Notes under the pieces: generated by a model
Database searches by the model: none
Seen by the model: only the letters and a program-made list of their open reading frames with translations
Told to the model about the DNA's origin: nothing
In this document: in pieces, positions 1-54,879 of the stretch
Position numbering within the stretch: the first letter of the stretch is position 1
Layout of the letters: every line of letters begins with the position of its first letter
Assembly (NCBI GenBank): GCA_964549685.1
Contig: CAZJVE010000008.1
Span: forward strand, 1 to 54,879
Direction: 5' to 3'
DNA from: an uncultured archaeon
GTDB taxonomy: Archaea; Altiarchaeota; Altiarchaeia; IMC4; QMZM01
Length of the DNA: 54,879 nt
Translations under genes and position numbers: made by a program

Positions 1-91
1 ATTCAACGAGACAGCGAAGATTACCGGCATTGGGATGATTGCAATCGGTTCCATAGGATTCGTGATATTCATGATTTCCCAAATCCTATAG
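1..91 (+). CDS. secE: Protein translocase subunit SecE/Sec61-gamma (3' partial)
   Basis: Frame 2 reads FNETAKITGIGMIAIGSIGFVIFMISQIL* (TAG 89-91), the typical SecE C-terminal TM pattern, in the conserved position upstream of spt5-rpl11. Confidence 0.85.
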   Translation, partial: FNETAKITGIGMIAIGSIGFVIFMISQIL

Positions 92-184
92 GATTCATAA
101 TATTATGGTTTCCAAGCTAGTTCGGTAATTTTTATTATATACATCGGAATATTATTACTCGTTTCTTTTAATTTGGTGATTTAA

Positions 185-688
185 TTGATTTACGTTTTGA
201 AGGTAACGGCGAACCAGGAAAGGGTAGTTGCTGAAATCCTCTACAGAGAGGCCAGAGCGAAGCGGAAGGAGATTGAAGGCGAGGAGACCTACGCAATCCT
301 CTACACGACTGGACTCAAGGGCTATGTCCTGGTCGAGGCAGACAGCCCCGGAACAGTAGAAGAGCTGGCAAGGAACGTCCCAAAAACGAAAGGCCTTCTC
401 CTGCATAAAAGGGGAGACATCGAGAGTGCAGGAACCATATCGATTGAGGAGCTCAAGAGCACATTGATGCCTACTCCAATCGTGGAGGAACTAAACAAGG
501 AAGACCTTATTGAACTCGTTTCCGGGCCGTTCAAGGGCGAAAAGGCCAGGGTTGCAAGAATCGACAAGGACAAGAACGAAATCACTGTCGAGCTTATAGA
601 GGCGGCTGTTCCAATCCCGGTTATTGTTAAGGGCGATGATATAAAGATTATCAAGAAGGAGGAACGCGAAGCAGAAGAAAATGAGTAA
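185..688 (+). CDS. spt5: Transcription elongation factor Spt5 (NusG)
   Basis: NGN domain (LKVTANQE, LKGYVLVEA) and KOW motif (IELVSGPFKGEKARV...VELIEAAVPIPV); TTG start. Confidence 0.95.
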   Translation: MIYVLKVTANQERVVAEILYREARAKRKEIEGEETYAILYTTGLKGYVLVEADSPGTVEELARNVPKTKGLLLHKRGDIESAGTISIEELKSTLMPTPIVEELNKEDLIELVSGPFKGEKARVARIDKDKNEITVELIEAAVPIPVIVKGDDIKIIKKEEREAEENE

Positions 689-1322
689 ACAAACTATCGA
701 ATCACTGGTTGATGGAGGGAACGCCTCCGGAGGACCACCTCTTGGTCCAGCTCTGGGCCCCACCGGAGTCAATATAGGTCAGGTAGTTGATGAGATTAAT
801 AAAAAGACCAAAGACATGTCTGGAATGAAGATTCCAGTGAAAGTAATAGTTGATGCATCAACAAAGACCTTCGAGATAGAGGTCGGCTCGCCCCCCACAT
901 CGGCACTGATAAAGAAGGAGCTCAGGATTGAGAAGGGCGCAGGGGGCAACGACCCCGCAGGCGACCTAATCTTTGACTCTGTACTTCGGATAGCAAGGAT
1001 GAAGAAGGGCTCCCTCCTCGCCGAGGATTTCAAGGGAACGGTGAAGGAAGTCATAGGGACCTGCCAGTCAGTCGGAGTAACCATAGACGGGAAGTCCCCC
1101 AAGGAGATTACGGCAGAGATAAACGAGGGGAAGTTCGATGACCGGATAAAAAACGGGGAGACCGGGGAATTGGCTGCCCAGCCAGAGGCGGAGAAGAAGC
1201 CCGAACCAAAGGAAGAGCCCAAGGAAGAGGCCGAGGGTGAAGAATCAGAAGGAGAAGAATCAGAAGGTGAAGAATCCGAAGGGGAAGAGCCCGAAAAGCA
1301 AGAGGAGAAGGGCAAGAAATAA
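681..1322 (+). CDS. rpl11: 50S ribosomal protein uL11 with acidic C-terminal extension
   Basis: GGNASGGPPLGPALGPTGVNI, GMKIPVKV, PPTSALIKKE, KEVIGTCQSVGV. Confidence 0.97.
   Translation: MSKQTIESLVDGGNASGGPPLGPALGPTGVNIGQVVDEINKKTKDMSGMKIPVKVIVDASTKTFEIEVGSPPTSALIKKELRIEKGAGGNDPAGDLIFDSVLRIARMKKGSLLAEDFKGTVKEVIGTCQSVGVTIDGKSPKEITAEINEGKFDDRIKNGETGELAAQPEAEKKPEPKEEPKEEAEGEESEGEESEGEESEGEEPEKQEEKGKK
1233..1292 (+). repeat. 4 x 15-bp tandem repeat encoding EGEES/EGEEP in the uL11 tail
   Basis: gagggtgaagaatca-gaaggagaagaatca-gaaggtgaagaatcc-gaaggggaagagccc. Confidence 0.9.
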
Positions 1323-1394
1323 ACCATTATTAAACCCTTAATCAAAGTTAGATACTTCGATTCCGTTTACTACCTTGGGGTAGGAGGAATACAT

Positions 1395-2027
1395 ATGGAC
1401 AAGAAAACAATAGTCTCCAAGATAGGGGAGCTGAAGAGCAAGAAGAAGGATAGGAAATTCGCCCAGTCTATGGAGATTTCTGTCAATTTCAAGGAAATTG
1501 ACCTTGAGAGCTCTGATTTCAAGCTGAATCTTAACATTCCATTGCCGAAAGGGAGAGGCAGGGATGTCAATATCGGAGTTTTTGCCGACGGCGACATGAA
1601 TGTAAGGGCAAAGAAGCTTTCCAAGTTCGTTCTTAACAGAGATGAACTGGAGAAATACTCCAAGGACAAGCGGAAGATGCGGAAATTCGCAAACTCCTGC
1701 TACGCCTTTGTTGCCCAGCCAGATTTAATGGCAACTATCGGTAAGAGCTGGGGTATCGTTCTCGGTCCGAAAGGCAAGATGCCACAACCGGTGCCACCAA
1801 ATGCTGACCTTGCCCCCGTTGTAGACCGGATAAAGAATTCTGTGAGAATCCGCTCCAAGAAGAATCCGACCATTCATGCCCTTGTAGGCACTGAAAACAT
1901 GTCCCCCGAGGATTTAGCTGATAATACTCTCGCCGTCCTGTCGGGAATAGAGCGACAGATTCCCAAGGACAAAATCAAGTCGATATATCTGAAATACACG
2001 ATGAGCGAGCCCGTGGAACTGATGTAA
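1395..2027 (+). CDS. rpl1: 50S ribosomal protein uL1
   Basis: RKFAQSMEISVNFKEID, LGPKGKMPQP, VGTENM; SD ggagg upstream; follows rpl11. Confidence 0.96.
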   Translation: MDKKTIVSKIGELKSKKKDRKFAQSMEISVNFKEIDLESSDFKLNLNIPLPKGRGRDVNIGVFADGDMNVRAKKLSKFVLNRDELEKYSKDKRKMRKFANSCYAFVAQPDLMATIGKSWGIVLGPKGKMPQPVPPNADLAPVVDRIKNSVRIRSKKNPTIHALVGTENMSPEDLADNTLAVLSGIERQIPKDKIKSIYLKYTMSEPVELM

Positions 2028-2028
2028 G

Positions 2029-3078
2029 ATGGTAGCACCCTGGAAACCAAAAGAGGTCGATGAACTGGCAAAGAAGATGTCCAAGTCCAAAGTGATAGGT
2101 ATAGTTAACATAGAGGGTATACCCTCCAAGCAACTCCAGCAGATGAGAAAGAGCCTCAAGAGCAGGGCCGAGATAAGGGTCTCAAAGAAGAATCTCATCA
2201 CCAGGGCCTTTGAAAAGGCCAAGCTTGAGGGAATGACGAAGCATCTCAACGGTTCACTGGGCATTGTGTTCTCTGACTCAGACCCCTTCAAGCTGAACAA
2301 GATTATAGTGTCGGGGAAGATATCCGCTCCGCCAAAGGCGGGCAGTATATCTCCCCAGGACATCGTAGTACCAGCAGGAGACACGTCATTGCCTCCCGGT
2401 CCTGTAATCGGGGATCTTCAGCAGGCGAAGATAAAAGCCAAGATTGAGGGCGGAAAGATTGTGATTACGGAGGACTCGCTCGTTGTAAAGGAAGGCGATG
2501 TAATATCTCCCGAGGCTGCTTCCGCCCTGGCAAGGCTTGGCATAGAGCCGATAGAAATCGGCCTGGAACTCAAAGCAGCCTATGAGGACGGAACCATCTA
2601 TACATCTGATGTTCTGCATATCGACGAGGCCGAGACACTTGGAAGAATCCGGACTGCTTATACAAATTCCCTTAATCTTGCAATGGATGCAGGGATTTAT
2701 AATAAAGTTACTGTTCCTCTGCTCCTCTCTGATGCACACCAGAAGGCTCTCAACCTGGCAACGAAGGCCGAGATTCTGACCAAGGAGACGATAAAGACGA
2801 TTCTTGCAAAGGCCAATGTTCAGGCATCAGCATTAAAATCAATTATTCCCGAACCAGCCCCACAGCCTGATGAAAAGGTTGAAGAGAAGCCCAAAGCCGA
2901 AGCCAAGGAGGAAGCAAAACCCGAGCCGAAGAAGAAAGAGGAAAAACCGGCTGAAGAATCCAAGCCGGAGGGAGAGAAGCCCAAAGCTGAGGAGAAACCG
3001 GCCGAGGAAGCAAAACCCGCCGAGGAGGAAGCGAAACCTGAAGCAGAGAAACCCGCTGAAGAGCCGAAGAAAGAGTAA
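2029..3078 (+). CDS. rpl10: 50S ribosomal protein uL10 (P0) with P/E/K/A-rich tail
   Basis: PWKPKEV, QLQQMRKSL, DIVVPAGDTSLPPGP, LARLGIEP; three stalk spine helices follow. Confidence 0.95.
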   Translation: MVAPWKPKEVDELAKKMSKSKVIGIVNIEGIPSKQLQQMRKSLKSRAEIRVSKKNLITRAFEKAKLEGMTKHLNGSLGIVFSDSDPFKLNKIIVSGKISAPPKAGSISPQDIVVPAGDTSLPPGPVIGDLQQAKIKAKIEGGKIVITEDSLVVKEGDVISPEAASALARLGIEPIEIGLELKAAYEDGTIYTSDVLHIDEAETLGRIRTAYTNSLNLAMDAGIYNKVTVPLLLSDAHQKALNLATKAEILTKETIKTILAKANVQASALKSIIPEPAPQPDEKVEEKPKAEAKEEAKPEPKKKEEKPAEESKPEGEKPKAEEKPAEEAKPAEEEAKPEAEKPAEEPKKE

Positions 3079-3084
3079 GGCCCT

Positions 3085-3348
3085 CTATTTGGATGGCTGC
3101 ATAATCCTGTCAAAGGGCCCCCATAACTTCTCAAACAAAAGCTTTGAATCAAACAGACTTTCTTCTCTAATAAGACCGTCTATGAGATTCAGATAGAAAA
3201 GGAATGCTATGGGCACTATTATCAGCGGCAGCCTGCCGATGCTCATGTACGTTATACTCATATGAAACGCTGTAAGGAAGAGGCTCACATTGATATTCAT
3301 CTTGTATGTAGCGTTGGCCTCCCACCTCTTCTTCTTTTTAGCCATCAT
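3085..3348 (-). CDS. Small hypothetical membrane protein
   Basis: 87 aa with a basic N-terminus and two hydrophobic segments; fills the gap between rpl10 and the Rqc2-like gene; AT-rich promoter-like spacer upstream. Confidence 0.5.
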   Translation of the reverse strand: MMAKKKKRWEANATYKMNINVSLFLTAFHMSITYMSIGRLPLIIVPIAFLFYLNLIDGLIREESLFDSKLLFEKLWGPFDRIMQPSK

Positions 3349-3384
3349 TAATCTATCTGAGATTTATTATAAATACAGGCAAAG

Positions 3385-4209
3385 ATGAAATTTTCCCTTG
3401 ACCCAAGGCAGCCAGCCTCTGCCAATGCAAACCGCTACTATGAGAAGTCAAAGAAGGCCAGGCAGAAGATATCCGGGGCCAAAAAGGCGCTTGAGGAAAC
3501 CCTGGCAAAGATAGAGAAGCTTGAAAAGGAAAAGGGCAAATTCATGCAGGAATTCCGGGAAAAGATTCCTGAGAAGAAAGAGATTAGAAAGAAGGAATGG
3601 TTCGAGAAGTTCCGCTGGTTCAGGAGCAGCGACGATTTCCTGGTTGTTGGTGGTAAAGATGCTACAACAAATGAAATTCTCATAAAGAAGCACACGGAGA
3701 AGAACGACCTTGTCTTTCACGCCGATGTTCAGGGCGCCCCATTCTTCGTAATCAAGAACCCTGATAACAAGGAAATTCCCGAATCCACCCTGGGGGAGGC
3801 GGCCCAGGCATCGGCCTCCTATTCCAAGGCCTGGGCCTCTGGCATGGGCTCCTGCGACGTCTACTACATAAAGCCGGACCAGGTCTCAAAAGAGGCCCCT
3901 GCAGGGCAGTATGTCGGCAAGGGAGCGTTCATGATATACGGCAAGAAGAATTTCCTGAGGGACACGCCTCTCGAGATTGGGATTGGACTCACCGCTGATG
4001 GGGGGGTAGTCGGCGGCCCCATCGATGCAATACCCGGAAATTCAAAAAATATCATAAAAATTTCCCCGGGTGATGTAAAATCGGGGCAGCTGGCGAAGGA
4101 GATTAAAGAATTATTAATCAAGAATTCAACAAAGGAGAAGCTGAAAAAGATAAAGCTCGAAGACATCCAGAGACTCATCCCTTCCGGGAAGGGACGAATA
4201 ATTAAGTAG
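3385..4209 (+). CDS. NFACT-R (DUF814) RNA-binding protein, C-terminal half of Rqc2/NEMF
   Basis: NANRYYEKSKK, WFEKFRWFRSSDDFLVVGGKDATTNE, FHADVQGAP, QVSKEAPAGQY.GKGAFMIYGKKN. Confidence 0.9.
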   Translation: MKFSLDPRQPASANANRYYEKSKKARQKISGAKKALEETLAKIEKLEKEKGKFMQEFREKIPEKKEIRKKEWFEKFRWFRSSDDFLVVGGKDATTNEILIKKHTEKNDLVFHADVQGAPFFVIKNPDNKEIPESTLGEAAQASASYSKAWASGMGSCDVYYIKPDQVSKEAPAGQYVGKGAFMIYGKKNFLRDTPLEIGIGLTADGGVVGGPIDAIPGNSKNIIKISPGDVKSGQLAKEIKELLIKNSTKEKLKKIKLEDIQRLIPSGKGRIIK

Positions 4210-4223
4210 AAAACAAAACTATA

Positions 4224-5195
4224 ATGAAAATGAAAAAAACAAAATACATAGCAGGAACTATCTTATTGTTAGTATTTTTATGCAGCACCGTCTTTGCAGC
4301 AACCTACGACTGTAACTCATGCAATAATTGCACTGAAAAAATAGAGGCAGCATCCTCTGGAGATATAGTATACCTTACAGAAGACATAACCGAGCTGTCG
4401 GGAAGCTGTATTGTACCATCCTCCAGCATAAATGGCGTCACCTTCGATTGCCAAGGGAATAGTATTGAAGGTAAGAAAGGGCTCTATGCTTTTGGGATCT
4501 GGTTTACCAGTAGCTCAGATAATACAATAAAAAACTGCAGGATTTCTCTATTTTTCAGTGGAATCTACCTTTCTGGCTCCTCAAACAATAACATAATCTC
4601 AAATACACTGGATTCCCTCACGAACAGTGGAATCGGCATTTTTCAATCAGATAGTAACACCCTCATCAACAACACAGCAAACAATAACTCAGACGATGGA
4701 ATCTACCTTTATTACTCAGACACCAACACCCTCACCAGCAACACAGCAAATTATAACGACGATGATGGAATCTACCTTTACTCATCAAACAACAACACCC
4801 TAACCAGCAACACAGCAAACAATAACTCAGACAATGGAATCTACCTCTCCTCTTCAAATAATATCCTGGACTCAAACCATGTTTGTTATAATATTGATTC
4901 AGATTTCTACCTGTCTGACACCTCAGTGAACTCAGGAGACAACAACATCTGCGACAACCCTGCTGGATGGAACGACACCGGAACTACTGGGTGTACATAC
5001 GCTTGCAGCGGTGTAACTACAACCACCACAAGTACGACCACAACGGTATCTGGAGAATGTTCTCTGAAGGGCGATCAGCCCCCCTGTGATGGAACGGTTG
5101 AACTTGCAGAGGTGATAGATATGGTTAGTCTCTGGGTACAAGAACAAGTAACCCTTAGCGATGTTATAGAAGCGATAAACAACTGGGCTACATAA
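4224..5195 (+). CDS. Secreted parallel beta-helix (NosD/CASH-like) protein with Thr linker and C-terminal dockerin-like module
   Basis: Signal peptide; GIYL.SS.NN.I..N repeats; TTTTTSTTTT linker; C-terminal CSLKGDQPPCDGTVELAEVID. Confidence 0.85.
   Translation: MKMKKTKYIAGTILLLVFLCSTVFAATYDCNSCNNCTEKIEAASSGDIVYLTEDITELSGSCIVPSSSINGVTFDCQGNSIEGKKGLYAFGIWFTSSSDNTIKNCRISLFFSGIYLSGSSNNNIISNTLDSLTNSGIGIFQSDSNTLINNTANNNSDDGIYLYYSDTNTLTSNTANYNDDDGIYLYSSNNNTLTSNTANNNSDNGIYLSSSNNILDSNHVCYNIDSDFYLSDTSVNSGDNNICDNPAGWNDTGTTGCTYACSGVTTTTTSTTTTVSGECSLKGDQPPCDGTVELAEVIDMVSLWVQEQVTLSDVIEAINNWAT
4656..4862 (+). repeat. 3 x 69-bp intragenic repeat (23-aa beta-helix turns)
   Basis: aacaccct... at 4656, 4725 and 4794, encoding NTL(I/T)(N/S)NTAN.N.D.GIYL..S. 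Confidence 0.85.
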
Positions 5196-6176
5196 TCACC
5201 TAGGCTTCAGAAAGACCCGCGGGTATCTGATGAGGGAGAGGAGCAGGAGAAACACGCATACTGAGAGCACCACGCTGTTTGTGAGGATTAACACCAATAG
5301 CGTTATAATCAACGAAACAAGCTTTCCGTTCGTCCCAATCTCCGAGAACCGTATCAGGACGAATACAAAGGGAACCGACAGCACCAGGAACAGAATCGAA
5401 ACCGACAGCACAACGACGGAAAACCTGAGCCCTGTTCTTACCGCTCCCGACAACTGGATTCCGTAATCCCCCAGAAGGTGGGCATATTCACCAATCATTA
5501 TCAACGAGACCGCAATCAGAAGCAGCAGCATCACGCTGACCCACTTCTTCCTTAGCGACCGCAGCGATACACGAAAGTCCTGGCTGCTCGGGGCTGAGCC
5601 AAGCCCCAGGCAGAGTTGGAGATATATAATGAGAACCAGGGCGGGGTAGGCATCGAGATAATGAAATTGGTCAATAAAATTCTTAATTATTATTGAAAAA
5701 GAATCTTTCACATCCATTATGCCAAAATCCAGCAAATTCTGTCCTGTTACCGCGCTGCTGATATTCAGCAGAAGGATAAGAAGAATCCCGCAGCCAAAAA
5801 ACGGTGCAAAGGCCACCAGCAGATTCCTGAGGAACTCGAACTCGTCCCTCTCCGGGGCGTATTCAACATAACCAAGGTTCCCTGTCCTGGAGTCCGGGCT
5901 GAACAGCTTAACCTTCCTTATCTCGCATCCCGTTAACATTGCAGCTATCAGATGCGACAATTCATGCGCAACCGTGCCCGGGGCAATAACAAGGTTGAAC
6001 ATGTTCCTCCTGAGCCTGCCGACGACATACAGCTCAAGGAGGTCGTTGAGGGATATCTGCACTGCAAAGAGAAACGGAATTAACGCAACATAGGCCCTGG
6101 TCTCAAAGCCCTCGAGCAGATACCAGGAAACCAGGCCAAGAAGCACGAATGAGAGTATTATTGAAAGACGACTCAT
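5196..6176 (-). CDS. Membrane zinc metalloprotease-like protein (M50-like, HExxH)
   Basis: APGTVAHELSH motif, LGYVEY, LVAFAPFF; multiple TM segments. Confidence 0.75.
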   Translation of the reverse strand: MSRLSIILSFVLLGLVSWYLLEGFETRAYVALIPFLFAVQISLNDLLELYVVGRLRRNMFNLVIAPGTVAHELSHLIAAMLTGCEIRKVKLFSPDSRTGNLGYVEYAPERDEFEFLRNLLVAFAPFFGCGILLILLLNISSAVTGQNLLDFGIMDVKDSFSIIIKNFIDQFHYLDAYPALVLIIYLQLCLGLGSAPSSQDFRVSLRSLRKKWVSVMLLLLIAVSLIMIGEYAHLLGDYGIQLSGAVRTGLRFSVVVLSVSILFLVLSVPFVFVLIRFSEIGTNGKLVSLIITLLVLILTNSVVLSVCVFLLLLSLIRYPRVFLKPR

Positions 6177-6186
6177 AGTTAATATT

Positions 6187-7281
6187 ATGGCGCTGGAGGA
6201 AAAGATTAAAGCAATCGAGGAGGAGATACAGAATACCTCCTACAACAAGGCAACGCAGCACCACATCGGGAAGCTGAAGGCAAAGCTGGCCAATCTAAAG
6301 GAAGAGAGCATCAAGAGGGCGTCGGGCAAGGGAAGCGGCTTGGGTTTCGGCGTGAAAAAGTCGGGGGACGCAACAATATCCCTGGTAGGATTCCCCTCCG
6401 TCGGAAAATCAACCCTCCTCAACAAACTGACCGACGCAAAATCCAAGGTTGCCGACTATGAATTCACAACACTTGATGTAATCCCCGGGGTGATGAATTA
6501 TAAAGGCACGAAAATCCAGATTCTCGACATTCCGGGAGTGATTTCCGGAGCCGCATCCGGAAAGGGCAGGGGCAAGGAGATTATGTCCATAGTAAGGACA
6601 TCGGATTTAATTCTGATTCTTCTTGACATAAAGAAGACGCAACAACTCACTAGAATTCTCTCAGAGCTCTATGACGTTGGCATCAGAATCAATGAAAGCC
6701 CCCCTAACATAAGGATAAGGAAGACATCCAGGGGCGGAGTGACTGTCACATCCACAAGGAAGCTGAAGAACATCGACCGGAAAACGATAATGGAGATTCT
6801 CAACGTCAATGGAATCCATAATGCCGACGTGACTGTGAGGGAGGACGTAAACACGGACAGATTCATAGATGCTACAATGACCAACAGGGTCTACATCCCC
6901 GGGATAATAGCGGTTAATAAGGTGGACATCATCGATGGAGAAAAAGCCAATGGAATTCTAAAAAATATTCCGAATCCGATACCAATCTCAGCAGAGGAGG
7001 ACACGAATCTCGACGCATTGCGCAATGAAATCTTCAGGAAGCTGGAGCTGATAAGAATATACATGCGGCCGCAGGGCGGAAAGCCCGATTACAAGGAACC
7101 GCTCATCCTGAAGAAGGACTCTACAATCGAGGACGCGTGCAAAAAGATTCACAGGAGATTCCTGAAAAAGTTCCGTTATGCATTTGTCTGGGGCAGCTCG
7201 GCGAAATTCCCTGGGCAGAGGGTCGGTTTATCGCATAGGTTAAAGGACGAGGATGCACTGACAATAATCACTGAGCGGTAG
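6187..7281 (+). CDS. drg: DRG/Obg-family GTPase with TGS domain
   Basis: YNKATQHHIGKLKAK, GFPSVGKS, YEFTTL, DIPG, NKVD, C-terminal TGS (WGSSAKFPGQRVG). Confidence 0.95.
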   Translation: MALEEKIKAIEEEIQNTSYNKATQHHIGKLKAKLANLKEESIKRASGKGSGLGFGVKKSGDATISLVGFPSVGKSTLLNKLTDAKSKVADYEFTTLDVIPGVMNYKGTKIQILDIPGVISGAASGKGRGKEIMSIVRTSDLILILLDIKKTQQLTRILSELYDVGIRINESPPNIRIRKTSRGGVTVTSTRKLKNIDRKTIMEILNVNGIHNADVTVREDVNTDRFIDATMTNRVYIPGIIAVNKVDIIDGEKANGILKNIPNPIPISAEEDTNLDALRNEIFRKLELIRIYMRPQGGKPDYKEPLILKKDSTIEDACKKIHRRFLKKFRYAFVWGSSAKFPGQRVGLSHRLKDEDALTIITER

Positions 7282-8176
7282 ATTTCCCCTTCCACCTCTC
7301 AATCAGCGAGAGGTAAATCATAAAGCCGAAGGCAGCCCAGGCAGCCGTTGTATAGGCTATTATAAGCTGACTCAGGGTATTGCCGATTATGAATAAAGGG
7401 CCGGGCTGGCACCCCTCAGAACAGGTATCTATCGGGTTTATAATGCCGACCGGAAAGCTCAGCACCATCGAGATTATCGTTATGATGACCCAGAAGAAGA
7501 GTATATTGAGGAGAACGTACCAGAAGCTTCTTCCTGTGAGGGACCAGGACCTCTTTAGCGACTCTATAACGCCTTTGTTCTCTATCACCATGGCTACTGA
7601 TGCGATGGATAACCTGACTCCAAGGTAAATCATCAGCATAAGGCCCAGAATGCCCAATAGGATGGTAAGTAAAGTGAATACAATGCCGACCATGGATGAA
7701 TTGAGCAATCCTAGCTGCCATATCACTACTAACCCCACAGCAGAGCCAAGCGGAATCAACACCAGAATAACGATTACAACTGACAGCAGAAGATACCTCG
7801 GGAGAATTCCCAGGAACTTGCTGAGCATCTCCCTGGCGCTCCACACCCTCCGCTTGCGCTCCAATTCAGAGGCCTTATATATGCATATCTCAGCATATGA
7901 GCTCAGAACCCAGCCGAGAATTCCAATCAGCAGGAAAAAAACTATCGTTATTTGAATCTGCGGAATCAGGAATATACTCAGAAAATTCCCCGAAAGAATT
8001 GCGGGCTCAAACAGTTCTGCATATCTCTCCGGGTTCGTTACAATGTCCCCAAATGCAGAATATATTGCCATGGACGCTATCATATTCAGTAGAAACAACG
8101 GAACAAAGAATACCAGACTCTTCGGCTTCCTGGGCATAAATCCAAGGGAGAACCCCACTATTTCCTCAAGTTTCAT
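7268..8176 (-). CDS. Polytopic membrane protein (glycerophosphodiesterase membrane-domain-like)
   Basis: About 6 TMs with the family-typical motif VAMVIENKGVIESLKRSWSLTGRSFW. Confidence 0.7.
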   Translation of the reverse strand: MKLEEIVGFSLGFMPRKPKSLVFFVPLFLLNMIASMAIYSAFGDIVTNPERYAELFEPAILSGNFLSIFLIPQIQITIVFFLLIGILGWVLSSYAEICIYKASELERKRRVWSAREMLSKFLGILPRYLLLSVVIVILVLIPLGSAVGLVVIWQLGLLNSSMVGIVFTLLTILLGILGLMLMIYLGVRLSIASVAMVIENKGVIESLKRSWSLTGRSFWYVLLNILFFWVIITIISMVLSFPVGIINPIDTCSEGCQPGPLFIIGNTLSQLIIAYTTAAWAAFGFMIYLSLIERWKGKSTAQ

Positions 8177-8220
8177 TCTGCTTAATTTAATACGTTCAAG
8201 ATTAAATAAATTCTATCAGA

Positions 8221-9396
8221 ATGCTTAACGAGTTAACTAGAGTAGGGATTGAGGGCAGAGAGATTCTACTCCTTGGAACCGCCCACGTTTCAAAAGACAG
8301 CGTGGAGCTGGTCGAAAAAACCATAGAGAAAGAAAGCCCGGATTTCGTTGCGGTGGAGCTGTGCGAGAAGAGGCAGAAATCCCTTGCAAACGAGAAGAAG
8401 TGGAGTGACACAGAGATTAACAAGGTTGTGAGGGAGGGCAACGCCTACCTGTTTCTGATGCAGCTCCTTCTTGCAAACTTCCAGCGAAAGATTGGCGAGG
8501 ACCTCGGAATCAGGCCCGGAGCCGAGATGATAAAGGCCATGGAGATTGCACAGAAGAAGGGCATGGGGGTCGCTCTGGTCGACAGGGACATAAACGTAAC
8601 GCTGAAGAGGGCCTTTTCAAAGATGTCCCTGAAAGAGAAGTCCAGGATATTCATTGACATAATCTCCGGGGCCTTCGATGAGGATGAGGTTAACGAGGAG
8701 CTCCTCGCGAAGCTGAAGGAGAAGGACATAATAACGGAGATAATGGAGGACCTGGGCAAGGAAATTCCATCAGCAAAGGAGGTCCTTGTCGATGAGAGGG
8801 ACAGGTACATAGCGAACGGGATTCTGAATCTGGACGGTGAGAAGGTTCTTGCGGTCGTTGGTGCAGGTCACGTCGAGGGAATCAAGAAAATCCTGGAGTC
8901 CAACTCAAAATCAAAGAAGGAATTGAATAACGAAATAAATGAACTCGGGGAGATTCCCTCAAAGAAGAGCAGAATCAAACTCATCGCATACATCATCCCT
9001 GCAATATTTATTGCAATAATTGGATATGGATTCTACGCGCACGGATTTTCCATGACGCTCGACCTACTCTGGAAGTGGTTCCTGATTAACGGGACTCTAT
9101 CGGCTATTGGCGTTCTCCTTGCAATGGGGCACCCCCTATCTGCCTTGACTGCCTTCCTTGCGGCGCCCTTCACCTCTTTGAATCCAACCATAGCCGCGGG
9201 CTGGTTCGCTGGTATCACGGAAACCTGGCTCAGGAAGCCAAGAGTCAAGGACATCGAGGGCCTGCTGAGGCTGAACTCCATCTCCGACTACTGGAAAAAC
9301 AGGGTGACGAGAATCCTCCTCGTGATTGCATTTGCGAACATAGGCAGCTCAATAGGAACATTCATAGCACTGCCTTATCTGGCAGCGATGCTATAA
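8221..9396 (+). CDS. TraB/GumN (PrgY, pheromone shutdown) family protein
   Basis: LLGTAHVS, VAVELCEKR, PGAEM, LVDRDI..TLKR, LVDERD, VVGAGH, C-terminal TMs with APFTSLNP. Confidence 0.93.
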   Translation: MLNELTRVGIEGREILLLGTAHVSKDSVELVEKTIEKESPDFVAVELCEKRQKSLANEKKWSDTEINKVVREGNAYLFLMQLLLANFQRKIGEDLGIRPGAEMIKAMEIAQKKGMGVALVDRDINVTLKRAFSKMSLKEKSRIFIDIISGAFDEDEVNEELLAKLKEKDIITEIMEDLGKEIPSAKEVLVDERDRYIANGILNLDGEKVLAVVGAGHVEGIKKILESNSKSKKELNNEINELGEIPSKKSRIKLIAYIIPAIFIAIIGYGFYAHGFSMTLDLLWKWFLINGTLSAIGVLLAMGHPLSALTAFLAAPFTSLNPTIAAGWFAGITETWLRKPRVKDIEGLLRLNSISDYWKNRVTRILLVIAFANIGSSIGTFIALPYLAAML

Positions 9397-9402
9397 ATCA
9401 AT

Positions 9403-10227
9403 ATGGCGAAAATTCTCGGTGTAATTGGCCATCCGATAGAACACTCCCTCTCCCCTCCAATGCACAGGGCAGCGCTGAAGGAGCTCGGCCTGGATTACCA
9501 CTACGACAAATTCGAGGTAAAGCCGCAGGAGCTCGAGAATTTTCTAAAGGATGCAAGTGAGAATTTCTTGGGATTTAATGTAACAATACCCCACAAGGTC
9601 AAAATCATACAGCTTCTCGACAGCATTAGCAAGGAAGCCGAACTAATAGGTGCTGTTAATACTGTAAAATTCGAGAATTCCTCAGTAAAAGGCTATAACA
9701 CCGACGGCCTTGGGGCCCTCAGGGCCCTGGAGGAGGCGGGCCAGCCGGTAAGCGGAAAAAAAGTCCTCATCCTCGGCGCGGGAGGGGCATCGAGGGCAAT
9801 CTCGTTCCAGCTGGCCATGGAAGGCGCCGAGATTTCGATATGCGACAAGGCAGGTGAGAAGGCAGAGGAATTAGCGGCAGAGATTATGGAGAAATTAAGC
9901 AAGGACGTGAGAATTCTGGATTTTCCAATTAAAAAACTAGATGAATTTAATATTCTGATTAATGCAACCCCCGTTGGGATGTCTCCCAACACCGACAACA
10001 GTCCATTGCCCGGGGAATTCCTCAACCCATCCCTCACGGTGATGGACATAGTCTACAACCCCCTGGAGACGAAGCTGCTGGCTGATGCAAAAGAAGCAGG
10101 CTGCAAGACCGTTAACGGCACCGGCATGCTCGTCAATCAGGGTGCCGAGTCACTGAAAATCTGGCTGGGCGTTGAAGCTCCAGTAGAAACAATGAGGAGC
10201 GCATTGCTGAACGAATTGAAGAAGTAA
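9403..10227 (+). CDS. aroE: Shikimate dehydrogenase
   Basis: GHPIEHSLSP, NVTIPHK, GAVNT, GYNTDG, GAGGAS, INATPVGM, DIVYNPLET. Confidence 0.96.
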   Translation: MAKILGVIGHPIEHSLSPPMHRAALKELGLDYHYDKFEVKPQELENFLKDASENFLGFNVTIPHKVKIIQLLDSISKEAELIGAVNTVKFENSSVKGYNTDGLGALRALEEAGQPVSGKKVLILGAGGASRAISFQLAMEGAEISICDKAGEKAEELAAEIMEKLSKDVRILDFPIKKLDEFNILINATPVGMSPNTDNSPLPGEFLNPSLTVMDIVYNPLETKLLADAKEAGCKTVNGTGMLVNQGAESLKIWLGVEAPVETMRSALLNELKK

Positions 10228-10228
10228 T

Positions 10229-11164
10229 CTATTTACTATCCAGAACTCCCGGAGTATCGACCTCGAATATGCACTCGCCCTCCGGCATGGAAGGGGAGTC
10301 AATCAGTCTGGCGATTCTCTTGGTTCCTTTACTCTTTCTCAGATACAGGCGGAAGGTGGAGTGGTGGCCCACTATATGCCCGCCTATGGGCTGGGTCGGG
10401 TCGCCGAACATTACATCCGGGCGCGACATCACCTGGTTCGTTACTATTATTGCAATATTGTGTAAATCAGCGAGCTTCCTCTGCAACGCATGCAAAAGCC
10501 GGTTCAGTTTCTGCTGCCTCTCGGCCAGTGTGCCCCTTCCGGTGTATTCTGCCCTGAAATGGGCTGTCAGAGAATCGACAACGACAAGCCTTGTGCCGTA
10601 TTCTTCAGCCAAATCCGAGGCCTTATCGACCAGAAGCATCTGGTGGTCGGAATTATATGCCCTTGCGACGTGAATACTCTTCAGAACCTCCTCAGCGTCC
10701 AGTTTTTTTGCCTCAGCCATCTGCTTTATCCTTTCAGGGCGGAAGGTATTTTCCGTATCTATGAATATTGCAGTTCCATCCAGGCCGCCATCATCCTTTG
10801 GCGTCTGAACATTAACGGCAAGCTGGTGAGCGATCTGGGTTTTGCCGGAACCGAATTTTCCAAACAACTCCGTAATCGCCTGGGTCTCAACTCCACCGCC
10901 AATGAGGGCATCAAAATCCTTGCTCCCGGTGGTTATCTTACCTACGTTCTCCCTCTTCTTCATGAATTCCAGCCCGGTTTCGAATCCCATGCTGAGATTA
11001 TCCCTTGCCGCATTTATTATCTTTACGGCAGAACTCTCTCCAAGGCCCACCTCCTTTATCTCAGAGATGGATGCTGCTGCAATGGACTCAAGGCTTACAT
11101 AACCCGCCTCCCTAAGCTTCTCAGCAACCTTTGCACCAACTCCGGGCAACTCCTCAATATCCAT
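10229..11164 (-). CDS. radA: DNA repair and recombination protein RadA (no intein)
   Basis: N-terminal Hh[43 protein letters not shown]. Confidence 0.98.
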
Positions 11165-11203
11165 TTCAGATATTATTAGATACAGATTTAATTAAAGAAT
11201 CAG

Positions 11204-13090
11204 CTATTTTGGCCAGTATTTTTCCATCTCCCTTATTATCGTGTCACTTCCAACCAGGGACTCCCTCAGAACATCCGTTATCTTTTCGGCGGTTACAACC
11301 TCAATTTTGCCCTTATATTTCTTCTCAAGGAGCACATCCTTCTCGTTGCTTTTGGGAATTATAACCTTCTTCAGTCCTGCCTCTATGGCCGCTTCAATCT
11401 TCTGGGTTACCCCTCCAACTGGAAGGACCTCCCCCCTGACGGTCAGGGAACCGGTCATTCCAACGCTCTGGTCCACAGGAACGTTCTTGAATGCCGAAAT
11501 CATTGCAACGGCAACGGAAACGCTTGCCGAATCCCCCTCGACTCCCTCATATGTCTGGAGAAACTGCACAAAGATGTCGTACTTCTCCTTTATGTCCTCG
11601 CCGTAGATTTTCATTATGACGCCAGAAACGTTCTGGATTGCCTCCTTTGCTATGTCCCCCAGCTTCCCGGTGGCTATTATCTCTGACTTCTTTCCTCCGG
11701 GAGCTACCTCTGCCTCGATTGGGAGGACTGTTCCTCCTTCTCCCAGAACTGCGAGCCCGTTGACCCTACCAATCCTGCCGCCCTTTGTAATCAGTATATT
11801 GTACTCTTTCTTTCTGTCAAGATAGAGGTCACCAATCTGGTGCTCGAGGGTCTTTGCAGCCTTCTTGCCATCCATTACATCCTCAGGGGTGACGTATTTA
11901 TGGCCCTTTTCCCTTGCTATATCTCCCGAGGCCCTCACCAGACCGCCAAGCTCCCGGAACTTTAGAGTAATTTTGTTCCTCATACCTGCCTTCCTTTTCG
12001 CCTCCCTTATTATCTCTCCAACGGCATCCCTTGTGAAATGGGGAATCTTCCTGTCCTTGTCCACTTCCTGAGCAACAAACTGGACCAGTTTCTTTTTGTA
12101 GTTATCCGAGCCGTCTATCATGTCATTCATGTAAACCTCATAGCCATAACCCCTGATTCTTGAGCGAAGGGCGGGGTGCATATGCTCTGTATCCTTAAAG
12201 TTTCCTGCCGCAATCAGGACGAAGTCGGCGGGCACAGGATCTGTAATCACCATGGCCCCGGAGCTCATCTCACTTCTCCCTGTTATTGACAGTTGTTTTT
12301 CCTGCATCGCAGTAAGCAAATCCTGCTGCGACCTCCCGAGGGATGCCACCTCATCTATAAAGAGGATTCCCTTATTGGCTTTATGAATCAAACCAGACAC
12401 AACTCTCAGATGGGCAGGGGTTCCCAATCCCCCTGATTGCAATGGGTCGTGCTTAACATCTCCCAGCAATGCTCCCGCATGGGCTCCAGTCCCGTCAAAG
12501 AATGGGGCAGCCTTCCTTGTTGCATTATCCACTATCAGCTTCGGGATGCTGGATTTTTGCCCACCCATCATCATAACCCTCAGGTTCAGTCCAAAGAGGA
12601 AGAACATCAGTATTCCAAAACCGATGAGTGAGACCGCAACAAGGGGGTCAATCAGGTTCATAATGGACAGAACTAGAGTTCCGAGAATTATAATGAAAGG
12701 CAACAATAATTGCCCCCTCGGCCGCTCCTCTGTGGCACCGCTCTTCTCTCTATCCCTCTTCACTATCTTTATCCCCTCCCCGGTAGGGACGGTCTTGATT
12801 TTGGGGTTATTCTCGTCCTCATCGTTTGGATATGCAAGAACATCCACCAGGTCCTCACAGGAGAGTAATTCTGTCATCGCAAGGGCCAACATTGACTTTC
12901 CTGTTCCCGGCACTCCAATGAGGAGAACGTTCCTTCTCTGCTTTGCAGCCTTTCTTATTATATCGACTGCCCTGTCCTGACCGATAACCTGGTCTACGAG
13001 AGTCTTCGGAATCTTAATCTGCTCTGTAGTCTCAAAGTCCTTCCAGGACTTCATCGATTCTATATCAATCTTCCCCTTGGTTTTGTTCAT
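11204..13090 (-). CDS. lonB: Membrane-anchored ATP-dependent protease LonB
   Basis: [15 protein letters not shown], two TMs inside the AAA domain, FIDE, HPALRSR, catalytic EGDSAS and [10 protein letters not shown]. Confidence 0.96.
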
Positions 13091-13194
13091 TCTCCCTTAC
13101 ACAACGTCCCCCTATAAGTATTTGTATATATTAGAGGTAATATGTATAATGCTACTATGATATAATCTGAAGTCTAAAAATAAAAATAATAAAA

Positions 13195-14175
13195 ATGCCC
13201 TACAAGATTCCTACGGCAATTAAATACGAGGAAAAGCTTTTCGGCCCATTAACGATTAAACAGTCGATATATGCCGGAATTGCAGTCTCCATAGTCCTCT
13301 ACATGATCTTTTTCTCCAGCTTTGATTTTGCCATAAGGATTATTGTTTCCATAGTCGTTATCCTCATGGCAGTGGGTTTCATAATGTTCGACCTTGAGAC
13401 ATACCTGGGGAATTATGTCTCATTCATGAGACAGGACCGGGAGGCATCATGGATCTCTCCAGCAGCGAGAAAGCTGATGGATATCAAATCTATAAAGGCG
13501 GACACGGAATTTCTCAAGAACGGAAACGCAATTGCCGTCGTAAGGGTCATCCCAATAAACTTTGGGGTTCTTGGAAAGGAGGACCGGGATTCGGTAATCT
13601 ACGGCTTCCTGCAGTTTCTGAACTCCCTGAACTTTTCGATACAGATAGTCATGAGGAGCGTAAATCTCGACTTGTCCGACTATCTGACAAACCTCAAGCG
13701 GAGAATTATCCAGAGGGACGACAAGATGGCTCTGGCATATTATGAGCACTTCTCCGAGTACATGTACGACTACATCAAGAAGAACAGAGTGAATGACCGG
13801 CTCTTCTATATAATCGTTCCTGCCAAGAAACACTGGGACGAGCGTGAGATGATACGGAACCTCGATTCAAGATGCAAAGCCATAATAGAAACCCTCTCAA
13901 GGTCGGGAATCGTGGCGGAGAGGCTGGGCAACAAAGAACTGCTCAATCTATACTCGTCCTATTTCACACAGAGCTTCTACATGGACGAGGAGTATCTATC
14001 GCCAATAACCATGTATAAGAAGATATGGAAGGGCAGCTCGGAAAGTGGGACCACCGCATCCCCCCCAGGTCAGGGAATAAAGCCAGAACCCAAGGCCGCC
14101 TCTTCAAGTCTGAAGGAATCTCAAATTAAGGAAAGAATTCAAAAATCTACACAAAAAAAGAACCCAACCTCGTAG
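13195..14175 (+). CDS. PrgI/VirB3-like membrane protein fused to a VirB4-associated (TrsD/TraC-like) soluble domain
   Basis: N-terminal YKIP..IKYEEKLFGPLTIKQ plus two TMs (PrgI-like), then PINF...E.D.VI..F..FLNSL.F.IQI and RLFYIIVP; directly upstream of virB4. Confidence 0.75.
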   Translation: MPYKIPTAIKYEEKLFGPLTIKQSIYAGIAVSIVLYMIFFSSFDFAIRIIVSIVVILMAVGFIMFDLETYLGNYVSFMRQDREASWISPAARKLMDIKSIKADTEFLKNGNAIAVVRVIPINFGVLGKEDRDSVIYGFLQFLNSLNFSIQIVMRSVNLDLSDYLTNLKRRIIQRDDKMALAYYEHFSEYMYDYIKKNRVNDRLFYIIVPAKKHWDEREMIRNLDSRCKAIIETLSRSGIVAERLGNKELLNLYSSYFTQSFYMDEEYLSPITMYKKIWKGSSESGTTASPPGQGIKPEPKAASSSLKESQIKERIQKSTQKKNPTS

Positions 14176-14184
14176 TGAATTAAA

Positions 14185-16479
14185 TTGGCACTTCCAATAA
14201 AACTACCTGATTTGCCCTTTCTGAAGGGGAAGAAGAAGAAAAAGCTTACGGGAACGTATGCGGACTATGAGAGCAAACTCATAGAGTATCTCACCACCCC
14301 CCCAACAATCGTAAAGCACCCCAACGAGATTCAGGCAGATAAATATCATCGCTGTATTGCAGCCATAAACTATCCCCGCCTGGTGGAGGCTGGCTGGCTC
14401 ACAAGGCTGATAGAGATGAATCTCGACTTTGACATCTCCATCCATATAGCCCCCTACTCTATTGAGGGCACCATAAAGATGCTTGAGACGGAGCTAAAGA
14501 AGCAGAAGACGGACCTGTTTGGCCTGAAAACGGAGGGTAAGATTATACCTCAGTCGTTAATTCAGAAGCACGAAGATACCAAGGCATTGCTCGAGGCAAT
14601 CCAGAGCGGGACTGAAAAGATGTTCTCCATGTCATTATATATCGATGCAAAGTCCTACGACCTAAAAGAACTGGACAAGATAACAGCAAAGATTCGGGGA
14701 CAGATGAATTCCATCATGGTTACTCCCAAGATAACCGCCTACCAGATGTACAAAGCGCTGAAATCGATACTTCCCGTAGGGCATGACGAACTGAAGATAA
14801 CGAGAGAGATAACCTCTTCTGCAGCGTCATCCTGCTTTCCGTTTGCGATTACATCCTTGGAGCCCCATGCAACAGGGATTCTGATTGGCTTTAACAAGAG
14901 GAATAGCATACCAATAATAATAGACCCCTTTGAGCTGAGCAATCCAAATATGCTGGTTCTTGGTACATCTGGAGGGGGTAAGAGCTACTGCATCAAATTA
15001 ATGCTCATGCGTGAATTCATGGAGAGTGTCGACATAAACATAATTGACCCGCAGGCGGAGTATACCGACCTTATCAAGACCTTCAACGGGAAGACAATAA
15101 AGATTGCCCCCGGCTCTAACGTTGTTATAAATCCAATGGACCTGATGGGCCAGACACTGGACGAGAAAAAGCTGTCCCTGCTTGCGTTCTTCAGGGTTCT
15201 GATGGGAGAACTGAAGGAGTCTCAGAGGGCAATTCTAGATGACGCGATTGATGCCGCCTACGAGGAAGTTGGAATTACCAAAGACCCAAGGACGTGGTCA
15301 AAGAGGCCACCAACACTGGAGGATTTATACAAGCAGGTTTTGCCACTCACAAGGTCTGAGAAGGATGTCATCTATAAACCCGCTCTTGAAATCGCGAATA
15401 GAATGAAGACCTACGTCCATGGCCCGTTGAGATTCCTCAACCAGCAGACCAAGATAGACCTGGACAACAGGATGATATCCTTTGACATAAGGGACATACC
15501 TGATGTGGGCAAAGGCACCCTCATGTTCCTGCTTCTGGAATACGTCTATAACATGATGAAGAAGTCCAAGAAGAGGAAGATGTTAGTCATTGATGAGGCT
15601 TGGATGGTTCTTTCAGCAGGGGAGGAGGGCGAATACATCCTGAGGCTTGTCAAAACGTGCAGAAAATTCAACCTGTCGCTAACCATGATAACGCAGGACG
15701 TGGAGGACGTCCTTACATCAAGAGCTGGAAGGGCAGTAATGGCTAACACGGCAACAAAGCTCCTTCTCAAGCAGGACACAACCGTGATTGATGAAATTAC
15801 CGAGAGATTCCATCTCAATGAGGCGGAGACAAGACAGCTGAGAATTGCAGGCACGGGAGACGCACTGCTCATAGCCGGAGCCCTCAGAGTACCCATAGGG
15901 ATTAAGGCATCCCCCGAGGAGCACAAACTCATAACCACAAAGCCCGACGAGCTGTTGGGCATGGTACACAAGACCAAGGGCCCGGAGGTAGAGAGGGAGA
16001 TGGCACCGGAACTGGACATCAAAAAGGTGGTGCAGGAGAAAACCGCTTTCACAAATGAGCAGATTAAAACTCTAATAGATATCGGCTTCAATGAGGTCAG
16101 AGTCAGCGACCTTGAAGGAGTGAGTAAGCTCTACATGATAAAGAACGAAACAGAAGATACTGATGAGCACTTTGTTGTCCAGAACCTTGTCAGGAACGAG
16201 ATTAAGAAATATACGGACAAGGCCCTGATACATCATACAAAAATGCCAGACCTAACATTCGAATCATCAGACGGCAAAATAGTCGCAGTTGAAATCGTGG
16301 CAGACATAAGCCTGAAGAGGAACATAGAGGCGATCGAGGAGAAGATAAACATCCTGCGAAAGTACGACGATTACTTCTTCGTAGTTGGAGACCCAAAGCT
16401 TGTGAAGTATGAGAGCTTCGGGGAGATTCTGACAAGAACCCAGGTGCCGGCAAAGATTAAATCCTATTTTGAGCAGTAG
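14185..16479 (+). CDS. virB4: VirB4-like (TraE/TrsE) secretion ATPase with extra C-terminal domain
   Basis: NPNMLVLGTSGGGKS (Walker A), IIDPQAEY, INPMD, MLVIDEAW (Walker B), RKFNLSLTMITQDVED. Confidence 0.88.
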   Translation: MALPIKLPDLPFLKGKKKKKLTGTYADYESKLIEYLTTPPTIVKHPNEIQADKYHRCIAAINYPRLVEAGWLTRLIEMNLDFDISIHIAPYSIEGTIKMLETELKKQKTDLFGLKTEGKIIPQSLIQKHEDTKALLEAIQSGTEKMFSMSLYIDAKSYDLKELDKITAKIRGQMNSIMVTPKITAYQMYKALKSILPVGHDELKITREITSSAASSCFPFAITSLEPHATGILIGFNKRNSIPIIIDPFELSNPNMLVLGTSGGGKSYCIKLMLMREFMESVDINIIDPQAEYTDLIKTFNGKTIKIAPGSNVVINPMDLMGQTLDEKKLSLLAFFRVLMGELKESQRAILDDAIDAAYEEVGITKDPRTWSKRPPTLEDLYKQVLPLTRSEKDVIYKPALEIANRMKTYVHGPLRFLNQQTKIDLDNRMISFDIRDIPDVGKGTLMFLLLEYVYNMMKKSKKRKMLVIDEAWMVLSAGEEGEYILRLVKTCRKFNLSLTMITQDVEDVLTSRAGRAVMANTATKLLLKQDTTVIDEITERFHLNEAETRQLRIAGTGDALLIAGALRVPIGIKASPEEHKLITTKPDELLGMVHKTKGPEVEREMAPELDIKKVVQEKTAFTNEQIKTLIDIGFNEVRVSDLEGVSKLYMIKNETEDTDEHFVVQNLVRNEIKKYTDKALIHHTKMPDLTFESSDGKIVAVEIVADISLKRNIEAIEEKINILRKYDDYFFVVGDPKLVKYESFGEILTRTQVPAKIKSYFEQ

Positions 16480-16542
16480 TTTATTTTTATAATCCAAATC
16501 TACTCACTGGACTCTATTTATCTATAAAATATGAATTAATTA

Positions 16543-17679
16543 TTGATGGCGCAAAGCGGGCTCAAAAAGACGAAGGTCAGGTATGAAGGAACAGAATACG
16601 TGGAGGAGCCGGTCACGACGGAGGCATCCACCAGATTCCCCACCATACTCCTGTGGCTGTTCTACCCCATCCTGCTCTATACTCTGTTGGCAGAAATAGT
16701 TGAACCGGGGTCAATATTCTACTATGCAACTGCTCTTTCTGCAATCCTTCTTGCGATACTCCCACCAACCATTCTAAACCTCACTGACCCGGAAAGGGCC
16801 GCCCTCTACAGGACCGGCAAATTCAAGAGGATTATAGGACCTGGGTGGTATTTCCCACTCATCACGTTCCTTGATTATGAGACGATAAGGCTGGTGGACA
16901 TAAGGATGGAACAAATCATTATAGAGCCGCAGCCTGTAGTGACCAAGGACAAGATATGGTTCCAGATAGCCCCAACCATCTTCCTATACGTCTCGAATGC
17001 GGAAAAGGCAATCAGGAACGTCCAGGACTACAAAAAGGCGGTCGTCGATTATGTCGTTGCTGCATTAACATCAATCTGCGGTGCCCAGACCTCGGACTAC
17101 ATAGTCACTCACATGGACAAGATAAGCAGGGACCTCGAGGAGGGGGTGGCAAAACTGGCCTCGGTCCCTGGAAGAGAGTGGGGCGTCGAGGTCCCAAGGG
17201 TTGAGATAAAATCCATTGAGTTCCCTGACAAGGTTCAGGACGCAATGCACGACAGAGTAGCAGCAGAACAGAAGAAACTCGCTGCCCATGAGCAGGCGGA
17301 GGCATCAAAGGTCGTTATAGATGCTGTGAGAGAAGCCGGCGCAAAGCTTACCGACCCTGCAATCACTTACCTTTACCTAGAGGCTCTTGACAAGATGGCA
17401 AGGGGCAGGGCAACAAAGATTGTCATGCCACTTGAAATATCCAAGATTGCCGAGAGGATTACCAAGACCACTGGAGGACTGACTCCTGACCAGAGCCAAC
17501 AGCTACATGGTGCCCTTGAAACATACGAAGACAAGCTAAAGAAACTTGAGAGCAGGGTAGAGGAAGAGGAAAAAGAGCTGGAGGAGGCGAAGGAACCAAA
17601 GGAGCCAACTCCAGCACAGGAGGATTATGCTAAAAAGATTGAGGAGATAAAGAAGAGAATAAAGGGGATGGAAAAATGA
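16543..17679 (+). CDS. SPFH/Band 7 (stomatin/QmcA-like) membrane protein
   Basis: Two N-terminal TMs, ERAALYRTGKF, VDIRMEQI.IEPQPVVTKD, WGVEVPRVEIKSI, YLEALDKMA..ATKIVMP; coiled-coil tail. Confidence 0.9.
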   Translation: MMAQSGLKKTKVRYEGTEYVEEPVTTEASTRFPTILLWLFYPILLYTLLAEIVEPGSIFYYATALSAILLAILPPTILNLTDPERAALYRTGKFKRIIGPGWYFPLITFLDYETIRLVDIRMEQIIIEPQPVVTKDKIWFQIAPTIFLYVSNAEKAIRNVQDYKKAVVDYVVAALTSICGAQTSDYIVTHMDKISRDLEEGVAKLASVPGREWGVEVPRVEIKSIEFPDKVQDAMHDRVAAEQKKLAAHEQAEASKVVIDAVREAGAKLTDPAITYLYLEALDKMARGRATKIVMPLEISKIAERITKTTGGLTPDQSQQLHGALETYEDKLKKLESRVEEEEKELEEAKEPKEPTPAQEDYAKKIEEIKKRIKGMEK

Positions 17680-17963
17680 CTAAAGAAGAAATAGACACAC
17701 ATAATATCTCTGTGGACGAGGAAGAAAACTCGGTGGCGATAAGGGTGAATCCAAGGCTCTACAAGACGCATTTCATAATGAATGCAGCCCATGACCTAAC
17801 AGAAACGGCAGGCTATCAGCATACCGACATAGTGATAGACGGCGACCCAGATACAACGATAGTAGTAAAATTCGTACCAAGGGAAAAGAAGGCAAGAAAG
17901 GAACTGCTTGACATAGCGTACCAGTTCAATTCCTTGCTGATTTCCCTGACTACCACAAGATAA
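17676..17963 (+). CDS. Small HxsD-like protein
   Basis: Pattern VNPRLY...IMNAA..L......IDGD....IVVKF.P......L..IAYQFNSLLI resembles His-Xaa-Ser system HxsD; overlaps both neighbours. Confidence 0.55.
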   Translation: MTKEEIDTHNISVDEEENSVAIRVNPRLYKTHFIMNAAHDLTETAGYQHTDIVIDGDPDTTIVVKFVPREKKARKELLDIAYQFNSLLISLTTTR

Positions 17964-19606
17964 TGGATGTCGATGACCTAAGCAAGAAGCTCTTTGGTGA
18001 CGAAGAACCTCAAAAACCCACGTTCGGTCCTGAAAAGATAAGGCTCATTGTTGAGAGAATTCTATTAAGGAACAATCTGACCCTTAAGTCCATCGATGCG
18101 ACTGAAGAGGGAGACTATCTCGCAAAGTCCACCGACGCCGGGGGGAGCAGGATATTCTCCTTCGTAAGGCTGGAATCAGCAGAAAAGGGCATAGAGCGGG
18201 GCCCCCTGGAGGATTTCTACAATGAGGCGCTGGAGAGGAATTCCGACCGTCACATATTCATAACCGATTCGGTCTTCACGGAAGAGGCCCAGGCCTTTGC
18301 AGCCGAGAAGTACATCATCCTTGTCGATAGCGAAAAGATAGACTCTATCCTCGCAGAAAAAAAGGAGCTTGAGGTAGAAAAGGCATTCATCTCAGCCAAG
18401 AGCGACAGAGAGGCCCTTCAGCATTTCAAAACCCGGAGAAAGAAAAAGACATTACGTGTCATTGGAACGGAGGAAAAGATTGAGGAGATTGACAGGAGAT
18501 ACTCGCCTGTTGCATGCTATATGATTTCCTATGCGGGGGAGGAGGTTGTCGAAAAAACGAGAGTCTATGTGGACCTTGCTTATGGGGAGATTTATAGGGT
18601 TGTGGAGGGAAGGGTCGAGAAGAATGACATAATAAGGAGGATAATGAGCCTTCCCGAGGGTGCCAGGGAACTGCTAATCGAGCTGCTTCAGCATGAGAAG
18701 ATAGATGAGGAGCACATATCCGGAAAGGACCTCGAACTCCTGAAGAAGAAAAAGTTCGTCAAGATAAAGAGAAAGGAGAAGTCAAGCGGCATCCTCATTC
18801 TCATCATAGATGAGATACTCGATGCAGTGAGGCTTGTCTCACGCGGAGCATCAGAGTTTGGCGGCAAGAGCTCTCAGGCCGAGACGATATACCGTGACCC
18901 GCTGAAAACAAAAACCCAGAGGTTCGTCAGCCCCGACGTCATCGAGAAATTCGACCACACCTACGACCTTGAGTTCTATCTTCTCACAGGCAAACCAAAG
19001 GAAGAATTCGACCGTGACGATATTAAATACGACAAGGACGAGGTCGCGAGAATTCTCAACGCCCTGACGGAGGAGGAAGAGGAAATAGAGTACAGGTACC
19101 AGATATATACCCCCTATTACAAATGCAGATACCTGGGCAGGGACCGATACAGGCATCTTAGACACACCCCGCTCAAGTTCAAGAAGAAGAAGGCCCGCGT
19201 GTTCGGTGGCACATCCGGAGCAGTTATTACGTTTGCAAGTGGCCTGCCACTGATTATAGCTACAATTCTGCTGGTTGGGCTCATATCCACTTTTGCCACT
19301 AAGGAATCCCTATCCTGGGTTTTTACAGAGAACAGATCGGTGGATTCCCTAATAGCAGCGATTTTCGGAACCATACTACTCGGAGACCCGATAGCATCCT
19401 ATATCCTCGGAAGCGAGTTTTTGAATCTGGGACTCAGCCTCATAGCAGTGACATCCTTCCTTGTTGCATGGGTTTCTGTTGGCGTGGTACATCTTCCCAT
19501 AGAGTCAAGATTCCTTGGCACGAGATTCACATTGCTTAGAGCTGCCCTATCATTTATCCTTGCAATAGCGGTAGCTTTCGTTACAGTATCAATCATGGGG
19601 GTATAA
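17963..19606 (+). CDS. Fusion of an Mrr-like restriction-endonuclease domain, a soluble linker region and a DUF318-type permease half
   Basis: N-terminal IFITDSVFTEEAQAFA...IILVDSEKI (Mrr_cat-like); C-terminal ILLGDPIASYILGSEFL.LG.S..AV.SFLVAWVSVG.V.LP.E..FLG.RF.LLR (DUF318-like). Confidence 0.7.
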   Translation: MDVDDLSKKLFGDEEPQKPTFGPEKIRLIVERILLRNNLTLKSIDATEEGDYLAKSTDAGGSRIFSFVRLESAEKGIERGPLEDFYNEALERNSDRHIFITDSVFTEEAQAFAAEKYIILVDSEKIDSILAEKKELEVEKAFISAKSDREALQHFKTRRKKKTLRVIGTEEKIEEIDRRYSPVACYMISYAGEEVVEKTRVYVDLAYGEIYRVVEGRVEKNDIIRRIMSLPEGARELLIELLQHEKIDEEHISGKDLELLKKKKFVKIKRKEKSSGILILIIDEILDAVRLVSRGASEFGGKSSQAETIYRDPLKTKTQRFVSPDVIEKFDHTYDLEFYLLTGKPKEEFDRDDIKYDKDEVARILNALTEEEEEIEYRYQIYTPYYKCRYLGRDRYRHLRHTPLKFKKKKARVFGGTSGAVITFASGLPLIIATILLVGLISTFATKESLSWVFTENRSVDSLIAAIFGTILLGDPIASYILGSEFLNLGLSLIAVTSFLVAWVSVGVVHLPIESRFLGTRFTLLRAALSFILAIAVAFVTVSIMGV

Positions 19607-19608
19607 AA

Positions 19609-20121
19609 ATGGGATGGGGTAGATTTCAGTGGTATTTCCTGGCTTTGATTGCATTCATTTATTTAATCTTGATGGTCATTACTCCGGAGAAGGGGTCTCA
19701 GTCCCTGGAAGCCTCCAAGGAGGTTTTAATAACGATAGCCCCCTTCATAATTCTCGTTTTGGCATTGATGGTGGCAATTGATTATTTCCTCCCACCAGAG
19801 AAATTCATAAAGAACTTTGGGGCGGACTCAGGAGTCAAGGGCTTCATTATTGCAGTATTTCTGGGTATGATTATCGAGGGGGAGACTATTCTGTTATACC
19901 CGATGCTGAGGACACTTATGAAAGAAGATGTAAGGCCCGGCATAATAGCGACCTTCCTGTACGCAAAAGCGATTCATGTACCTGCACTCCCCATCATGGT
20001 GCTGTATTTTGGGGTTGAATACACGCTTATTGTAGCAGCAACAATGATTGTCGCTTCACTCGTGATAGGAATTCTCATTGAGCTGCCTCTGAGATTCTCC
20101 CGTTCATTCTACCGGCAATAG
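19609..20121 (+). CDS. DUF318-type permease, partner subunit
   Basis: FGADSGVKG, G..ILLYPMLRTL, IATFLYAKAIHVPALPIMVLYFG: the typical second half of paired DUF318 permeases. Confidence 0.75.
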   Translation: MGWGRFQWYFLALIAFIYLILMVITPEKGSQSLEASKEVLITIAPFIILVLALMVAIDYFLPPEKFIKNFGADSGVKGFIIAVFLGMIIEGETILLYPMLRTLMKEDVRPGIIATFLYAKAIHVPALPIMVLYFGVEYTLIVAATMIVASLVIGILIELPLRFSRSFYRQ

Positions 20122-21192
20122 TCCCTGCAAAAGCGAGTGGTCTGCCAGAACCAATGCAAGCATCGCCTCAACCACTGGAACGGCCCTCGGGACTATGCAC
20201 GGGTCGTGCCTGCCCTCGACCTTTATAGTCGCCTCCTCCATCGTTGCCAGGTTCACAGTCTTCTGCTCCTTTCCTATGGACGAGGTGGGCTTTATCGTGA
20301 CCCTGACGACTATCGGCATTCCGTTCGATATGCCGCCGAGAATTCCCCCGCAGTTGTTTGTGCTGGTTCTGACCTTGTTATCGTCGATAATGAACTCATC
20401 ATTCGCCTCTGAACCCTTCATCCCTGCCAGCCGAAGCCCCGCTCCAATCTCAACCCCCTTGACAGCGGGAATCCCCATCATTGCCGCTGCAATCTCCGCG
20501 TCCAGCTTATGAGCTAGGGGCTCCCCAAGGCCTGCAGGAACGCCGAGAGCAATTGCCTCTATCACTCCCCCAACAGAGTCGCTGTCCTCCCTCGCAGCAA
20601 GAATGGCATTCTCCATCTCGTCGGCTCTGTCCAGCGCTCTAACGGGGTTGGATTCTATCCTATTTTTTATTTCATTAACATTATCAGAATTTACCTCAAC
20701 ATCATCAGCCTTAATTCCTCCTATTTCTTTTGAATGAGCAAGGATATCAATTCCTGCAGTCTGCAGCAGCTTCTTCCCCACTGCCCCGGCAGCCACCCTG
20801 GCGGCGGTTTCCCTCGCGCTGCTCCTTCCGCCACCTCTCCAGTCTACATGACCAAACTTCTGTCTCCAGGTCAAATCCCCATGCCCGGGTCTTGGAGTAT
20901 CCTTGATGGCCTCGTACTTGCTCGAGTCTACGTCTTTGTTCCGAATCAGCATGGAAATAGGACTCCCCAGGCTCTTTCCCTCGAAGATTCCGGACAGGAT
21001 TTCGACCTTATCCTCCTCAGCCCTCGGCGTCACTATGGAGCTCTGCCCGGGTCTCCTCCTGTCCAGCTCTGCCTGAATCTCCTCCTGCTTCAGCTCAAGC
21101 CCGGAGGGACAGCCATCCACGACACAGCCGACTGCGCTGCCGTGCGATTCTCCCCACGCTGTCACTTGAAAAAGCCTCCCGAAGGTGTTCAT
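20104..21192 (-). CDS. aroC: Chorismate synthase
   Basis: Start re-set to MNTFGRLF (21192); WGESHG, PRPGHGD, GGGRSSARET, KPTSSI, GRHDPCI. Confidence 0.97.
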   Translation of the reverse strand: MNTFGRLFQVTAWGESHGSAVGCVVDGCPSGLELKQEEIQAELDRRRPGQSSIVTPRAEEDKVEILSGIFEGKSLGSPISMLIRNKDVDSSKYEAIKDTPRPGHGDLTWRQKFGHVDWRGGGRSSARETAARVAAGAVGKKLLQTAGIDILAHSKEIGGIKADDVEVNSDNVNEIKNRIESNPVRALDRADEMENAILAAREDSDSVGGVIEAIALGVPAGLGEPLAHKLDAEIAAAMMGIPAVKGVEIGAGLRLAGMKGSEANDEFIIDDNKVRTSTNNCGGILGGISNGMPIVVRVTIKPTSSIGKEQKTVNLATMEEATIKVEGRHDPCIVPRAVPVVEAMLALVLADHSLLQGLLPVE

Positions 21193-21193
21193 G

Positions 21194-21225
21194 TCAATAT
21201 ATTCGATTGAATTCCAATATATTGA
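21194..21225. promoter_or_regulatory. Symmetric bidirectional promoter (10-bp inverted repeat holding two TATA-like boxes)
   Basis: tcaatatatt-N12-aatatattga fills the 37-bp gap between the divergent aroC and fumarase starts; each arm is about 25-30 bp upstream of the opposite ATG. Confidence 0.6.
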
Positions 21226-21229
21226 GGAA

Positions 21230-22048
21230 ATGATAGATGAGAGCACAATCATTGAGCTGCTGAGGAAGGCAGTCTGCGACCTCCCCAAGGATGCTGATTC
21301 AGCGCTGGAAAAGGCCCTGAAGGCCGAGGAGAACGAGACAGCGAGGATTCAGCTAAAAAATATTCTGGATAATGTAAAGTATGCAAGAGAGAATTCAATT
21401 CCAATCTGTCAGGACACGGGAATTCTCAGGTTCTATGTCAGGCTGGGGAAGGTGGATGTGAAAGCGGAAGAAGTGAAGGGTGCCATTCTTCAGGCCGTTG
21501 AGAAGGCAACCGAGGAGATTCCCCTCAGGCCGAATTCCGTGGATGCAATAAGCAGAGAGAATTCCGGAAATATTCCTGAAATAGAATTTGAATTCACAAA
21601 AGACAACTCCATCGAAATCACAGTCCTCCCAAAAGGAGCGGGAGCGGAGAACATGTCTGCCCTTGCCATGCTGACCCCTGCTGATGGAACAGCAGGAATC
21701 AAAAAATTCATCATTGAGACCGTTAAGAAGGCCGGCGGGAAACCATGCCCTCCAACTATCGTCGGAGTTGGCATAGGCGGCCTGTCCGACACTGCTATGG
21801 GGCTTGCGAAGAAGGCCTTGCTGAGGAAGACCGGCGAGCCCAACCCGGACAGTGCGATAGCAAAACTGGAGAAAGAACTCCTGGAAGAAATAAACACTCT
21901 CGGAATAGGCCCCATGGGCCTCGGAGGAAAGACGACCTCCCTTGCTGTGCATATAGAAACCGCCCCGTGCCATACGGGCAGCCTTCCCGTTGCTGTAAAC
22001 CTGCAGTGCTGGGCCAACAGGAGGGCAACGGTCAGGATTTCAGAATAA
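21230..22048 (+). CDS. Fe-S fumarate hydratase / L-tartrate dehydratase alpha subunit
   Basis: Start MIDESTII (21230); PICQDTG, PKGAGAEN, KPCPP..VGVGIGG, GIGPMGLGG, CHTGSLPVAV..QCWA.R. Confidence 0.93.
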   Translation: MIDESTIIELLRKAVCDLPKDADSALEKALKAEENETARIQLKNILDNVKYARENSIPICQDTGILRFYVRLGKVDVKAEEVKGAILQAVEKATEEIPLRPNSVDAISRENSGNIPEIEFEFTKDNSIEITVLPKGAGAENMSALAMLTPADGTAGIKKFIIETVKKAGGKPCPPTIVGVGIGGLSDTAMGLAKKALLRKTGEPNPDSAIAKLEKELLEEINTLGIGPMGLGGKTTSLAVHIETAPCHTGSLPVAVNLQCWANRRATVRISE

Positions 22049-22432
22049 TTCCTTCTCAAAAAATGAAGGTTTGAGAATTCTTATACCCTCAAATTCCCCG
22101 ATATCCAGAAGGTGCTTATCGCTGCTTATTATGTAGTCGGCATTCCCTGCAACCGCGGCCTCAAGGAAGCGGTTATCTGCCTTGTCCGGGGAGGCGTTGA
22201 TTCTCCTGTCTGAGGTTACCTTCTTGGAAATTCTATAAAATTTAAGAATTTTATCCAGATAGTCCTTAGGCGGCTTTACTTTTTCGAGGATATGCAGATT
22301 CTCATTCTTGATTTCAGAGGTATAAACGGCATCAATATCGCCCTTCAGCACCATATCTATAATCCTGCTGGAACTGCTCCTCGGGTTCCATCTTGCAGCT
22401 ATAATCAGATTGGTGTCTATGACTATTATCAT
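22040..22432 (-). CDS. PIN-domain (VapC/PIN_3-type) ribonuclease
   Basis: IVIDTNLIIAA, DKADNRFLEAA, ADYIISSDKHLL. Confidence 0.88.
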   Translation of the reverse strand: MIIVIDTNLIIAARWNPRSSSSRIIDMVLKGDIDAVYTSEIKNENLHILEKVKPPKDYLDKILKFYRISKKVTSDRRINASPDKADNRFLEAAVAGNADYIISSDKHLLDIGEFEGIRILKPSFFEKELF

Positions 22433-22791
22433 TTCCTCTCAACGTTCTTAGTCGCAACTAAGTCAGCCCCAGTCCCGAGGATATCCTCGAGCAAGATATC
22501 GCCAACCTTTACCGGAGCCCCGACATTCAGCTTTCTGACTTCCCTCATGACGTCCATAATCCTCTCCTTTGGTATGGGTTTGGAGGTCTTGACGCTGACC
22601 AGGGGGAGTGAGCCGTTCATCACTCTGACAGAGGTTGCAAGCCCCCGTTCGGGAGAGAATATTTCCTTCTTTATGTATTCCGCGCCCTTGTCGCAGAGGT
22701 TGCCCTCCAGATTCTGAATCCCCTTCTCATCGAATTCGGCCTCAATCTCGCAGCCGTTCGGGCATATGATGCATATGAACTTCTTTTTCAT
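22429..22791 (-). CDS. DUF1667 CxxC metal-binding protein
   Basis: ICIICPNGC, GNLCDKG, VSVKTSKPIPK, APVKVGD. Confidence 0.9.
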   Translation of the reverse strand: MKKKFICIICPNGCEIEAEFDEKGIQNLEGNLCDKGAEYIKKEIFSPERGLATSVRVMNGSLPLVSVKTSKPIPKERIMDVMREVRKLNVGAPVKVGDILLEDILGTGADLVATKNVERK

Positions 22792-24026
22792 TCTAATTCT
22801 ATCGATAATGATTTAATCCCCTCGAGCTCCCCCTTCTTCAGCCCGACCTTTATCATCTCGGCGGGATTCACCTTCACCTTCTTTATCTCCTTTATTGTTT
22901 TGCCATCGCCCTTAACCACCAGCTTCCTGTCCCTCCCGGGTTCGCGGACCCGGAGCGAGAGCTTCACGTCCTCATCCCCGTTTATGCACTGCGGCAAAAC
23001 ATAACCGATCCCGTCCCCTGCACCGACCTCGATTCCTCCCTTCCCGCAGACCTTTCCTTTCACAAAATCAGCAGCCTGGACTCCGGCGCATTCCGCCTCC
23101 ATGGTTACGAAGTCGACTATATCGTGAACATGAAGAGAATTTCCACATGCAAATATCCCTGCAACGGAGGTTTCAAGGTTTTCATTTACCTTTGGCCCAC
23201 CTGTAATTGGGTCAAGGAGAATTCCCGCCTCTCTACTCAATTCATTTTCTGGAATAAGACCAACTGAAAGCAGGAGGGTATCGCAAGCGAATTCCCTTTC
23301 CGTTCCTGGAATGGGACACCATTTCTCATCCACCTCTGCTATGCTTATGGATTCGACTCTCCTCTTACCCTTTATTTCAGTGACAGTATGTTTCAGATAT
23401 AACGGAACCTCGAAGTCCTCCAGGCACTGAGTAATGTTCCTTGGAAGCCCGCTGGAATAGGGAAGAATCTCAACGACTGCGAGGACCTTTGCGCCCTCCA
23501 GTGTAAGTCGCCTGGCCATTATAAGCCCAATATCTCCTGAACCGAGAATCACTACCTTCTTACCGGGCATCAGGTTCATGAGGTTGATGAAGTTCTGCGC
23601 AGCCCCTGCAGTATAGACCCCAGCAGGTCTTGAGCCGGGGGTGCCTATCTGACCCCTCGTCCTTTCCCTTGCGCCCATTGCAAGGACTATCGCCTTGGCC
23701 TTTATCCTGTGGAGACCGGACTCGCTGGCGACGGTCAATTCTCTGTCCTTTGAGATGTTGATGACCATTGAATCGAGCATATGGGGAATTCCCAGCTTCT
23801 CAATTTTATCTATAAATCTCTGCATGTATTCAGGCCCTGTCAAAACCTCCTTGAAGATTTCAACACCAAATCCTTCATGAATGCACTGGTTCAGGATGCC
23901 GCCAAGGCTCTCGTTTCTTTCTATAAGTAGGATGTCCTTGACTCCCGCATTCCTGGCTGCTATTGCTGCGGCCATTCCGGCCGGGCCTCCCCCGATTATT
24001 GCGATATCGACCTCCTTCTCAATCAT
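22788..24026 (-). CDS. FAD/NAD(P)-dependent oxidoreductase (subunit of a three-gene G3P dehydrogenase-like complex)
   Basis: IIGGGPAG, LGGILNQCIH.GFG, AMGARERTR, GSGDIGLIMARR, FACGN.LHVHD; SD ggaggtga. Confidence 0.9.
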   Translation of the reverse strand: MIEKEVDIAIIGGGPAGMAAAIAARNAGVKDILLIERNESLGGILNQCIHEGFGVEIFKEVLTGPEYMQRFIDKIEKLGIPHMLDSMVINISKDRELTVASESGLHRIKAKAIVLAMGARERTRGQIGTPGSRPAGVYTAGAAQNFINLMNLMPGKKVVILGSGDIGLIMARRLTLEGAKVLAVVEILPYSSGLPRNITQCLEDFEVPLYLKHTVTEIKGKRRVESISIAEVDEKWCPIPGTEREFACDTLLLSVGLIPENELSREAGILLDPITGGPKVNENLETSVAGIFACGNSLHVHDIVDFVTMEAECAGVQAADFVKGKVCGKGGIEVGAGDGIGYVLPQCINGDEDVKLSLRVREPGRDRKLVVKGDGKTIKEIKKVKVNPAEMIKVGLKKGELEGIKSLSIELE

Positions 24027-24077
24027 CTCTCACCTCCGAAGCAGCGCCCATATACTCAATCATCTCTCATCCCCCAA

Positions 24078-25541
24078 TCACTCATCCTTCACCCTCCCCG
24101 TGAATAGCTCCGAGCCCATACCCTTTAGAGTTATATCCTTAATCTCCGGGTTGAATACCTCCCTGATAATCTCCACTATCTTGGGTTTGCAGAATCCTGA
24201 TTGACATCTGCCCATTCCCGCCCGGCACCTGTTCTTTATCGAGTTGAAGCTGACCGCCCCGAGGGGGTTGTCCAGAGCATCTATAATCTCCTGCTGCGTT
24301 ATCGTTTCGCATCGGCATACAACCCTGCCGTAGTTTGGGTTCTTCCGGATTAACTTAGCCTGCTTATCAGCAGGAAGCTCACCGAAATTTATGATTCCCT
24401 TTCTTTTTGGATTAAAATCGGAATTTGATTTCAAGTCTCTCTTCCCCTTTACAATATCCACAACCATGTTGGCTATCGCGGGAGCAGCCGTAAGTCCGGG
24501 GGATTCGATGCCGACCAGGTTGATGAAGCCCTCCAATTCTGGCTCCTCCTTAATCACGAAATCCGCTGGTTTCTTGGAGCCTGAGCTTATCAGTTTTGGC
24601 CTTATGCCTGCAAAGCTGCGGATGAAGTCCCGCCTCTCTATTTCCGGAAGGAGCTCCTTGGCCTCCTTGTAAAGGAGGTTCATCACATCGGCGGAATTCC
24701 CCACGTCATCATTATCTCCCAAATATTCAGCACTCGGGCCCAGCATGATGTTCCCGTGCACCGTTGGAGTCAGATGTACCCCAAGACCTGCGCAGTCTTT
24801 TGCAGGCACAGGATATATGAGATGATTAACCAGAGCGCTCTTGCTCTTGTCCAGAATATGGTACTCGCCCCGGCAGGGATAAATCTTATATTGCGAGATT
24901 CCCGCCGTCTCTGATATTTTATCGGCATAAAGGCCTGCACTATTTACGACAAAATCTGAAGTAAATTCCCCAGTGTTTGTTTTTATTTTAAATTTTCCAT
25001 CATTATTCTGAATTCCCCTGACCTCCGTGTTCAGCGAGAATTTTACCCCGTTCCTTGTTGCGTTCTCCGCAAGCGCGATTGTCAGCGTGAACGGGCAGAG
25101 AATTGCACTCGTTGGAGAGTGGAGGGCCTGAACACCCTGGATATTGGGCTCCAGCTTCTTTATTCTCTTCTCATCAATCATCCCCAACTCTTTTGTTCCG
25201 TTCTGCTCGCCCTGTTTTTTCAGCTTTTCAAGGTAGGGAATCTCGTCATCCTGTTTTGCAACCACAAGCTTGCCTATCTCATTGTAGGGGACGTCCAGCT
25301 CCTTGCAGAGCCCTGGCAGAATCTTATGCCCCTCGACATTGGTCTTTGCCTTCAGCGTCCCGGGCTGCATGTAGAATCCTGCATGAGCAACACCTGAGTT
25401 CCTTCCCGAGGTTCCGAAAGATACGTCGCACTCCTTCTCTAGAAGCACGGCACTAATATTGTATCTGGAGAATTCCCTGGCGATTGCACACCCAATAACA
25501 CCCCCACCGATTATTATGACGTCAAAATCACGGTCCATCAT
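24078..25541 (-). CDS. FAD-dependent glycerol-3-phosphate dehydrogenase/L2HG-oxidase-like protein with BFD-type [2Fe-2S] domain
   Basis: IIGGGVIG, GTSGRNSG, YPCRGEY, GIESPGLTAAP, C-terminal VCRCE...RAGMGRCQSGFC. Confidence 0.88.
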   Translation of the reverse strand: MMDRDFDVIIIGGGVIGCAIAREFSRYNISAVLLEKECDVSFGTSGRNSGVAHAGFYMQPGTLKAKTNVEGHKILPGLCKELDVPYNEIGKLVVAKQDDEIPYLEKLKKQGEQNGTKELGMIDEKRIKKLEPNIQGVQALHSPTSAILCPFTLTIALAENATRNGVKFSLNTEVRGIQNNDGKFKIKTNTGEFTSDFVVNSAGLYADKISETAGISQYKIYPCRGEYHILDKSKSALVNHLIYPVPAKDCAGLGVHLTPTVHGNIMLGPSAEYLGDNDDVGNSADVMNLLYKEAKELLPEIERRDFIRSFAGIRPKLISSGSKKPADFVIKEEPELEGFINLVGIESPGLTAAPAIANMVVDIVKGKRDLKSNSDFNPKRKGIINFGELPADKQAKLIRKNPNYGRVVCRCETITQQEIIDALDNPLGAVSFNSIKNRCRAGMGRCQSGFCKPKIVEIIREVFNPEIKDITLKGMGSELFTGRVKDE

Positions 25542-25588
25542 GTGATATATTTATTGGAGCCAGAACAGAAAATTCGCAAGAACTAGAA

Positions 25589-26005
25589 CTATCTGCGCTT
25601 CTTCTTCTTTGCTACACTCTTCAGCGCCCTGATTATAATCTTTCTCTCCCCGTCAGTGAGCCTCTCGTCCTTCTCTATTATCTTCTTGGCCTTTACACTG
25701 TCCGTGATAAGCAGATTCAGGAGCCTTATCTCCTCCAGCAAATCATTAATCACCTTTTCCTCGATGAGGGATGCCTGCTCCTTCAGATTCTCAATCTCCT
25801 TTTCCACTATGTGCTTGTCGGCGCTCGGCAGGGGCTGCGCCCTTATTGACTCCCACCTATCAAACTTCAGCTTGTTCACTGCCTTGAGCTCCTTCCTCAG
25901 CTTGCTTATCTCGTTCTCCTTGTTGATTATCGCTTTCGTCGCTGTACCAGACTCCCTGAAGAGCTCCATAAGTTCATGGTCCTCCTTGGACTCATAATCA
26001 GTCAT
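25589..26005 (-). CDS. Hypothetical coiled-coil protein
   Basis: 138 aa, E/K/L-rich helical sequence with basic tail; TATA-like AT-rich region upstream. Confidence 0.65.
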   Translation of the reverse strand: MTDYESKEDHELMELFRESGTATKAIINKENEISKLRKELKAVNKLKFDRWESIRAQPLPSADKHIVEKEIENLKEQASLIEEKVINDLLEEIRLLNLLITDSVKAKKIIEKDERLTDGERKIIIRALKSVAKKKKRR

Positions 26006-26083
26006 TTTGATAATAAATAGTCGATGGTAGATATAAATAGCGCCAGGCCTCTTTAAATTCCCTCAAATCCTAATTTATATGTT

Positions 26084-27331
26084 ATGCCAACGATAGCTGA
26101 AAAGATTCTTGGAGGGAAGTCCGGAAAGAAGGCTGCGAGCCCCGGAGACATAGTCGAGGCGGAGGTAGACTACGTCATGGTCAATGACGTTACCGGACTG
26201 CCGGCCTTTGAGGTCTTCGAGGAGTTCGAGACAGAGCCCCTGAGGGAGAAGGCAGTCCTGATTCCAGACCATTATGTTCCAAACAAGGACGTGGCCTCAG
26301 CCGAACAGGCAAAGGCGATGAGGGAATTCGCATCAAAGTACAAGATTCGAAACTACTTCGAGATTGGCAAGGGCGGAGTCTGTCATCAACTTATGATAGA
26401 GGAGGGCTTCGTAGCGCCAGGAAGGCTGATTGTCGGGGCTGATTCTCACACATGCAGCTACGGCGCGCTTGGGGCATTCGGAACGGGAATCGGCTCGACG
26501 GAGGCTGCTGCAGCAATGGCCATCGGAAGGCTGTGGTTCAAGGTGCCTGAGTCGCAGAAATTCACCATCGAAGGAAAGCCAGGCAAGTACGTAATGGGCA
26601 AGGACATAATCCTGAACATAATCGGCGACATAGGGGTCTCAGGCTCCCTGTACAAGGCCATGGAGTTCCACGGCTCGACCATAGAGGGGCTGTCGATAGC
26701 AGAAAGAATCTCCATCTCGAACATGGCAATAGAAGCCGGAGGCAAGGCAGGCATAATCCAGCCGGATGAGAAGGTAACGGCATATCTTAAGGGAAGAGTG
26801 AGGGGGGAATTCACACCTGTTTATTCAGATAAAGACGCGCAATATGTTGAAAAATTCAATTATGATGCCGGAGAATTCACCCCCACAGTGGCAGAACCCT
26901 TCCTTCCCGAGAACACGAAGCCGGCCTCAGAGATTGACATCGAAATAGACCAGGCCTACCTGGGCTCATGCACGAACGGAAGGATTGAGGACCTGAGGGT
27001 CGCTGCCGAGATTATGAAGGGTAAGAAGGTCAAGGACGGAGTCAGAATGATAGTCGTCCCTGCATCTAAGAGAATCTATGAAATGGCCATGGAAGAGGGC
27101 CTGATAAAGACGTTCATGGACGCCAACGCATACGTCTCTGGGCCAACGTGCGGAGCGTGCCTAGGAGGCTACATGGGCGTCCTGGCAGATGGAGAGGTCT
27201 GCGTTTCCTCGACCAACAGGAACTTCATAGGGAGAATGGGGCACAAGGATTCGAAGGTGTATCTGGCGAATCCCGCAGTTGTCGCAGCATCAGCAATCAC
27301 AGGAAAAATCACGGACCCGAACGATCTATGA
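26084..27331 (+). CDS. leuC: 3-isopropylmalate dehydratase/homoaconitase large subunit
   Basis: PDH, GVCHQ, GADSHTC, GSCTNGR, CGACLG, STNRNF.GRMG. Confidence 0.93.
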   Translation: MPTIAEKILGGKSGKKAASPGDIVEAEVDYVMVNDVTGLPAFEVFEEFETEPLREKAVLIPDHYVPNKDVASAEQAKAMREFASKYKIRNYFEIGKGGVCHQLMIEEGFVAPGRLIVGADSHTCSYGALGAFGTGIGSTEAAAAMAIGRLWFKVPESQKFTIEGKPGKYVMGKDIILNIIGDIGVSGSLYKAMEFHGSTIEGLSIAERISISNMAIEAGGKAGIIQPDEKVTAYLKGRVRGEFTPVYSDKDAQYVEKFNYDAGEFTPTVAEPFLPENTKPASEIDIEIDQAYLGSCTNGRIEDLRVAAEIMKGKKVKDGVRMIVVPASKRIYEMAMEEGLIKTFMDANAYVSGPTCGACLGGYMGVLADGEVCVSSTNRNFIGRMGHKDSKVYLANPAVVAASAITGKITDPNDL

Positions 27332-27344
27332 TGGGCAATCTATA

Positions 27345-27836
27345 ATGGACAAGAAAATCAAGGGCAAGGTATGGAAATTCCCGAGCAACGTGGATACAGA
27401 CCAGATAATCCCTGCGCAGTACCTTGTAACTGGCGATGCGAAGGAGCTTGGAAGCCACGCCTTCGAGAGGGTAAGGCCTGAGTTTGCCGGCAAGGTGAAG
27501 AAGGGGGACATCATCGTAGCGGATGAGAACTTTGGCTGCGGCTCGTCCAGGGAGCACGCTCCCAGGGCCCTAATCGGGGCTGGAATAGCATGCGTCGTAG
27601 CAAAATCATTCGCCAGGATATTCTATAGAAATTCAATAAACATTGGACTTCCCCTGGTGGAATGTAACATCGACGCAAAGGAAGGCGACGAGATAGAGGT
27701 CGACTTCGAGGCAGGTAAGGTTATAAGCTCCGGAAAGGAGTACGAATTCAAGCCATTACCAGACTTCCTCCTAAACCTGATAAATGAGGGGGGGCTTGTA
27801 AGCTACGTAAAGAAGAGGCTGAAAGAGAAGAAGTAA
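27345..27836 (+). CDS. leuD: 3-isopropylmalate dehydratase small subunit
   Basis: Start MDKKIKG (27345); NVDTDQIIPAQYLV, NFGCGSSREHAP, SFARIFYRN. The YLV loop, rather than YLRT, favours IPMI over homoaconitase. Confidence 0.9.
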   Translation: MDKKIKGKVWKFPSNVDTDQIIPAQYLVTGDAKELGSHAFERVRPEFAGKVKKGDIIVADENFGCGSSREHAPRALIGAGIACVVAKSFARIFYRNSINIGLPLVECNIDAKEGDEIEVDFEAGKVISSGKEYEFKPLPDFLLNLINEGGLVSYVKKRLKEKK

Positions 27837-27837
27837 A

Positions 27838-29913
27838 ATGCTCATAGACGAGGCAGCAGTTTCTAAAAGATTTATTGACATTCTGAAAGCCGAGGGAATC
27901 TCCGAGTTGTATCCGCCACAGGAATCTGCTATTAAGAGCAGGGCGATGGATGGAAGGAATCTCGTTCTCGCAACCCCGACAGCCTCAGGGAAGACGCTGG
28001 CGGCAGAGATTCTCATGGCAAGAGTTCTGGAGGATGGGAAAAAGGCGGTCTACGTCGTCCCTTTAAGAGCCCTTGCATATGAAAAATTTATTGAATTCAA
28101 AAAGTATGAATCCCTTGGCTATAGACTGAGGCTGGAGATGGGAGACCTCGACTCCAGCAAGTACAGGCACAGGGCAGACTTCGACATCCTTGTAACTACT
28201 GCTGAAAAATGCGACTCAATCCTGCGCTCCAGGCAGGAATGGTTCGAGAACATAGGAATCCTCGTGATGGATGAAATCCACCTCATAAACAGCGACAGGG
28301 GCCCTGTCTATGAAGTCCTTATCTCGAAGTTCAGGAAACTATCCTCTGAAATGCAGATTCTCGCGCTATCGGCAACGATTGGAAACGCGGAGGAGCTGGC
28401 CGACTGGTTAAGTGCAGAGCTGATAGAGTCCGACTGGCGGCCCGTGAAGCTGACAGAGAGGGTTGAGGTCGGAGAGAAGCACGAGAAGCTCAGGGAGCTG
28501 ATGCAGAAGTCCCTGAAGGGTAAAGGTCAAACATTAATCTTTGTCAATTCCAGAAGGAGCGCTGAGTCCGTCGCAGAGAAATTGGGACAGGAATTAAATT
28601 TAATTAATAATGATGCTAAAGAAGAACTGAAAAAAATTAAGAATCAAATTCTTTCTACTTTATCCTCCCCCACGCATCAGTGCAAGCGGCTTGCCTCCTG
28701 CGTCGAGAAGGGAGCCGCTTTCCATCATGCAGGGATTACAAACAAGCAGAGGACTCTGGTCGAGGACGCGTTCAAGGAAGGTCTGCTCAAGACCATTGCT
28801 GCTACCCCTACCCTGGCTGCAGGAGTGAATCTTCCGTCAAGGACCGTCATAGTCAGGGACCTGAAGAGGTACAGCGCCGCCGGGCTGGATTACATTCCCG
28901 TTCTGGAATACAAGCAGCAGGTGGGCAGGGCAGGAAGGCCCAAGTACGACAAGGAGGGCTTTGCAATAGTCATTGCCAAGACCGAGGATGAGAAGGAGCT
29001 CCTCCTTGAGAAATACATAAACGGGGAGATAGAGCAGATAACCTCCAGGCTCGGGGTTGAGCCGGTCCTCAGGTTCCACGTCCTTGCATCGATAGCGTCG
29101 GGCTTTGCAAGGAACAGAGATTCATTGATTGAATTCTTCAAATCCACCTTTTTTGGATATCAGTACGGCACCGGGGTATTTGAAAAATTAATTGAAAGAA
29201 TTTTAAATAGGCTTGAGGATTGGAATTTTATTCAAAAAGAAAATAATTTTCTAATTCCCACGGAGCTCGGCCAGAGAATCTCCGAGCTCTACATAGACCC
29301 GATGACCGCCTTCAACTACATCTCCCTGCTGCAGGTTGCTGAGCAGCAGGACCTCTTTGAGGAAATCGGTCTCCTTGAGATGCTCTGCGATTCTGCCGAG
29401 CTGCCTCTTTCATACGTAAAGAGGAGTGAGGAGCAGGAGCTATGGCAGAAGGCCTCCCTTGCCGAGGACAGGCTGCTGAGAGGCCTTGATGAATTCGACC
29501 TGGATGCAAACTTCCTGGAGAGGTTCAAGACAGCCAAGATTCTGCAGCTCTGGATTAATGAGGTGTCGGAGGACAGCATTTTTGAATTGCACAAGATAGC
29601 CCCCGGCATTCTCTACCAGAGGCTGCAGATTGCCGAGTGGCTTGCTTATTCGGCAGGAGAACTTTCAGGAATCCTTAAGATGAAGAAATCATCGAAGGAA
29701 ATGAAGAAGCTTCAGGAAAGGCTCAAGCACGGGATAAAGGCGGAACTGCTGAAGCTGGTCAGGATAAAGGGAATCGGAAGAGCCAGAGCCAGAAAGCTGT
29801 GGAATTCTGGGATTAAATCTCCTGCGGATATAAAGAAGGCAGACAAAAGGAAACTGAAATCCATTCTCGGCGAGAAGGTTACGGATAATGTCCTGGCGGA
29901 ATTAAATATCTAA
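27838..29913 (+). CDS. hel308: Ski2-like SF2 DNA helicase Hel308/Hjm
   Basis: ELYPPQ, TPTASGKT, DEIH, SAT, FHHAG, TPTLAAGVNLP, GRAGRP, C-terminal HhH (KGIGRARARKL). Confidence 0.95.
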   Translation: MLIDEAAVSKRFIDILKAEGISELYPPQESAIKSRAMDGRNLVLATPTASGKTLAAEILMARVLEDGKKAVYVVPLRALAYEKFIEFKKYESLGYRLRLEMGDLDSSKYRHRADFDILVTTAEKCDSILRSRQEWFENIGILVMDEIHLINSDRGPVYEVLISKFRKLSSEMQILALSATIGNAEELADWLSAELIESDWRPVKLTERVEVGEKHEKLRELMQKSLKGKGQTLIFVNSRRSAESVAEKLGQELNLINNDAKEELKKIKNQILSTLSSPTHQCKRLASCVEKGAAFHHAGITNKQRTLVEDAFKEGLLKTIAATPTLAAGVNLPSRTVIVRDLKRYSAAGLDYIPVLEYKQQVGRAGRPKYDKEGFAIVIAKTEDEKELLLEKYINGEIEQITSRLGVEPVLRFHVLASIASGFARNRDSLIEFFKSTFFGYQYGTGVFEKLIERILNRLEDWNFIQKENNFLIPTELGQRISELYIDPMTAFNYISLLQVAEQQDLFEEIGLLEMLCDSAELPLSYVKRSEEQELWQKASLAEDRLLRGLDEFDLDANFLERFKTAKILQLWINEVSEDSIFELHKIAPGILYQRLQIAEWLAYSAGELSGILKMKKSSKEMKKLQERLKHGIKAELLKLVRIKGIGRARARKLWNSGIKSPADIKKADKRKLKSILGEKVTDNVLAELNI

Positions 29914-29943
29914 CAAGAAGGTTGCTGAGAATATCCTGGCAGA

Positions 29944-30879
29944 TTAAATATCTAGCAATCTCCTGAGCTCACATACCTTGCACAGCTCAGCAGAGGTCGG
30001 GTCGCCGCATTTCTTACATTTATCGACCTTCCCGAATTTCTTATAGTCCCTGAGAATCTCAACGAGGTTGTCGGTACTCTTCAGGAGCTGGAACTTGGTT
30101 CCGGGATGGTTCTTATCTATCCTATCGATTGCCTCCCTGATGCTGCCCCGCAGCGCCTCTCCGGAGTTTGGGCACTTTCCCGAGTAGAATTCCAGCCCCT
30201 TTATCTCTGCATATGCCCTGACCTCGTTCTCCGGGCAGTTCCTCAGCGGCTTGATTCTCGGGACGAAGCCCACGTCCTTGGCTACTCCGACGATGGGGCC
30301 CATCCTTGCGACCCTGTCCCAGTCGCTCCTGATAAAGTTCATCATCGCTGTCTGGATTTCGTCGTCAAGGTTATGGCCTGTGGCTATCTTCGTAACCCCC
30401 AGCTCCCGGCATTTGTCATTCAGCACCTTCCTCCTGAATACGCCGCAGTAGCTGCATCCCGGGGCAGGGTTTTCCAGCTTTTTTGATTTCCTGACTGCCT
30501 CGTCGAGAGTGAAGCCGAGCTCTTCTTTGAATGAGTATATGTAGTGCCTAACTCCGAGCTCCCCGCAGAATTCCCTAGCCGAACCGAGGGCCTTCTTCTG
30601 GTACCCCCGGATTCCGAGGTCTATCGTTATGGCAACCAATTCAGAGGACGGAACCTTATCTGAAAGCTCCTTCAGGACATGGAGCGCGGTGCTGGAGTCT
30701 TTCCCTCCAGACAGGGCCACAGCAATCCTATCCCTCTGGCTAAGCAGCTTCCCGAGCCTTATGGTCTTCCTGACCCTCTTCTCGAAAAGCCTGACGAAGC
30801 AGGAATTGCACAGAAATTTCCCGGAATACTTCAGCTCCACGTCCCCGGGCTTGCCGCACCTCGAGCACTTAGATTTCAT
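29944..30879 (-). CDS. tRNA 2-thiolation protein (TtuA/NcsA, TIGR00269-like)
   Basis: Zn fingers at both ends, PP-loop SGGKDS, CSYCGVFRR, ATGHNLDDE; probable start MKSKC at 30879. Confidence 0.92.
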   Translation of the reverse strand: MKSKCSRCGKPGDVELKYSGKFLCNSCFVRLFEKRVRKTIRLGKLLSQRDRIAVALSGGKDSSTALHVLKELSDKVPSSELVAITIDLGIRGYQKKALGSAREFCGELGVRHYIYSFKEELGFTLDEAVRKSKKLENPAPGCSYCGVFRRKVLNDKCRELGVTKIATGHNLDDEIQTAMMNFIRSDWDRVARMGPIVGVAKDVGFVPRIKPLRNCPENEVRAYAEIKGLEFYSGKCPNSGEALRGSIREAIDRIDKNHPGTKFQLLKSTDNLVEILRDYKKFGKVDKCKKCGDPTSAELCKVCELRRLLDI

Positions 30880-31315
30880 ACCTCTTCTCCAGCTCAAGCA
30901 GAATCTTATGGATGTTCTCGGCGCTCTTGTCTATGATGTTCGGCTTCGTCTTCTCAAACCAGACCTTGGACGGCTTCTTGTTGCCGGAAAAGAGGTGCCT
31001 GCTGCCGACCCTCTCAATCAAATCAATCTCCCTGAAGAACCTCAGCCAGAGCTGGATGTTCCTGTCGGTAAGCCCCTTCTTCGGCTTCTTAACCTTCCTC
31101 TCCTTTCTCAGCACTATGACTTTATCCTTTATCTCCCTGCCGGTCATGGAGATTCCGTCGCTCTTTGCCATCAGGAGCACCTCAAAGATGTCTAGGGCGA
31201 CATCCCTGGTTACTCCAAGGGAATCAAGGAGAATTCTCACAAGCTCTCGGTTCTCGTCCACCCCCAGGCAACTCTCATCGTACCATTTAAGCCTTACGTC
31301 CGCTATTAAGTTCAT
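30869..31315 (-). CDS. Hypothetical protein, probable winged-helix DNA-binding fold
   Basis: Start MNLIADV (31315); helical pattern GLTDRNIQLWLRFFREIDLIERVGSRHLF resembles a wHTH recognition helix and wing. Confidence 0.6.
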   Translation of the reverse strand: MNLIADVRLKWYDESCLGVDENRELVRILLDSLGVTRDVALDIFEVLLMAKSDGISMTGREIKDKVIVLRKERKVKKPKKGLTDRNIQLWLRFFREIDLIERVGSRHLFSGNKKPSKVWFEKTKPNIIDKSAENIHKILLELEKRYEI

Positions 31316-31334
31316 ATTCTTTATTATATGAAAA

Positions 31335-32051
31335 ATGAAGCTATTAATCAGTCCGATAGACAGGGGCGAGGCCCTGGAGGCCGTGAAAGGAGGCGCGGAC
31401 ATAATAGATGTCAAGAACCCCGCGGAGGGATCACTGGGAGCGAATTTCCCATGGATAATCTCAGAGATAAAAGGACTTTTGCCCAACGGGACTGAACTCA
31501 GCGCCACTATTGGCGACTTCCCGAATCTCCCGGGGACTGCCTCTCTCGCGGCACTGGGTGTGGCTTCACTCGGAGTGAACTACGTCAAGATTGGCCTCTA
31601 TGGAGTGAATTCTTCGCAGGATGCTATAAAGCTCGCAACCCCGACGGTAAGGGCGGTAAAGGACCCCCACCCCGATACAGGGGTCGTCATTGCAGGCTAT
31701 GCGGACTACGAAAGGCTGGGTTCAATGCCCTCCGCCCTGATACCATCCGTCGCAAAAGACGCCGGGGCAGACATAGCCATGCTCGACACGGCGGTGAAGG
31801 ACGGCAAGAATTTACTTGATTTCATAGATATGGAAGAATTAGGAGAATTTGTGAAGAATTCCCACGACTCCGGCATCCGGGTCGCTCTTGGTGGCTCCCT
31901 TACCAGGGAGCATATCCAGCCCCTGTCAGAAATAGGGGTCGATATTATCGGAATAAGGGGAGCAGCCTGTCAGAACTGCGACAGGATAGGCGGCAGAATC
32001 AGGGCAGAACTCGTGAAAGAACTGAGGGATTGCATCAAAAACAGTGATTAG
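31335..32051 (+). CDS. mfnB: (5-formylfuran-3-yl)methyl phosphate synthase (methanofuran biosynthesis)
   Basis: MKLLISP...EA.EA..GGADIIDVKNPAEGSLGANFPW, SATIGD, YVKIGL, MLDTAVKDG, IGIRGAAC. Confidence 0.93.
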   Translation: MKLLISPIDRGEALEAVKGGADIIDVKNPAEGSLGANFPWIISEIKGLLPNGTELSATIGDFPNLPGTASLAALGVASLGVNYVKIGLYGVNSSQDAIKLATPTVRAVKDPHPDTGVVIAGYADYERLGSMPSALIPSVAKDAGADIAMLDTAVKDGKNLLDFIDMEELGEFVKNSHDSGIRVALGGSLTREHIQPLSEIGVDIIGIRGAACQNCDRIGGRIRAELVKELRDCIKNSD

Positions 32052-32089
32052 GAAATATTTTTACATCTACTCCCAATATTCATAGTAAG

Positions 32090-32593
32090 ATGGCAGATAC
32101 ACCGCTTCTTGAGAAGACCTTTAATGAGGACCTGAACGTCGATAGCAGAGTCAAGGAGGGGGCAATCCTCGCGAGAATCTTCATAGAAATTCAGGCAAAC
32201 GACAAGACAGCGGCAGAAAAGGCACTTCAGACTACAGTATTTGATTCCCTGGCAAACGAAAATGACGTTAAACTCCTGCATGTGAAGATGTTCGAGTTCA
32301 GGAAGGATGAAGAGGCAGAGATGTTCTCCGGGATAGCGGAAATAAAACTCCTTGTAAGGGACTTTCGCTGGTTTATCTCTGTCGTCATGAGATACGGTCC
32401 CTCAGCAATCGAGATTATAGAGCCCAACTCCGTTACCCTGTCAATGGACGAGATGCATGACTTGCTGATAGACGTCAGCGGAATGTCACAAACCCTCTCC
32501 TCGCAACTATTTGCAATGTTAAAGGACGATGAGAGAAAAGCCCTATATACCAGAATGCTGTCCAAGGGAAATGAAAAGATTAATTCGGCATAG
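32090..32593 (+). CDS. Conserved archaeal hypothetical protein
   Basis: Motif FSG.AEI......F....VMRYGPSAIEIIEP, recognised from uncharacterised archaeal proteins. Confidence 0.75.
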   Translation: MADTPLLEKTFNEDLNVDSRVKEGAILARIFIEIQANDKTAAEKALQTTVFDSLANENDVKLLHVKMFEFRKDEEAEMFSGIAEIKLLVRDFRWFISVVMRYGPSAIEIIEPNSVTLSMDEMHDLLIDVSGMSQTLSSQLFAMLKDDERKALYTRMLSKGNEKINSA

Positions 32594-33608
32594 GACTGGA
32601 ATTCTTGCATTAATCCTTCTCCTGACAATCTCTGCAGCGCTTGCTCAACAGGAAAACTCTTCCCCCGATTTTGGAATATACAGGATAAACAGCATCGATA
32701 TAGGGCTCAGGAATAACGGGGTTGTGGAGGTCAAAGAGGAGCTTGTTGTTGACAAACCCGAGGTCATAATCCTGTTGCCTGAGACAAGGGATTTGAAAAT
32801 TCTGGATTCGAGCGGGGAACTGGAATACACGTCCAACGTCATTAGTGATAAACAGATAGTGGGGTTCAAGCCAGGGTCCCATTTTCCGGAATCGGACGGA
32901 AAGATCTGGATTCAGTACACTAGCGACCATCTGACACACAAGTCAGGCAGCATATGGACGCTAAGATTTTCTTCCCCTGCAACTCCAGCACATACAGAGG
33001 TTGGATTAACCCTCCCCCAGGGCGCCAGAATCATTGACCTGAGGTCAGATGCCCCAAGGTATCCTGCAAACCTTAGCAGCCCCCTCAGCATGTACCCGCA
33101 GGATAACCAATTCTCCTTTGACTGCGACTATGAGGTCGAGGAAATGGAAGTCGGCAGCATACCGGTAGAGTTGATAATCATTGCGATTGTAATAATTATA
33201 GCGGCAATAATTCTAGTCGTTATGGTTTCAAAAAGGCGGAAAAAGGACGAAGGGACAGAGACAAAGGAACAAAAGACTGCTCCCCCCAAGGATGAAAAAG
33301 AGGGGCAAGAAACCCAATCAGACGATGAAAAACAGGAGCAGGATACCCCTTCGGAAGCCACAGAAGGCAAGGGAGGTATCAAGGAGTCTGTTCTCAATAT
33401 GCTGGATGAGCGCGAGAAGCAGATAATTGAGGTAATAGAGGGGTCTGGAGAGGAGGAAATAACCCAGGCATATATCTACAAAACGACAGGAATACCCAAA
33501 GCTACCTTGTCTGAAATAATGAAGCGTTTAGAAAGCCGAAATATAATAGAAAGAACTAATGAAGGCAGAACAAAGTGGATAAAGCTGAAAAAATGGGTTT
33601 TTGACTAA
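32571..33608 (+). CDS. Membrane-anchored protein with extracellular domain and cytoplasmic winged-HTH (COG2512-like)
   Basis: Signal peptide, beta-rich ectodomain, single TM (LIIIAIVIIIAAIILVVMV), C-terminal EITQAYIYKTTGIPKATLSEIMKRLESRNIIER..GRTK. Confidence 0.85.
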   Translation: MKRLIRHRTGILALILLLTISAALAQQENSSPDFGIYRINSIDIGLRNNGVVEVKEELVVDKPEVIILLPETRDLKILDSSGELEYTSNVISDKQIVGFKPGSHFPESDGKIWIQYTSDHLTHKSGSIWTLRFSSPATPAHTEVGLTLPQGARIIDLRSDAPRYPANLSSPLSMYPQDNQFSFDCDYEVEEMEVGSIPVELIIIAIVIIIAAIILVVMVSKRRKKDEGTETKEQKTAPPKDEKEGQETQSDDEKQEQDTPSEATEGKGGIKESVLNMLDEREKQIIEVIEGSGEEEITQAYIYKTTGIPKATLSEIMKRLESRNIIERTNEGRTKWIKLKKWVFD

Positions 33609-33614
33609 TTAAAA

Positions 33615-33712
33615 CAATATAGAACGTTTAAATACAAAAATAAGCAATTTAGAACGTTTATAGCCCATTTATAGAGAAGTGTTCTATAGACGTTCGACCC
33701 CCCTTATAAATA
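33615..33712 (+). promoter_or_regulatory. S-layer gene promoter with repeated TAGAACGTTT-type motifs and TATA box
   Basis: caatatagaacgttta (33615-30) and caatttagaacgttta (33645-60), exactly 30 bp apart; inverted imperfect copies aagtgttcta (33677-86) and gacgttcga (33689-97); TATA cttataaata (33703-12). Confidence 0.65.
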
Positions 33713-33796
33713 GTACCTAGTAGTAATCTATTATACTCTTAATAAAGAGGTATATACCGAAAAAACAAAAAACGAGGTAAAAACAAAAAAACAAAA

Positions 33797-36673
33797 ATGA
33801 AATCTATGGACATAAAACGGATTGGTACATTAGCTGCCAGTACCGTTATGTTGGGAGCAGCCCTGACAGGTCCAGTGAGTGCAGGAATGGACTCCACTGG
33901 ATTGGACGGGAGCTTCTTCTATGACGCCGACTATAGCCCAGTTGCGCAGATAGTCGTCGGAGAAAAAGTAGGGAACGCCCTAGACTTTGTAGCGGCAGGA
34001 AACATTGCAGCTACAGTGGGTAACCTCGCTTACATGGAGTCGACCGAGGATGTAACCGGGGGAACGGCAGAGGGAGAAGTTATTATAAGCAGCTCTGCTA
34101 TAGGCGCTACCGGAGACTATGTACAGGACACACAGCTGTTGGAAACCCTTGAGGAGTTCTATGACAAGGACGATGGTTTCAACTTTGACAGCGGTGAAGT
34201 AACCTACGAGAGGGGAGACTTCACACAGTACAGCCTGGCCTGTGAGCAGCAGACTAGGACCGAGGCAGCCGTTTTGATGGAAGGCGAGTACAGCAACGTA
34301 CACTGCCTGTTCTGTCAGACACTCTGTCTGGAAGCTCTGGAGAACCCAAGCCACGAGATGAAAGAGAAAATTACTGTGGACTACGACAACATAGCCTACT
34401 ATGAGGACGGCCTCAACGACGATGACTCAGAGGACCTGAGGATGGCTATAACTGAGAAGGACTCCATAGTCTACACGATAGAAGCTGGCTTTATACCCAT
34501 GAAGAAGATTACCGAGGATGTCGGTGGCGGAGCGGAAGACTACATAGACTTCGAGTACAGGGGGAAGATGATTCTCTTTGGAGAGGAGTACTATGTTAGA
34601 GAGATTGACGGCTCTACCAAGATATACCTGTCTCAGGGCAAGGTTCTAGACGGCATAAGCAGCGAGGGATACACTGCTGAGTACAACGGGTACAAGTTTA
34701 AGATTGACCACCTGATATACTCTGCAGAGTACGAGGTTGCTGGAATTCTCCTGGACGTGGAGAAGCCAGACGGCACAGTAGTGCAGACACAGATATCCAA
34801 GATGGCAAACGGCCAGATTGATGACATGGAGATATCTGGAGTATACGCCGAGGAGGCAGATGCGCTTGCATCAGCATCCATAATCGTATACGACACAACC
34901 TCTGATGTACTGCTTGAAGACGGCGAGGACATCGAGCTTGGTGGAACAGTATGGGACGACTGGAGCGTCGAGTTTACCGTAGTTAGCGGTGATGGAGTCG
35001 ACGGTGCATGTGATGCCATGGACGGCGCTGACCCAGCTGGACCAGACTGTGACATATCCGAGTATGATGAGATGGATGAGGACCAGGATGATGCCTTGCT
35101 ACAGCAGATAACCGTGACATACGACCACAAGCTGGACGGAGCAGAGGCTCTTGAAGTTGATGAGTCTTTGGAGTTCCCAGGCGGCAGGTTCAAGCTGACC
35201 TTTAAGGGCTTCCTGACAAACGACTTCAGAGAGAGCAGCTGTGTCGGAGACGGCGAAGGCAACATCGTTGTTGAGAGAGGAGACGAGGACTACCAGATAG
35301 TTGTTTCCTTTACTGGCGATGACAACAACCGCTACGACGATGTCAGGCTGGACGAAGGACCGTTCGGAAAGGGGAATATGTTTGTTATAGACGGCACAGT
35401 ATACACCTACGACAAGTACAAAGCGATTGACAACACAGACGGAGACGACTCTGACGACCAGGTGAAGGTTACTCTGGACCCAGTGATAAGAGGAAACAGG
35501 CAGAAGATAACACTGGACAGGCTCTGTGACCCAGAAGACGAAGAGGGAACGGCAGCAGGCTGTGACTTCACAACAACGTTCTGCGACTGTGAAGACATCC
35601 CCGAAGAGATAACCGTAAGGACCCTTGCACTGACAGACGCAATGGACGACGACGACGACGAGGACATGGAGAACGACGATGAGATCGAGATAGGGACAGA
35701 AGACCTATTCTACAAGGAGAATGCAATAAACGGACTTCTGATGCTATACGATGGCTCAAAGTTGATAACCTTTGCAGACAACCTTACCGACCTAGCCATA
35801 ACGGTGAACGCGAACATGGTAGGGACTCTGGACGACTTCGACGTGGATGAGCACAAGCTGGACCTGTGGGTTGTAGAGGAAGGAGACAAGTACACGGACA
35901 TAAACTCTACGGGCACCCTGGCAGGAGCAGACGTAAACGCTGACGGAGACGACGACGACACCCTGATATACATACAGGATGACAACGGCGAGAGAGTGGT
36001 CATCGACCTCTGCGACAGAGACTACGATGAGGACGATACCTGGGACTACAACAACGCTGTTGGAATGTACGAGCAGGACTGCAACTGTACAGTCAATTGT
36101 GCAATCGACACCTGTGTGGTTGACGATGTAATCGTTCTTGAGGAAGACGCAGACACCATGTTGATAGCCCCTGACGGTGGAAACACCTACAGTCTAGACT
36201 GGGGTACGGACAACAGGATTGACTCGGTGGATATATGTCACCCAAGGGACGATGTCGACGCTACCGTGTTCCTAGGCACAGAGGAAGAAGAGACCCTGGC
36301 GGAGTATACCATAACCAAGGACGATGTGGGCACAGAGAAAGAAGCTGCCTGCTGCAGGTTTAAGGTAGAGGACTTCGCTGTGACAGGAACCGCCGGTGGA
36401 TCTGTGAGCACAGTTGTCGTGAACCCAGTAGGCAACCTTGTTGTATCTGAGTCTGCAGCTGACGGGACAAAGAACCTCGTCCTTGTTGGAGGCCCAGCTG
36501 TCAACGCAATGACGGAGGCAGCAGGAGTAACCTCAGCTGAGATAGATGCAGCAACAGACAAGTACGTTGTTAAGAAGGTAGACAACACACTTGTTGTTGC
36601 AGGATGGGAAGCAGACGACACCGTTGCAGGTGCGAACGCCTTAATCAGCTGGTTAAAGGCAAACGCCCACTAA
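33797..36673 (+). CDS. S-layer protein (Methanococcales/Thermococcales-type N- and C-terminal domains), possible hamus subunit homolog
   Basis: N-terminal MDIKRIGTLAASTVMLGA...QIVVGEK...D..AA.NIAA; C-terminal NLVLVGGPAVNAMT...LVVAG.EADDT..GA; very acidic; strong codon bias. Confidence 0.88.
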   Translation: MKSMDIKRIGTLAASTVMLGAALTGPVSAGMDSTGLDGSFFYDADYSPVAQIVVGEKVGNALDFVAAGNIAATVGNLAYMESTEDVTGGTAEGEVIISSSAIGATGDYVQDTQLLETLEEFYDKDDGFNFDSGEVTYERGDFTQYSLACEQQTRTEAAVLMEGEYSNVHCLFCQTLCLEALENPSHEMKEKITVDYDNIAYYEDGLNDDDSEDLRMAITEKDSIVYTIEAGFIPMKKITEDVGGGAEDYIDFEYRGKMILFGEEYYVREIDGSTKIYLSQGKVLDGISSEGYTAEYNGYKFKIDHLIYSAEYEVAGILLDVEKPDGTVVQTQISKMANGQIDDMEISGVYAEEADALASASIIVYDTTSDVLLEDGEDIELGGTVWDDWSVEFTVVSGDGVDGACDAMDGADPAGPDCDISEYDEMDEDQDDALLQQITVTYDHKLDGAEALEVDESLEFPGGRFKLTFKGFLTNDFRESSCVGDGEGNIVVERGDEDYQIVVSFTGDDNNRYDDVRLDEGPFGKGNMFVIDGTVYTYDKYKAIDNTDGDDSDDQVKVTLDPVIRGNRQKITLDRLCDPEDEEGTAAGCDFTTTFCDCEDIPEEITVRTLALTDAMDDDDDEDMENDDEIEIGTEDLFYKENAINGLLMLYDGSKLITFADNLTDLAITVNANMVGTLDDFDVDEHKLDLWVVEEGDKYTDINSTGTLAGADVNADGDDDDTLIYIQDDNGERVVIDLCDRDYDEDDTWDYNNAVGMYEQDCNCTVNCAIDTCVVDDVIVLEEDADTMLIAPDGGNTYSLDWGTDNRIDSVDICHPRDDVDATVFLGTEEEETLAEYTITKDDVGTEKEAACCRFKVEDFAVTGTAGGSVSTVVVNPVGNLVVSESAADGTKNLVLVGGPAVNAMTEAAGVTSAEIDAATDKYVVKKVDNTLVVAGWEADDTVAGANALISWLKANAH

Positions 36674-36690
36674 GCGAACGACTGCAAAAA

Positions 36691-36745
36691 GGGAATTAGC
36701 TCCCGCTAATTCCCGCCTTTATCTTTTTTTTATTTTTATTTATTC
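36691..36745 (+). terminator. Hairpin plus oligo-T terminator after the S-layer gene
   Basis: Perfect 10-bp stem gggaattagc-tccc-gctaattccc followed by a long T-rich tract. Confidence 0.8.
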
Positions 36746-36763
36746 TAGTTCTAATCTCTATCT

Positions 36764-36952
36764 ATGAACTCTGAAAATGCAATCATATCAATAGTCTTGG
36801 GCATATTCACATTCTATATGCTCTACTACATATCCAATCTTGGCCTTTCCCTGGGCACGGTGGGAGGAGTCGGCATAAACCTGATTCTCGGTCTCGTCTT
36901 CGGTTTTATAATCACCATCTTGGTTCTTAGGGCAACCTCTATGGAGGGATAG
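36764..36952 (+). CDS. Small two-TM membrane protein
   Basis: 62 aa with two hydrophobic helices; ends 1 bp before dph5. Confidence 0.6.
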   Translation: MNSENAIISIVLGIFTFYMLYYISNLGLSLGTVGGVGINLILGLVFGFIITILVLRATSMEG

Positions 36953-36953
36953 A

Positions 36954-37718
36954 ATGCTTTATCTGATAGGACTGGGCCTCTATGATGAAAAGGACCTCAG
37001 CCTGAGGGCGCTGGAAATCCTTAAGGAATGCGACGAAATCTATGTAGAGCTATACACCGGAGTTTTTAGAGGCGAGATTGAAAAGATTGAGGAATTAACC
37101 GGCAAGCCAGTGAGAATTCTCTCAAGGAAAGATTTAGAGGAGAATCCTGAGGATAATGTGCTAAGGAATTCAAGGAACATGCACATAGTCCTTTTGGTTC
37201 CCGGCGACCCCCTCGTTGCTACAACGCATATAGACCTAATCCTGAGGGCCAGAAAGCTCGGGATAGAGACAAAGGTAATCCATTCATCATCCATTTATTC
37301 GGCAATAGGAGAGACGGGCTTGCAACTCTATAAGTTCGGCAAGACAACGACTCTCGCGTTCCCTGAGAAGGGCTACTTCCCCACCTCTCCCTACGATGCC
37401 ATAAAGGAGAACCTTGCTAAAGGGCTGCATACCCTTGTTCTCCTGGACATCAAGGCAGAGGAAAAGAGATTCATGACGGTAAAGCGTGCCATAGAGTTGC
37501 TCCTGGACATAGAGCATAGCAAGAAGGAGGGGGCATTCACCCCCAACAGAACCTGCATCGGAGCAGCAAGACTCGGGGGAGATTCGGTAATCAAGGCGGG
37601 AACAGCGGAAGACCTCAGAAAGGAGGAATTCGGGGACCCCCCGCACATCCTAATCGTGCCAGGAAAGCTACACTTCGTGGAGGAAGAGGCCCTTGAGATG
37701 TACGGGCTGAAGGGCTAG
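36954..37718 (+). CDS. dph5: Diphthine synthase
   Basis: [58 protein letters not shown]. Confidence 0.96.
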
Positions 37719-38446
37719 ACGCCCTTGCGGATTCTTTCGATTAACTTGTTCAAATTCTCTTTATTATTAAAATTATTTATCAATTCAGAATTATTGGAAT
37801 CCTTCAATTCCCCCGCGAATTCTATCATCCTTGGAACCGCCCTCGTCACGTTGTCCACAATGCTGACGGTAGCCTTCTGCGAGGTCCTCGACAGGGGGTT
37901 GAGGTCTATCGCTATGACCTTCTTGCCCATTGCAACAAGGGCCTCAGCCCTGTCCCCGTCCTCCAGGGGCACGAGAACCACATCAGCAGCGAAGATTCCC
38001 TCTCTACCCACTCTCCCTCGCTCTGAATCCAGCCCCGGAATCTGCTCAGAGGCATTATCCCCAACGCCAAGAATTTCCCCGGCACCCGCCTCGCTTAGAG
38101 TTCCCTCAATTATTTTCTCCCTCTCAATTGTTCTATAAAAAAGATTAATCTCAATCTTTGAGTTGAGAATTTTACTCAATTCTACAATCTCCTTTGCAGC
38201 CAGAGCAACCGCATTTCCATTGACGGAGATTACCGGCTTCTCGGCCTGGAAGAGCATGGCAACCCCCACCCTCTCGGCAAGCTCCGCCTCCGGAACCGTC
38301 TTCTCCCCAAGGAGATAGTCAAAGGCTTCGCCCCTTCCGTGGGCTATAAGGCCCGCATCGGCAAGATAGCCCTGCTTCATGGCCTCAACGATTCTGTGCC
38401 TCTCATTCAGCGACCTTGAGCGCGGGTGGGATTCTGGAATTTCCAT
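37715..38446 (-). CDS. 4-phosphopantoate--beta-alanine ligase (phosphopantothenate synthetase)
   Basis: Start MEIPESHPR (38446); [48 protein letters not shown]. Confidence 0.95.
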
Positions 38447-38450
38447 CGTG

Positions 38451-38514
38451 ATTACAAAGTATATTTTGATATACTTTGTAATGCGACACAATTTCGCAAA
38501 GCGAAATTCTTGTC
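38451..38514. promoter_or_regulatory. Two adjacent inverted repeats in the PPS/5S divergent promoter
   Basis: attacaaagtatat-tttg-atatactttgtaat (perfect 14 bp, 38451-82) and aatttcgc-aaa-gcgaaatt (38490-508); TATA-like tatttaa at 38516-22. Confidence 0.6.
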
Positions 38515-38544
38515 ATATTTAACTGTGGAATCGACTATGATAAA

Positions 38545-38663
38545 TGGTCAACGGTCACAGCGGACGTGAAACACCCGTTCTCATCCCGAACACGGAAGTT
38601 AAGCCGTCCAGCGATCCGGGTGGTACTGCATAATATGTGGGAAGTCCGGGACGCTGTTGACCA
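38545..38663 (+). rRNA. rrf: 5S rRNA (stand-alone)
   Basis: Helix I tggtcaac/gttgacca; conserved cccgttctcatcccgaacacggaagttaagc; loop E gtac...ggaa; 119 nt. Confidence 0.96.
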
Positions 38664-38794
38664 CAACTGTCACGTCAGTTGACACCGAAACGAGGTTGTG
38701 GGGCCTCGCTCTGCTCGACCCCACATACCGCATTATAAGCGAGGGAGGTGTCGGAACCGTAGGTTCTGACGACGCAGTTGACCACAACTATCAC
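38664..38794 (+). ncRNA. Unidentified structured RNA in tandem with 5S rRNA
   Basis: Nested helices caactg/cagttg, gtcag/ctgac, ttgacacc/ggtgtcgg, aacc/ggtt, tgtgggg/ccccaca, cctcgct/agcgagg; the 5S 3'-end sequence is repeated 121 nt later; T-tract follows. Confidence 0.6.
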
Positions 38795-38803
38795 CTTTTT
38801 CTT

Positions 38804-39385
38804 CTACAAAGCACCAAACAGCGAGAGAATATAGAATATGGCGCTGATCACAACCCCTGCAAGCAGCATCTTGAAGCCGTTCTTAATGACGTTTTCCTTC
38901 GCTATTTTGCCCAGGAAAAATCCAAGCAGGAAGAGCAACAAAGCAACGATTAAGAAGGCCGTATAATATGCCAGAGTCATCTCCAGAACGTTGAAATAAG
39001 CCAGAACGAAGGGCACCATTATGGAACACGCTGCCATAAATGGGCTGAGTCCATTAACAAGAGCTACCAGAAAGGTAGTTCTCTGAGCGTCCCTATGACG
39101 CCTCGTACCATCCAACTCTCTTAGCAAATGCCTCTCCAGCTCGTTGAGGGATTTCTTAATCTCCGCAGCTTCCGCAACATATGCACTCCATACCCCGGAA
39201 ACCCCCAAAGCTATAGTCGCTCCGATACCCGGTAATATAATCAGCAGCGGATTCTGAATCCCTGCAACAAAATTTGCAAGAACTATGCCGAAGATTGTGA
39301 GAGCGCCGTCGAAGGAGTTTATTGTCACATATCTCCTTATTATCTCATTCTCCCTGAGAATGACAAGAAAATCACTCAAACCCAT
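38804..39385 (-). CDS. VIT1/CCC1-like membrane protein (TIGR00267-like)
   Basis: RRY...SFDGALT, ALGVSGVWSAYVAEAAE, LE.HLL..L. Confidence 0.85.
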   Translation of the reverse strand: MGLSDFLVILRENEIIRRYVTINSFDGALTIFGIVLANFVAGIQNPLLIILPGIGATIALGVSGVWSAYVAEAAEIKKSLNELERHLLRELDGTRRHRDAQRTTFLVALVNGLSPFMAACSIMVPFVLAYFNVLEMTLAYYTAFLIVALLLFLLGFFLGKIAKENVIKNGFKMLLAGVVISAIFYILSLFGAL

Positions 39386-39392
39386 CTTGAAT

Positions 39393-39686
39393 CTACTTTA
39401 CCTCGGGAAACTCTATAATCTCCTTCTTGCCTATCACAGCCTTGTCTATGCTGTGCACGACAGCACCGAAATCCTCGATAATCTTTTTGATACTCTCAAA
39501 ATCAAGGCTAGTCCCCTCCACCACAACCTTAATGGACTCCGTTTTCTCATCTATCGCATAGACTGAAATATTCACGGCCTTGACACTCTTCTCCTTCTCT
39601 ATGGCCTTCCCAAACTCGATTATATTGGGCTTGTGCGGTTTCAGAACGTCCAGATTGATAATCTTCACGGGTGCTTCTTCAGCCAT
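39393..39686 (-). CDS. DUF211 family protein
   Basis: LDVLKPH.P, IDEKTE, EG..LDFE.I..IE..GA.VHSID; usual partner of TIGR00267. Confidence 0.9.
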   Translation of the reverse strand: MAEEAPVKIINLDVLKPHKPNIIEFGKAIEKEKSVKAVNISVYAIDEKTESIKVVVEGTSLDFESIKKIIEDFGAVVHSIDKAVIGKKEIIEFPEVK

Positions 39687-39731
39687 TTCTACTCTTTATA
39701 TATTAGGTTCTAGAATTAAAATACCTGCGGA

Positions 39732-41375
39732 ATGAATCCATACAGAGCAATAATCAAAAAAATCCTTTCGGGGGAGATTAGCTCCCAGGAAGAGCTGGAC
39801 AGGGAAAAAAGGAGAATTTCCGTAGAATTAGGAAGAGCGGAATTCATTCGCAATTCCGATATTCTCAAGCATGCAAAGCCCGGCGAAAGGGATAAATTGC
39901 TGAACCTCCTGCAGAAGAAGCCGACCCGCACAATCTCCGGAGTTGCAGTGGTGGCAGCCATGACCCAGCCTTCAGAATGCCCCCACGGCCAGTGCAGATA
40001 CTGTCCAGGAGGGCCCGATATCCAGGTGCCGCAGAGCTATACCGGCAAGGAACCAGCCACGAGAAGAGCCATCCGCTATGACTTCGACCCCTATCTGCAG
40101 GTTACCTTTCGTCTTCTGCAGCTGAAGCAGATAGGCCACCCCATCAGCAAGGTAGAGCTGATAGTGATGGGTGGCACCCTTACTGCCCAGTGCCTCGACT
40201 ACCAGGAGTTCTTCGTCAAGGAGTGCATCAGAGCAATGAACGATTTCACAGGGAATGAGAAGATAATTCAAAAGGATGGAGAAGAAGATTTCATTAAAAA
40301 TTATAATAAAGGAAAGAAAGAATTCCATTATCTTGAGGAGATTCAAAAGCAAAACGAAAATTCACAAGTGCGGTGCGTCGGAATAACATTTGAACCGAGG
40401 CCGGACTGGGCCAAGCAGGAGCAGATAGAGTTCATGCTGAACTTTGGAGTTACTAGGGTCGAGATAGGCGTCCAGAACCCATCCGACTCAGTCTATGAAA
40501 AAGTAAATAGAGGCCACACGGTAAAGGACGTTACCGAGGCAACGCAGCAGCTGAAGGACTCAGGCCTCAAGGTGGCATATCACATAATGCCCGGAATCCT
40601 TGGCAATAATCCGGAGATTGATATGGAGGGCTTCAGGAAAATTTTCGATAATGAAAAATTCAAGCCGGACATGATGAAAATCTATCCGTGCCTCGTTCTC
40701 AAGGGCACGGAATACTATGACCTCTGGAAGAAGGGAGAGTTCGAGCCACTCAACCTGGAGCAGGCCATAGACCTCATCGTTAGGGTGAAGCAGATAATCC
40801 CTCCCTGGGTCAGAACAATGAGAATAATGCGGGACATCCCCTCCAACCTTGTGGATGCCGGCATAAAATCCAGCAACCTGGGAGAGATGGTCTATAAGAG
40901 AATGGAAGAGGATGGAATAAAGTGCTCCTGCATCCGCTGCCGAGAAGTTGGCAGGTTCCTTTCCAGGGGGATTCAGCCAGAGCCCGATAATATGGGGCTG
41001 GTGAGGAGAGACTACAAAGCAAGCGGCGGAAAAGAAATCTTCCTTTCCTTCGAGGACAAAAAACAGGACATACTCGTCGGATTTCTGAGGCTGAGAATTC
41101 CCTCCAAACCCTTCATGCCCGAGATTGATAGCAAAACATCTCTGATAAGGGAGCTCCATGTCTACGGCCCGATGGTCGAGATTGGAGAGAAGCCCAGCTA
41201 CGAGTGGCAGCACCGGGGCTATGGTTCCGAACTCCTGACAGAAGCAGAAAAAATTGCAGCCAAGGAATTCGGCATGAAGAGAATTCTCGTCACCTCAGGG
41301 ATAGGGGCAAGAGATTATTATAGAAAGTTCGGCTACCAGAGAGAGGGAGTCTACATGGAAAAGGAGTTAGAATAG
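39732..41375 (+). CDS. elp3: tRNA uridine(34) acetyltransferase Elp3 (radical SAM + GNAT)
   Basis: KPTRTISGVAVVA, CPHGQCRYCPGG, QSYTG.EP, RELHVYG, QHRGYG, SGIGARDYY. Confidence 0.97.
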   Translation: MNPYRAIIKKILSGEISSQEELDREKRRISVELGRAEFIRNSDILKHAKPGERDKLLNLLQKKPTRTISGVAVVAAMTQPSECPHGQCRYCPGGPDIQVPQSYTGKEPATRRAIRYDFDPYLQVTFRLLQLKQIGHPISKVELIVMGGTLTAQCLDYQEFFVKECIRAMNDFTGNEKIIQKDGEEDFIKNYNKGKKEFHYLEEIQKQNENSQVRCVGITFEPRPDWAKQEQIEFMLNFGVTRVEIGVQNPSDSVYEKVNRGHTVKDVTEATQQLKDSGLKVAYHIMPGILGNNPEIDMEGFRKIFDNEKFKPDMMKIYPCLVLKGTEYYDLWKKGEFEPLNLEQAIDLIVRVKQIIPPWVRTMRIMRDIPSNLVDAGIKSSNLGEMVYKRMEEDGIKCSCIRCREVGRFLSRGIQPEPDNMGLVRRDYKASGGKEIFLSFEDKKQDILVGFLRLRIPSKPFMPEIDSKTSLIRELHVYGPMVEIGEKPSYEWQHRGYGSELLTEAEKIAAKEFGMKRILVTSGIGARDYYRKFGYQREGVYMEKELE

Positions 41376-42827
41376 AATCTCCAGGACAGAATTAAATGCA
41401 CTGCTGAATAGGGGCAGCGTATTTACTAGCAGAAGAACTATCATGAGGGCCAGAACGCCCTTTACAAACCTCTTTGTCGTTAGCTCACTTACGTCGAAGG
41501 TGAGCATGACCTCCTTGAGCATCCTCCAGCCGTCGAATGGAGCCATGGGCAGGACATTTACGAGGGAGATATTGATGTTTATGAAGAAAACCCAGAACAG
41601 CGAAAGCAGGATGAAATTCATCAGCGGGTTGTATGGTGCCCATGAGATGCCCATAAAGGCAGACCCTGGGATATCTGGATTCTCCGTCACAGTCAGCGTG
41701 AATTCACCGCGGTCTGTTCCAAGGACTATCTCATCTCCCGGTTTGATTCTTTCCATTTTATCAGTGAATAAATTTGAATTCATTACTGAATCCCCATCTA
41801 TCTCATAGATGACAGTTCCTTGCTCCAGCACTCCATCAGCAGGATATCCCTCCATTGTAGAGACCACTGCTATGCCCTCCGAGCCAAGAGGGCCATAAGC
41901 CATGCTTACGCTGACAAACAGGAAAAGGAATGCAGAGACAACAGCAACAAGGAAGTTTGCAAACGAACCAGAGGCAAAGACGTGCATCTTCTCGATGCTG
42001 GGCCTCTTATCCATCTTCTTTTCATCGGGCTCTACAAATGCTCCTATTGGGATTATGCCAAGGGTGACTATCCCGGTCGATTTCAGCTTCAGCTTATAGA
42101 CCCTTGCGAGAATTCCATGAGCGAGCTCGTGGGAGACGACAGTAACGGCAAGTGCTATAAGCGCGTATACAATCGGAATAAAGAGCCCCGTTCCGTAGAA
42201 AATAAGGCCTACTTCCCCTCCCTGCTCCCCAGGAACTGCGGGGGCAATTCCTGCCTGGCTTGAGCCGAGGAACAGAATCTGATAGCCCTGAAGAACAAAG
42301 GCCCCTATAAGCAGGGGGATTATTCCAAAGACTCCCTCCAGGGCTGCAAGCCATAGAGGCAATTGCCATGAATAGCCAAAGAGGGATATAACCAGTGTAG
42401 GAATCCGCAGGAATATGGCTGAGATGAGAAGGCTGCCGAAGAGGAAATCCAGTTTCTGATTTGGATTCCTTTCCAGATAGACCGTGATTGTTACAAGGGC
42501 AGCGAACATTGCAACGGAAATCATTGCATTCTGGCCCAGACCAACAATTGCCAGAATTCCCAGCAGAATAAAGATAAGGTTCAGGCTCTTGCTGAGCTTT
42601 CTATAACGCGAGAGATAGGCAATCCCGACCCCGCTGAACGAGAAGACTATCGCACAATCAGCAAGGAACTTCCAGAGCCATGGAGCAGCGGAGGCAATCC
42701 TGTCTATAAGCCTGAGAAAGTATTTCGTCCTTATAAGGAAGACTATAAAGTACCTGTCGACCTTTTTCTTCCAGAGAAGATACGTTCCAACAAAGAAAGC
42801 AATCCAGAAGAATACCCAGAAACTCAT
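41367..42827 (-). CDS. Site-2 protease (M50) with PDZ domain
   Basis: VVSHELAHG, GAFVEPD, ASGSFAN, PDZ segment, NVLPMAPFDG. Confidence 0.93.
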   Translation of the reverse strand: MSFWVFFWIAFFVGTYLLWKKKVDRYFIVFLIRTKYFLRLIDRIASAAPWLWKFLADCAIVFSFSGVGIAYLSRYRKLSKSLNLIFILLGILAIVGLGQNAMISVAMFAALVTITVYLERNPNQKLDFLFGSLLISAIFLRIPTLVISLFGYSWQLPLWLAALEGVFGIIPLLIGAFVLQGYQILFLGSSQAGIAPAVPGEQGGEVGLIFYGTGLFIPIVYALIALAVTVVSHELAHGILARVYKLKLKSTGIVTLGIIPIGAFVEPDEKKMDKRPSIEKMHVFASGSFANFLVAVVSAFLFLFVSVSMAYGPLGSEGIAVVSTMEGYPADGVLEQGTVIYEIDGDSVMNSNLFTDKMERIKPGDEIVLGTDRGEFTLTVTENPDIPGSAFMGISWAPYNPLMNFILLSLFWVFFININISLVNVLPMAPFDGWRMLKEVMLTFDVSELTTKRFVKGVLALMIVLLLVNTLPLFSSAFNSVLEILF

Positions 42828-43330
42828 TCTTTCTTCCTCTTCTTCACAACAACCAAATCCCCCAGAGTTAATTCATCAGGGACTTTACTCTCCATAGCCC
42901 CCGACTCCTCGGAACCCGTTCTCTCCATCAGCTTTACCCCAAGAACGGACTGAATCTTCTTCGCTATCTTAGGGCTGGGCTCGAACCTGTTCGACTCTAT
43001 TCTATGCACTACGGAGGAGGGTTCATTAATCCTCTTTGCAAGCTCCTCCTGCTTCATGCCGAGTGATTCTCTCTTATTCTTTATCAGCTCAGGATATCCC
43101 TCAACGAGCTCCTCCTGGATATACAGAGTGAATTCTGGTCTTTCCTCAACCCTGGATCTTTCCCCTACATCAGCCCTCTTTTCCACAGCCCTGGGCTTCG
43201 GTTTGGGCGGCTCTGCCTCTGCCACAACCTCACCATACCTGCTGCACTCCTCGCACGCAACAACTATGGAACCCTCCAGCTTAATCCTCTTACCCTTTTC
43301 TATCCCCTTTTCGCAGATTTCGCACTGCAT
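42824..43330 (-). CDS. mbf1: Archaeal multiprotein bridging factor 1 (Zn ribbon + HTH)
   Basis: MQCEICE...ACEECSRYG, IKNKRE..G.KQEELA..INE..S...RIE, LTLGD. Confidence 0.93.
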   Translation of the reverse strand: MQCEICEKGIEKGKRIKLEGSIVVACEECSRYGEVVAEAEPPKPKPRAVEKRADVGERSRVEERPEFTLYIQEELVEGYPELIKNKRESLGMKQEELAKRINEPSSVVHRIESNRFEPSPKIAKKIQSVLGVKLMERTGSEESGAMESKVPDELTLGDLVVVKKRKKE

Positions 43331-43375
43331 TCTCCTATATTTTTGGATTCAGTTCTAATATCATATTCTACGGAA

Positions 43376-43522
43376 GGGGTCGTAGGGTAATCTGGCATCC
43401 TAGCGGGCTCCAGAAAAACAGGCTGGAGCGCTGAGCCTAATCAGGCTGTGACGAGAATTTAAGTCTGAACCAATTTGGTTTGAAGAGACCTGCCGATGGG
43501 GGTTCAAATCCCTCCGGCCCCA
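43376..43522 (+). tRNA. tRNA-Trp(CCA) with a 74-nt intron at 37/38 (43414-43487)
   Basis: Acceptor GGGGTCG/CGGCCCC, anticodon stem GCGGG/CCTGC, CCA anticodon at 43410-12, T arm GGGGG-TTCAAAT-CCCTC; 3' CCA not encoded. Confidence 0.95.
43414..43487 (+). ncRNA. Intron-encoded box C/D guide RNA (predicted Cm34 guide)
   Basis: Guide ctggagc is antisense to gctccag, with the +5 position opposite C34; D' ctga 43431-34; C' gtgacga 43448-54; D ctga 43465-68; C-like tgaaga 43481-86. Confidence 0.8.
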
Positions 43523-43531
43523 CTTATCTTT

Positions 43532-44137
43532 CTAGGCCCTAACGCCAAAGAAGTCTCTTGCTCCCTTATCCTTCGGAATCTTCGTGATGGTTCTCTGATA
43601 TGTCGCGAGTTTTTCAATCATCAGCTCTACATTCCCGCTTGTATCAACAACAACATTAATCTCGTCCTCCTCTATCTTCTCAAAGCGCTCCTTCATCTTC
43701 TTGTAGATTGAGATGGTGGCATCAGAGATGCTCTTTCCACCCTCCATCCTGGAATTTATCCTCTCTATGACAACCTCTTCGGGACAGGTGCATTCTACTA
43801 TGAGGAACGGGATTTCGAGTTCTCCCGCAAGGTCGAATGCAAGGTCCCTATACTTACGTTCAGAGAATGTGGCATCCATAATGCAGGACCTTCCGTCATT
43901 GAGGAATTCCCTGGCTCTATCAATCATCTCAACGTATGTTTTCTCACCCATCTCCTTGTCATATATCCCCTCTCCGAATTCCTCGTACCTGTTCTCCTCC
44001 GGGGGAATTCCGGCAATCTCCTTGCGAATCTCATCGGTCCTGATGATTCTGGCATCTATCCTCTCCGCTATCTTATCTGCAATAAAGCTCTTCCCTACCC
44101 CAGGAAGCCCGGTAACGACAATCAGGGTTGTTTGCAT
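43532..44137 (-). CDS. P-loop kinase (AAA_33/COG0645-like)
   Basis: GLPGVGKS, RTDEIRKEI, DATF, IVECTCPEEV..ERI, SDAT. Confidence 0.88.
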   Translation of the reverse strand: MQTTLIVVTGLPGVGKSFIADKIAERIDARIIRTDEIRKEIAGIPPEENRYEEFGEGIYDKEMGEKTYVEMIDRAREFLNDGRSCIMDATFSERKYRDLAFDLAGELEIPFLIVECTCPEEVVIERINSRMEGGKSISDATISIYKKMKERFEKIEEDEINVVVDTSGNVELMIEKLATYQRTITKIPKDKGARDFFGVRA

Positions 44138-45145
44138 TTAAAAATTCACCGCATATTCTTGGGCCAGGCTGAAGTAGTCCTTACATAGCCCTTCCGCTTC
44201 GCTCTTTTCCTCCTGCCCGACCCCTGCATCAAACAGCTTGAAGCCGATGACCTTTGCCCTCACATACGCCCTATAGCACTTGTAGAAGTTCAGCAGGTCA
44301 TGAACCCCTTCGTCCCTGCTACACTCAACATAGCCGTCAACAAAGGACTCCGAGAGGTCCTTCCTCCCCTTGAAGTCCAGGTCCATCGCAAGGAAGGCAA
44401 TTTCAGAAGCAACATCGGAGCAGCTGAAGGCGGGATTGAACTCTATGGCGTCGAAGATGTATATCCTGCCATCGACGAAAATGTTCCCGGAGTGCACGTC
44501 GCCGTGGCACTCCCGTATCTTATTCGATTCAATTCTTTCATTGAACATTTTTGAATTATTTAATATGAATCCATTGACCCTATCTTCTATGGAATCGAAT
44601 AAATCCTCCGGAACCAATTCACCCCTCAAATTCCTTGTCTGCTCGAAGTTCTGGTCCCAGTTCGCCTTTATGGTTTCCGGGGAGCCATACTCATCCACCC
44701 CCTCACCAGTCCTCGCAGCCCTGTGAAATTCCGCCAGTGTTTTTGAAATCTCATCTATAATCTCTCCATCGACTTTCCCATCCCCAAGAAGCAAATCCAT
44801 CCTCCTTTCCTGGGGGAGCTGCACCATCTTGACCGCGTAATCTACCGCATCGCCTTTACCTTCAACATGCAGGCCGTCCGAGGCGGCAGTTATGGGGACA
44901 ACATCAACATAGATGTCCGGGCAGAGCCTCCGATTAACTCTCAGCTCCTCCCCGCAGTAGAACTTCCTCTTCTCCAGCGTTGAGAAATTCAGGAATTCAA
45001 AGTCCACGGGCTTCTTTACCTTGTAGCAGTACTTCCCAGTAAGGAAAACCCATGAGATATGGGTCTGGATGAGGCTGATGGAGTCTACACTCTCAGGATA
45101 GGACTCGGCTTTTGTGAGCTCCTTCGCCATATCGAATTCAGCCAT
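44138..45145 (-). CDS. APH/kinase-like protein (COG2187-like)
   Basis: Start MAEFD (45145); IQTHISWVFLTG..YKVKKPV.F.FL.FSTLE.R...C.EELR.N.RL, ECHGDVHSGNI, FDAIEFN. Confidence 0.88.
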   Translation of the reverse strand: MAEFDMAKELTKAESYPESVDSISLIQTHISWVFLTGKYCYKVKKPVDFEFLNFSTLEKRKFYCGEELRVNRRLCPDIYVDVVPITAASDGLHVEGKGDAVDYAVKMVQLPQERRMDLLLGDGKVDGEIIDEISKTLAEFHRAARTGEGVDEYGSPETIKANWDQNFEQTRNLRGELVPEDLFDSIEDRVNGFILNNSKMFNERIESNKIRECHGDVHSGNIFVDGRIYIFDAIEFNPAFSCSDVASEIAFLAMDLDFKGRKDLSESFVDGYVECSRDEGVHDLLNFYKCYRAYVRAKVIGFKLFDAGVGQEEKSEAEGLCKDYFSLAQEYAVNF

Positions 45146-47732
45146 TCTGTCTTCTTTTGTCATACTTGAGAGCCAGGACATATAACAAGCCAATTACTAC
45201 GAATAATGCCATGGTCTTGAGTAGCTCATCCCCTATGTTGCACCCCCCGTCCGTTGCAGGGATGGTTGTTTCCACAACCCCTACTTCCTCTTGAAGGGAT
45301 GTTGTTGTTATCCCCCTTGTCGTTGTCGTGCTGGATGATGTACTGCTTGTGCTGGATGTACTTGTGCTGCTCAAAGTAGATGTAGTCTCTACAAAATCCT
45401 CCTTCCTGAACCCCAATGCATATACTCTCCCATCTTCAGAACCAAAGACAATCTCGAGAAAGCCATCATTATCCAGGTCTGCTACCGCGGGTGAGCTCCT
45501 TATCGAGCCGTTTGTTTTATACCTGAAGCCCGCGCTTCCGTTGCTGTTTATTATGTATAGGTTCATGTCATGGGAGCCGATAACTATGTCCGGGCTGTTG
45601 TCATTGTCTATGTCTGCAATCGCCGGGGAGGAAGAAATCTTCCCGTTTGTCGTATAGCCGAATATTCTCTCACCGTCTGAGTCTATGGCATATACCTTCC
45701 TGTCGAATGAGCCAAAGACTACGTCCATAAAACCATCGCCGTCTATGTCTGCAACAGCGGGGGAGGATATTATGCTACCTGAGCTGTTATAGTTCCACAT
45801 CAGCGAGAATTTCGAGGTTTCTATATAGATGGTTTGACAACCCGAGGCATCGCACTGTCTGAAGGGCGCCCCCTGAACCGTCTCATACTGAAGCACATAA
45901 AGGCTTCCATCGTCCGAGCCGATAACCAGTTCATCCTTCCCGTTCATGCTTATATCCCCCGCTGCTGGAGATGAGAGCACATCACCCCCCGTCTGGAATC
46001 TCCATATCTTTGCCGTGGGGTAGGAGACTGCATACAGCAGATTGTTATTCGAACCGAAGACTATCTCTGGAACTCCATCCGCATTCAAATCCCCGATTGC
46101 AGGGGAGGATTCTATGGGCCCTGGAGCATCATATACCCATTTCTCTTCACCATCTGTCCTGAGCATGTAAAGATTCCCGTCCTCGGAGCCGAAGATTATC
46201 TCAAGGTCGCGGTTGTGGTCTATATTCGCGATTGTTGCGGAGGCAGTAATCCTGTCTCCCGTTTCATAAATCCACAGAACCTCTCCATTGTTCCCTAGGC
46301 AGTAGAAATTCCCGTCGTCAGAGCCGAAGAGAATCTCTTTCTTACCATCAGAGTTTACATCAAATACCAAGGGCGATGATAGAACAGAACCCTTTGTTTC
46401 ATAGTGCCACAATTCACTCCCATCAGAATTCAGGACATAGAGTTTCCTGTCCCTGGAGCCGATTATCACCTCGAGACTGCCATCATCGTCAATGTCCTCA
46501 AGGGCGGGAGACGATTCTATCCCCCTTCCCGTTTGATGGAACCAAAGAAGAGACAGATTATCGAGGCTGGCATCAAAGAGGTTCACGGATGTCGTATAGC
46601 CAGTATTCTCAATATTGGAGCGGAATTTATACCAGCTCTTCTGGAGCGTCGCTATCTGACCGAATGCATAAAGAGTATTATCGTTTCCCCCAACGAAGAG
46701 CATCCCGTCGGAGATTGCAGGCGAACTGGTAATGTAGCCGTCTGTCGAATAGCTCCATAGCAGATTACCAGTTGATTCATTTATTATGTACAGCTTCCTG
46801 TCGCTGGACCCTATGAAAACTCTGTTGTTGGAGACTGCTGCCGAGCCGGTAACATCCGCCCCGGTCGAATAGCTCCATATCAGATTCCCCGAGGATTCGT
46901 TTATGCAATAGATTCTATCATCGTTGGAACCAACAAATATCTTCCCCTCAGAAACTGCAGGAGAGGACCTAACCTTATCGCCTGTCTGATATTTCCATAT
47001 CAGATTCCCCGATGATTCGTTTATGCAATAGACATTACCATCATCAGACCCGACAAACACTCTCCCACCAGAAACCGAGGGAGACGACCTAACCTGCCCA
47101 TCGGTTACATAGCTCCAGATTAACCCTCCGGTGGAGTCGTTTAGGGCATAGAGTCTGTTGTCGTTGGAGCCGATGAAAATTCTGCCGCTGGCTACTGCAG
47201 GAGAGGACCGCACCTGCCCATCAGTACTGTAGTTCCAGAGCATCTCACCGCCCGACTCGTTCATGGCATAGACCCTGCCGTCGTTAGAACCAATAAAAAC
47301 CCTTCTGTTATTGACCGTGGGCGAGCCAAGTATTGTCGAGTTGGTTTTTCTTCTCCATAAGACACTACCACTATCGCTTTTTAGTGCATAGAGATACTCA
47401 TCATAACACCCAATAAAGACCGTGCCGTTAGATACTGCGGGAGTGGATTCTATTTCACACCTCAGGTCCCTGCTCCATTCAACGGAACCCTCAGACGCAT
47501 TTAACGAATAAACTATCCCATCAAAGGAGGTGGCATAAACCATCCCCTCATACACGACTGGGGAGGATTTAAACCAGTCTCCTGCGCCATGTTTCCAGAC
47601 GAGAACCCTGGCATTGGCATCAATGTCACTGAAACCGCTATTACTGGAATCGTACATGAACTCGAGCCAGTCAGCCGCACATGTTGCTACTATGAACAAC
47701 ACCATAATAAGCGATATTATCCCCTTCATCAT
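45138..47732 (-). CDS. Cell-surface double beta-propeller protein (PQQ/BamB-like plus FG-GAP repeats) with Ser/Thr stalk and C-terminal TM
   Basis: Signal peptide; 40-aa repeats SSPAV..G.IF.GS.D...YA.N...G...W.Y; then SSPA.ADID.DG..EIV.GS.D repeats; TTSTLSSTSTSS linker; TM plus basic tail. Confidence 0.9.
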   Translation of the reverse strand: MMKGIISLIMVLFIVATCAADWLEFMYDSSNSGFSDIDANARVLVWKHGAGDWFKSSPVVYEGMVYATSFDGIVYSLNASEGSVEWSRDLRCEIESTPAVSNGTVFIGCYDEYLYALKSDSGSVLWRRKTNSTILGSPTVNNRRVFIGSNDGRVYAMNESGGEMLWNYSTDGQVRSSPAVASGRIFIGSNDNRLYALNDSTGGLIWSYVTDGQVRSSPSVSGGRVFVGSDDGNVYCINESSGNLIWKYQTGDKVRSSPAVSEGKIFVGSNDDRIYCINESSGNLIWSYSTGADVTGSAAVSNNRVFIGSSDRKLYIINESTGNLLWSYSTDGYITSSPAISDGMLFVGGNDNTLYAFGQIATLQKSWYKFRSNIENTGYTTSVNLFDASLDNLSLLWFHQTGRGIESSPALEDIDDDGSLEVIIGSRDRKLYVLNSDGSELWHYETKGSVLSSPLVFDVNSDGKKEILFGSDDGNFYCLGNNGEVLWIYETGDRITASATIANIDHNRDLEIIFGSEDGNLYMLRTDGEEKWVYDAPGPIESSPAIGDLNADGVPEIVFGSNNNLLYAVSYPTAKIWRFQTGGDVLSSPAAGDISMNGKDELVIGSDDGSLYVLQYETVQGAPFRQCDASGCQTIYIETSKFSLMWNYNSSGSIISSPAVADIDGDGFMDVVFGSFDRKVYAIDSDGERIFGYTTNGKISSSPAIADIDNDNSPDIVIGSHDMNLYIINSNGSAGFRYKTNGSIRSSPAVADLDNDGFLEIVFGSEDGRVYALGFRKEDFVETTSTLSSTSTSSTSSTSSSTTTTRGITTTSLQEEVGVVETTIPATDGGCNIGDELLKTMALFVVIGLLYVLALKYDKRRQNG
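46750..47350 (-). repeat. 120-bp intragenic tandem repeats (propeller blades)
   Basis: Near-identical ccatatcagattcccc...gattcgtttatgcaatag copies 120 bp apart at about 46875 and 46995, with more diverged neighbours. Confidence 0.75.
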
Positions 47733-48439
47733 AAACCCCTCAGCCTCAGATTAATGCATAGAACTATGAATTTAATAATCTCCATTCTGGAGAGCTTGGA
47801 CTTTCCATGGGCCCTGTCCTTGAACATAATGGGCATCTCCTTAATCCTGAAGCCCCTCTCCCCGGCCCTGAAGAGCATCTCCGCCTGGAAGGCATAGCCG
47901 TTCGATTTTATGCTGCTAAGCTCCATCCCCTCCAAGGCCTCCCGCCTGTAGGCCCTGTAGCCGGTGGTTATGTCCCTGACATCCATGCCAAGCAGAATTC
48001 TTGCAACAAGATTCCCGCCACTGCTTACAATCCTTCTAATGAAACTCCAGTTTTCTATCCCGCCGTCTTTGATGTACCTCGAACCAATAACGACATCAGA
48101 ATTATCCATTTCCTTGACAAAATTCGGAATCTCCTCAGGGCTATGGGAAAAGTCGGCGTCCATCTCCATTATGACGTCGGCGCCCTGCCCGAGGGCTTTC
48201 CCGAAACCAGTGATATAAGCGGAGCCTATGCCCCCCTTCTCCTGCCTCCGGATTAGGGTAATGGGAAATTTTTTCTTCAGCCCCTCAACAGCATCGGCAG
48301 TTCCATCCGGAGAATTATCATCCACTACTATAACACTGCCGTCAATCCCCCCATTGTCAAAAATCCCGAATATCTCAGCTATTAATCTCTCTACATTCTC
48401 CCTCTCGTTGTAGGTTGGAATGACTATGAAGACCTTCAT
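47729..48439 (-). CDS. Polyprenol-phosphate mannose synthase-like GT2 glycosyltransferase
   Basis: IPTYNERENV, VVDDNSPDGT, GIGSAY..GF, MDADFSH, IGSRY, D.TTGYRAY, F.DR..G.SK. Confidence 0.92.
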   Translation of the reverse strand: MKVFIVIPTYNERENVERLIAEIFGIFDNGGIDGSVIVVDDNSPDGTADAVEGLKKKFPITLIRRQEKGGIGSAYITGFGKALGQGADVIMEMDADFSHSPEEIPNFVKEMDNSDVVIGSRYIKDGGIENWSFIRRIVSSGGNLVARILLGMDVRDITTGYRAYRREALEGMELSSIKSNGYAFQAEMLFRAGERGFRIKEMPIMFKDRAHGKSKLSRMEIIKFIVLCINLRLRGL

Positions 48440-48472
48440 GTTAGATAATAGAAATTAGAGTAATAATCTAAT

Positions 48473-50122
48473 ATGGACAAATTTCCCAGGTATGCATCAA
48501 TTTCCATTATCCTGCTCATTGCCCTTGCACTCCGCCTCCCGAACCTGGAGAGAGTCCCCTACTGGTACTGGGACGAGGGGGTCAACATGAATATTGCATG
48601 GAACCTGGTCAACGGCATGGCCCTCTGGTTCTCGCTGAAGTTCCCTTTCATGCCCCACCCGCCGCTGTTTTTCATGGTGGGGGGGATTCTACTCCAGATG
48701 TTTGGAAATGAACTTATTGTTATGAGAGCGTTATCTGTTTTTTATGGAATTCTCACAACGGCCACCATCTATCTCATCGCCAGGGAATTCTTCAGCGAAA
48801 GAATCTCCCTGCTCTCAGCCTTTCTCTTTGCCATATACCCTGTGGCAATCTACTGGAACCGGATGGCGTTCGCAAACAACCAGCTTACCCTTCTAATCCT
48901 CCTGGCAATGTATTCTTTCTGGAAATACGTCCACGAGTGCCGGTTCACTAACAAGAAGGCCGATAGATGGCTCTACATCGGCTCCCTGTTCACGGGGCTG
49001 GCTCTGATTACAGAGCTCTTTGGCTTCTTCCTGCTCGTTTCAATCTTCATAATCATCAGAGAGGGAAGGGTAAAGCCCATCGTCCTATCCCTGATTCTGC
49101 CGGCAATATTCTTCGCAACAATGTTCGCCTTTATGCCTGCAGAATTCATCCATGACACGGCATTTACCCTAAAGAGATTTGGAATAACGTTCAATTCGCT
49201 TCTAATCCTTTCATTGACCTCAATCCTGATTTATATCCTGAGAGAGAAAGTAATCGGAATTCTAATCCGTCTCAGGAACTTCTACACCAACCTTGCCTAT
49301 GACTCCGTGCTTCTTCCCGGGGAGTCGAAACTACCCCAGGACGAAAGGCGGGAGACGGCAAAGAAAAGGCTCAGGAGCAATGCGATCCTCTTTCTGGTTC
49401 TCCTCAACCTGCTTGCAGGAATAACTCTGATATTTCCGTTCAGCGATGTCATACTCTTCAAAGGAGTCGATTATTTCTGGCTTGGTATCTTCGGCCTCCT
49501 CATGGCCAAGAATGACGCGAGGAAATTCCTCATTGCATTCTTCCTGCCCCTCTTCCTCGTCACGTTCATCCTTACCGGGAGGACCGACCACCTGGTGATA
49601 CCACTGCTGCCCTTTTTCTGCCTTGGCCTGGTCGTCTTCTTGAGGGAAATCTATAGCTACATGGGCTCCTTCTCCATACAGAGCATAGTAATCCTAATCC
49701 TTCTCTCCTACCCGCTTGCATTCGTTCTCTACCACGACGCATCCAGCTTCATCCTCGGAAACGGCCTCATCCATGAGGACATAGACGGCAGAATCGAGGC
49801 TGCAGGATTCATAAACTCCCGGACAAGCCCGGAGGACGTAGTCATTACGGACAGCCACCTGGGGCGCTTCATCAACTCAAGGACATCCGTTCTCATCCAG
49901 TCTATTGCATTTCAGGGCAGGCAAATAACATACATGGCTCCCGATTACGGCAGGGAGAGGTTTGAATTCGATCCCTCGCACGGAAACGCAAGGTTCATAG
50001 TAATAACGCCCGAAGTGGCTGAATGGCTATCAGAAAATGACGAGGAGATGTTCATGGACATCCAGAAGTGGCCGACTCACAGTGTTGGGGGATACATAAT
50101 ATACGAGAACCCTAGAGAATAA
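48473..50122 (+). CDS. GT-C fold (ArnT/PMT-like) membrane glycosyltransferase
   Basis: LALRL...WYWDEG, PHPPLFF, R.LSV..G..T...IY..ARE; many TMs. Confidence 0.85.
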   Translation: MDKFPRYASISIILLIALALRLPNLERVPYWYWDEGVNMNIAWNLVNGMALWFSLKFPFMPHPPLFFMVGGILLQMFGNELIVMRALSVFYGILTTATIYLIAREFFSERISLLSAFLFAIYPVAIYWNRMAFANNQLTLLILLAMYSFWKYVHECRFTNKKADRWLYIGSLFTGLALITELFGFFLLVSIFIIIREGRVKPIVLSLILPAIFFATMFAFMPAEFIHDTAFTLKRFGITFNSLLILSLTSILIYILREKVIGILIRLRNFYTNLAYDSVLLPGESKLPQDERRETAKKRLRSNAILFLVLLNLLAGITLIFPFSDVILFKGVDYFWLGIFGLLMAKNDARKFLIAFFLPLFLVTFILTGRTDHLVIPLLPFFCLGLVVFLREIYSYMGSFSIQSIVILILLSYPLAFVLYHDASSFILGNGLIHEDIDGRIEAAGFINSRTSPEDVVITDSHLGRFINSRTSVLIQSIAFQGRQITYMAPDYGRERFEFDPSHGNARFIVITPEVAEWLSENDEEMFMDIQKWPTHSVGGYIIYENPRE

Positions 50123-50228
50123 CATTCGACGTAAACCACATCCAAAAAAGCAGGCCGAATACCAGGCCCAGGAAAATCATGACATCCCTTCTCGTTATAT
50201 CATCCCTTAGTTGAATTTTGGATGGCAT
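50112..50228 (-). CDS. Unannotated 38-aa single-TM micro-protein
   Basis: ATG at 50228 reads MPSKIQLRDDITRRDVMIFLGLVFGLLFWMWFTSNVIL*; TATA-like sequences upstream on the minus strand; fills otherwise empty space. Confidence 0.5.
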   Translation of the reverse strand: MPSKIQLRDDITRRDVMIFLGLVFGLLFWMWFTSNVIL

Positions 50229-50342
50229 TTTGAAAACGATACGTTTATATATTACTTCCACCTTATAAATTTATAATGGCTTTCATAGCCATATTTAAAA
50301 AATCCATCGGAATATATAATATCAAAAATTGAGGTGAAAAAC

Positions 50343-50744
50343 ATGAACATTGATTATATTATGGAAGACAGAAGGCCCAAAGCGTTGATTCTGTTAGGAG
50401 TTATCCTGCTAGTTTCTCTCGTTTCTGCGCAGAGCACTGCCGTAGAGACTGCAATCAGTTGTATGGCATGCAGGATTATGCAGCTTGTATTTATGATAAT
50501 TGGTATGGTGGTGACGCTGGTGATAATATTTGCAGGGCTCAAATGGGTTGGCTCTGGCGAAGACCCCGATGCTAGAAACCAGGCGAAGCAGATGATAATT
50601 CATGCCATAATTGGGCTGGTGATTATAATCATAGCCGCCTACGCAGTAAGCTGGCTGACAAGCAGTCTTATGGAGTTCACGATTGCTGACCCGGCTGAGG
50701 CGGTTAGTGGTTGTGGTACCTGGTGTGGTTACACCGGTGTATAA
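50343..50744 (+). CDS. VirB2/TrbC-like pilin
   Basis: SD gaggtg before ATG 50343; signal peptide; hairpin TMs with IIFAGLKWVGSGEDPDARNQAKQMIIHAIIGLVII. Confidence 0.8.
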   Translation: MNIDYIMEDRRPKALILLGVILLVSLVSAQSTAVETAISCMACRIMQLVFMIIGMVVTLVIIFAGLKWVGSGEDPDARNQAKQMIIHAIIGLVIIIIAAYAVSWLTSSLMEFTIADPAEAVSGCGTWCGYTGV

Positions 50745-50769
50745 AACCATCTAATTCTTTCTTTTTCTT

Positions 50770-52257
50770 TTATTTTTCTTTATCCCTGCAGTCGTAGACA
50801 TATATGTCCCTTATTTTTACGTCCAGCCTGCAGGAGCTGTTTGCATAATCGCTTATTACAGGGATATTCAGCCTTCTTGAGACTATGACGTAATTACCAT
50901 CCACAAGGGAATTCACCACCTCTTCATCCTGATAGTCACTGAACCTCGGGTCTATTGAATTCATATCTACTGCGCCCTTTGCCATCTCCCTACCAGAAAG
51001 GAAGGCAACCGCCGGGGCAAGCACCGGGGAGCCCGTAATCTTCCCCTTCTCCGCAAGGTTCATATACTCTGCAGTATCCATGAGTGGACCATGCCACAGC
51101 ACATAGGTGGACATGAAAGTCCCGATATGTATGAACACCACAATAACAATAACGGACTTCAGGAAGAGCTGCTTCCATGAGTCCTTCAGCCAGTCTGCTG
51201 TTCTTCCTGCCAATAAAGCCAAAGCGGGAGCAGCATTTATCAGATAGATATAGGAACTTATGTAGAACGGATACCTGATGATGAATATTGCAGCCAGTGA
51301 GAGAAGGGCCCATGCTGACAGCAGCACGTCCGGTCCCCTCTTCTCTTTGAGCGCCAGATAAAGGCCCACAAGGCCCAAGGGCAGGAGAAGCAGGTACCTG
51401 GGAATTCCCTCCCTGAGCAGGAAGAGCGCCTTCAGAAAGACCGGGCTGTCTGCCTTCACTGCATGGAAGCCGAGTATCTGCTCAAGCATTGGCGTGCTAT
51501 TGTAATGGATTAATGCCGGAGCGACAGCAAGGAGCAGGCCAGCCAGGAGAAGAGCATAGATTCTCCAGTTCTTCATCCTCTGAATTAAAAGATAAACCAG
51601 AATACTCACCAACGGAATTATGGCAAATAGACGATACAACATCGCAATTCCCAGGCATAGTCCTGACAGAAGAATTCCCCAGTAATTCTTTCTCTCTATT
51701 CCATCAAACAAAAACAGGATAGCCAGGAGGCTGAAGAATATCATCTCCGAGAACATCATAGCGCTCCTCGTGAATTGTACAACTCCAACGCTTATGGAGA
51801 AGACAAAGGCACTCAACAGTGCTGCCCTGAAGCCGTAGAATCTCCTCGCTATTAGATAGATTAATGGAATGCATCCTATGCTCAGGACTACGGGGATTAT
51901 CTTGGCCTGCCAGACCCCGACCCCGAGCAGGCTGAAAATCCACGAAGTAACCAATGGATAGGCTGGGGGATGTGCCAGGAAGAAGTCCACATAAAGCCCC
52001 AACCCCCCATAGACCTGCTTTGCTGCCATCACATAGACTGCCTCGTCGGATACCATCAGCATATTCACGGTCAAGAGGCGAAGCAGGGCACCCAGCAGAA
52101 CGATAAAGAGCACATACCTCTTCGCCCCGTCCTCTTTCAGACCAGAGAATAGCGGCTTTGACCCCCTGCCGTTCATATACGAGTAGATTAGATACAGCAC
52201 AATAATCAAAAGCGGAACCCCGACCAGGCACGGCGCGATATACTGGCTGAATTCCAT
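50770..52257 (-). CDS. GT-C fold (ArnT/PMT-like) membrane glycosyltransferase
   Basis: SDEAVY..A.....G..LY.DFF.AHPP, IYLIARR.YG..AAL; many TMs; probable start MEFSQ. Confidence 0.85.
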   Translation of the reverse strand: MEFSQYIAPCLVGVPLLIIVLYLIYSYMNGRGSKPLFSGLKEDGAKRYVLFIVLLGALLRLLTVNMLMVSDEAVYVMAAKQVYGGLGLYVDFFLAHPPAYPLVTSWIFSLLGVGVWQAKIIPVVLSIGCIPLIYLIARRFYGFRAALLSAFVFSISVGVVQFTRSAMMFSEMIFFSLLAILFLFDGIERKNYWGILLSGLCLGIAMLYRLFAIIPLVSILVYLLIQRMKNWRIYALLLAGLLLAVAPALIHYNSTPMLEQILGFHAVKADSPVFLKALFLLREGIPRYLLLLPLGLVGLYLALKEKRGPDVLLSAWALLSLAAIFIIRYPFYISSYIYLINAAPALALLAGRTADWLKDSWKQLFLKSVIVIVVFIHIGTFMSTYVLWHGPLMDTAEYMNLAEKGKITGSPVLAPAVAFLSGREMAKGAVDMNSIDPRFSDYQDEEVVNSLVDGNYVIVSRRLNIPVISDYANSSCRLDVKIRDIYVYDCRDKEK

Positions 52258-52262
52258 ATCTC

Positions 52263-53234
52263 TCACCAGGCAACCTCGACCTCATCGGTTCGGAATTTTG
52301 GATTTACTACGGTCTCATCAAGCCCCTGCCGGATTCCGGCCTTGTGCATCAGCTGCCCTAGAAGGGCAATCATGACCCCGTTATCTCCACAGTAACCCTT
52401 CGGAACCCCGAATTTGGCACCGTGCTCCTTTGCCATCAGGGTCAGCATCTCCTGAAGCCGCTTGTTGTTGGCAACCCCGCCAGTGAGAAGGACCTCCTTC
52501 ATCTTAAGGTGAGCAAGGGCCCTCTCTGTAACCTCGGTAAGCATCGAGAACGAGGTCTCCTGCAAGGAAAAGCACAGGTCATTCAGTGAATTCTTTTTTG
52601 ACTTGAATTTTTCAACAGCATTTGTGAGAATTCCCGAGAATGAAAGGTCCGTACCCTTAACAACATATGGCAGCTCTACAAAATCCTTCCCCTCCTTCGC
52701 AAGGGCCTCTATCTTTGGGCCTGCAGGATGCTTCAGTCCGGTCTCCCTCCCAAACTTGTCCAGCATGTTGCCAATGCCTATGTCGAGAGTCTCGCCGAAT
52801 ATTCTATATCTGTTGTCCTTCAGCTTCAGAATCTGCGTATTCCCTCCCGAGACATAGAGAGTGAGTGGGTCCCTGAAGCCGCACAGGAACCTTCCAATCT
52901 CTATATGGGCTACACAGTGATTCACGCCGATGATTGGAATCTTGTGGTGCAATGAAAGGGCTCTCGCCCCGGTAGCAACCGTCCTGAGGCAGGGGCCAAG
53001 GCCAGGGCCCTGTGAGAATGAAATCAGCCCGACATCCTTGAATCCAAGCCCAGTCTCCTCCAGAGCGGAATCCAGGGAATTCCTCATACTCTCCCCAAGA
53101 AATTGCGCCGCCTCCCTCGGATGGATTCCGGCCTTCGGCTGATAGGTTGCATTGATATCGGCAAGGATCTTCCCCTCATCGATTATCCCAATTCCCAGAG
53201 TATGGGCCGTTCCCTCTATCCCAAGTGTAATCAT
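52263..53234 (-). CDS. kae1: KEOPS N6-threonylcarbamoyltransferase Kae1 (unfused)
   Basis: LGIEGTAHT, GIHPREAA, GPGLGPCL, VNHCVAHIEIG, GETLDIGIGN, DNGVMIA, FRTDEV. Confidence 0.97.
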   Translation of the reverse strand: MITLGIEGTAHTLGIGIIDEGKILADINATYQPKAGIHPREAAQFLGESMRNSLDSALEETGLGFKDVGLISFSQGPGLGPCLRTVATGARALSLHHKIPIIGVNHCVAHIEIGRFLCGFRDPLTLYVSGGNTQILKLKDNRYRIFGETLDIGIGNMLDKFGRETGLKHPAGPKIEALAKEGKDFVELPYVVKGTDLSFSGILTNAVEKFKSKKNSLNDLCFSLQETSFSMLTEVTERALAHLKMKEVLLTGGVANNKRLQEMLTLMAKEHGAKFGVPKGYCGDNGVMIALLGQLMHKAGIRQGLDETVVNPKFRTDEVEVAW

Positions 53235-53273
53235 CCTGCTTTAAGAATATCTAATTGAATAATATATATCAGA

Positions 53274-53786
53274 ATGAGCACCGGAATACTATCTGGAACA
53301 AAGGTCCTCGTCGGGGAATCGACGCTGAAGTCCTTCCTGAGGGAAAAGGGCTTCGGAGAAGAGAAAGGAGCAAGGCAGGAGGTTTCCCTAATCGAAGCGC
53401 TCTTCTTGCTCGAGAACGATAAGATGAAGGTCAACGACGGCAAGAAGAACCTCGACTTTGAGGATTTGCTGAAGAAAGGGAACAAGATAGAGAAGGAATT
53501 CTATTCCAAGTACGTTGTCTACAAGGATTTGCGAGACAGGGGCCTTCTTGTAAGGACCGGACTCAAATTCGGATCTGATTTTCGAGTATATGGGAGGGGC
53601 AGCGACGTTGGCTCAGGACACTCCAACTATCTGGTTCATGTAATCCCTGAGGAGTACAAGTGCTCCTTCCCTGAGCTCTCTAGGGCAATCAGGCTCTCGC
53701 AGAACGTCAACAAGCACATGATTTACGCAATAGTTGACGGGGAGGGGGACATAACATACTATCAGATTGACCGGGTTAAGCTGTAA
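53274..53786 (+). CDS. endA: tRNA-intron endonuclease (single alpha unit)
   Basis: SLIEALFL, YVVYKDLRDRG, GLKFGSDFRVY (Tyr), GHS (His), NVNK (Lys), VDGEGDITYY. Confidence 0.95.
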   Translation: MSTGILSGTKVLVGESTLKSFLREKGFGEEKGARQEVSLIEALFLLENDKMKVNDGKKNLDFEDLLKKGNKIEKEFYSKYVVYKDLRDRGLLVRTGLKFGSDFRVYGRGSDVGSGHSNYLVHVIPEEYKCSFPELSRAIRLSQNVNKHMIYAIVDGEGDITYYQIDRVKL

Positions 53787-53871
53787 TTCTGTAAGGGGCC
53801 GACACTATCCATTCTGATTATTTTTAAACATTGATTTTAGATATATAAGGATAATTGAACACATATCCCAA

Positions 53872-54879
53872 ATGGAAGTAAAAAACATACTCATTATCGG
53901 AACATTGCTTCTTGTATTTCTTTGCCTGGATGCGGCCAATGCGCAGGTAATTATCAACATAACCTCCCTCACAGAGGGCCAAACCCTGAATGACTCAACA
54001 CCCACCCTAAACATTACCGTAAGTCCTGCTGCACAACTCTGGTATAATCTGGATAACGAACCGGTAAACTATACTCTATGCTCTTCGTGCACATCTGTAG
54101 CCATAAACATATCTGAGGAGAACCAGGACGACCATGGCACAGAATACACAAAACTTCTCATGCACCTCGATTGTGACGCGATTGATGAATCCGGTTATGG
54201 TAATGACGGCCAGGTCTATGAAGCAAAATTCGTGGATGGGAAATTCAACCAGGCGTTGGAATTTGACGGTTATAATGACTACGTTAAAATCCCAGACTCA
54301 AGTAGTCTTAATATCACGAGGGAGATTACAATAGAGGCGTGGATTAAACCAAACTCAATGCCATATAACTTCAAGCAGATTCTAAGAAAAGAGGGGAGCT
54401 ATGTGCTGGAGATAACCTCTGATAACAAACCACAGTTCAACATATGGAACAATGGTGACTGGTCTAATGCGGCTATGGGTACGACGGTGCTACATTCTGA
54501 CACATGGTATCATCTTGCAGGTACATATTCTCTTGGAGAACTCAAGGTGTATCTTAATGGAGTTGCCGATGGCAATTCTTCAAGATGCTGCCTTGGCATC
54601 GATTCTAGCACCAATAATGTCCTTATGGGGGTAGCCAAGTCTAATCACCTTCCCTTTAACGGCACAATAGATGAGGTCAGGGTAATGAACAAAAGTCTGT
54701 CGGGAAATGAAATCAGGTCAGATTACGGACTTGATAACGGCTCCCATGCAGTGACTGTTTACGCGGAAGCCAACAATATTACAGTGAACTTGACAAGGAG
54801 CTTTAATATTGAGCTAACAACCAGCACCACCTCCACCAGCACAACAAGCACTACCTCATCCACATCAACAAGCACCACT
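53872..54879 (+). CDS. Secreted LamG/concanavalin-like domain protein (3' partial)
   Basis: Open frame from ATG 53872 to the window end: signal peptide, GKFNQALEFDG.NDYV.IP, ITIEAWIKP, WYHLAGTY, FNGTIDEVRV, then a Thr/Ser linker. Confidence 0.85.
   Translation, partial: MEVKNILIIGTLLLVFLCLDAANAQVIINITSLTEGQTLNDSTPTLNITVSPAAQLWYNLDNEPVNYTLCSSCTSVAINISEENQDDHGTEYTKLLMHLDCDAIDESGYGNDGQVYEAKFVDGKFNQALEFDGYNDYVKIPDSSSLNITREITIEAWIKPNSMPYNFKQILRKEGSYVLEITSDNKPQFNIWNNGDWSNAAMGTTVLHSDTWYHLAGTYSLGELKVYLNGVADGNSSRCCLGIDSSTNNVLMGVAKSNHLPFNGTIDEVRVMNKSLSGNEIRSDYGLDNGSHAVTVYAEANNITVNLTRSFNIELTTSTTSTSTTSTTSSTSTSTT

Follow-up and report, generated by a model that had tools for sequence, protein, structure and literature searches.

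A conserved SPFH, HxsD-like and Mrr-like gene trio of Altiarchaeota as a candidate accessory module of a chromosomal VirB2/3/4 machine

SPFH proteins as a family oligomerise into ring-like scaffolds, and in the HflK/C–FtsH and stomatin–NfeD pairs the SPFH ring encloses and regulates a membrane enzyme. In bacterial systems, the receptor role belongs to the coupling protein. Among archaea, the Ced and Ted systems of Sulfolobales and Thermoproteales, as presented in the available part of their description (PMC9905601), import DNA by means of the VirB4-like CedB/TedB, the VirB2-like pilins CedA1/TedC and the VirB6-like CedA/TedA, and their pili are pilin–lipid complexes. The HXS system (HxsABCD) acts against phages and has been shown to stop their DNA from entering; according to the accessible text of that study (PMC13128918), HxsD works for the radical-SAM enzyme HxsC by presenting or holding a partner segment, and the D and R of the HxsD motif LLNDYxLRE were mutated there. 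In A. tumefaciens, T4SS and T6SS are found in detergent-resistant membranes, that is, SPFH-marked microdomains, and, according to a section heading of the same paper, this association is independent of the SPFH proteins (PMC8656257, seen in excerpt).

The locus considered here is a four-gene operon of an uncultured archaeon from Altiarchaeota (assembly GCA_964549685.1, contig CAZJVE010000008.1, genome 85% complete; the whole analysed stretch of 54,879 nt is hereafter the window). On the forward strand lie gene 1, listed as 16543–17679 (378 aa, TTG start), gene 2 at 17676–17963 (95 aa), gene 3 at 17963–19606 (547 aa), and gene 4 at 19609–20121 (170 aa). A sequence-only reading had described these ORFs as co-oriented and tightly coupled after virB4, and the junctions, read directly in the sequence, bear this out: genes 1 and 2 overlap by 4 bp (ATGA), genes 2 and 3 by 1 bp (TAATG), and genes 3 and 4 are separated by a gap of 2 bp (TAA-aa-ATG). 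G-rich Shine-Dalgarno-like runs are found 5′ of the ORFs. The preceding virB4 (14185–16479) is separated from gene 1 by an AT-rich spacer of 63 bp (16480–16542, forward strand) bearing the TATA-like runs TTTATTTTTATAA and TATAAAAT; this spacer may contain a promoter from which the four genes are transcribed internally, and the 3′ end of the operon is convergent with aroC. Since the gene order is found again in relatives, the fusion junction of gene 3 (near 19198) recurs in five other proteins of 547–548 aa, and contigs of two further sequencing runs (record 6 of X5, record 22 of X7) span this junction, the operon is beyond chance.

Gene 1 encodes a divergent SPFH/Band-7 protein, for which ATG 16546 is a likelier start than TTG 16543, since M2 and A3 do not vary across 16 aligned orthologues. 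The resulting product (16546–17679, forward strand) comprises an N-terminal hydrophobic hairpin, the SPFH domain and a charged coiled-coil tail at the C-terminus. Residues 84–255 match PF01145 with 94.1 bits (cut-off 23.6), which makes the protein a member of the family, and a Kyte–Doolittle scan reveals hydrophobic windows at residues 32–50 and 55–73, from which an N-terminal membrane attachment and the corresponding topology are predicted. The genome contains three SPFH genes, gene 1 at 94 bits and two canonical paralogues at 153–156 bits. Assignment of gene 1 to an HflK/HflC or stomatin–NfeD operon was considered and rejected: the protein reaches only 47.4 bits on the HflK/HflC equivalog TIGR01933 (cut-off 159.4), and the whole 85%-complete genome yields no NfeD match at E ≤ 0.1.

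The product of gene 2 (17676–17963, forward strand), referred to as small95, is a soluble HxsD-like protein truncated relative to HxsD. Its AlphaFold2 model (pLDDT 85) has the order β-β-α-β-β-α, and no transmembrane segment was found by a hydrophobicity scan. The HxsD family model TIGR03976 gives no row for small95 at E ≤ 0.1, nor one in a whole-genome scan at E ≤ 10; among four further small95-type proteins, two score 15.3–16.9 bits (cut-off 50) and two give no row. A profile of 13 small95 orthologues, run against 5.8 billion sequences, retrieves HxsD-annotated proteins carrying PF27806 with E-values of 7e-10 to 3e-9, and hhalign against four Altiarchaeota HxsD proteins (45–47 bits on TIGR03976) returns a probability of 98.3% (E 2.4e-14, 76 columns). 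The earlier designation “HxsD-like” therefore holds by profile comparison only, and by this measure small95 is an HxsD homologue. A feature search (Atlas) with small95 ranked HxsD clusters first at 0.85, a lead only. Of the conserved LYW motif small95 retains L-Y, with Y29 invariant in the alignment. Its C-terminus stops after F-N-S-L-L-I-S-L (in the family, just past F-N-x-L-L), and because of this truncation the LLNDYxLRE motif with its D and R is missing. In the 85%-complete genome, neither HxsA nor the radical-SAM genes HxsB and HxsC were found, the top match to the HxsB model having 47.8 bits against a cut-off of 370; true Hxs clusters are present elsewhere in sister genomes. Together with the missing NfeD and with the finding of no metal or arsenic regulator among the neighbours scanned, this agrees with the sequence-only reading, which had pointed out that the usual partners of such genes are lacking.

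MrrX, the product of gene 3, combines a degenerate Mrr-type nuclease fold with beta-rich, winged-helix, alpha/beta and membrane parts. Residues 20–135 (18020–18367, forward strand) adopt an Mrr-type PD-(D/E)xK fold whose active site is degenerate: they match Mrr_cat PF04471 with 30.9 bits (cut-off 21), and they match the structures of AF1548 (Z 12.4, rmsd 3.0, 107 residues aligned), AspBHI (Z 11.3) and MspJI (Z 10.6). Relatives match PF22722, an “inactive REase” family. With catalytic positions assigned from predicted strands rather than by superposition, so that loss of the catalytic residues is itself inferred, all 25 aligned members lack the (D/E)xK acid, the position reading (L/V/F)-x-R or W-T-K, and the strand-2 acid is not invariant in the same set. 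The nuclease is probably catalytically dead; of the nucleic-acid-sensing role proposed earlier for the module, sensing is possible and cleavage unlikely, because the acid is absent from every aligned member. The family-defining central module, residues 137–405 (18371–19177, forward strand; model pLDDT 80.5), consists of a beta-rich part, a winged helix (229–273) with MarR/ScpB matches at Z about 7.4, a low-confidence amphipathic helix (274–315) and an alpha/beta domain (317–405). This module is found, too, at the N-terminus of CDC48-like AAA+ proteins and in standalone copies; its place at the head of AAA+ unfoldase-like proteins points to recognition of protein rather than DNA.

Residues 413–547 of MrrX (19199–19606, forward strand) contain four hydrophobic helices. 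They represent the N-half of a permease of the DUF318/ArsP_1-like type, whose C-half is encoded by gene 4 (19609–20121, forward strand; about five hydrophobic helices in 170 aa). MrrX residues 428–541 align with positions 17–131 of PF03773 (16.9 bits) and gene 4 residues 34–158 with positions 170–293 (23.4 bits), so that the halves are complementary, each under the cut-off of 32.3 bits; a fusion protein 74% identical to MrrX has a precomputed PF03773 match. The domain content claimed from the sequence is thereby upheld, with SPFH and Mrr over their cut-offs and the two permease halves under theirs. The “partner permease” gives way to the second half of a split permease, whose pair is free-standing in sister genera: in genus g7, the first gene (139 aa) is 39–48% identical to the MrrX permease half and the second is 30–32% identical to gene 4. 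Fusion to a permease half occurs in six proteins, all from the lineage of this genus, and only in this genus does gene 4 adjoin MrrX. Outside it, a domain of the lipid phosphatase PAP2 occupies the permease position in 17/17 aligned membrane-bearing relatives, with the motifs K-x6-R-x2-P and P-S-x-H kept in all of them and S-R-x5-H-x3-D in 16, the remaining one reading A-R. PF01569 (PAP2) gives no row for the window MrrX, and the sole PAP2 gene of the genome, on contig C17, is an unrelated paralogue. Forms devoid of a membrane domain also exist (P0004, 421 aa; P0013, 424 aa). The PAP2 anchor of MrrX has thus been replaced in this genus by the first half of a two-gene permease, a local anchor swap. 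The permease halves diverge far faster (47–49% identity) than the remainder (71–91%), which fits a mere anchor and also diversifying selection.

The mechanism put forward in the sequence-only reading has to be weighed against this picture. An SPFH microdomain would couple a nucleic-acid sensor to a transporter, and ligand binding would gate ion or solute flux; in this genus, the sensor-like part does carry half a permease, the gene for the other half is coupled to it in translation, and the fusion is intact in all six proteins of the lineage. However, the homologues of every other genus have no permease, bearing PAP2 or, in some cases, no membrane domain, the same permease pair stands alone in g7, and both halves are fast-evolving and below the ArsP_1 cut-off. 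The permease link is peculiar to one genus, with PAP2 elsewhere. Coupling of a sensor to a transporter cannot serve as the general mechanism, and we regard this model as highly improbable.

The conserved unit is the trio SPFH–small95–MrrX rather than all four genes. Among 61 genomes of the class, orthologues of small95 (E < 1e-30) occur in 21, belonging to nine genera of Altiarchaeota (matches at E ≤ 0.001, 23/61); the SPFH gene lies directly upstream in 19/21, the exceptions being one contig end and one genus, g5, and MrrX lies directly downstream in 15/21. The neighbourhood conservation expected for the locus extends to the trio core, which recurs in genomes with and without virB4, and not to the four-gene unit. 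The operon has radA, lonB, aroC and fumA as neighbours, the same flanks are found in several genera, and the housekeeping genes aroC and fumA are the commonest downstream neighbours. The trio is vertically inherited in a chromosomal setting.

These data bear on defence against viruses or mobile DNA at the membrane, in which MrrX would be the sensor, the HxsD-like protein an adaptor on an SPFH scaffold, and the variable membrane domain the effector. We consider this improbable, even though MrrX has the fold of Mrr/type IV restriction enzymes, HxsD belongs to a system that blocks phage DNA entry (PMC13128918, in its accessible text), the membrane half diverges fast, and in one relative (L019) the trio has a type IIG restriction-modification gene three genes away. 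The trio is single-copy and syntenic among housekeeping genes in nine genera, unlike defence islands, and has no match in the viral contigs or plasmids searched; the catalytic acid is absent from all 25 aligned MrrX members, and the radical-SAM partners of HXS and an HxsA-type effector are missing. Moreover, PADLOC-DB 2.0 has no family for genes 2 and 4 and gives chance-level rows for gene 1 (LmuB, E 0.02) and gene 3 (mREase_IV, E 0.0011), so that the locus matches no catalogued defence system, as had been suggested.

The conjugation-type genes of the window offer another context. The ORF at 13195–14175 (forward strand) encodes a VirB3-like (PrgI) membrane part (PF12666, 30.9 bits against 27; two hydrophobic segments within residues 21–67) together with the N-terminal domain of a split VirB4: positions 4–278 of NF045975 fall in this ORF and 279–893 in the next. 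The latter (14185–16479, forward strand) is a VirB4-type ATPase of 764 aa (P-loop_TraG, 93.8 bits; NF045971, 316.9 bits against a cut-off of 325) with a conserved C-terminal extension of about 170 aa whose fold has no assignment, and its orthologues (61–97% identity) are present in 45/61 genomes of the class. A VirB2-like T4SS pilin is encoded at 50334–50744 (forward strand; PF18895, 42.5 bits against 26.6; PF04956, 35.8 bits), with a PMT_2 glycosyltransferase gene on either side; the order PMT_2–pilin–PrgI–VirB4 is present in g5 and g7, and further T4SS_pilin genes lie on contig C1 and in tandem units (11+7) on C11. By profile matches, then, the genome carries the minimal T4SS set of VirB4 ATPase, VirB3 and VirB2 pilin. 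In this 85%-complete genome, and for families known to be divergent, TrbL/VirB6 (PF04610) gives nothing at E ≤ 0.1 and the VirD4 coupling protein nothing at E ≤ 0.01 with PF12696 and 18.3 bits, under the cut-off, with PF02534.

In 16/21 genomes, a gene for VirB4 or a VirB2-like pilin is found less than 3 kb from small95, and in 12/21, from five genera, VirB4 itself is this close. The arrangements differ: small95 directly follows VirB4 in g5; pilin and VirB4 converge on MrrX in g4, and pilin-repeat ORFs do so in g8; in g6 (4/4 genomes), MrrX comes directly after VirB4 and the SPFH–small95 pair lies elsewhere, about 0.6–1.3 kb upstream of a T4SS_pilin gene. On the other hand, trio and VirB4 are separable both ways: VirB4 ranges across the order also where the trio is lacking, as in 20/21 genomes of family f7, genus g3 (G004, 92% complete; G013, 73% complete) has the trio without a VirB4-level match, and in g2, g3 and g15 (five genomes) neither VirB4 nor pilin stands beside it. 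Among the roles suggested in the earlier reading, the neighbourhood evidence most favours DNA uptake with VirB4.

The separable cases fit an autonomous module of membrane homeostasis, in which an SPFH ring would enclose and regulate a membrane enzyme (PAP2; here, the permease), small95 would be the enzyme adaptor, the Mrr-like/winged-helix part a regulatory or oligomerisation domain, and proximity to virB4 an inherited order. We find this explanation as a whole rather unlikely. The trio is kept in g3, where no VirB4-level match exists, and stands apart from VirB4 in g2 and g15, the PAP2 catalytic motifs are conserved in 17 relatives bar one S-to-A change, housekeeping genes are the usual downstream neighbours, the top NCBIfam rows of gene 1 are HflK/HflC, all far under cut-off, and, since the genome has no NfeD, another SPFH partner is needed. 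However, the persistence of trio parts beside VirB4 or pilin genes through the differing rearrangements of g4, g5, g6 and g8 is left unexplained, an enzyme-centred design should not tolerate the change from PAP2 to half a permease or the loss of the membrane part in P0004 and P0013, and the nuclease fold and winged helix are given no role.

We give roughly even chances to the explanation we favour, namely that the operon is this genus's version of an Altiarchaeota-specific trio that serves a chromosomal, Ced/Ted-like VirB2/3/4 machine as an accessory module in the membrane. The trio would work at the cytoplasmic face of the membrane, a location in keeping with its large soluble parts, all of which have no signal peptides or transmembrane segments and come after N-terminal basic stretches. 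The SPFH protein, anchored by its hairpin, would oligomerise into a ring-like scaffold as is usual in its family, and small95 would be a small adaptor presenting or holding a segment of some presumed partner, much as HxsD does for HxsC in the accessible account (PMC13128918). MrrX, with its interchangeable polytopic anchor, would expose the degenerate Mrr-type fold, the winged helix and the recognition module, which might bind a DNA or protein substrate and convey it to the VirB3/VirB4 complex or control its passage there. This would be the receptor role, for which no coupling-protein gene was found here. The PAP2 anchor of most genera may process a polyprenyl or archaeal lipid phosphate for pilus or glycan assembly, and the two permease halves would form one pseudo-symmetric membrane unit, mainly an anchor. 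Several points count against the accessory-module reading: the trio and VirB4 are separable; kin not being independent, a single arrangement passed down may account for their adjacency across related genera; an essential enzymatic role of the anchor sits badly with the exchange of an active-looking PAP2 for half a permease; and DNA binding by the nuclease fold and winged helix is putative.

Compared with known systems, the N-terminal 135 residues of MrrX share fold and sequence family with Mrr/type IV restriction endonucleases and the “inactive REase” of STAND NTPases (PF04471, PF22722), but every aligned MrrX member lacks the (D/E)xK acid, the fold is joined to a winged helix, to a novel module and to a membrane domain, and there is no DNA-recognition domain of the type found in Mrr, MspJI and AspBHI. 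As in the HflK/C–FtsH and stomatin–NfeD operons, the gene of a membrane-anchored SPFH protein shares translational coupling with a small partner gene and adjoins that of a polytopic membrane protein which the SPFH protein could enclose, whereas here the small partner is HxsD-like rather than an OB-fold protein, the genome has no NfeD, and gene 1 encodes a divergent SPFH protein (94 bits, with 153–156 for the two canonical paralogues of the genome). Gene 2 is homologous to HxsD of the HXS system (TIGR03976, PF27806) and keeps L-Y, but has no D/R of LLNDYxLRE, and HxsA, HxsB and HxsC are missing from the genome (HXS as in the accessible text of PMC13128918). In A. tumefaciens, T4SS and SPFH proteins likewise share a membrane, but, in the excerpt of PMC8656257, their genes are unlinked, whereas here they form one cluster. 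With respect to Ced/Ted, the Altiarchaeota machine, whose function is predicted, differs: its VirB4 is of the monoderm/FATA type (top rows CD1110, 316.9 bits, and the Mycoplasma ICE type), reaching only 49.9 bits on the CedB equivalog NF041017 (cut-off 700), is split and carries VirB3, and no VirB6-like gene was found, while the SPFH, HxsD-like and Mrr-like/PAP2 components of the Altiarchaeota module do not figure among the Ced/Ted components in the available part of PMC9905601. Like Ced/Ted as portrayed there, it nevertheless resembles a chromosomal, domesticated remnant of an archaeal T4SS, without relaxase or coupling protein, that has kept a VirB4-type ATPase and VirB2-like pilins.

The locus is carried by a small archaeal genome (1.17 Mb in 27 contigs, 85% complete), and the window as a whole is of housekeeping character. 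Six plus-strand genes lie there divergently from lonB and radA and convergently with aroC. The first encodes a PrgI/VirB3-like membrane protein that also bears the N-terminal domain of VirB4 (13195-14175), and the second the remainder of VirB4 (14185-16479). After an AT-rich spacer of 63 bp, they are followed by four ORFs for an SPFH protein (16543-17679), a 95-aa HxsD-like protein termed small95 (17676-17963), a protein termed MrrX (17963-19606), and the C-terminal half of a permease (19609-20121). The ORF coordinates and the junctions (an ATGA overlap, a TAATG overlap, and a 2-bp gap) had all been given correctly in the sequence-only reading, and the SPFH gene most likely starts at the ATG at 16546. 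Elsewhere in the window, a gene of the TraB/PrgY/GumN family (8221-9396; 129.7 bits) is located 4 kb upstream of the VirB3/VirB4 genes, and a 958-aa protein (33797-36673) matches the S-layer-like outer domain PF05124; the hami of Altiarchaeum, its grappling-hook appendages, resemble S-layer proteins. A short NFACT ribosome-rescue gene (3385-4209) consists of the C-terminal end of NFACT_N and the NFACT-R domain, while in a relative NFACT_N is a separate 387-aa gene (locus L018:5658-6821); NFACT in the window may be a split gene.

Conservation of the SPFH–small95–MrrX trio was followed by whole-genome searches and neighbourhood maps in 61 genomes of the class, all of them incomplete metagenome bins. 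An orthologue of small95 (E<1e-30) is found in 21 genomes from nine genera, and a match of any kind at E<=0.001 in 23 of the 61. The sequence-divergent SPFH gene directly precedes small95 in 19 of the 21 genomes, the two exceptions being a contig end and genus g5, where small95 comes directly after VirB4; MrrX directly follows small95 in 15.

The last 135 residues of MrrX and the product of the fourth gene match the ArsP_1/DUF318 profile in two halves that complement each other, each below the cut-off. Outside the genus of the window (g1), membrane-bearing MrrX always ends in a lipid phosphatase domain, PAP2: Pfam PAP2 is matched in 8/8 such relatives, the motifs K-x6-R-x2-P and P-S-x-H are present in 17/17 aligned relatives, and S-R-x5-H-x3-D in 16/17, with A-R in the remaining one. 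The permease half of MrrX is restricted to the g1 lineage (the window, genome G001, locus L073, and proteins P0001-P0003), and in genus g7 the two halves form an adjacent pair of free-standing genes elsewhere in the genome, with 39-48% (first half) and 30-32% (second half) identity to those of the window. Therefore, an anchor swap has occurred: in MrrX, PAP2 gave way to the first of two permease genes, and the second was carried along with it. The fusion junction is real and not an assembly artefact, and the swapped-in half diverges faster than the rest of MrrX (47-49% versus 71-91% identity). No copy of the MrrX-type PAP2 was found elsewhere in the window's own genome; two cluster representatives of MrrX, P0004 (421 aa) and P0013 (424 aa), lack any membrane domain. 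Of the four-gene membrane system proposed from the sequence, the trio stands as a conserved unit, and the four-gene form proves to be its genus-level derivative. The accompanying idea that the system couples a sensor to a transporter is hardly probable any longer: MrrX and a permease half are indeed fused in g1, but membrane-bearing relatives outside g1 carry PAP2 at that place. As a clean natural domain swap, the replacement of PAP2 by a split permease shows experimenters which part of MrrX is dispensable.

The SPFH protein is a divergent member of its family (94 bits versus 153-156 bits for the two other SPFH genes of the genome, which are arranged in tandem), with a hydrophobic hairpin at the N-terminus and a charged tail at the C-terminus. 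LonB was considered as its client, given that lonB flanks the cluster divergently in the window and is found close by in genus g6; its absence from the vicinity in g7 and g8 led to the idea being dropped.

For small95, family-model scans gave no direct match. Its fold is confidently predicted (pLDDT 85) as a beta-beta-alpha-beta-beta-alpha sandwich, for which structure search gave no more than generic two-layer alpha/beta similarities (best E with Foldseek 0.026); the best Z of the VIA wide search, 7.7, lay inside its stated background. The designation "HxsD-like" was nonetheless right, as four lines of evidence attest. A profile of 13 orthologues detects weaker paralogues in sister genomes; these paralogues reach 45-47 bits on TIGR03976 (HxsD; cut-off 50) and are clustered with an HxsD-like protein and an HxsB radical-SAM maturase that both exceed their cut-offs; hhalign relates them to the small95 orthologues at 98.3% and E 2.4e-14; and the small95 profile retrieves proteins annotated as PF27806/HxsD at E about 1e-9. 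In the HXS study (PMC13128918), HxsD is needed for HxsA processing and binds HxsC, a radical-SAM enzyme, and D and R of its LLNDYxLRE motif were mutated. Compared with this protein, small95 of the window retains the conserved L-Y but ends ahead of the D and R, and no HxsB-type enzyme was found in its genome at 85% completeness. One Flavobacteriia protein matched by small95 (26% identity, E 4e-4) was regarded as chance, and the small95 profile found nothing among viral contigs. Hxs-type clusters are present in sister genomes at L070:7161-10357 (G004) and L069:1811-5060 (G006), as well as at L068 and L071, in the order Peptidase_A24-like, HxsD (45-47 bits), HxsD-like NF038315 (above its cut-off), and HxsB radical-SAM maturase (395-422 bits, cut-off 370); at L070, four T4SS pilin genes lie within 6 kb.

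MrrX comprises 547 aa, of which residues 1-412 were modelled (pLDDT 80.5). An Mrr-type PD-(D/E)xK fold (residues 20-135; AF1548 Z 12.4, AspBHI Z 11.3, MspJI Z 10.6) is followed by a beta-rich part, a winged helix (residues 229-273; MarR/ScpB, Z about 7.4), a low-confidence amphipathic helix, an alpha/beta domain (residues 317-405), and four hydrophobic helices (residues 413-547). Because the (D/E)xK position is occupied by hydrophobic-x-R or W-T-K in 25/25 aligned members, and because MrrX relatives also match the "inactive REase" family PF22722, the nuclease is taken as degenerate, the positions being those of model strands rather than of a superposition. A defence module, to which a nuclease fold of this type might belong, is very unlikely: matches to catalogued defence systems are none, in keeping with the earlier expectation that the system is uncatalogued. 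The central module of MrrX (residues about 140-400; window 18371-19177), for which there is no Pfam family, also forms the N-terminus of CDC48-like AAA+ proteins of 612-1213 aa with one to three AAA domains, one of them ending in DUF835, and occurs as stand-alone proteins of 260-280 aa (both kinds within P0088-P0131). Since it heads these ATPases and stands alone as well, the module probably recognises a macromolecular partner, which may be protein rather than DNA. A sequence search of the PDB with the MrrX profile yielded chance-level rows only, and MrrX 1-412 found nothing in a plasmid collection; a metagenome scan with P0004 detected no relatives, and one with the MrrX of the window detected a single locus, L073. 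Family f7 (L026:5897-11162, L028, L029, L030) has soluble MrrX-type proteins that lack a membrane domain and are encoded in tandem pairs (about 371 and 458-478 aa); at one of the four loci examined, they are followed by genes for an AsnC-type regulator, PMT_2, and a T4SS pilin.

Orthologues of VirB4 (61-97% identity) occur in 45 of the 61 genomes; all families of the order but one have them, and neither of the class's two other families does. VirB4 therefore behaves like a vertically inherited core gene. Its conserved C-terminal extension of about 170 aa (residues about 590-764; window 15950-16479) has no family match, an Atlas search being uninformative (0.79), and is encoded by separate ORFs of 183-238 aa in f7; by eye, its sequence seems to have a P-D ... 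E-x-x, PD-(D/E)xK-like pattern reminiscent of a nuclease fold. VirB2-like pilin genes are located at 50334-50744 in the window, flanked by two PMT_2 glycosyltransferase genes, and on contig C1 (L079:5952-7672), adjoining a cis-prenyltransferase gene. Two adjacent multi-unit pilin genes on the minus strand of contig C11 (C11:30307-36316; L078, L033-L040) encode proteins of 1168 and 788 aa made of 11 and 7 tandem VirB2-like T4SS_pilin units; the units repeat every 95 aa or so, contain two hydrophobic helices each, and add up to 18 concatenated pilins. Pilin genes recurrently stand beside genes of polyprenyl-linked glycosylation, as in the PMT_2–pilin–PMT_2 array of the window (48473-52266) and in PMT_2–pilin–PrgI–VirB4 of g5 and g7 (L048, L066). 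VirB6 was not found in the window's genome (85% complete), where a coupling protein is signalled solely by a weak match to PF02534 (18.3 bits, below the cut-off).

The trio is repeatedly found beside these genes. In g1 the order is PrgI–VirB4–SPFH–small95–MrrX, with lonB instead of a pilin gene beside PrgI; g7 has the same order, preceded by a pilin gene in three of five genomes, and so does g8, where smaller multi-unit pilin ORFs are convergent on MrrX. In g4, pilin and VirB4 genes are convergent on the trio, and in all four genomes of g6 PrgI–VirB4–MrrX form one locus and SPFH–small95–(204-aa membrane protein)–pilin another. Genus g5 has PMT_2–pilin–PrgI–VirB4–small95, with MrrX elsewhere beside fumA. 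The protein downstream of SPFH–small95 in g6 (L061:9218-10528, L063:8276-9851, L062, L064) is conserved, with two TM segments and 204-215 aa, and the pilin that follows has a Cys-rich N-terminal extension. Overall, small95 lies <3 kb from a VirB4 or T4SS pilin gene in 16/21 genomes and 6/9 genera, counts that overstate independent support since the genomes are kin; the breakpoints differ among genera, and so do the trio members that stay next to T4SS genes. Against strict dependence, f7 has VirB4 in 20/21 genomes and no trio (its sole small95-profile match, in G031, is HxsD proper), in g2, g3, and g15 the trio stands beside aroC/fumA or other genes with no T4SS gene nearby, and in g3 (genomes 92% and 73% complete) the VirB4 model was matched only at the P-loop level. 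These exceptions suit an autonomous SPFH-regulated membrane-enzyme module; set against the recurrent proximity to VirB4 and pilin genes, this alternative is judged possible though rather doubtful.

That the trio serves the VirB2/3/4 machine, whether by handling substrate or pilin or by standing in for the coupling protein as receptor, is put at about an even chance. From the folds, conservation, anchor swap, and neighbourhood, which are observed, a mechanism may be inferred: the trio would be a cytoplasm-facing membrane assembly, in which the SPFH protein would make a ring, small95 would act as an HxsD-type adaptor, and MrrX would be a membrane-tethered binding module built of a dead nuclease, a winged helix, and a recognition module. 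A bolder version is unlikely: here the machine would be a domesticated, conjugation-type one for DNA exchange, and the trio would supply the substrate receptor or gate that it lacks. This would entail DNA capture by MrrX at the inner face of the membrane, coupling to VirB3/VirB4 by small95 and SPFH in place of VirD4, and, in most genera, tailoring by the PAP2 anchor of the lipid that joins the VirB2-like pilins. Two membranes have been reported for Altiarchaeota. Since archaeal pili of the conjugation type are made of pilin and lipid in stoichiometric complexes (PMC9905601), a lipid phosphatase in the cluster is by analogy suggestive of a role in pilus lipid, and PMT_2 and cis-prenyltransferase as recurrent neighbours are likewise suggestive of a lipid link; g1 manages without an MrrX-type PAP2.

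No paper found links Altiarchaeota with VirB4, the only mentions of Altiarchaeota with T4SS, conjugation, or pili being separate ones in a review, and listings and abstracts describe no SPFH gene inside a virB4 operon. The trio is taken as putative new accessory parts of an archaeal T4SS-derived machine; to our knowledge, Ced and Ted alone have been studied among such machines. If the accessory reading is true, three unrecognised components are added to them, namely an SPFH scaffold, an HxsD-like adaptor without radical-SAM context, and a membrane-anchored pseudo-nuclease, and Altiarchaeota retain a T4SS-derived machine as a core chromosomal trait. If it fails, the module still stands as a membrane system conserved family-wide, in a phylum about which little is known. 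The HxsD fold gains a second biological context, and the central module of MrrX is a probable new recognition module shared with CDC48-like AAA+ ATPases. The closest known systems, which are the Ced/Ted DNA importers, the SPFH partner operons (HflK/C-FtsH and stomatin-NfeD), and HXS, each share at most two features with the module.
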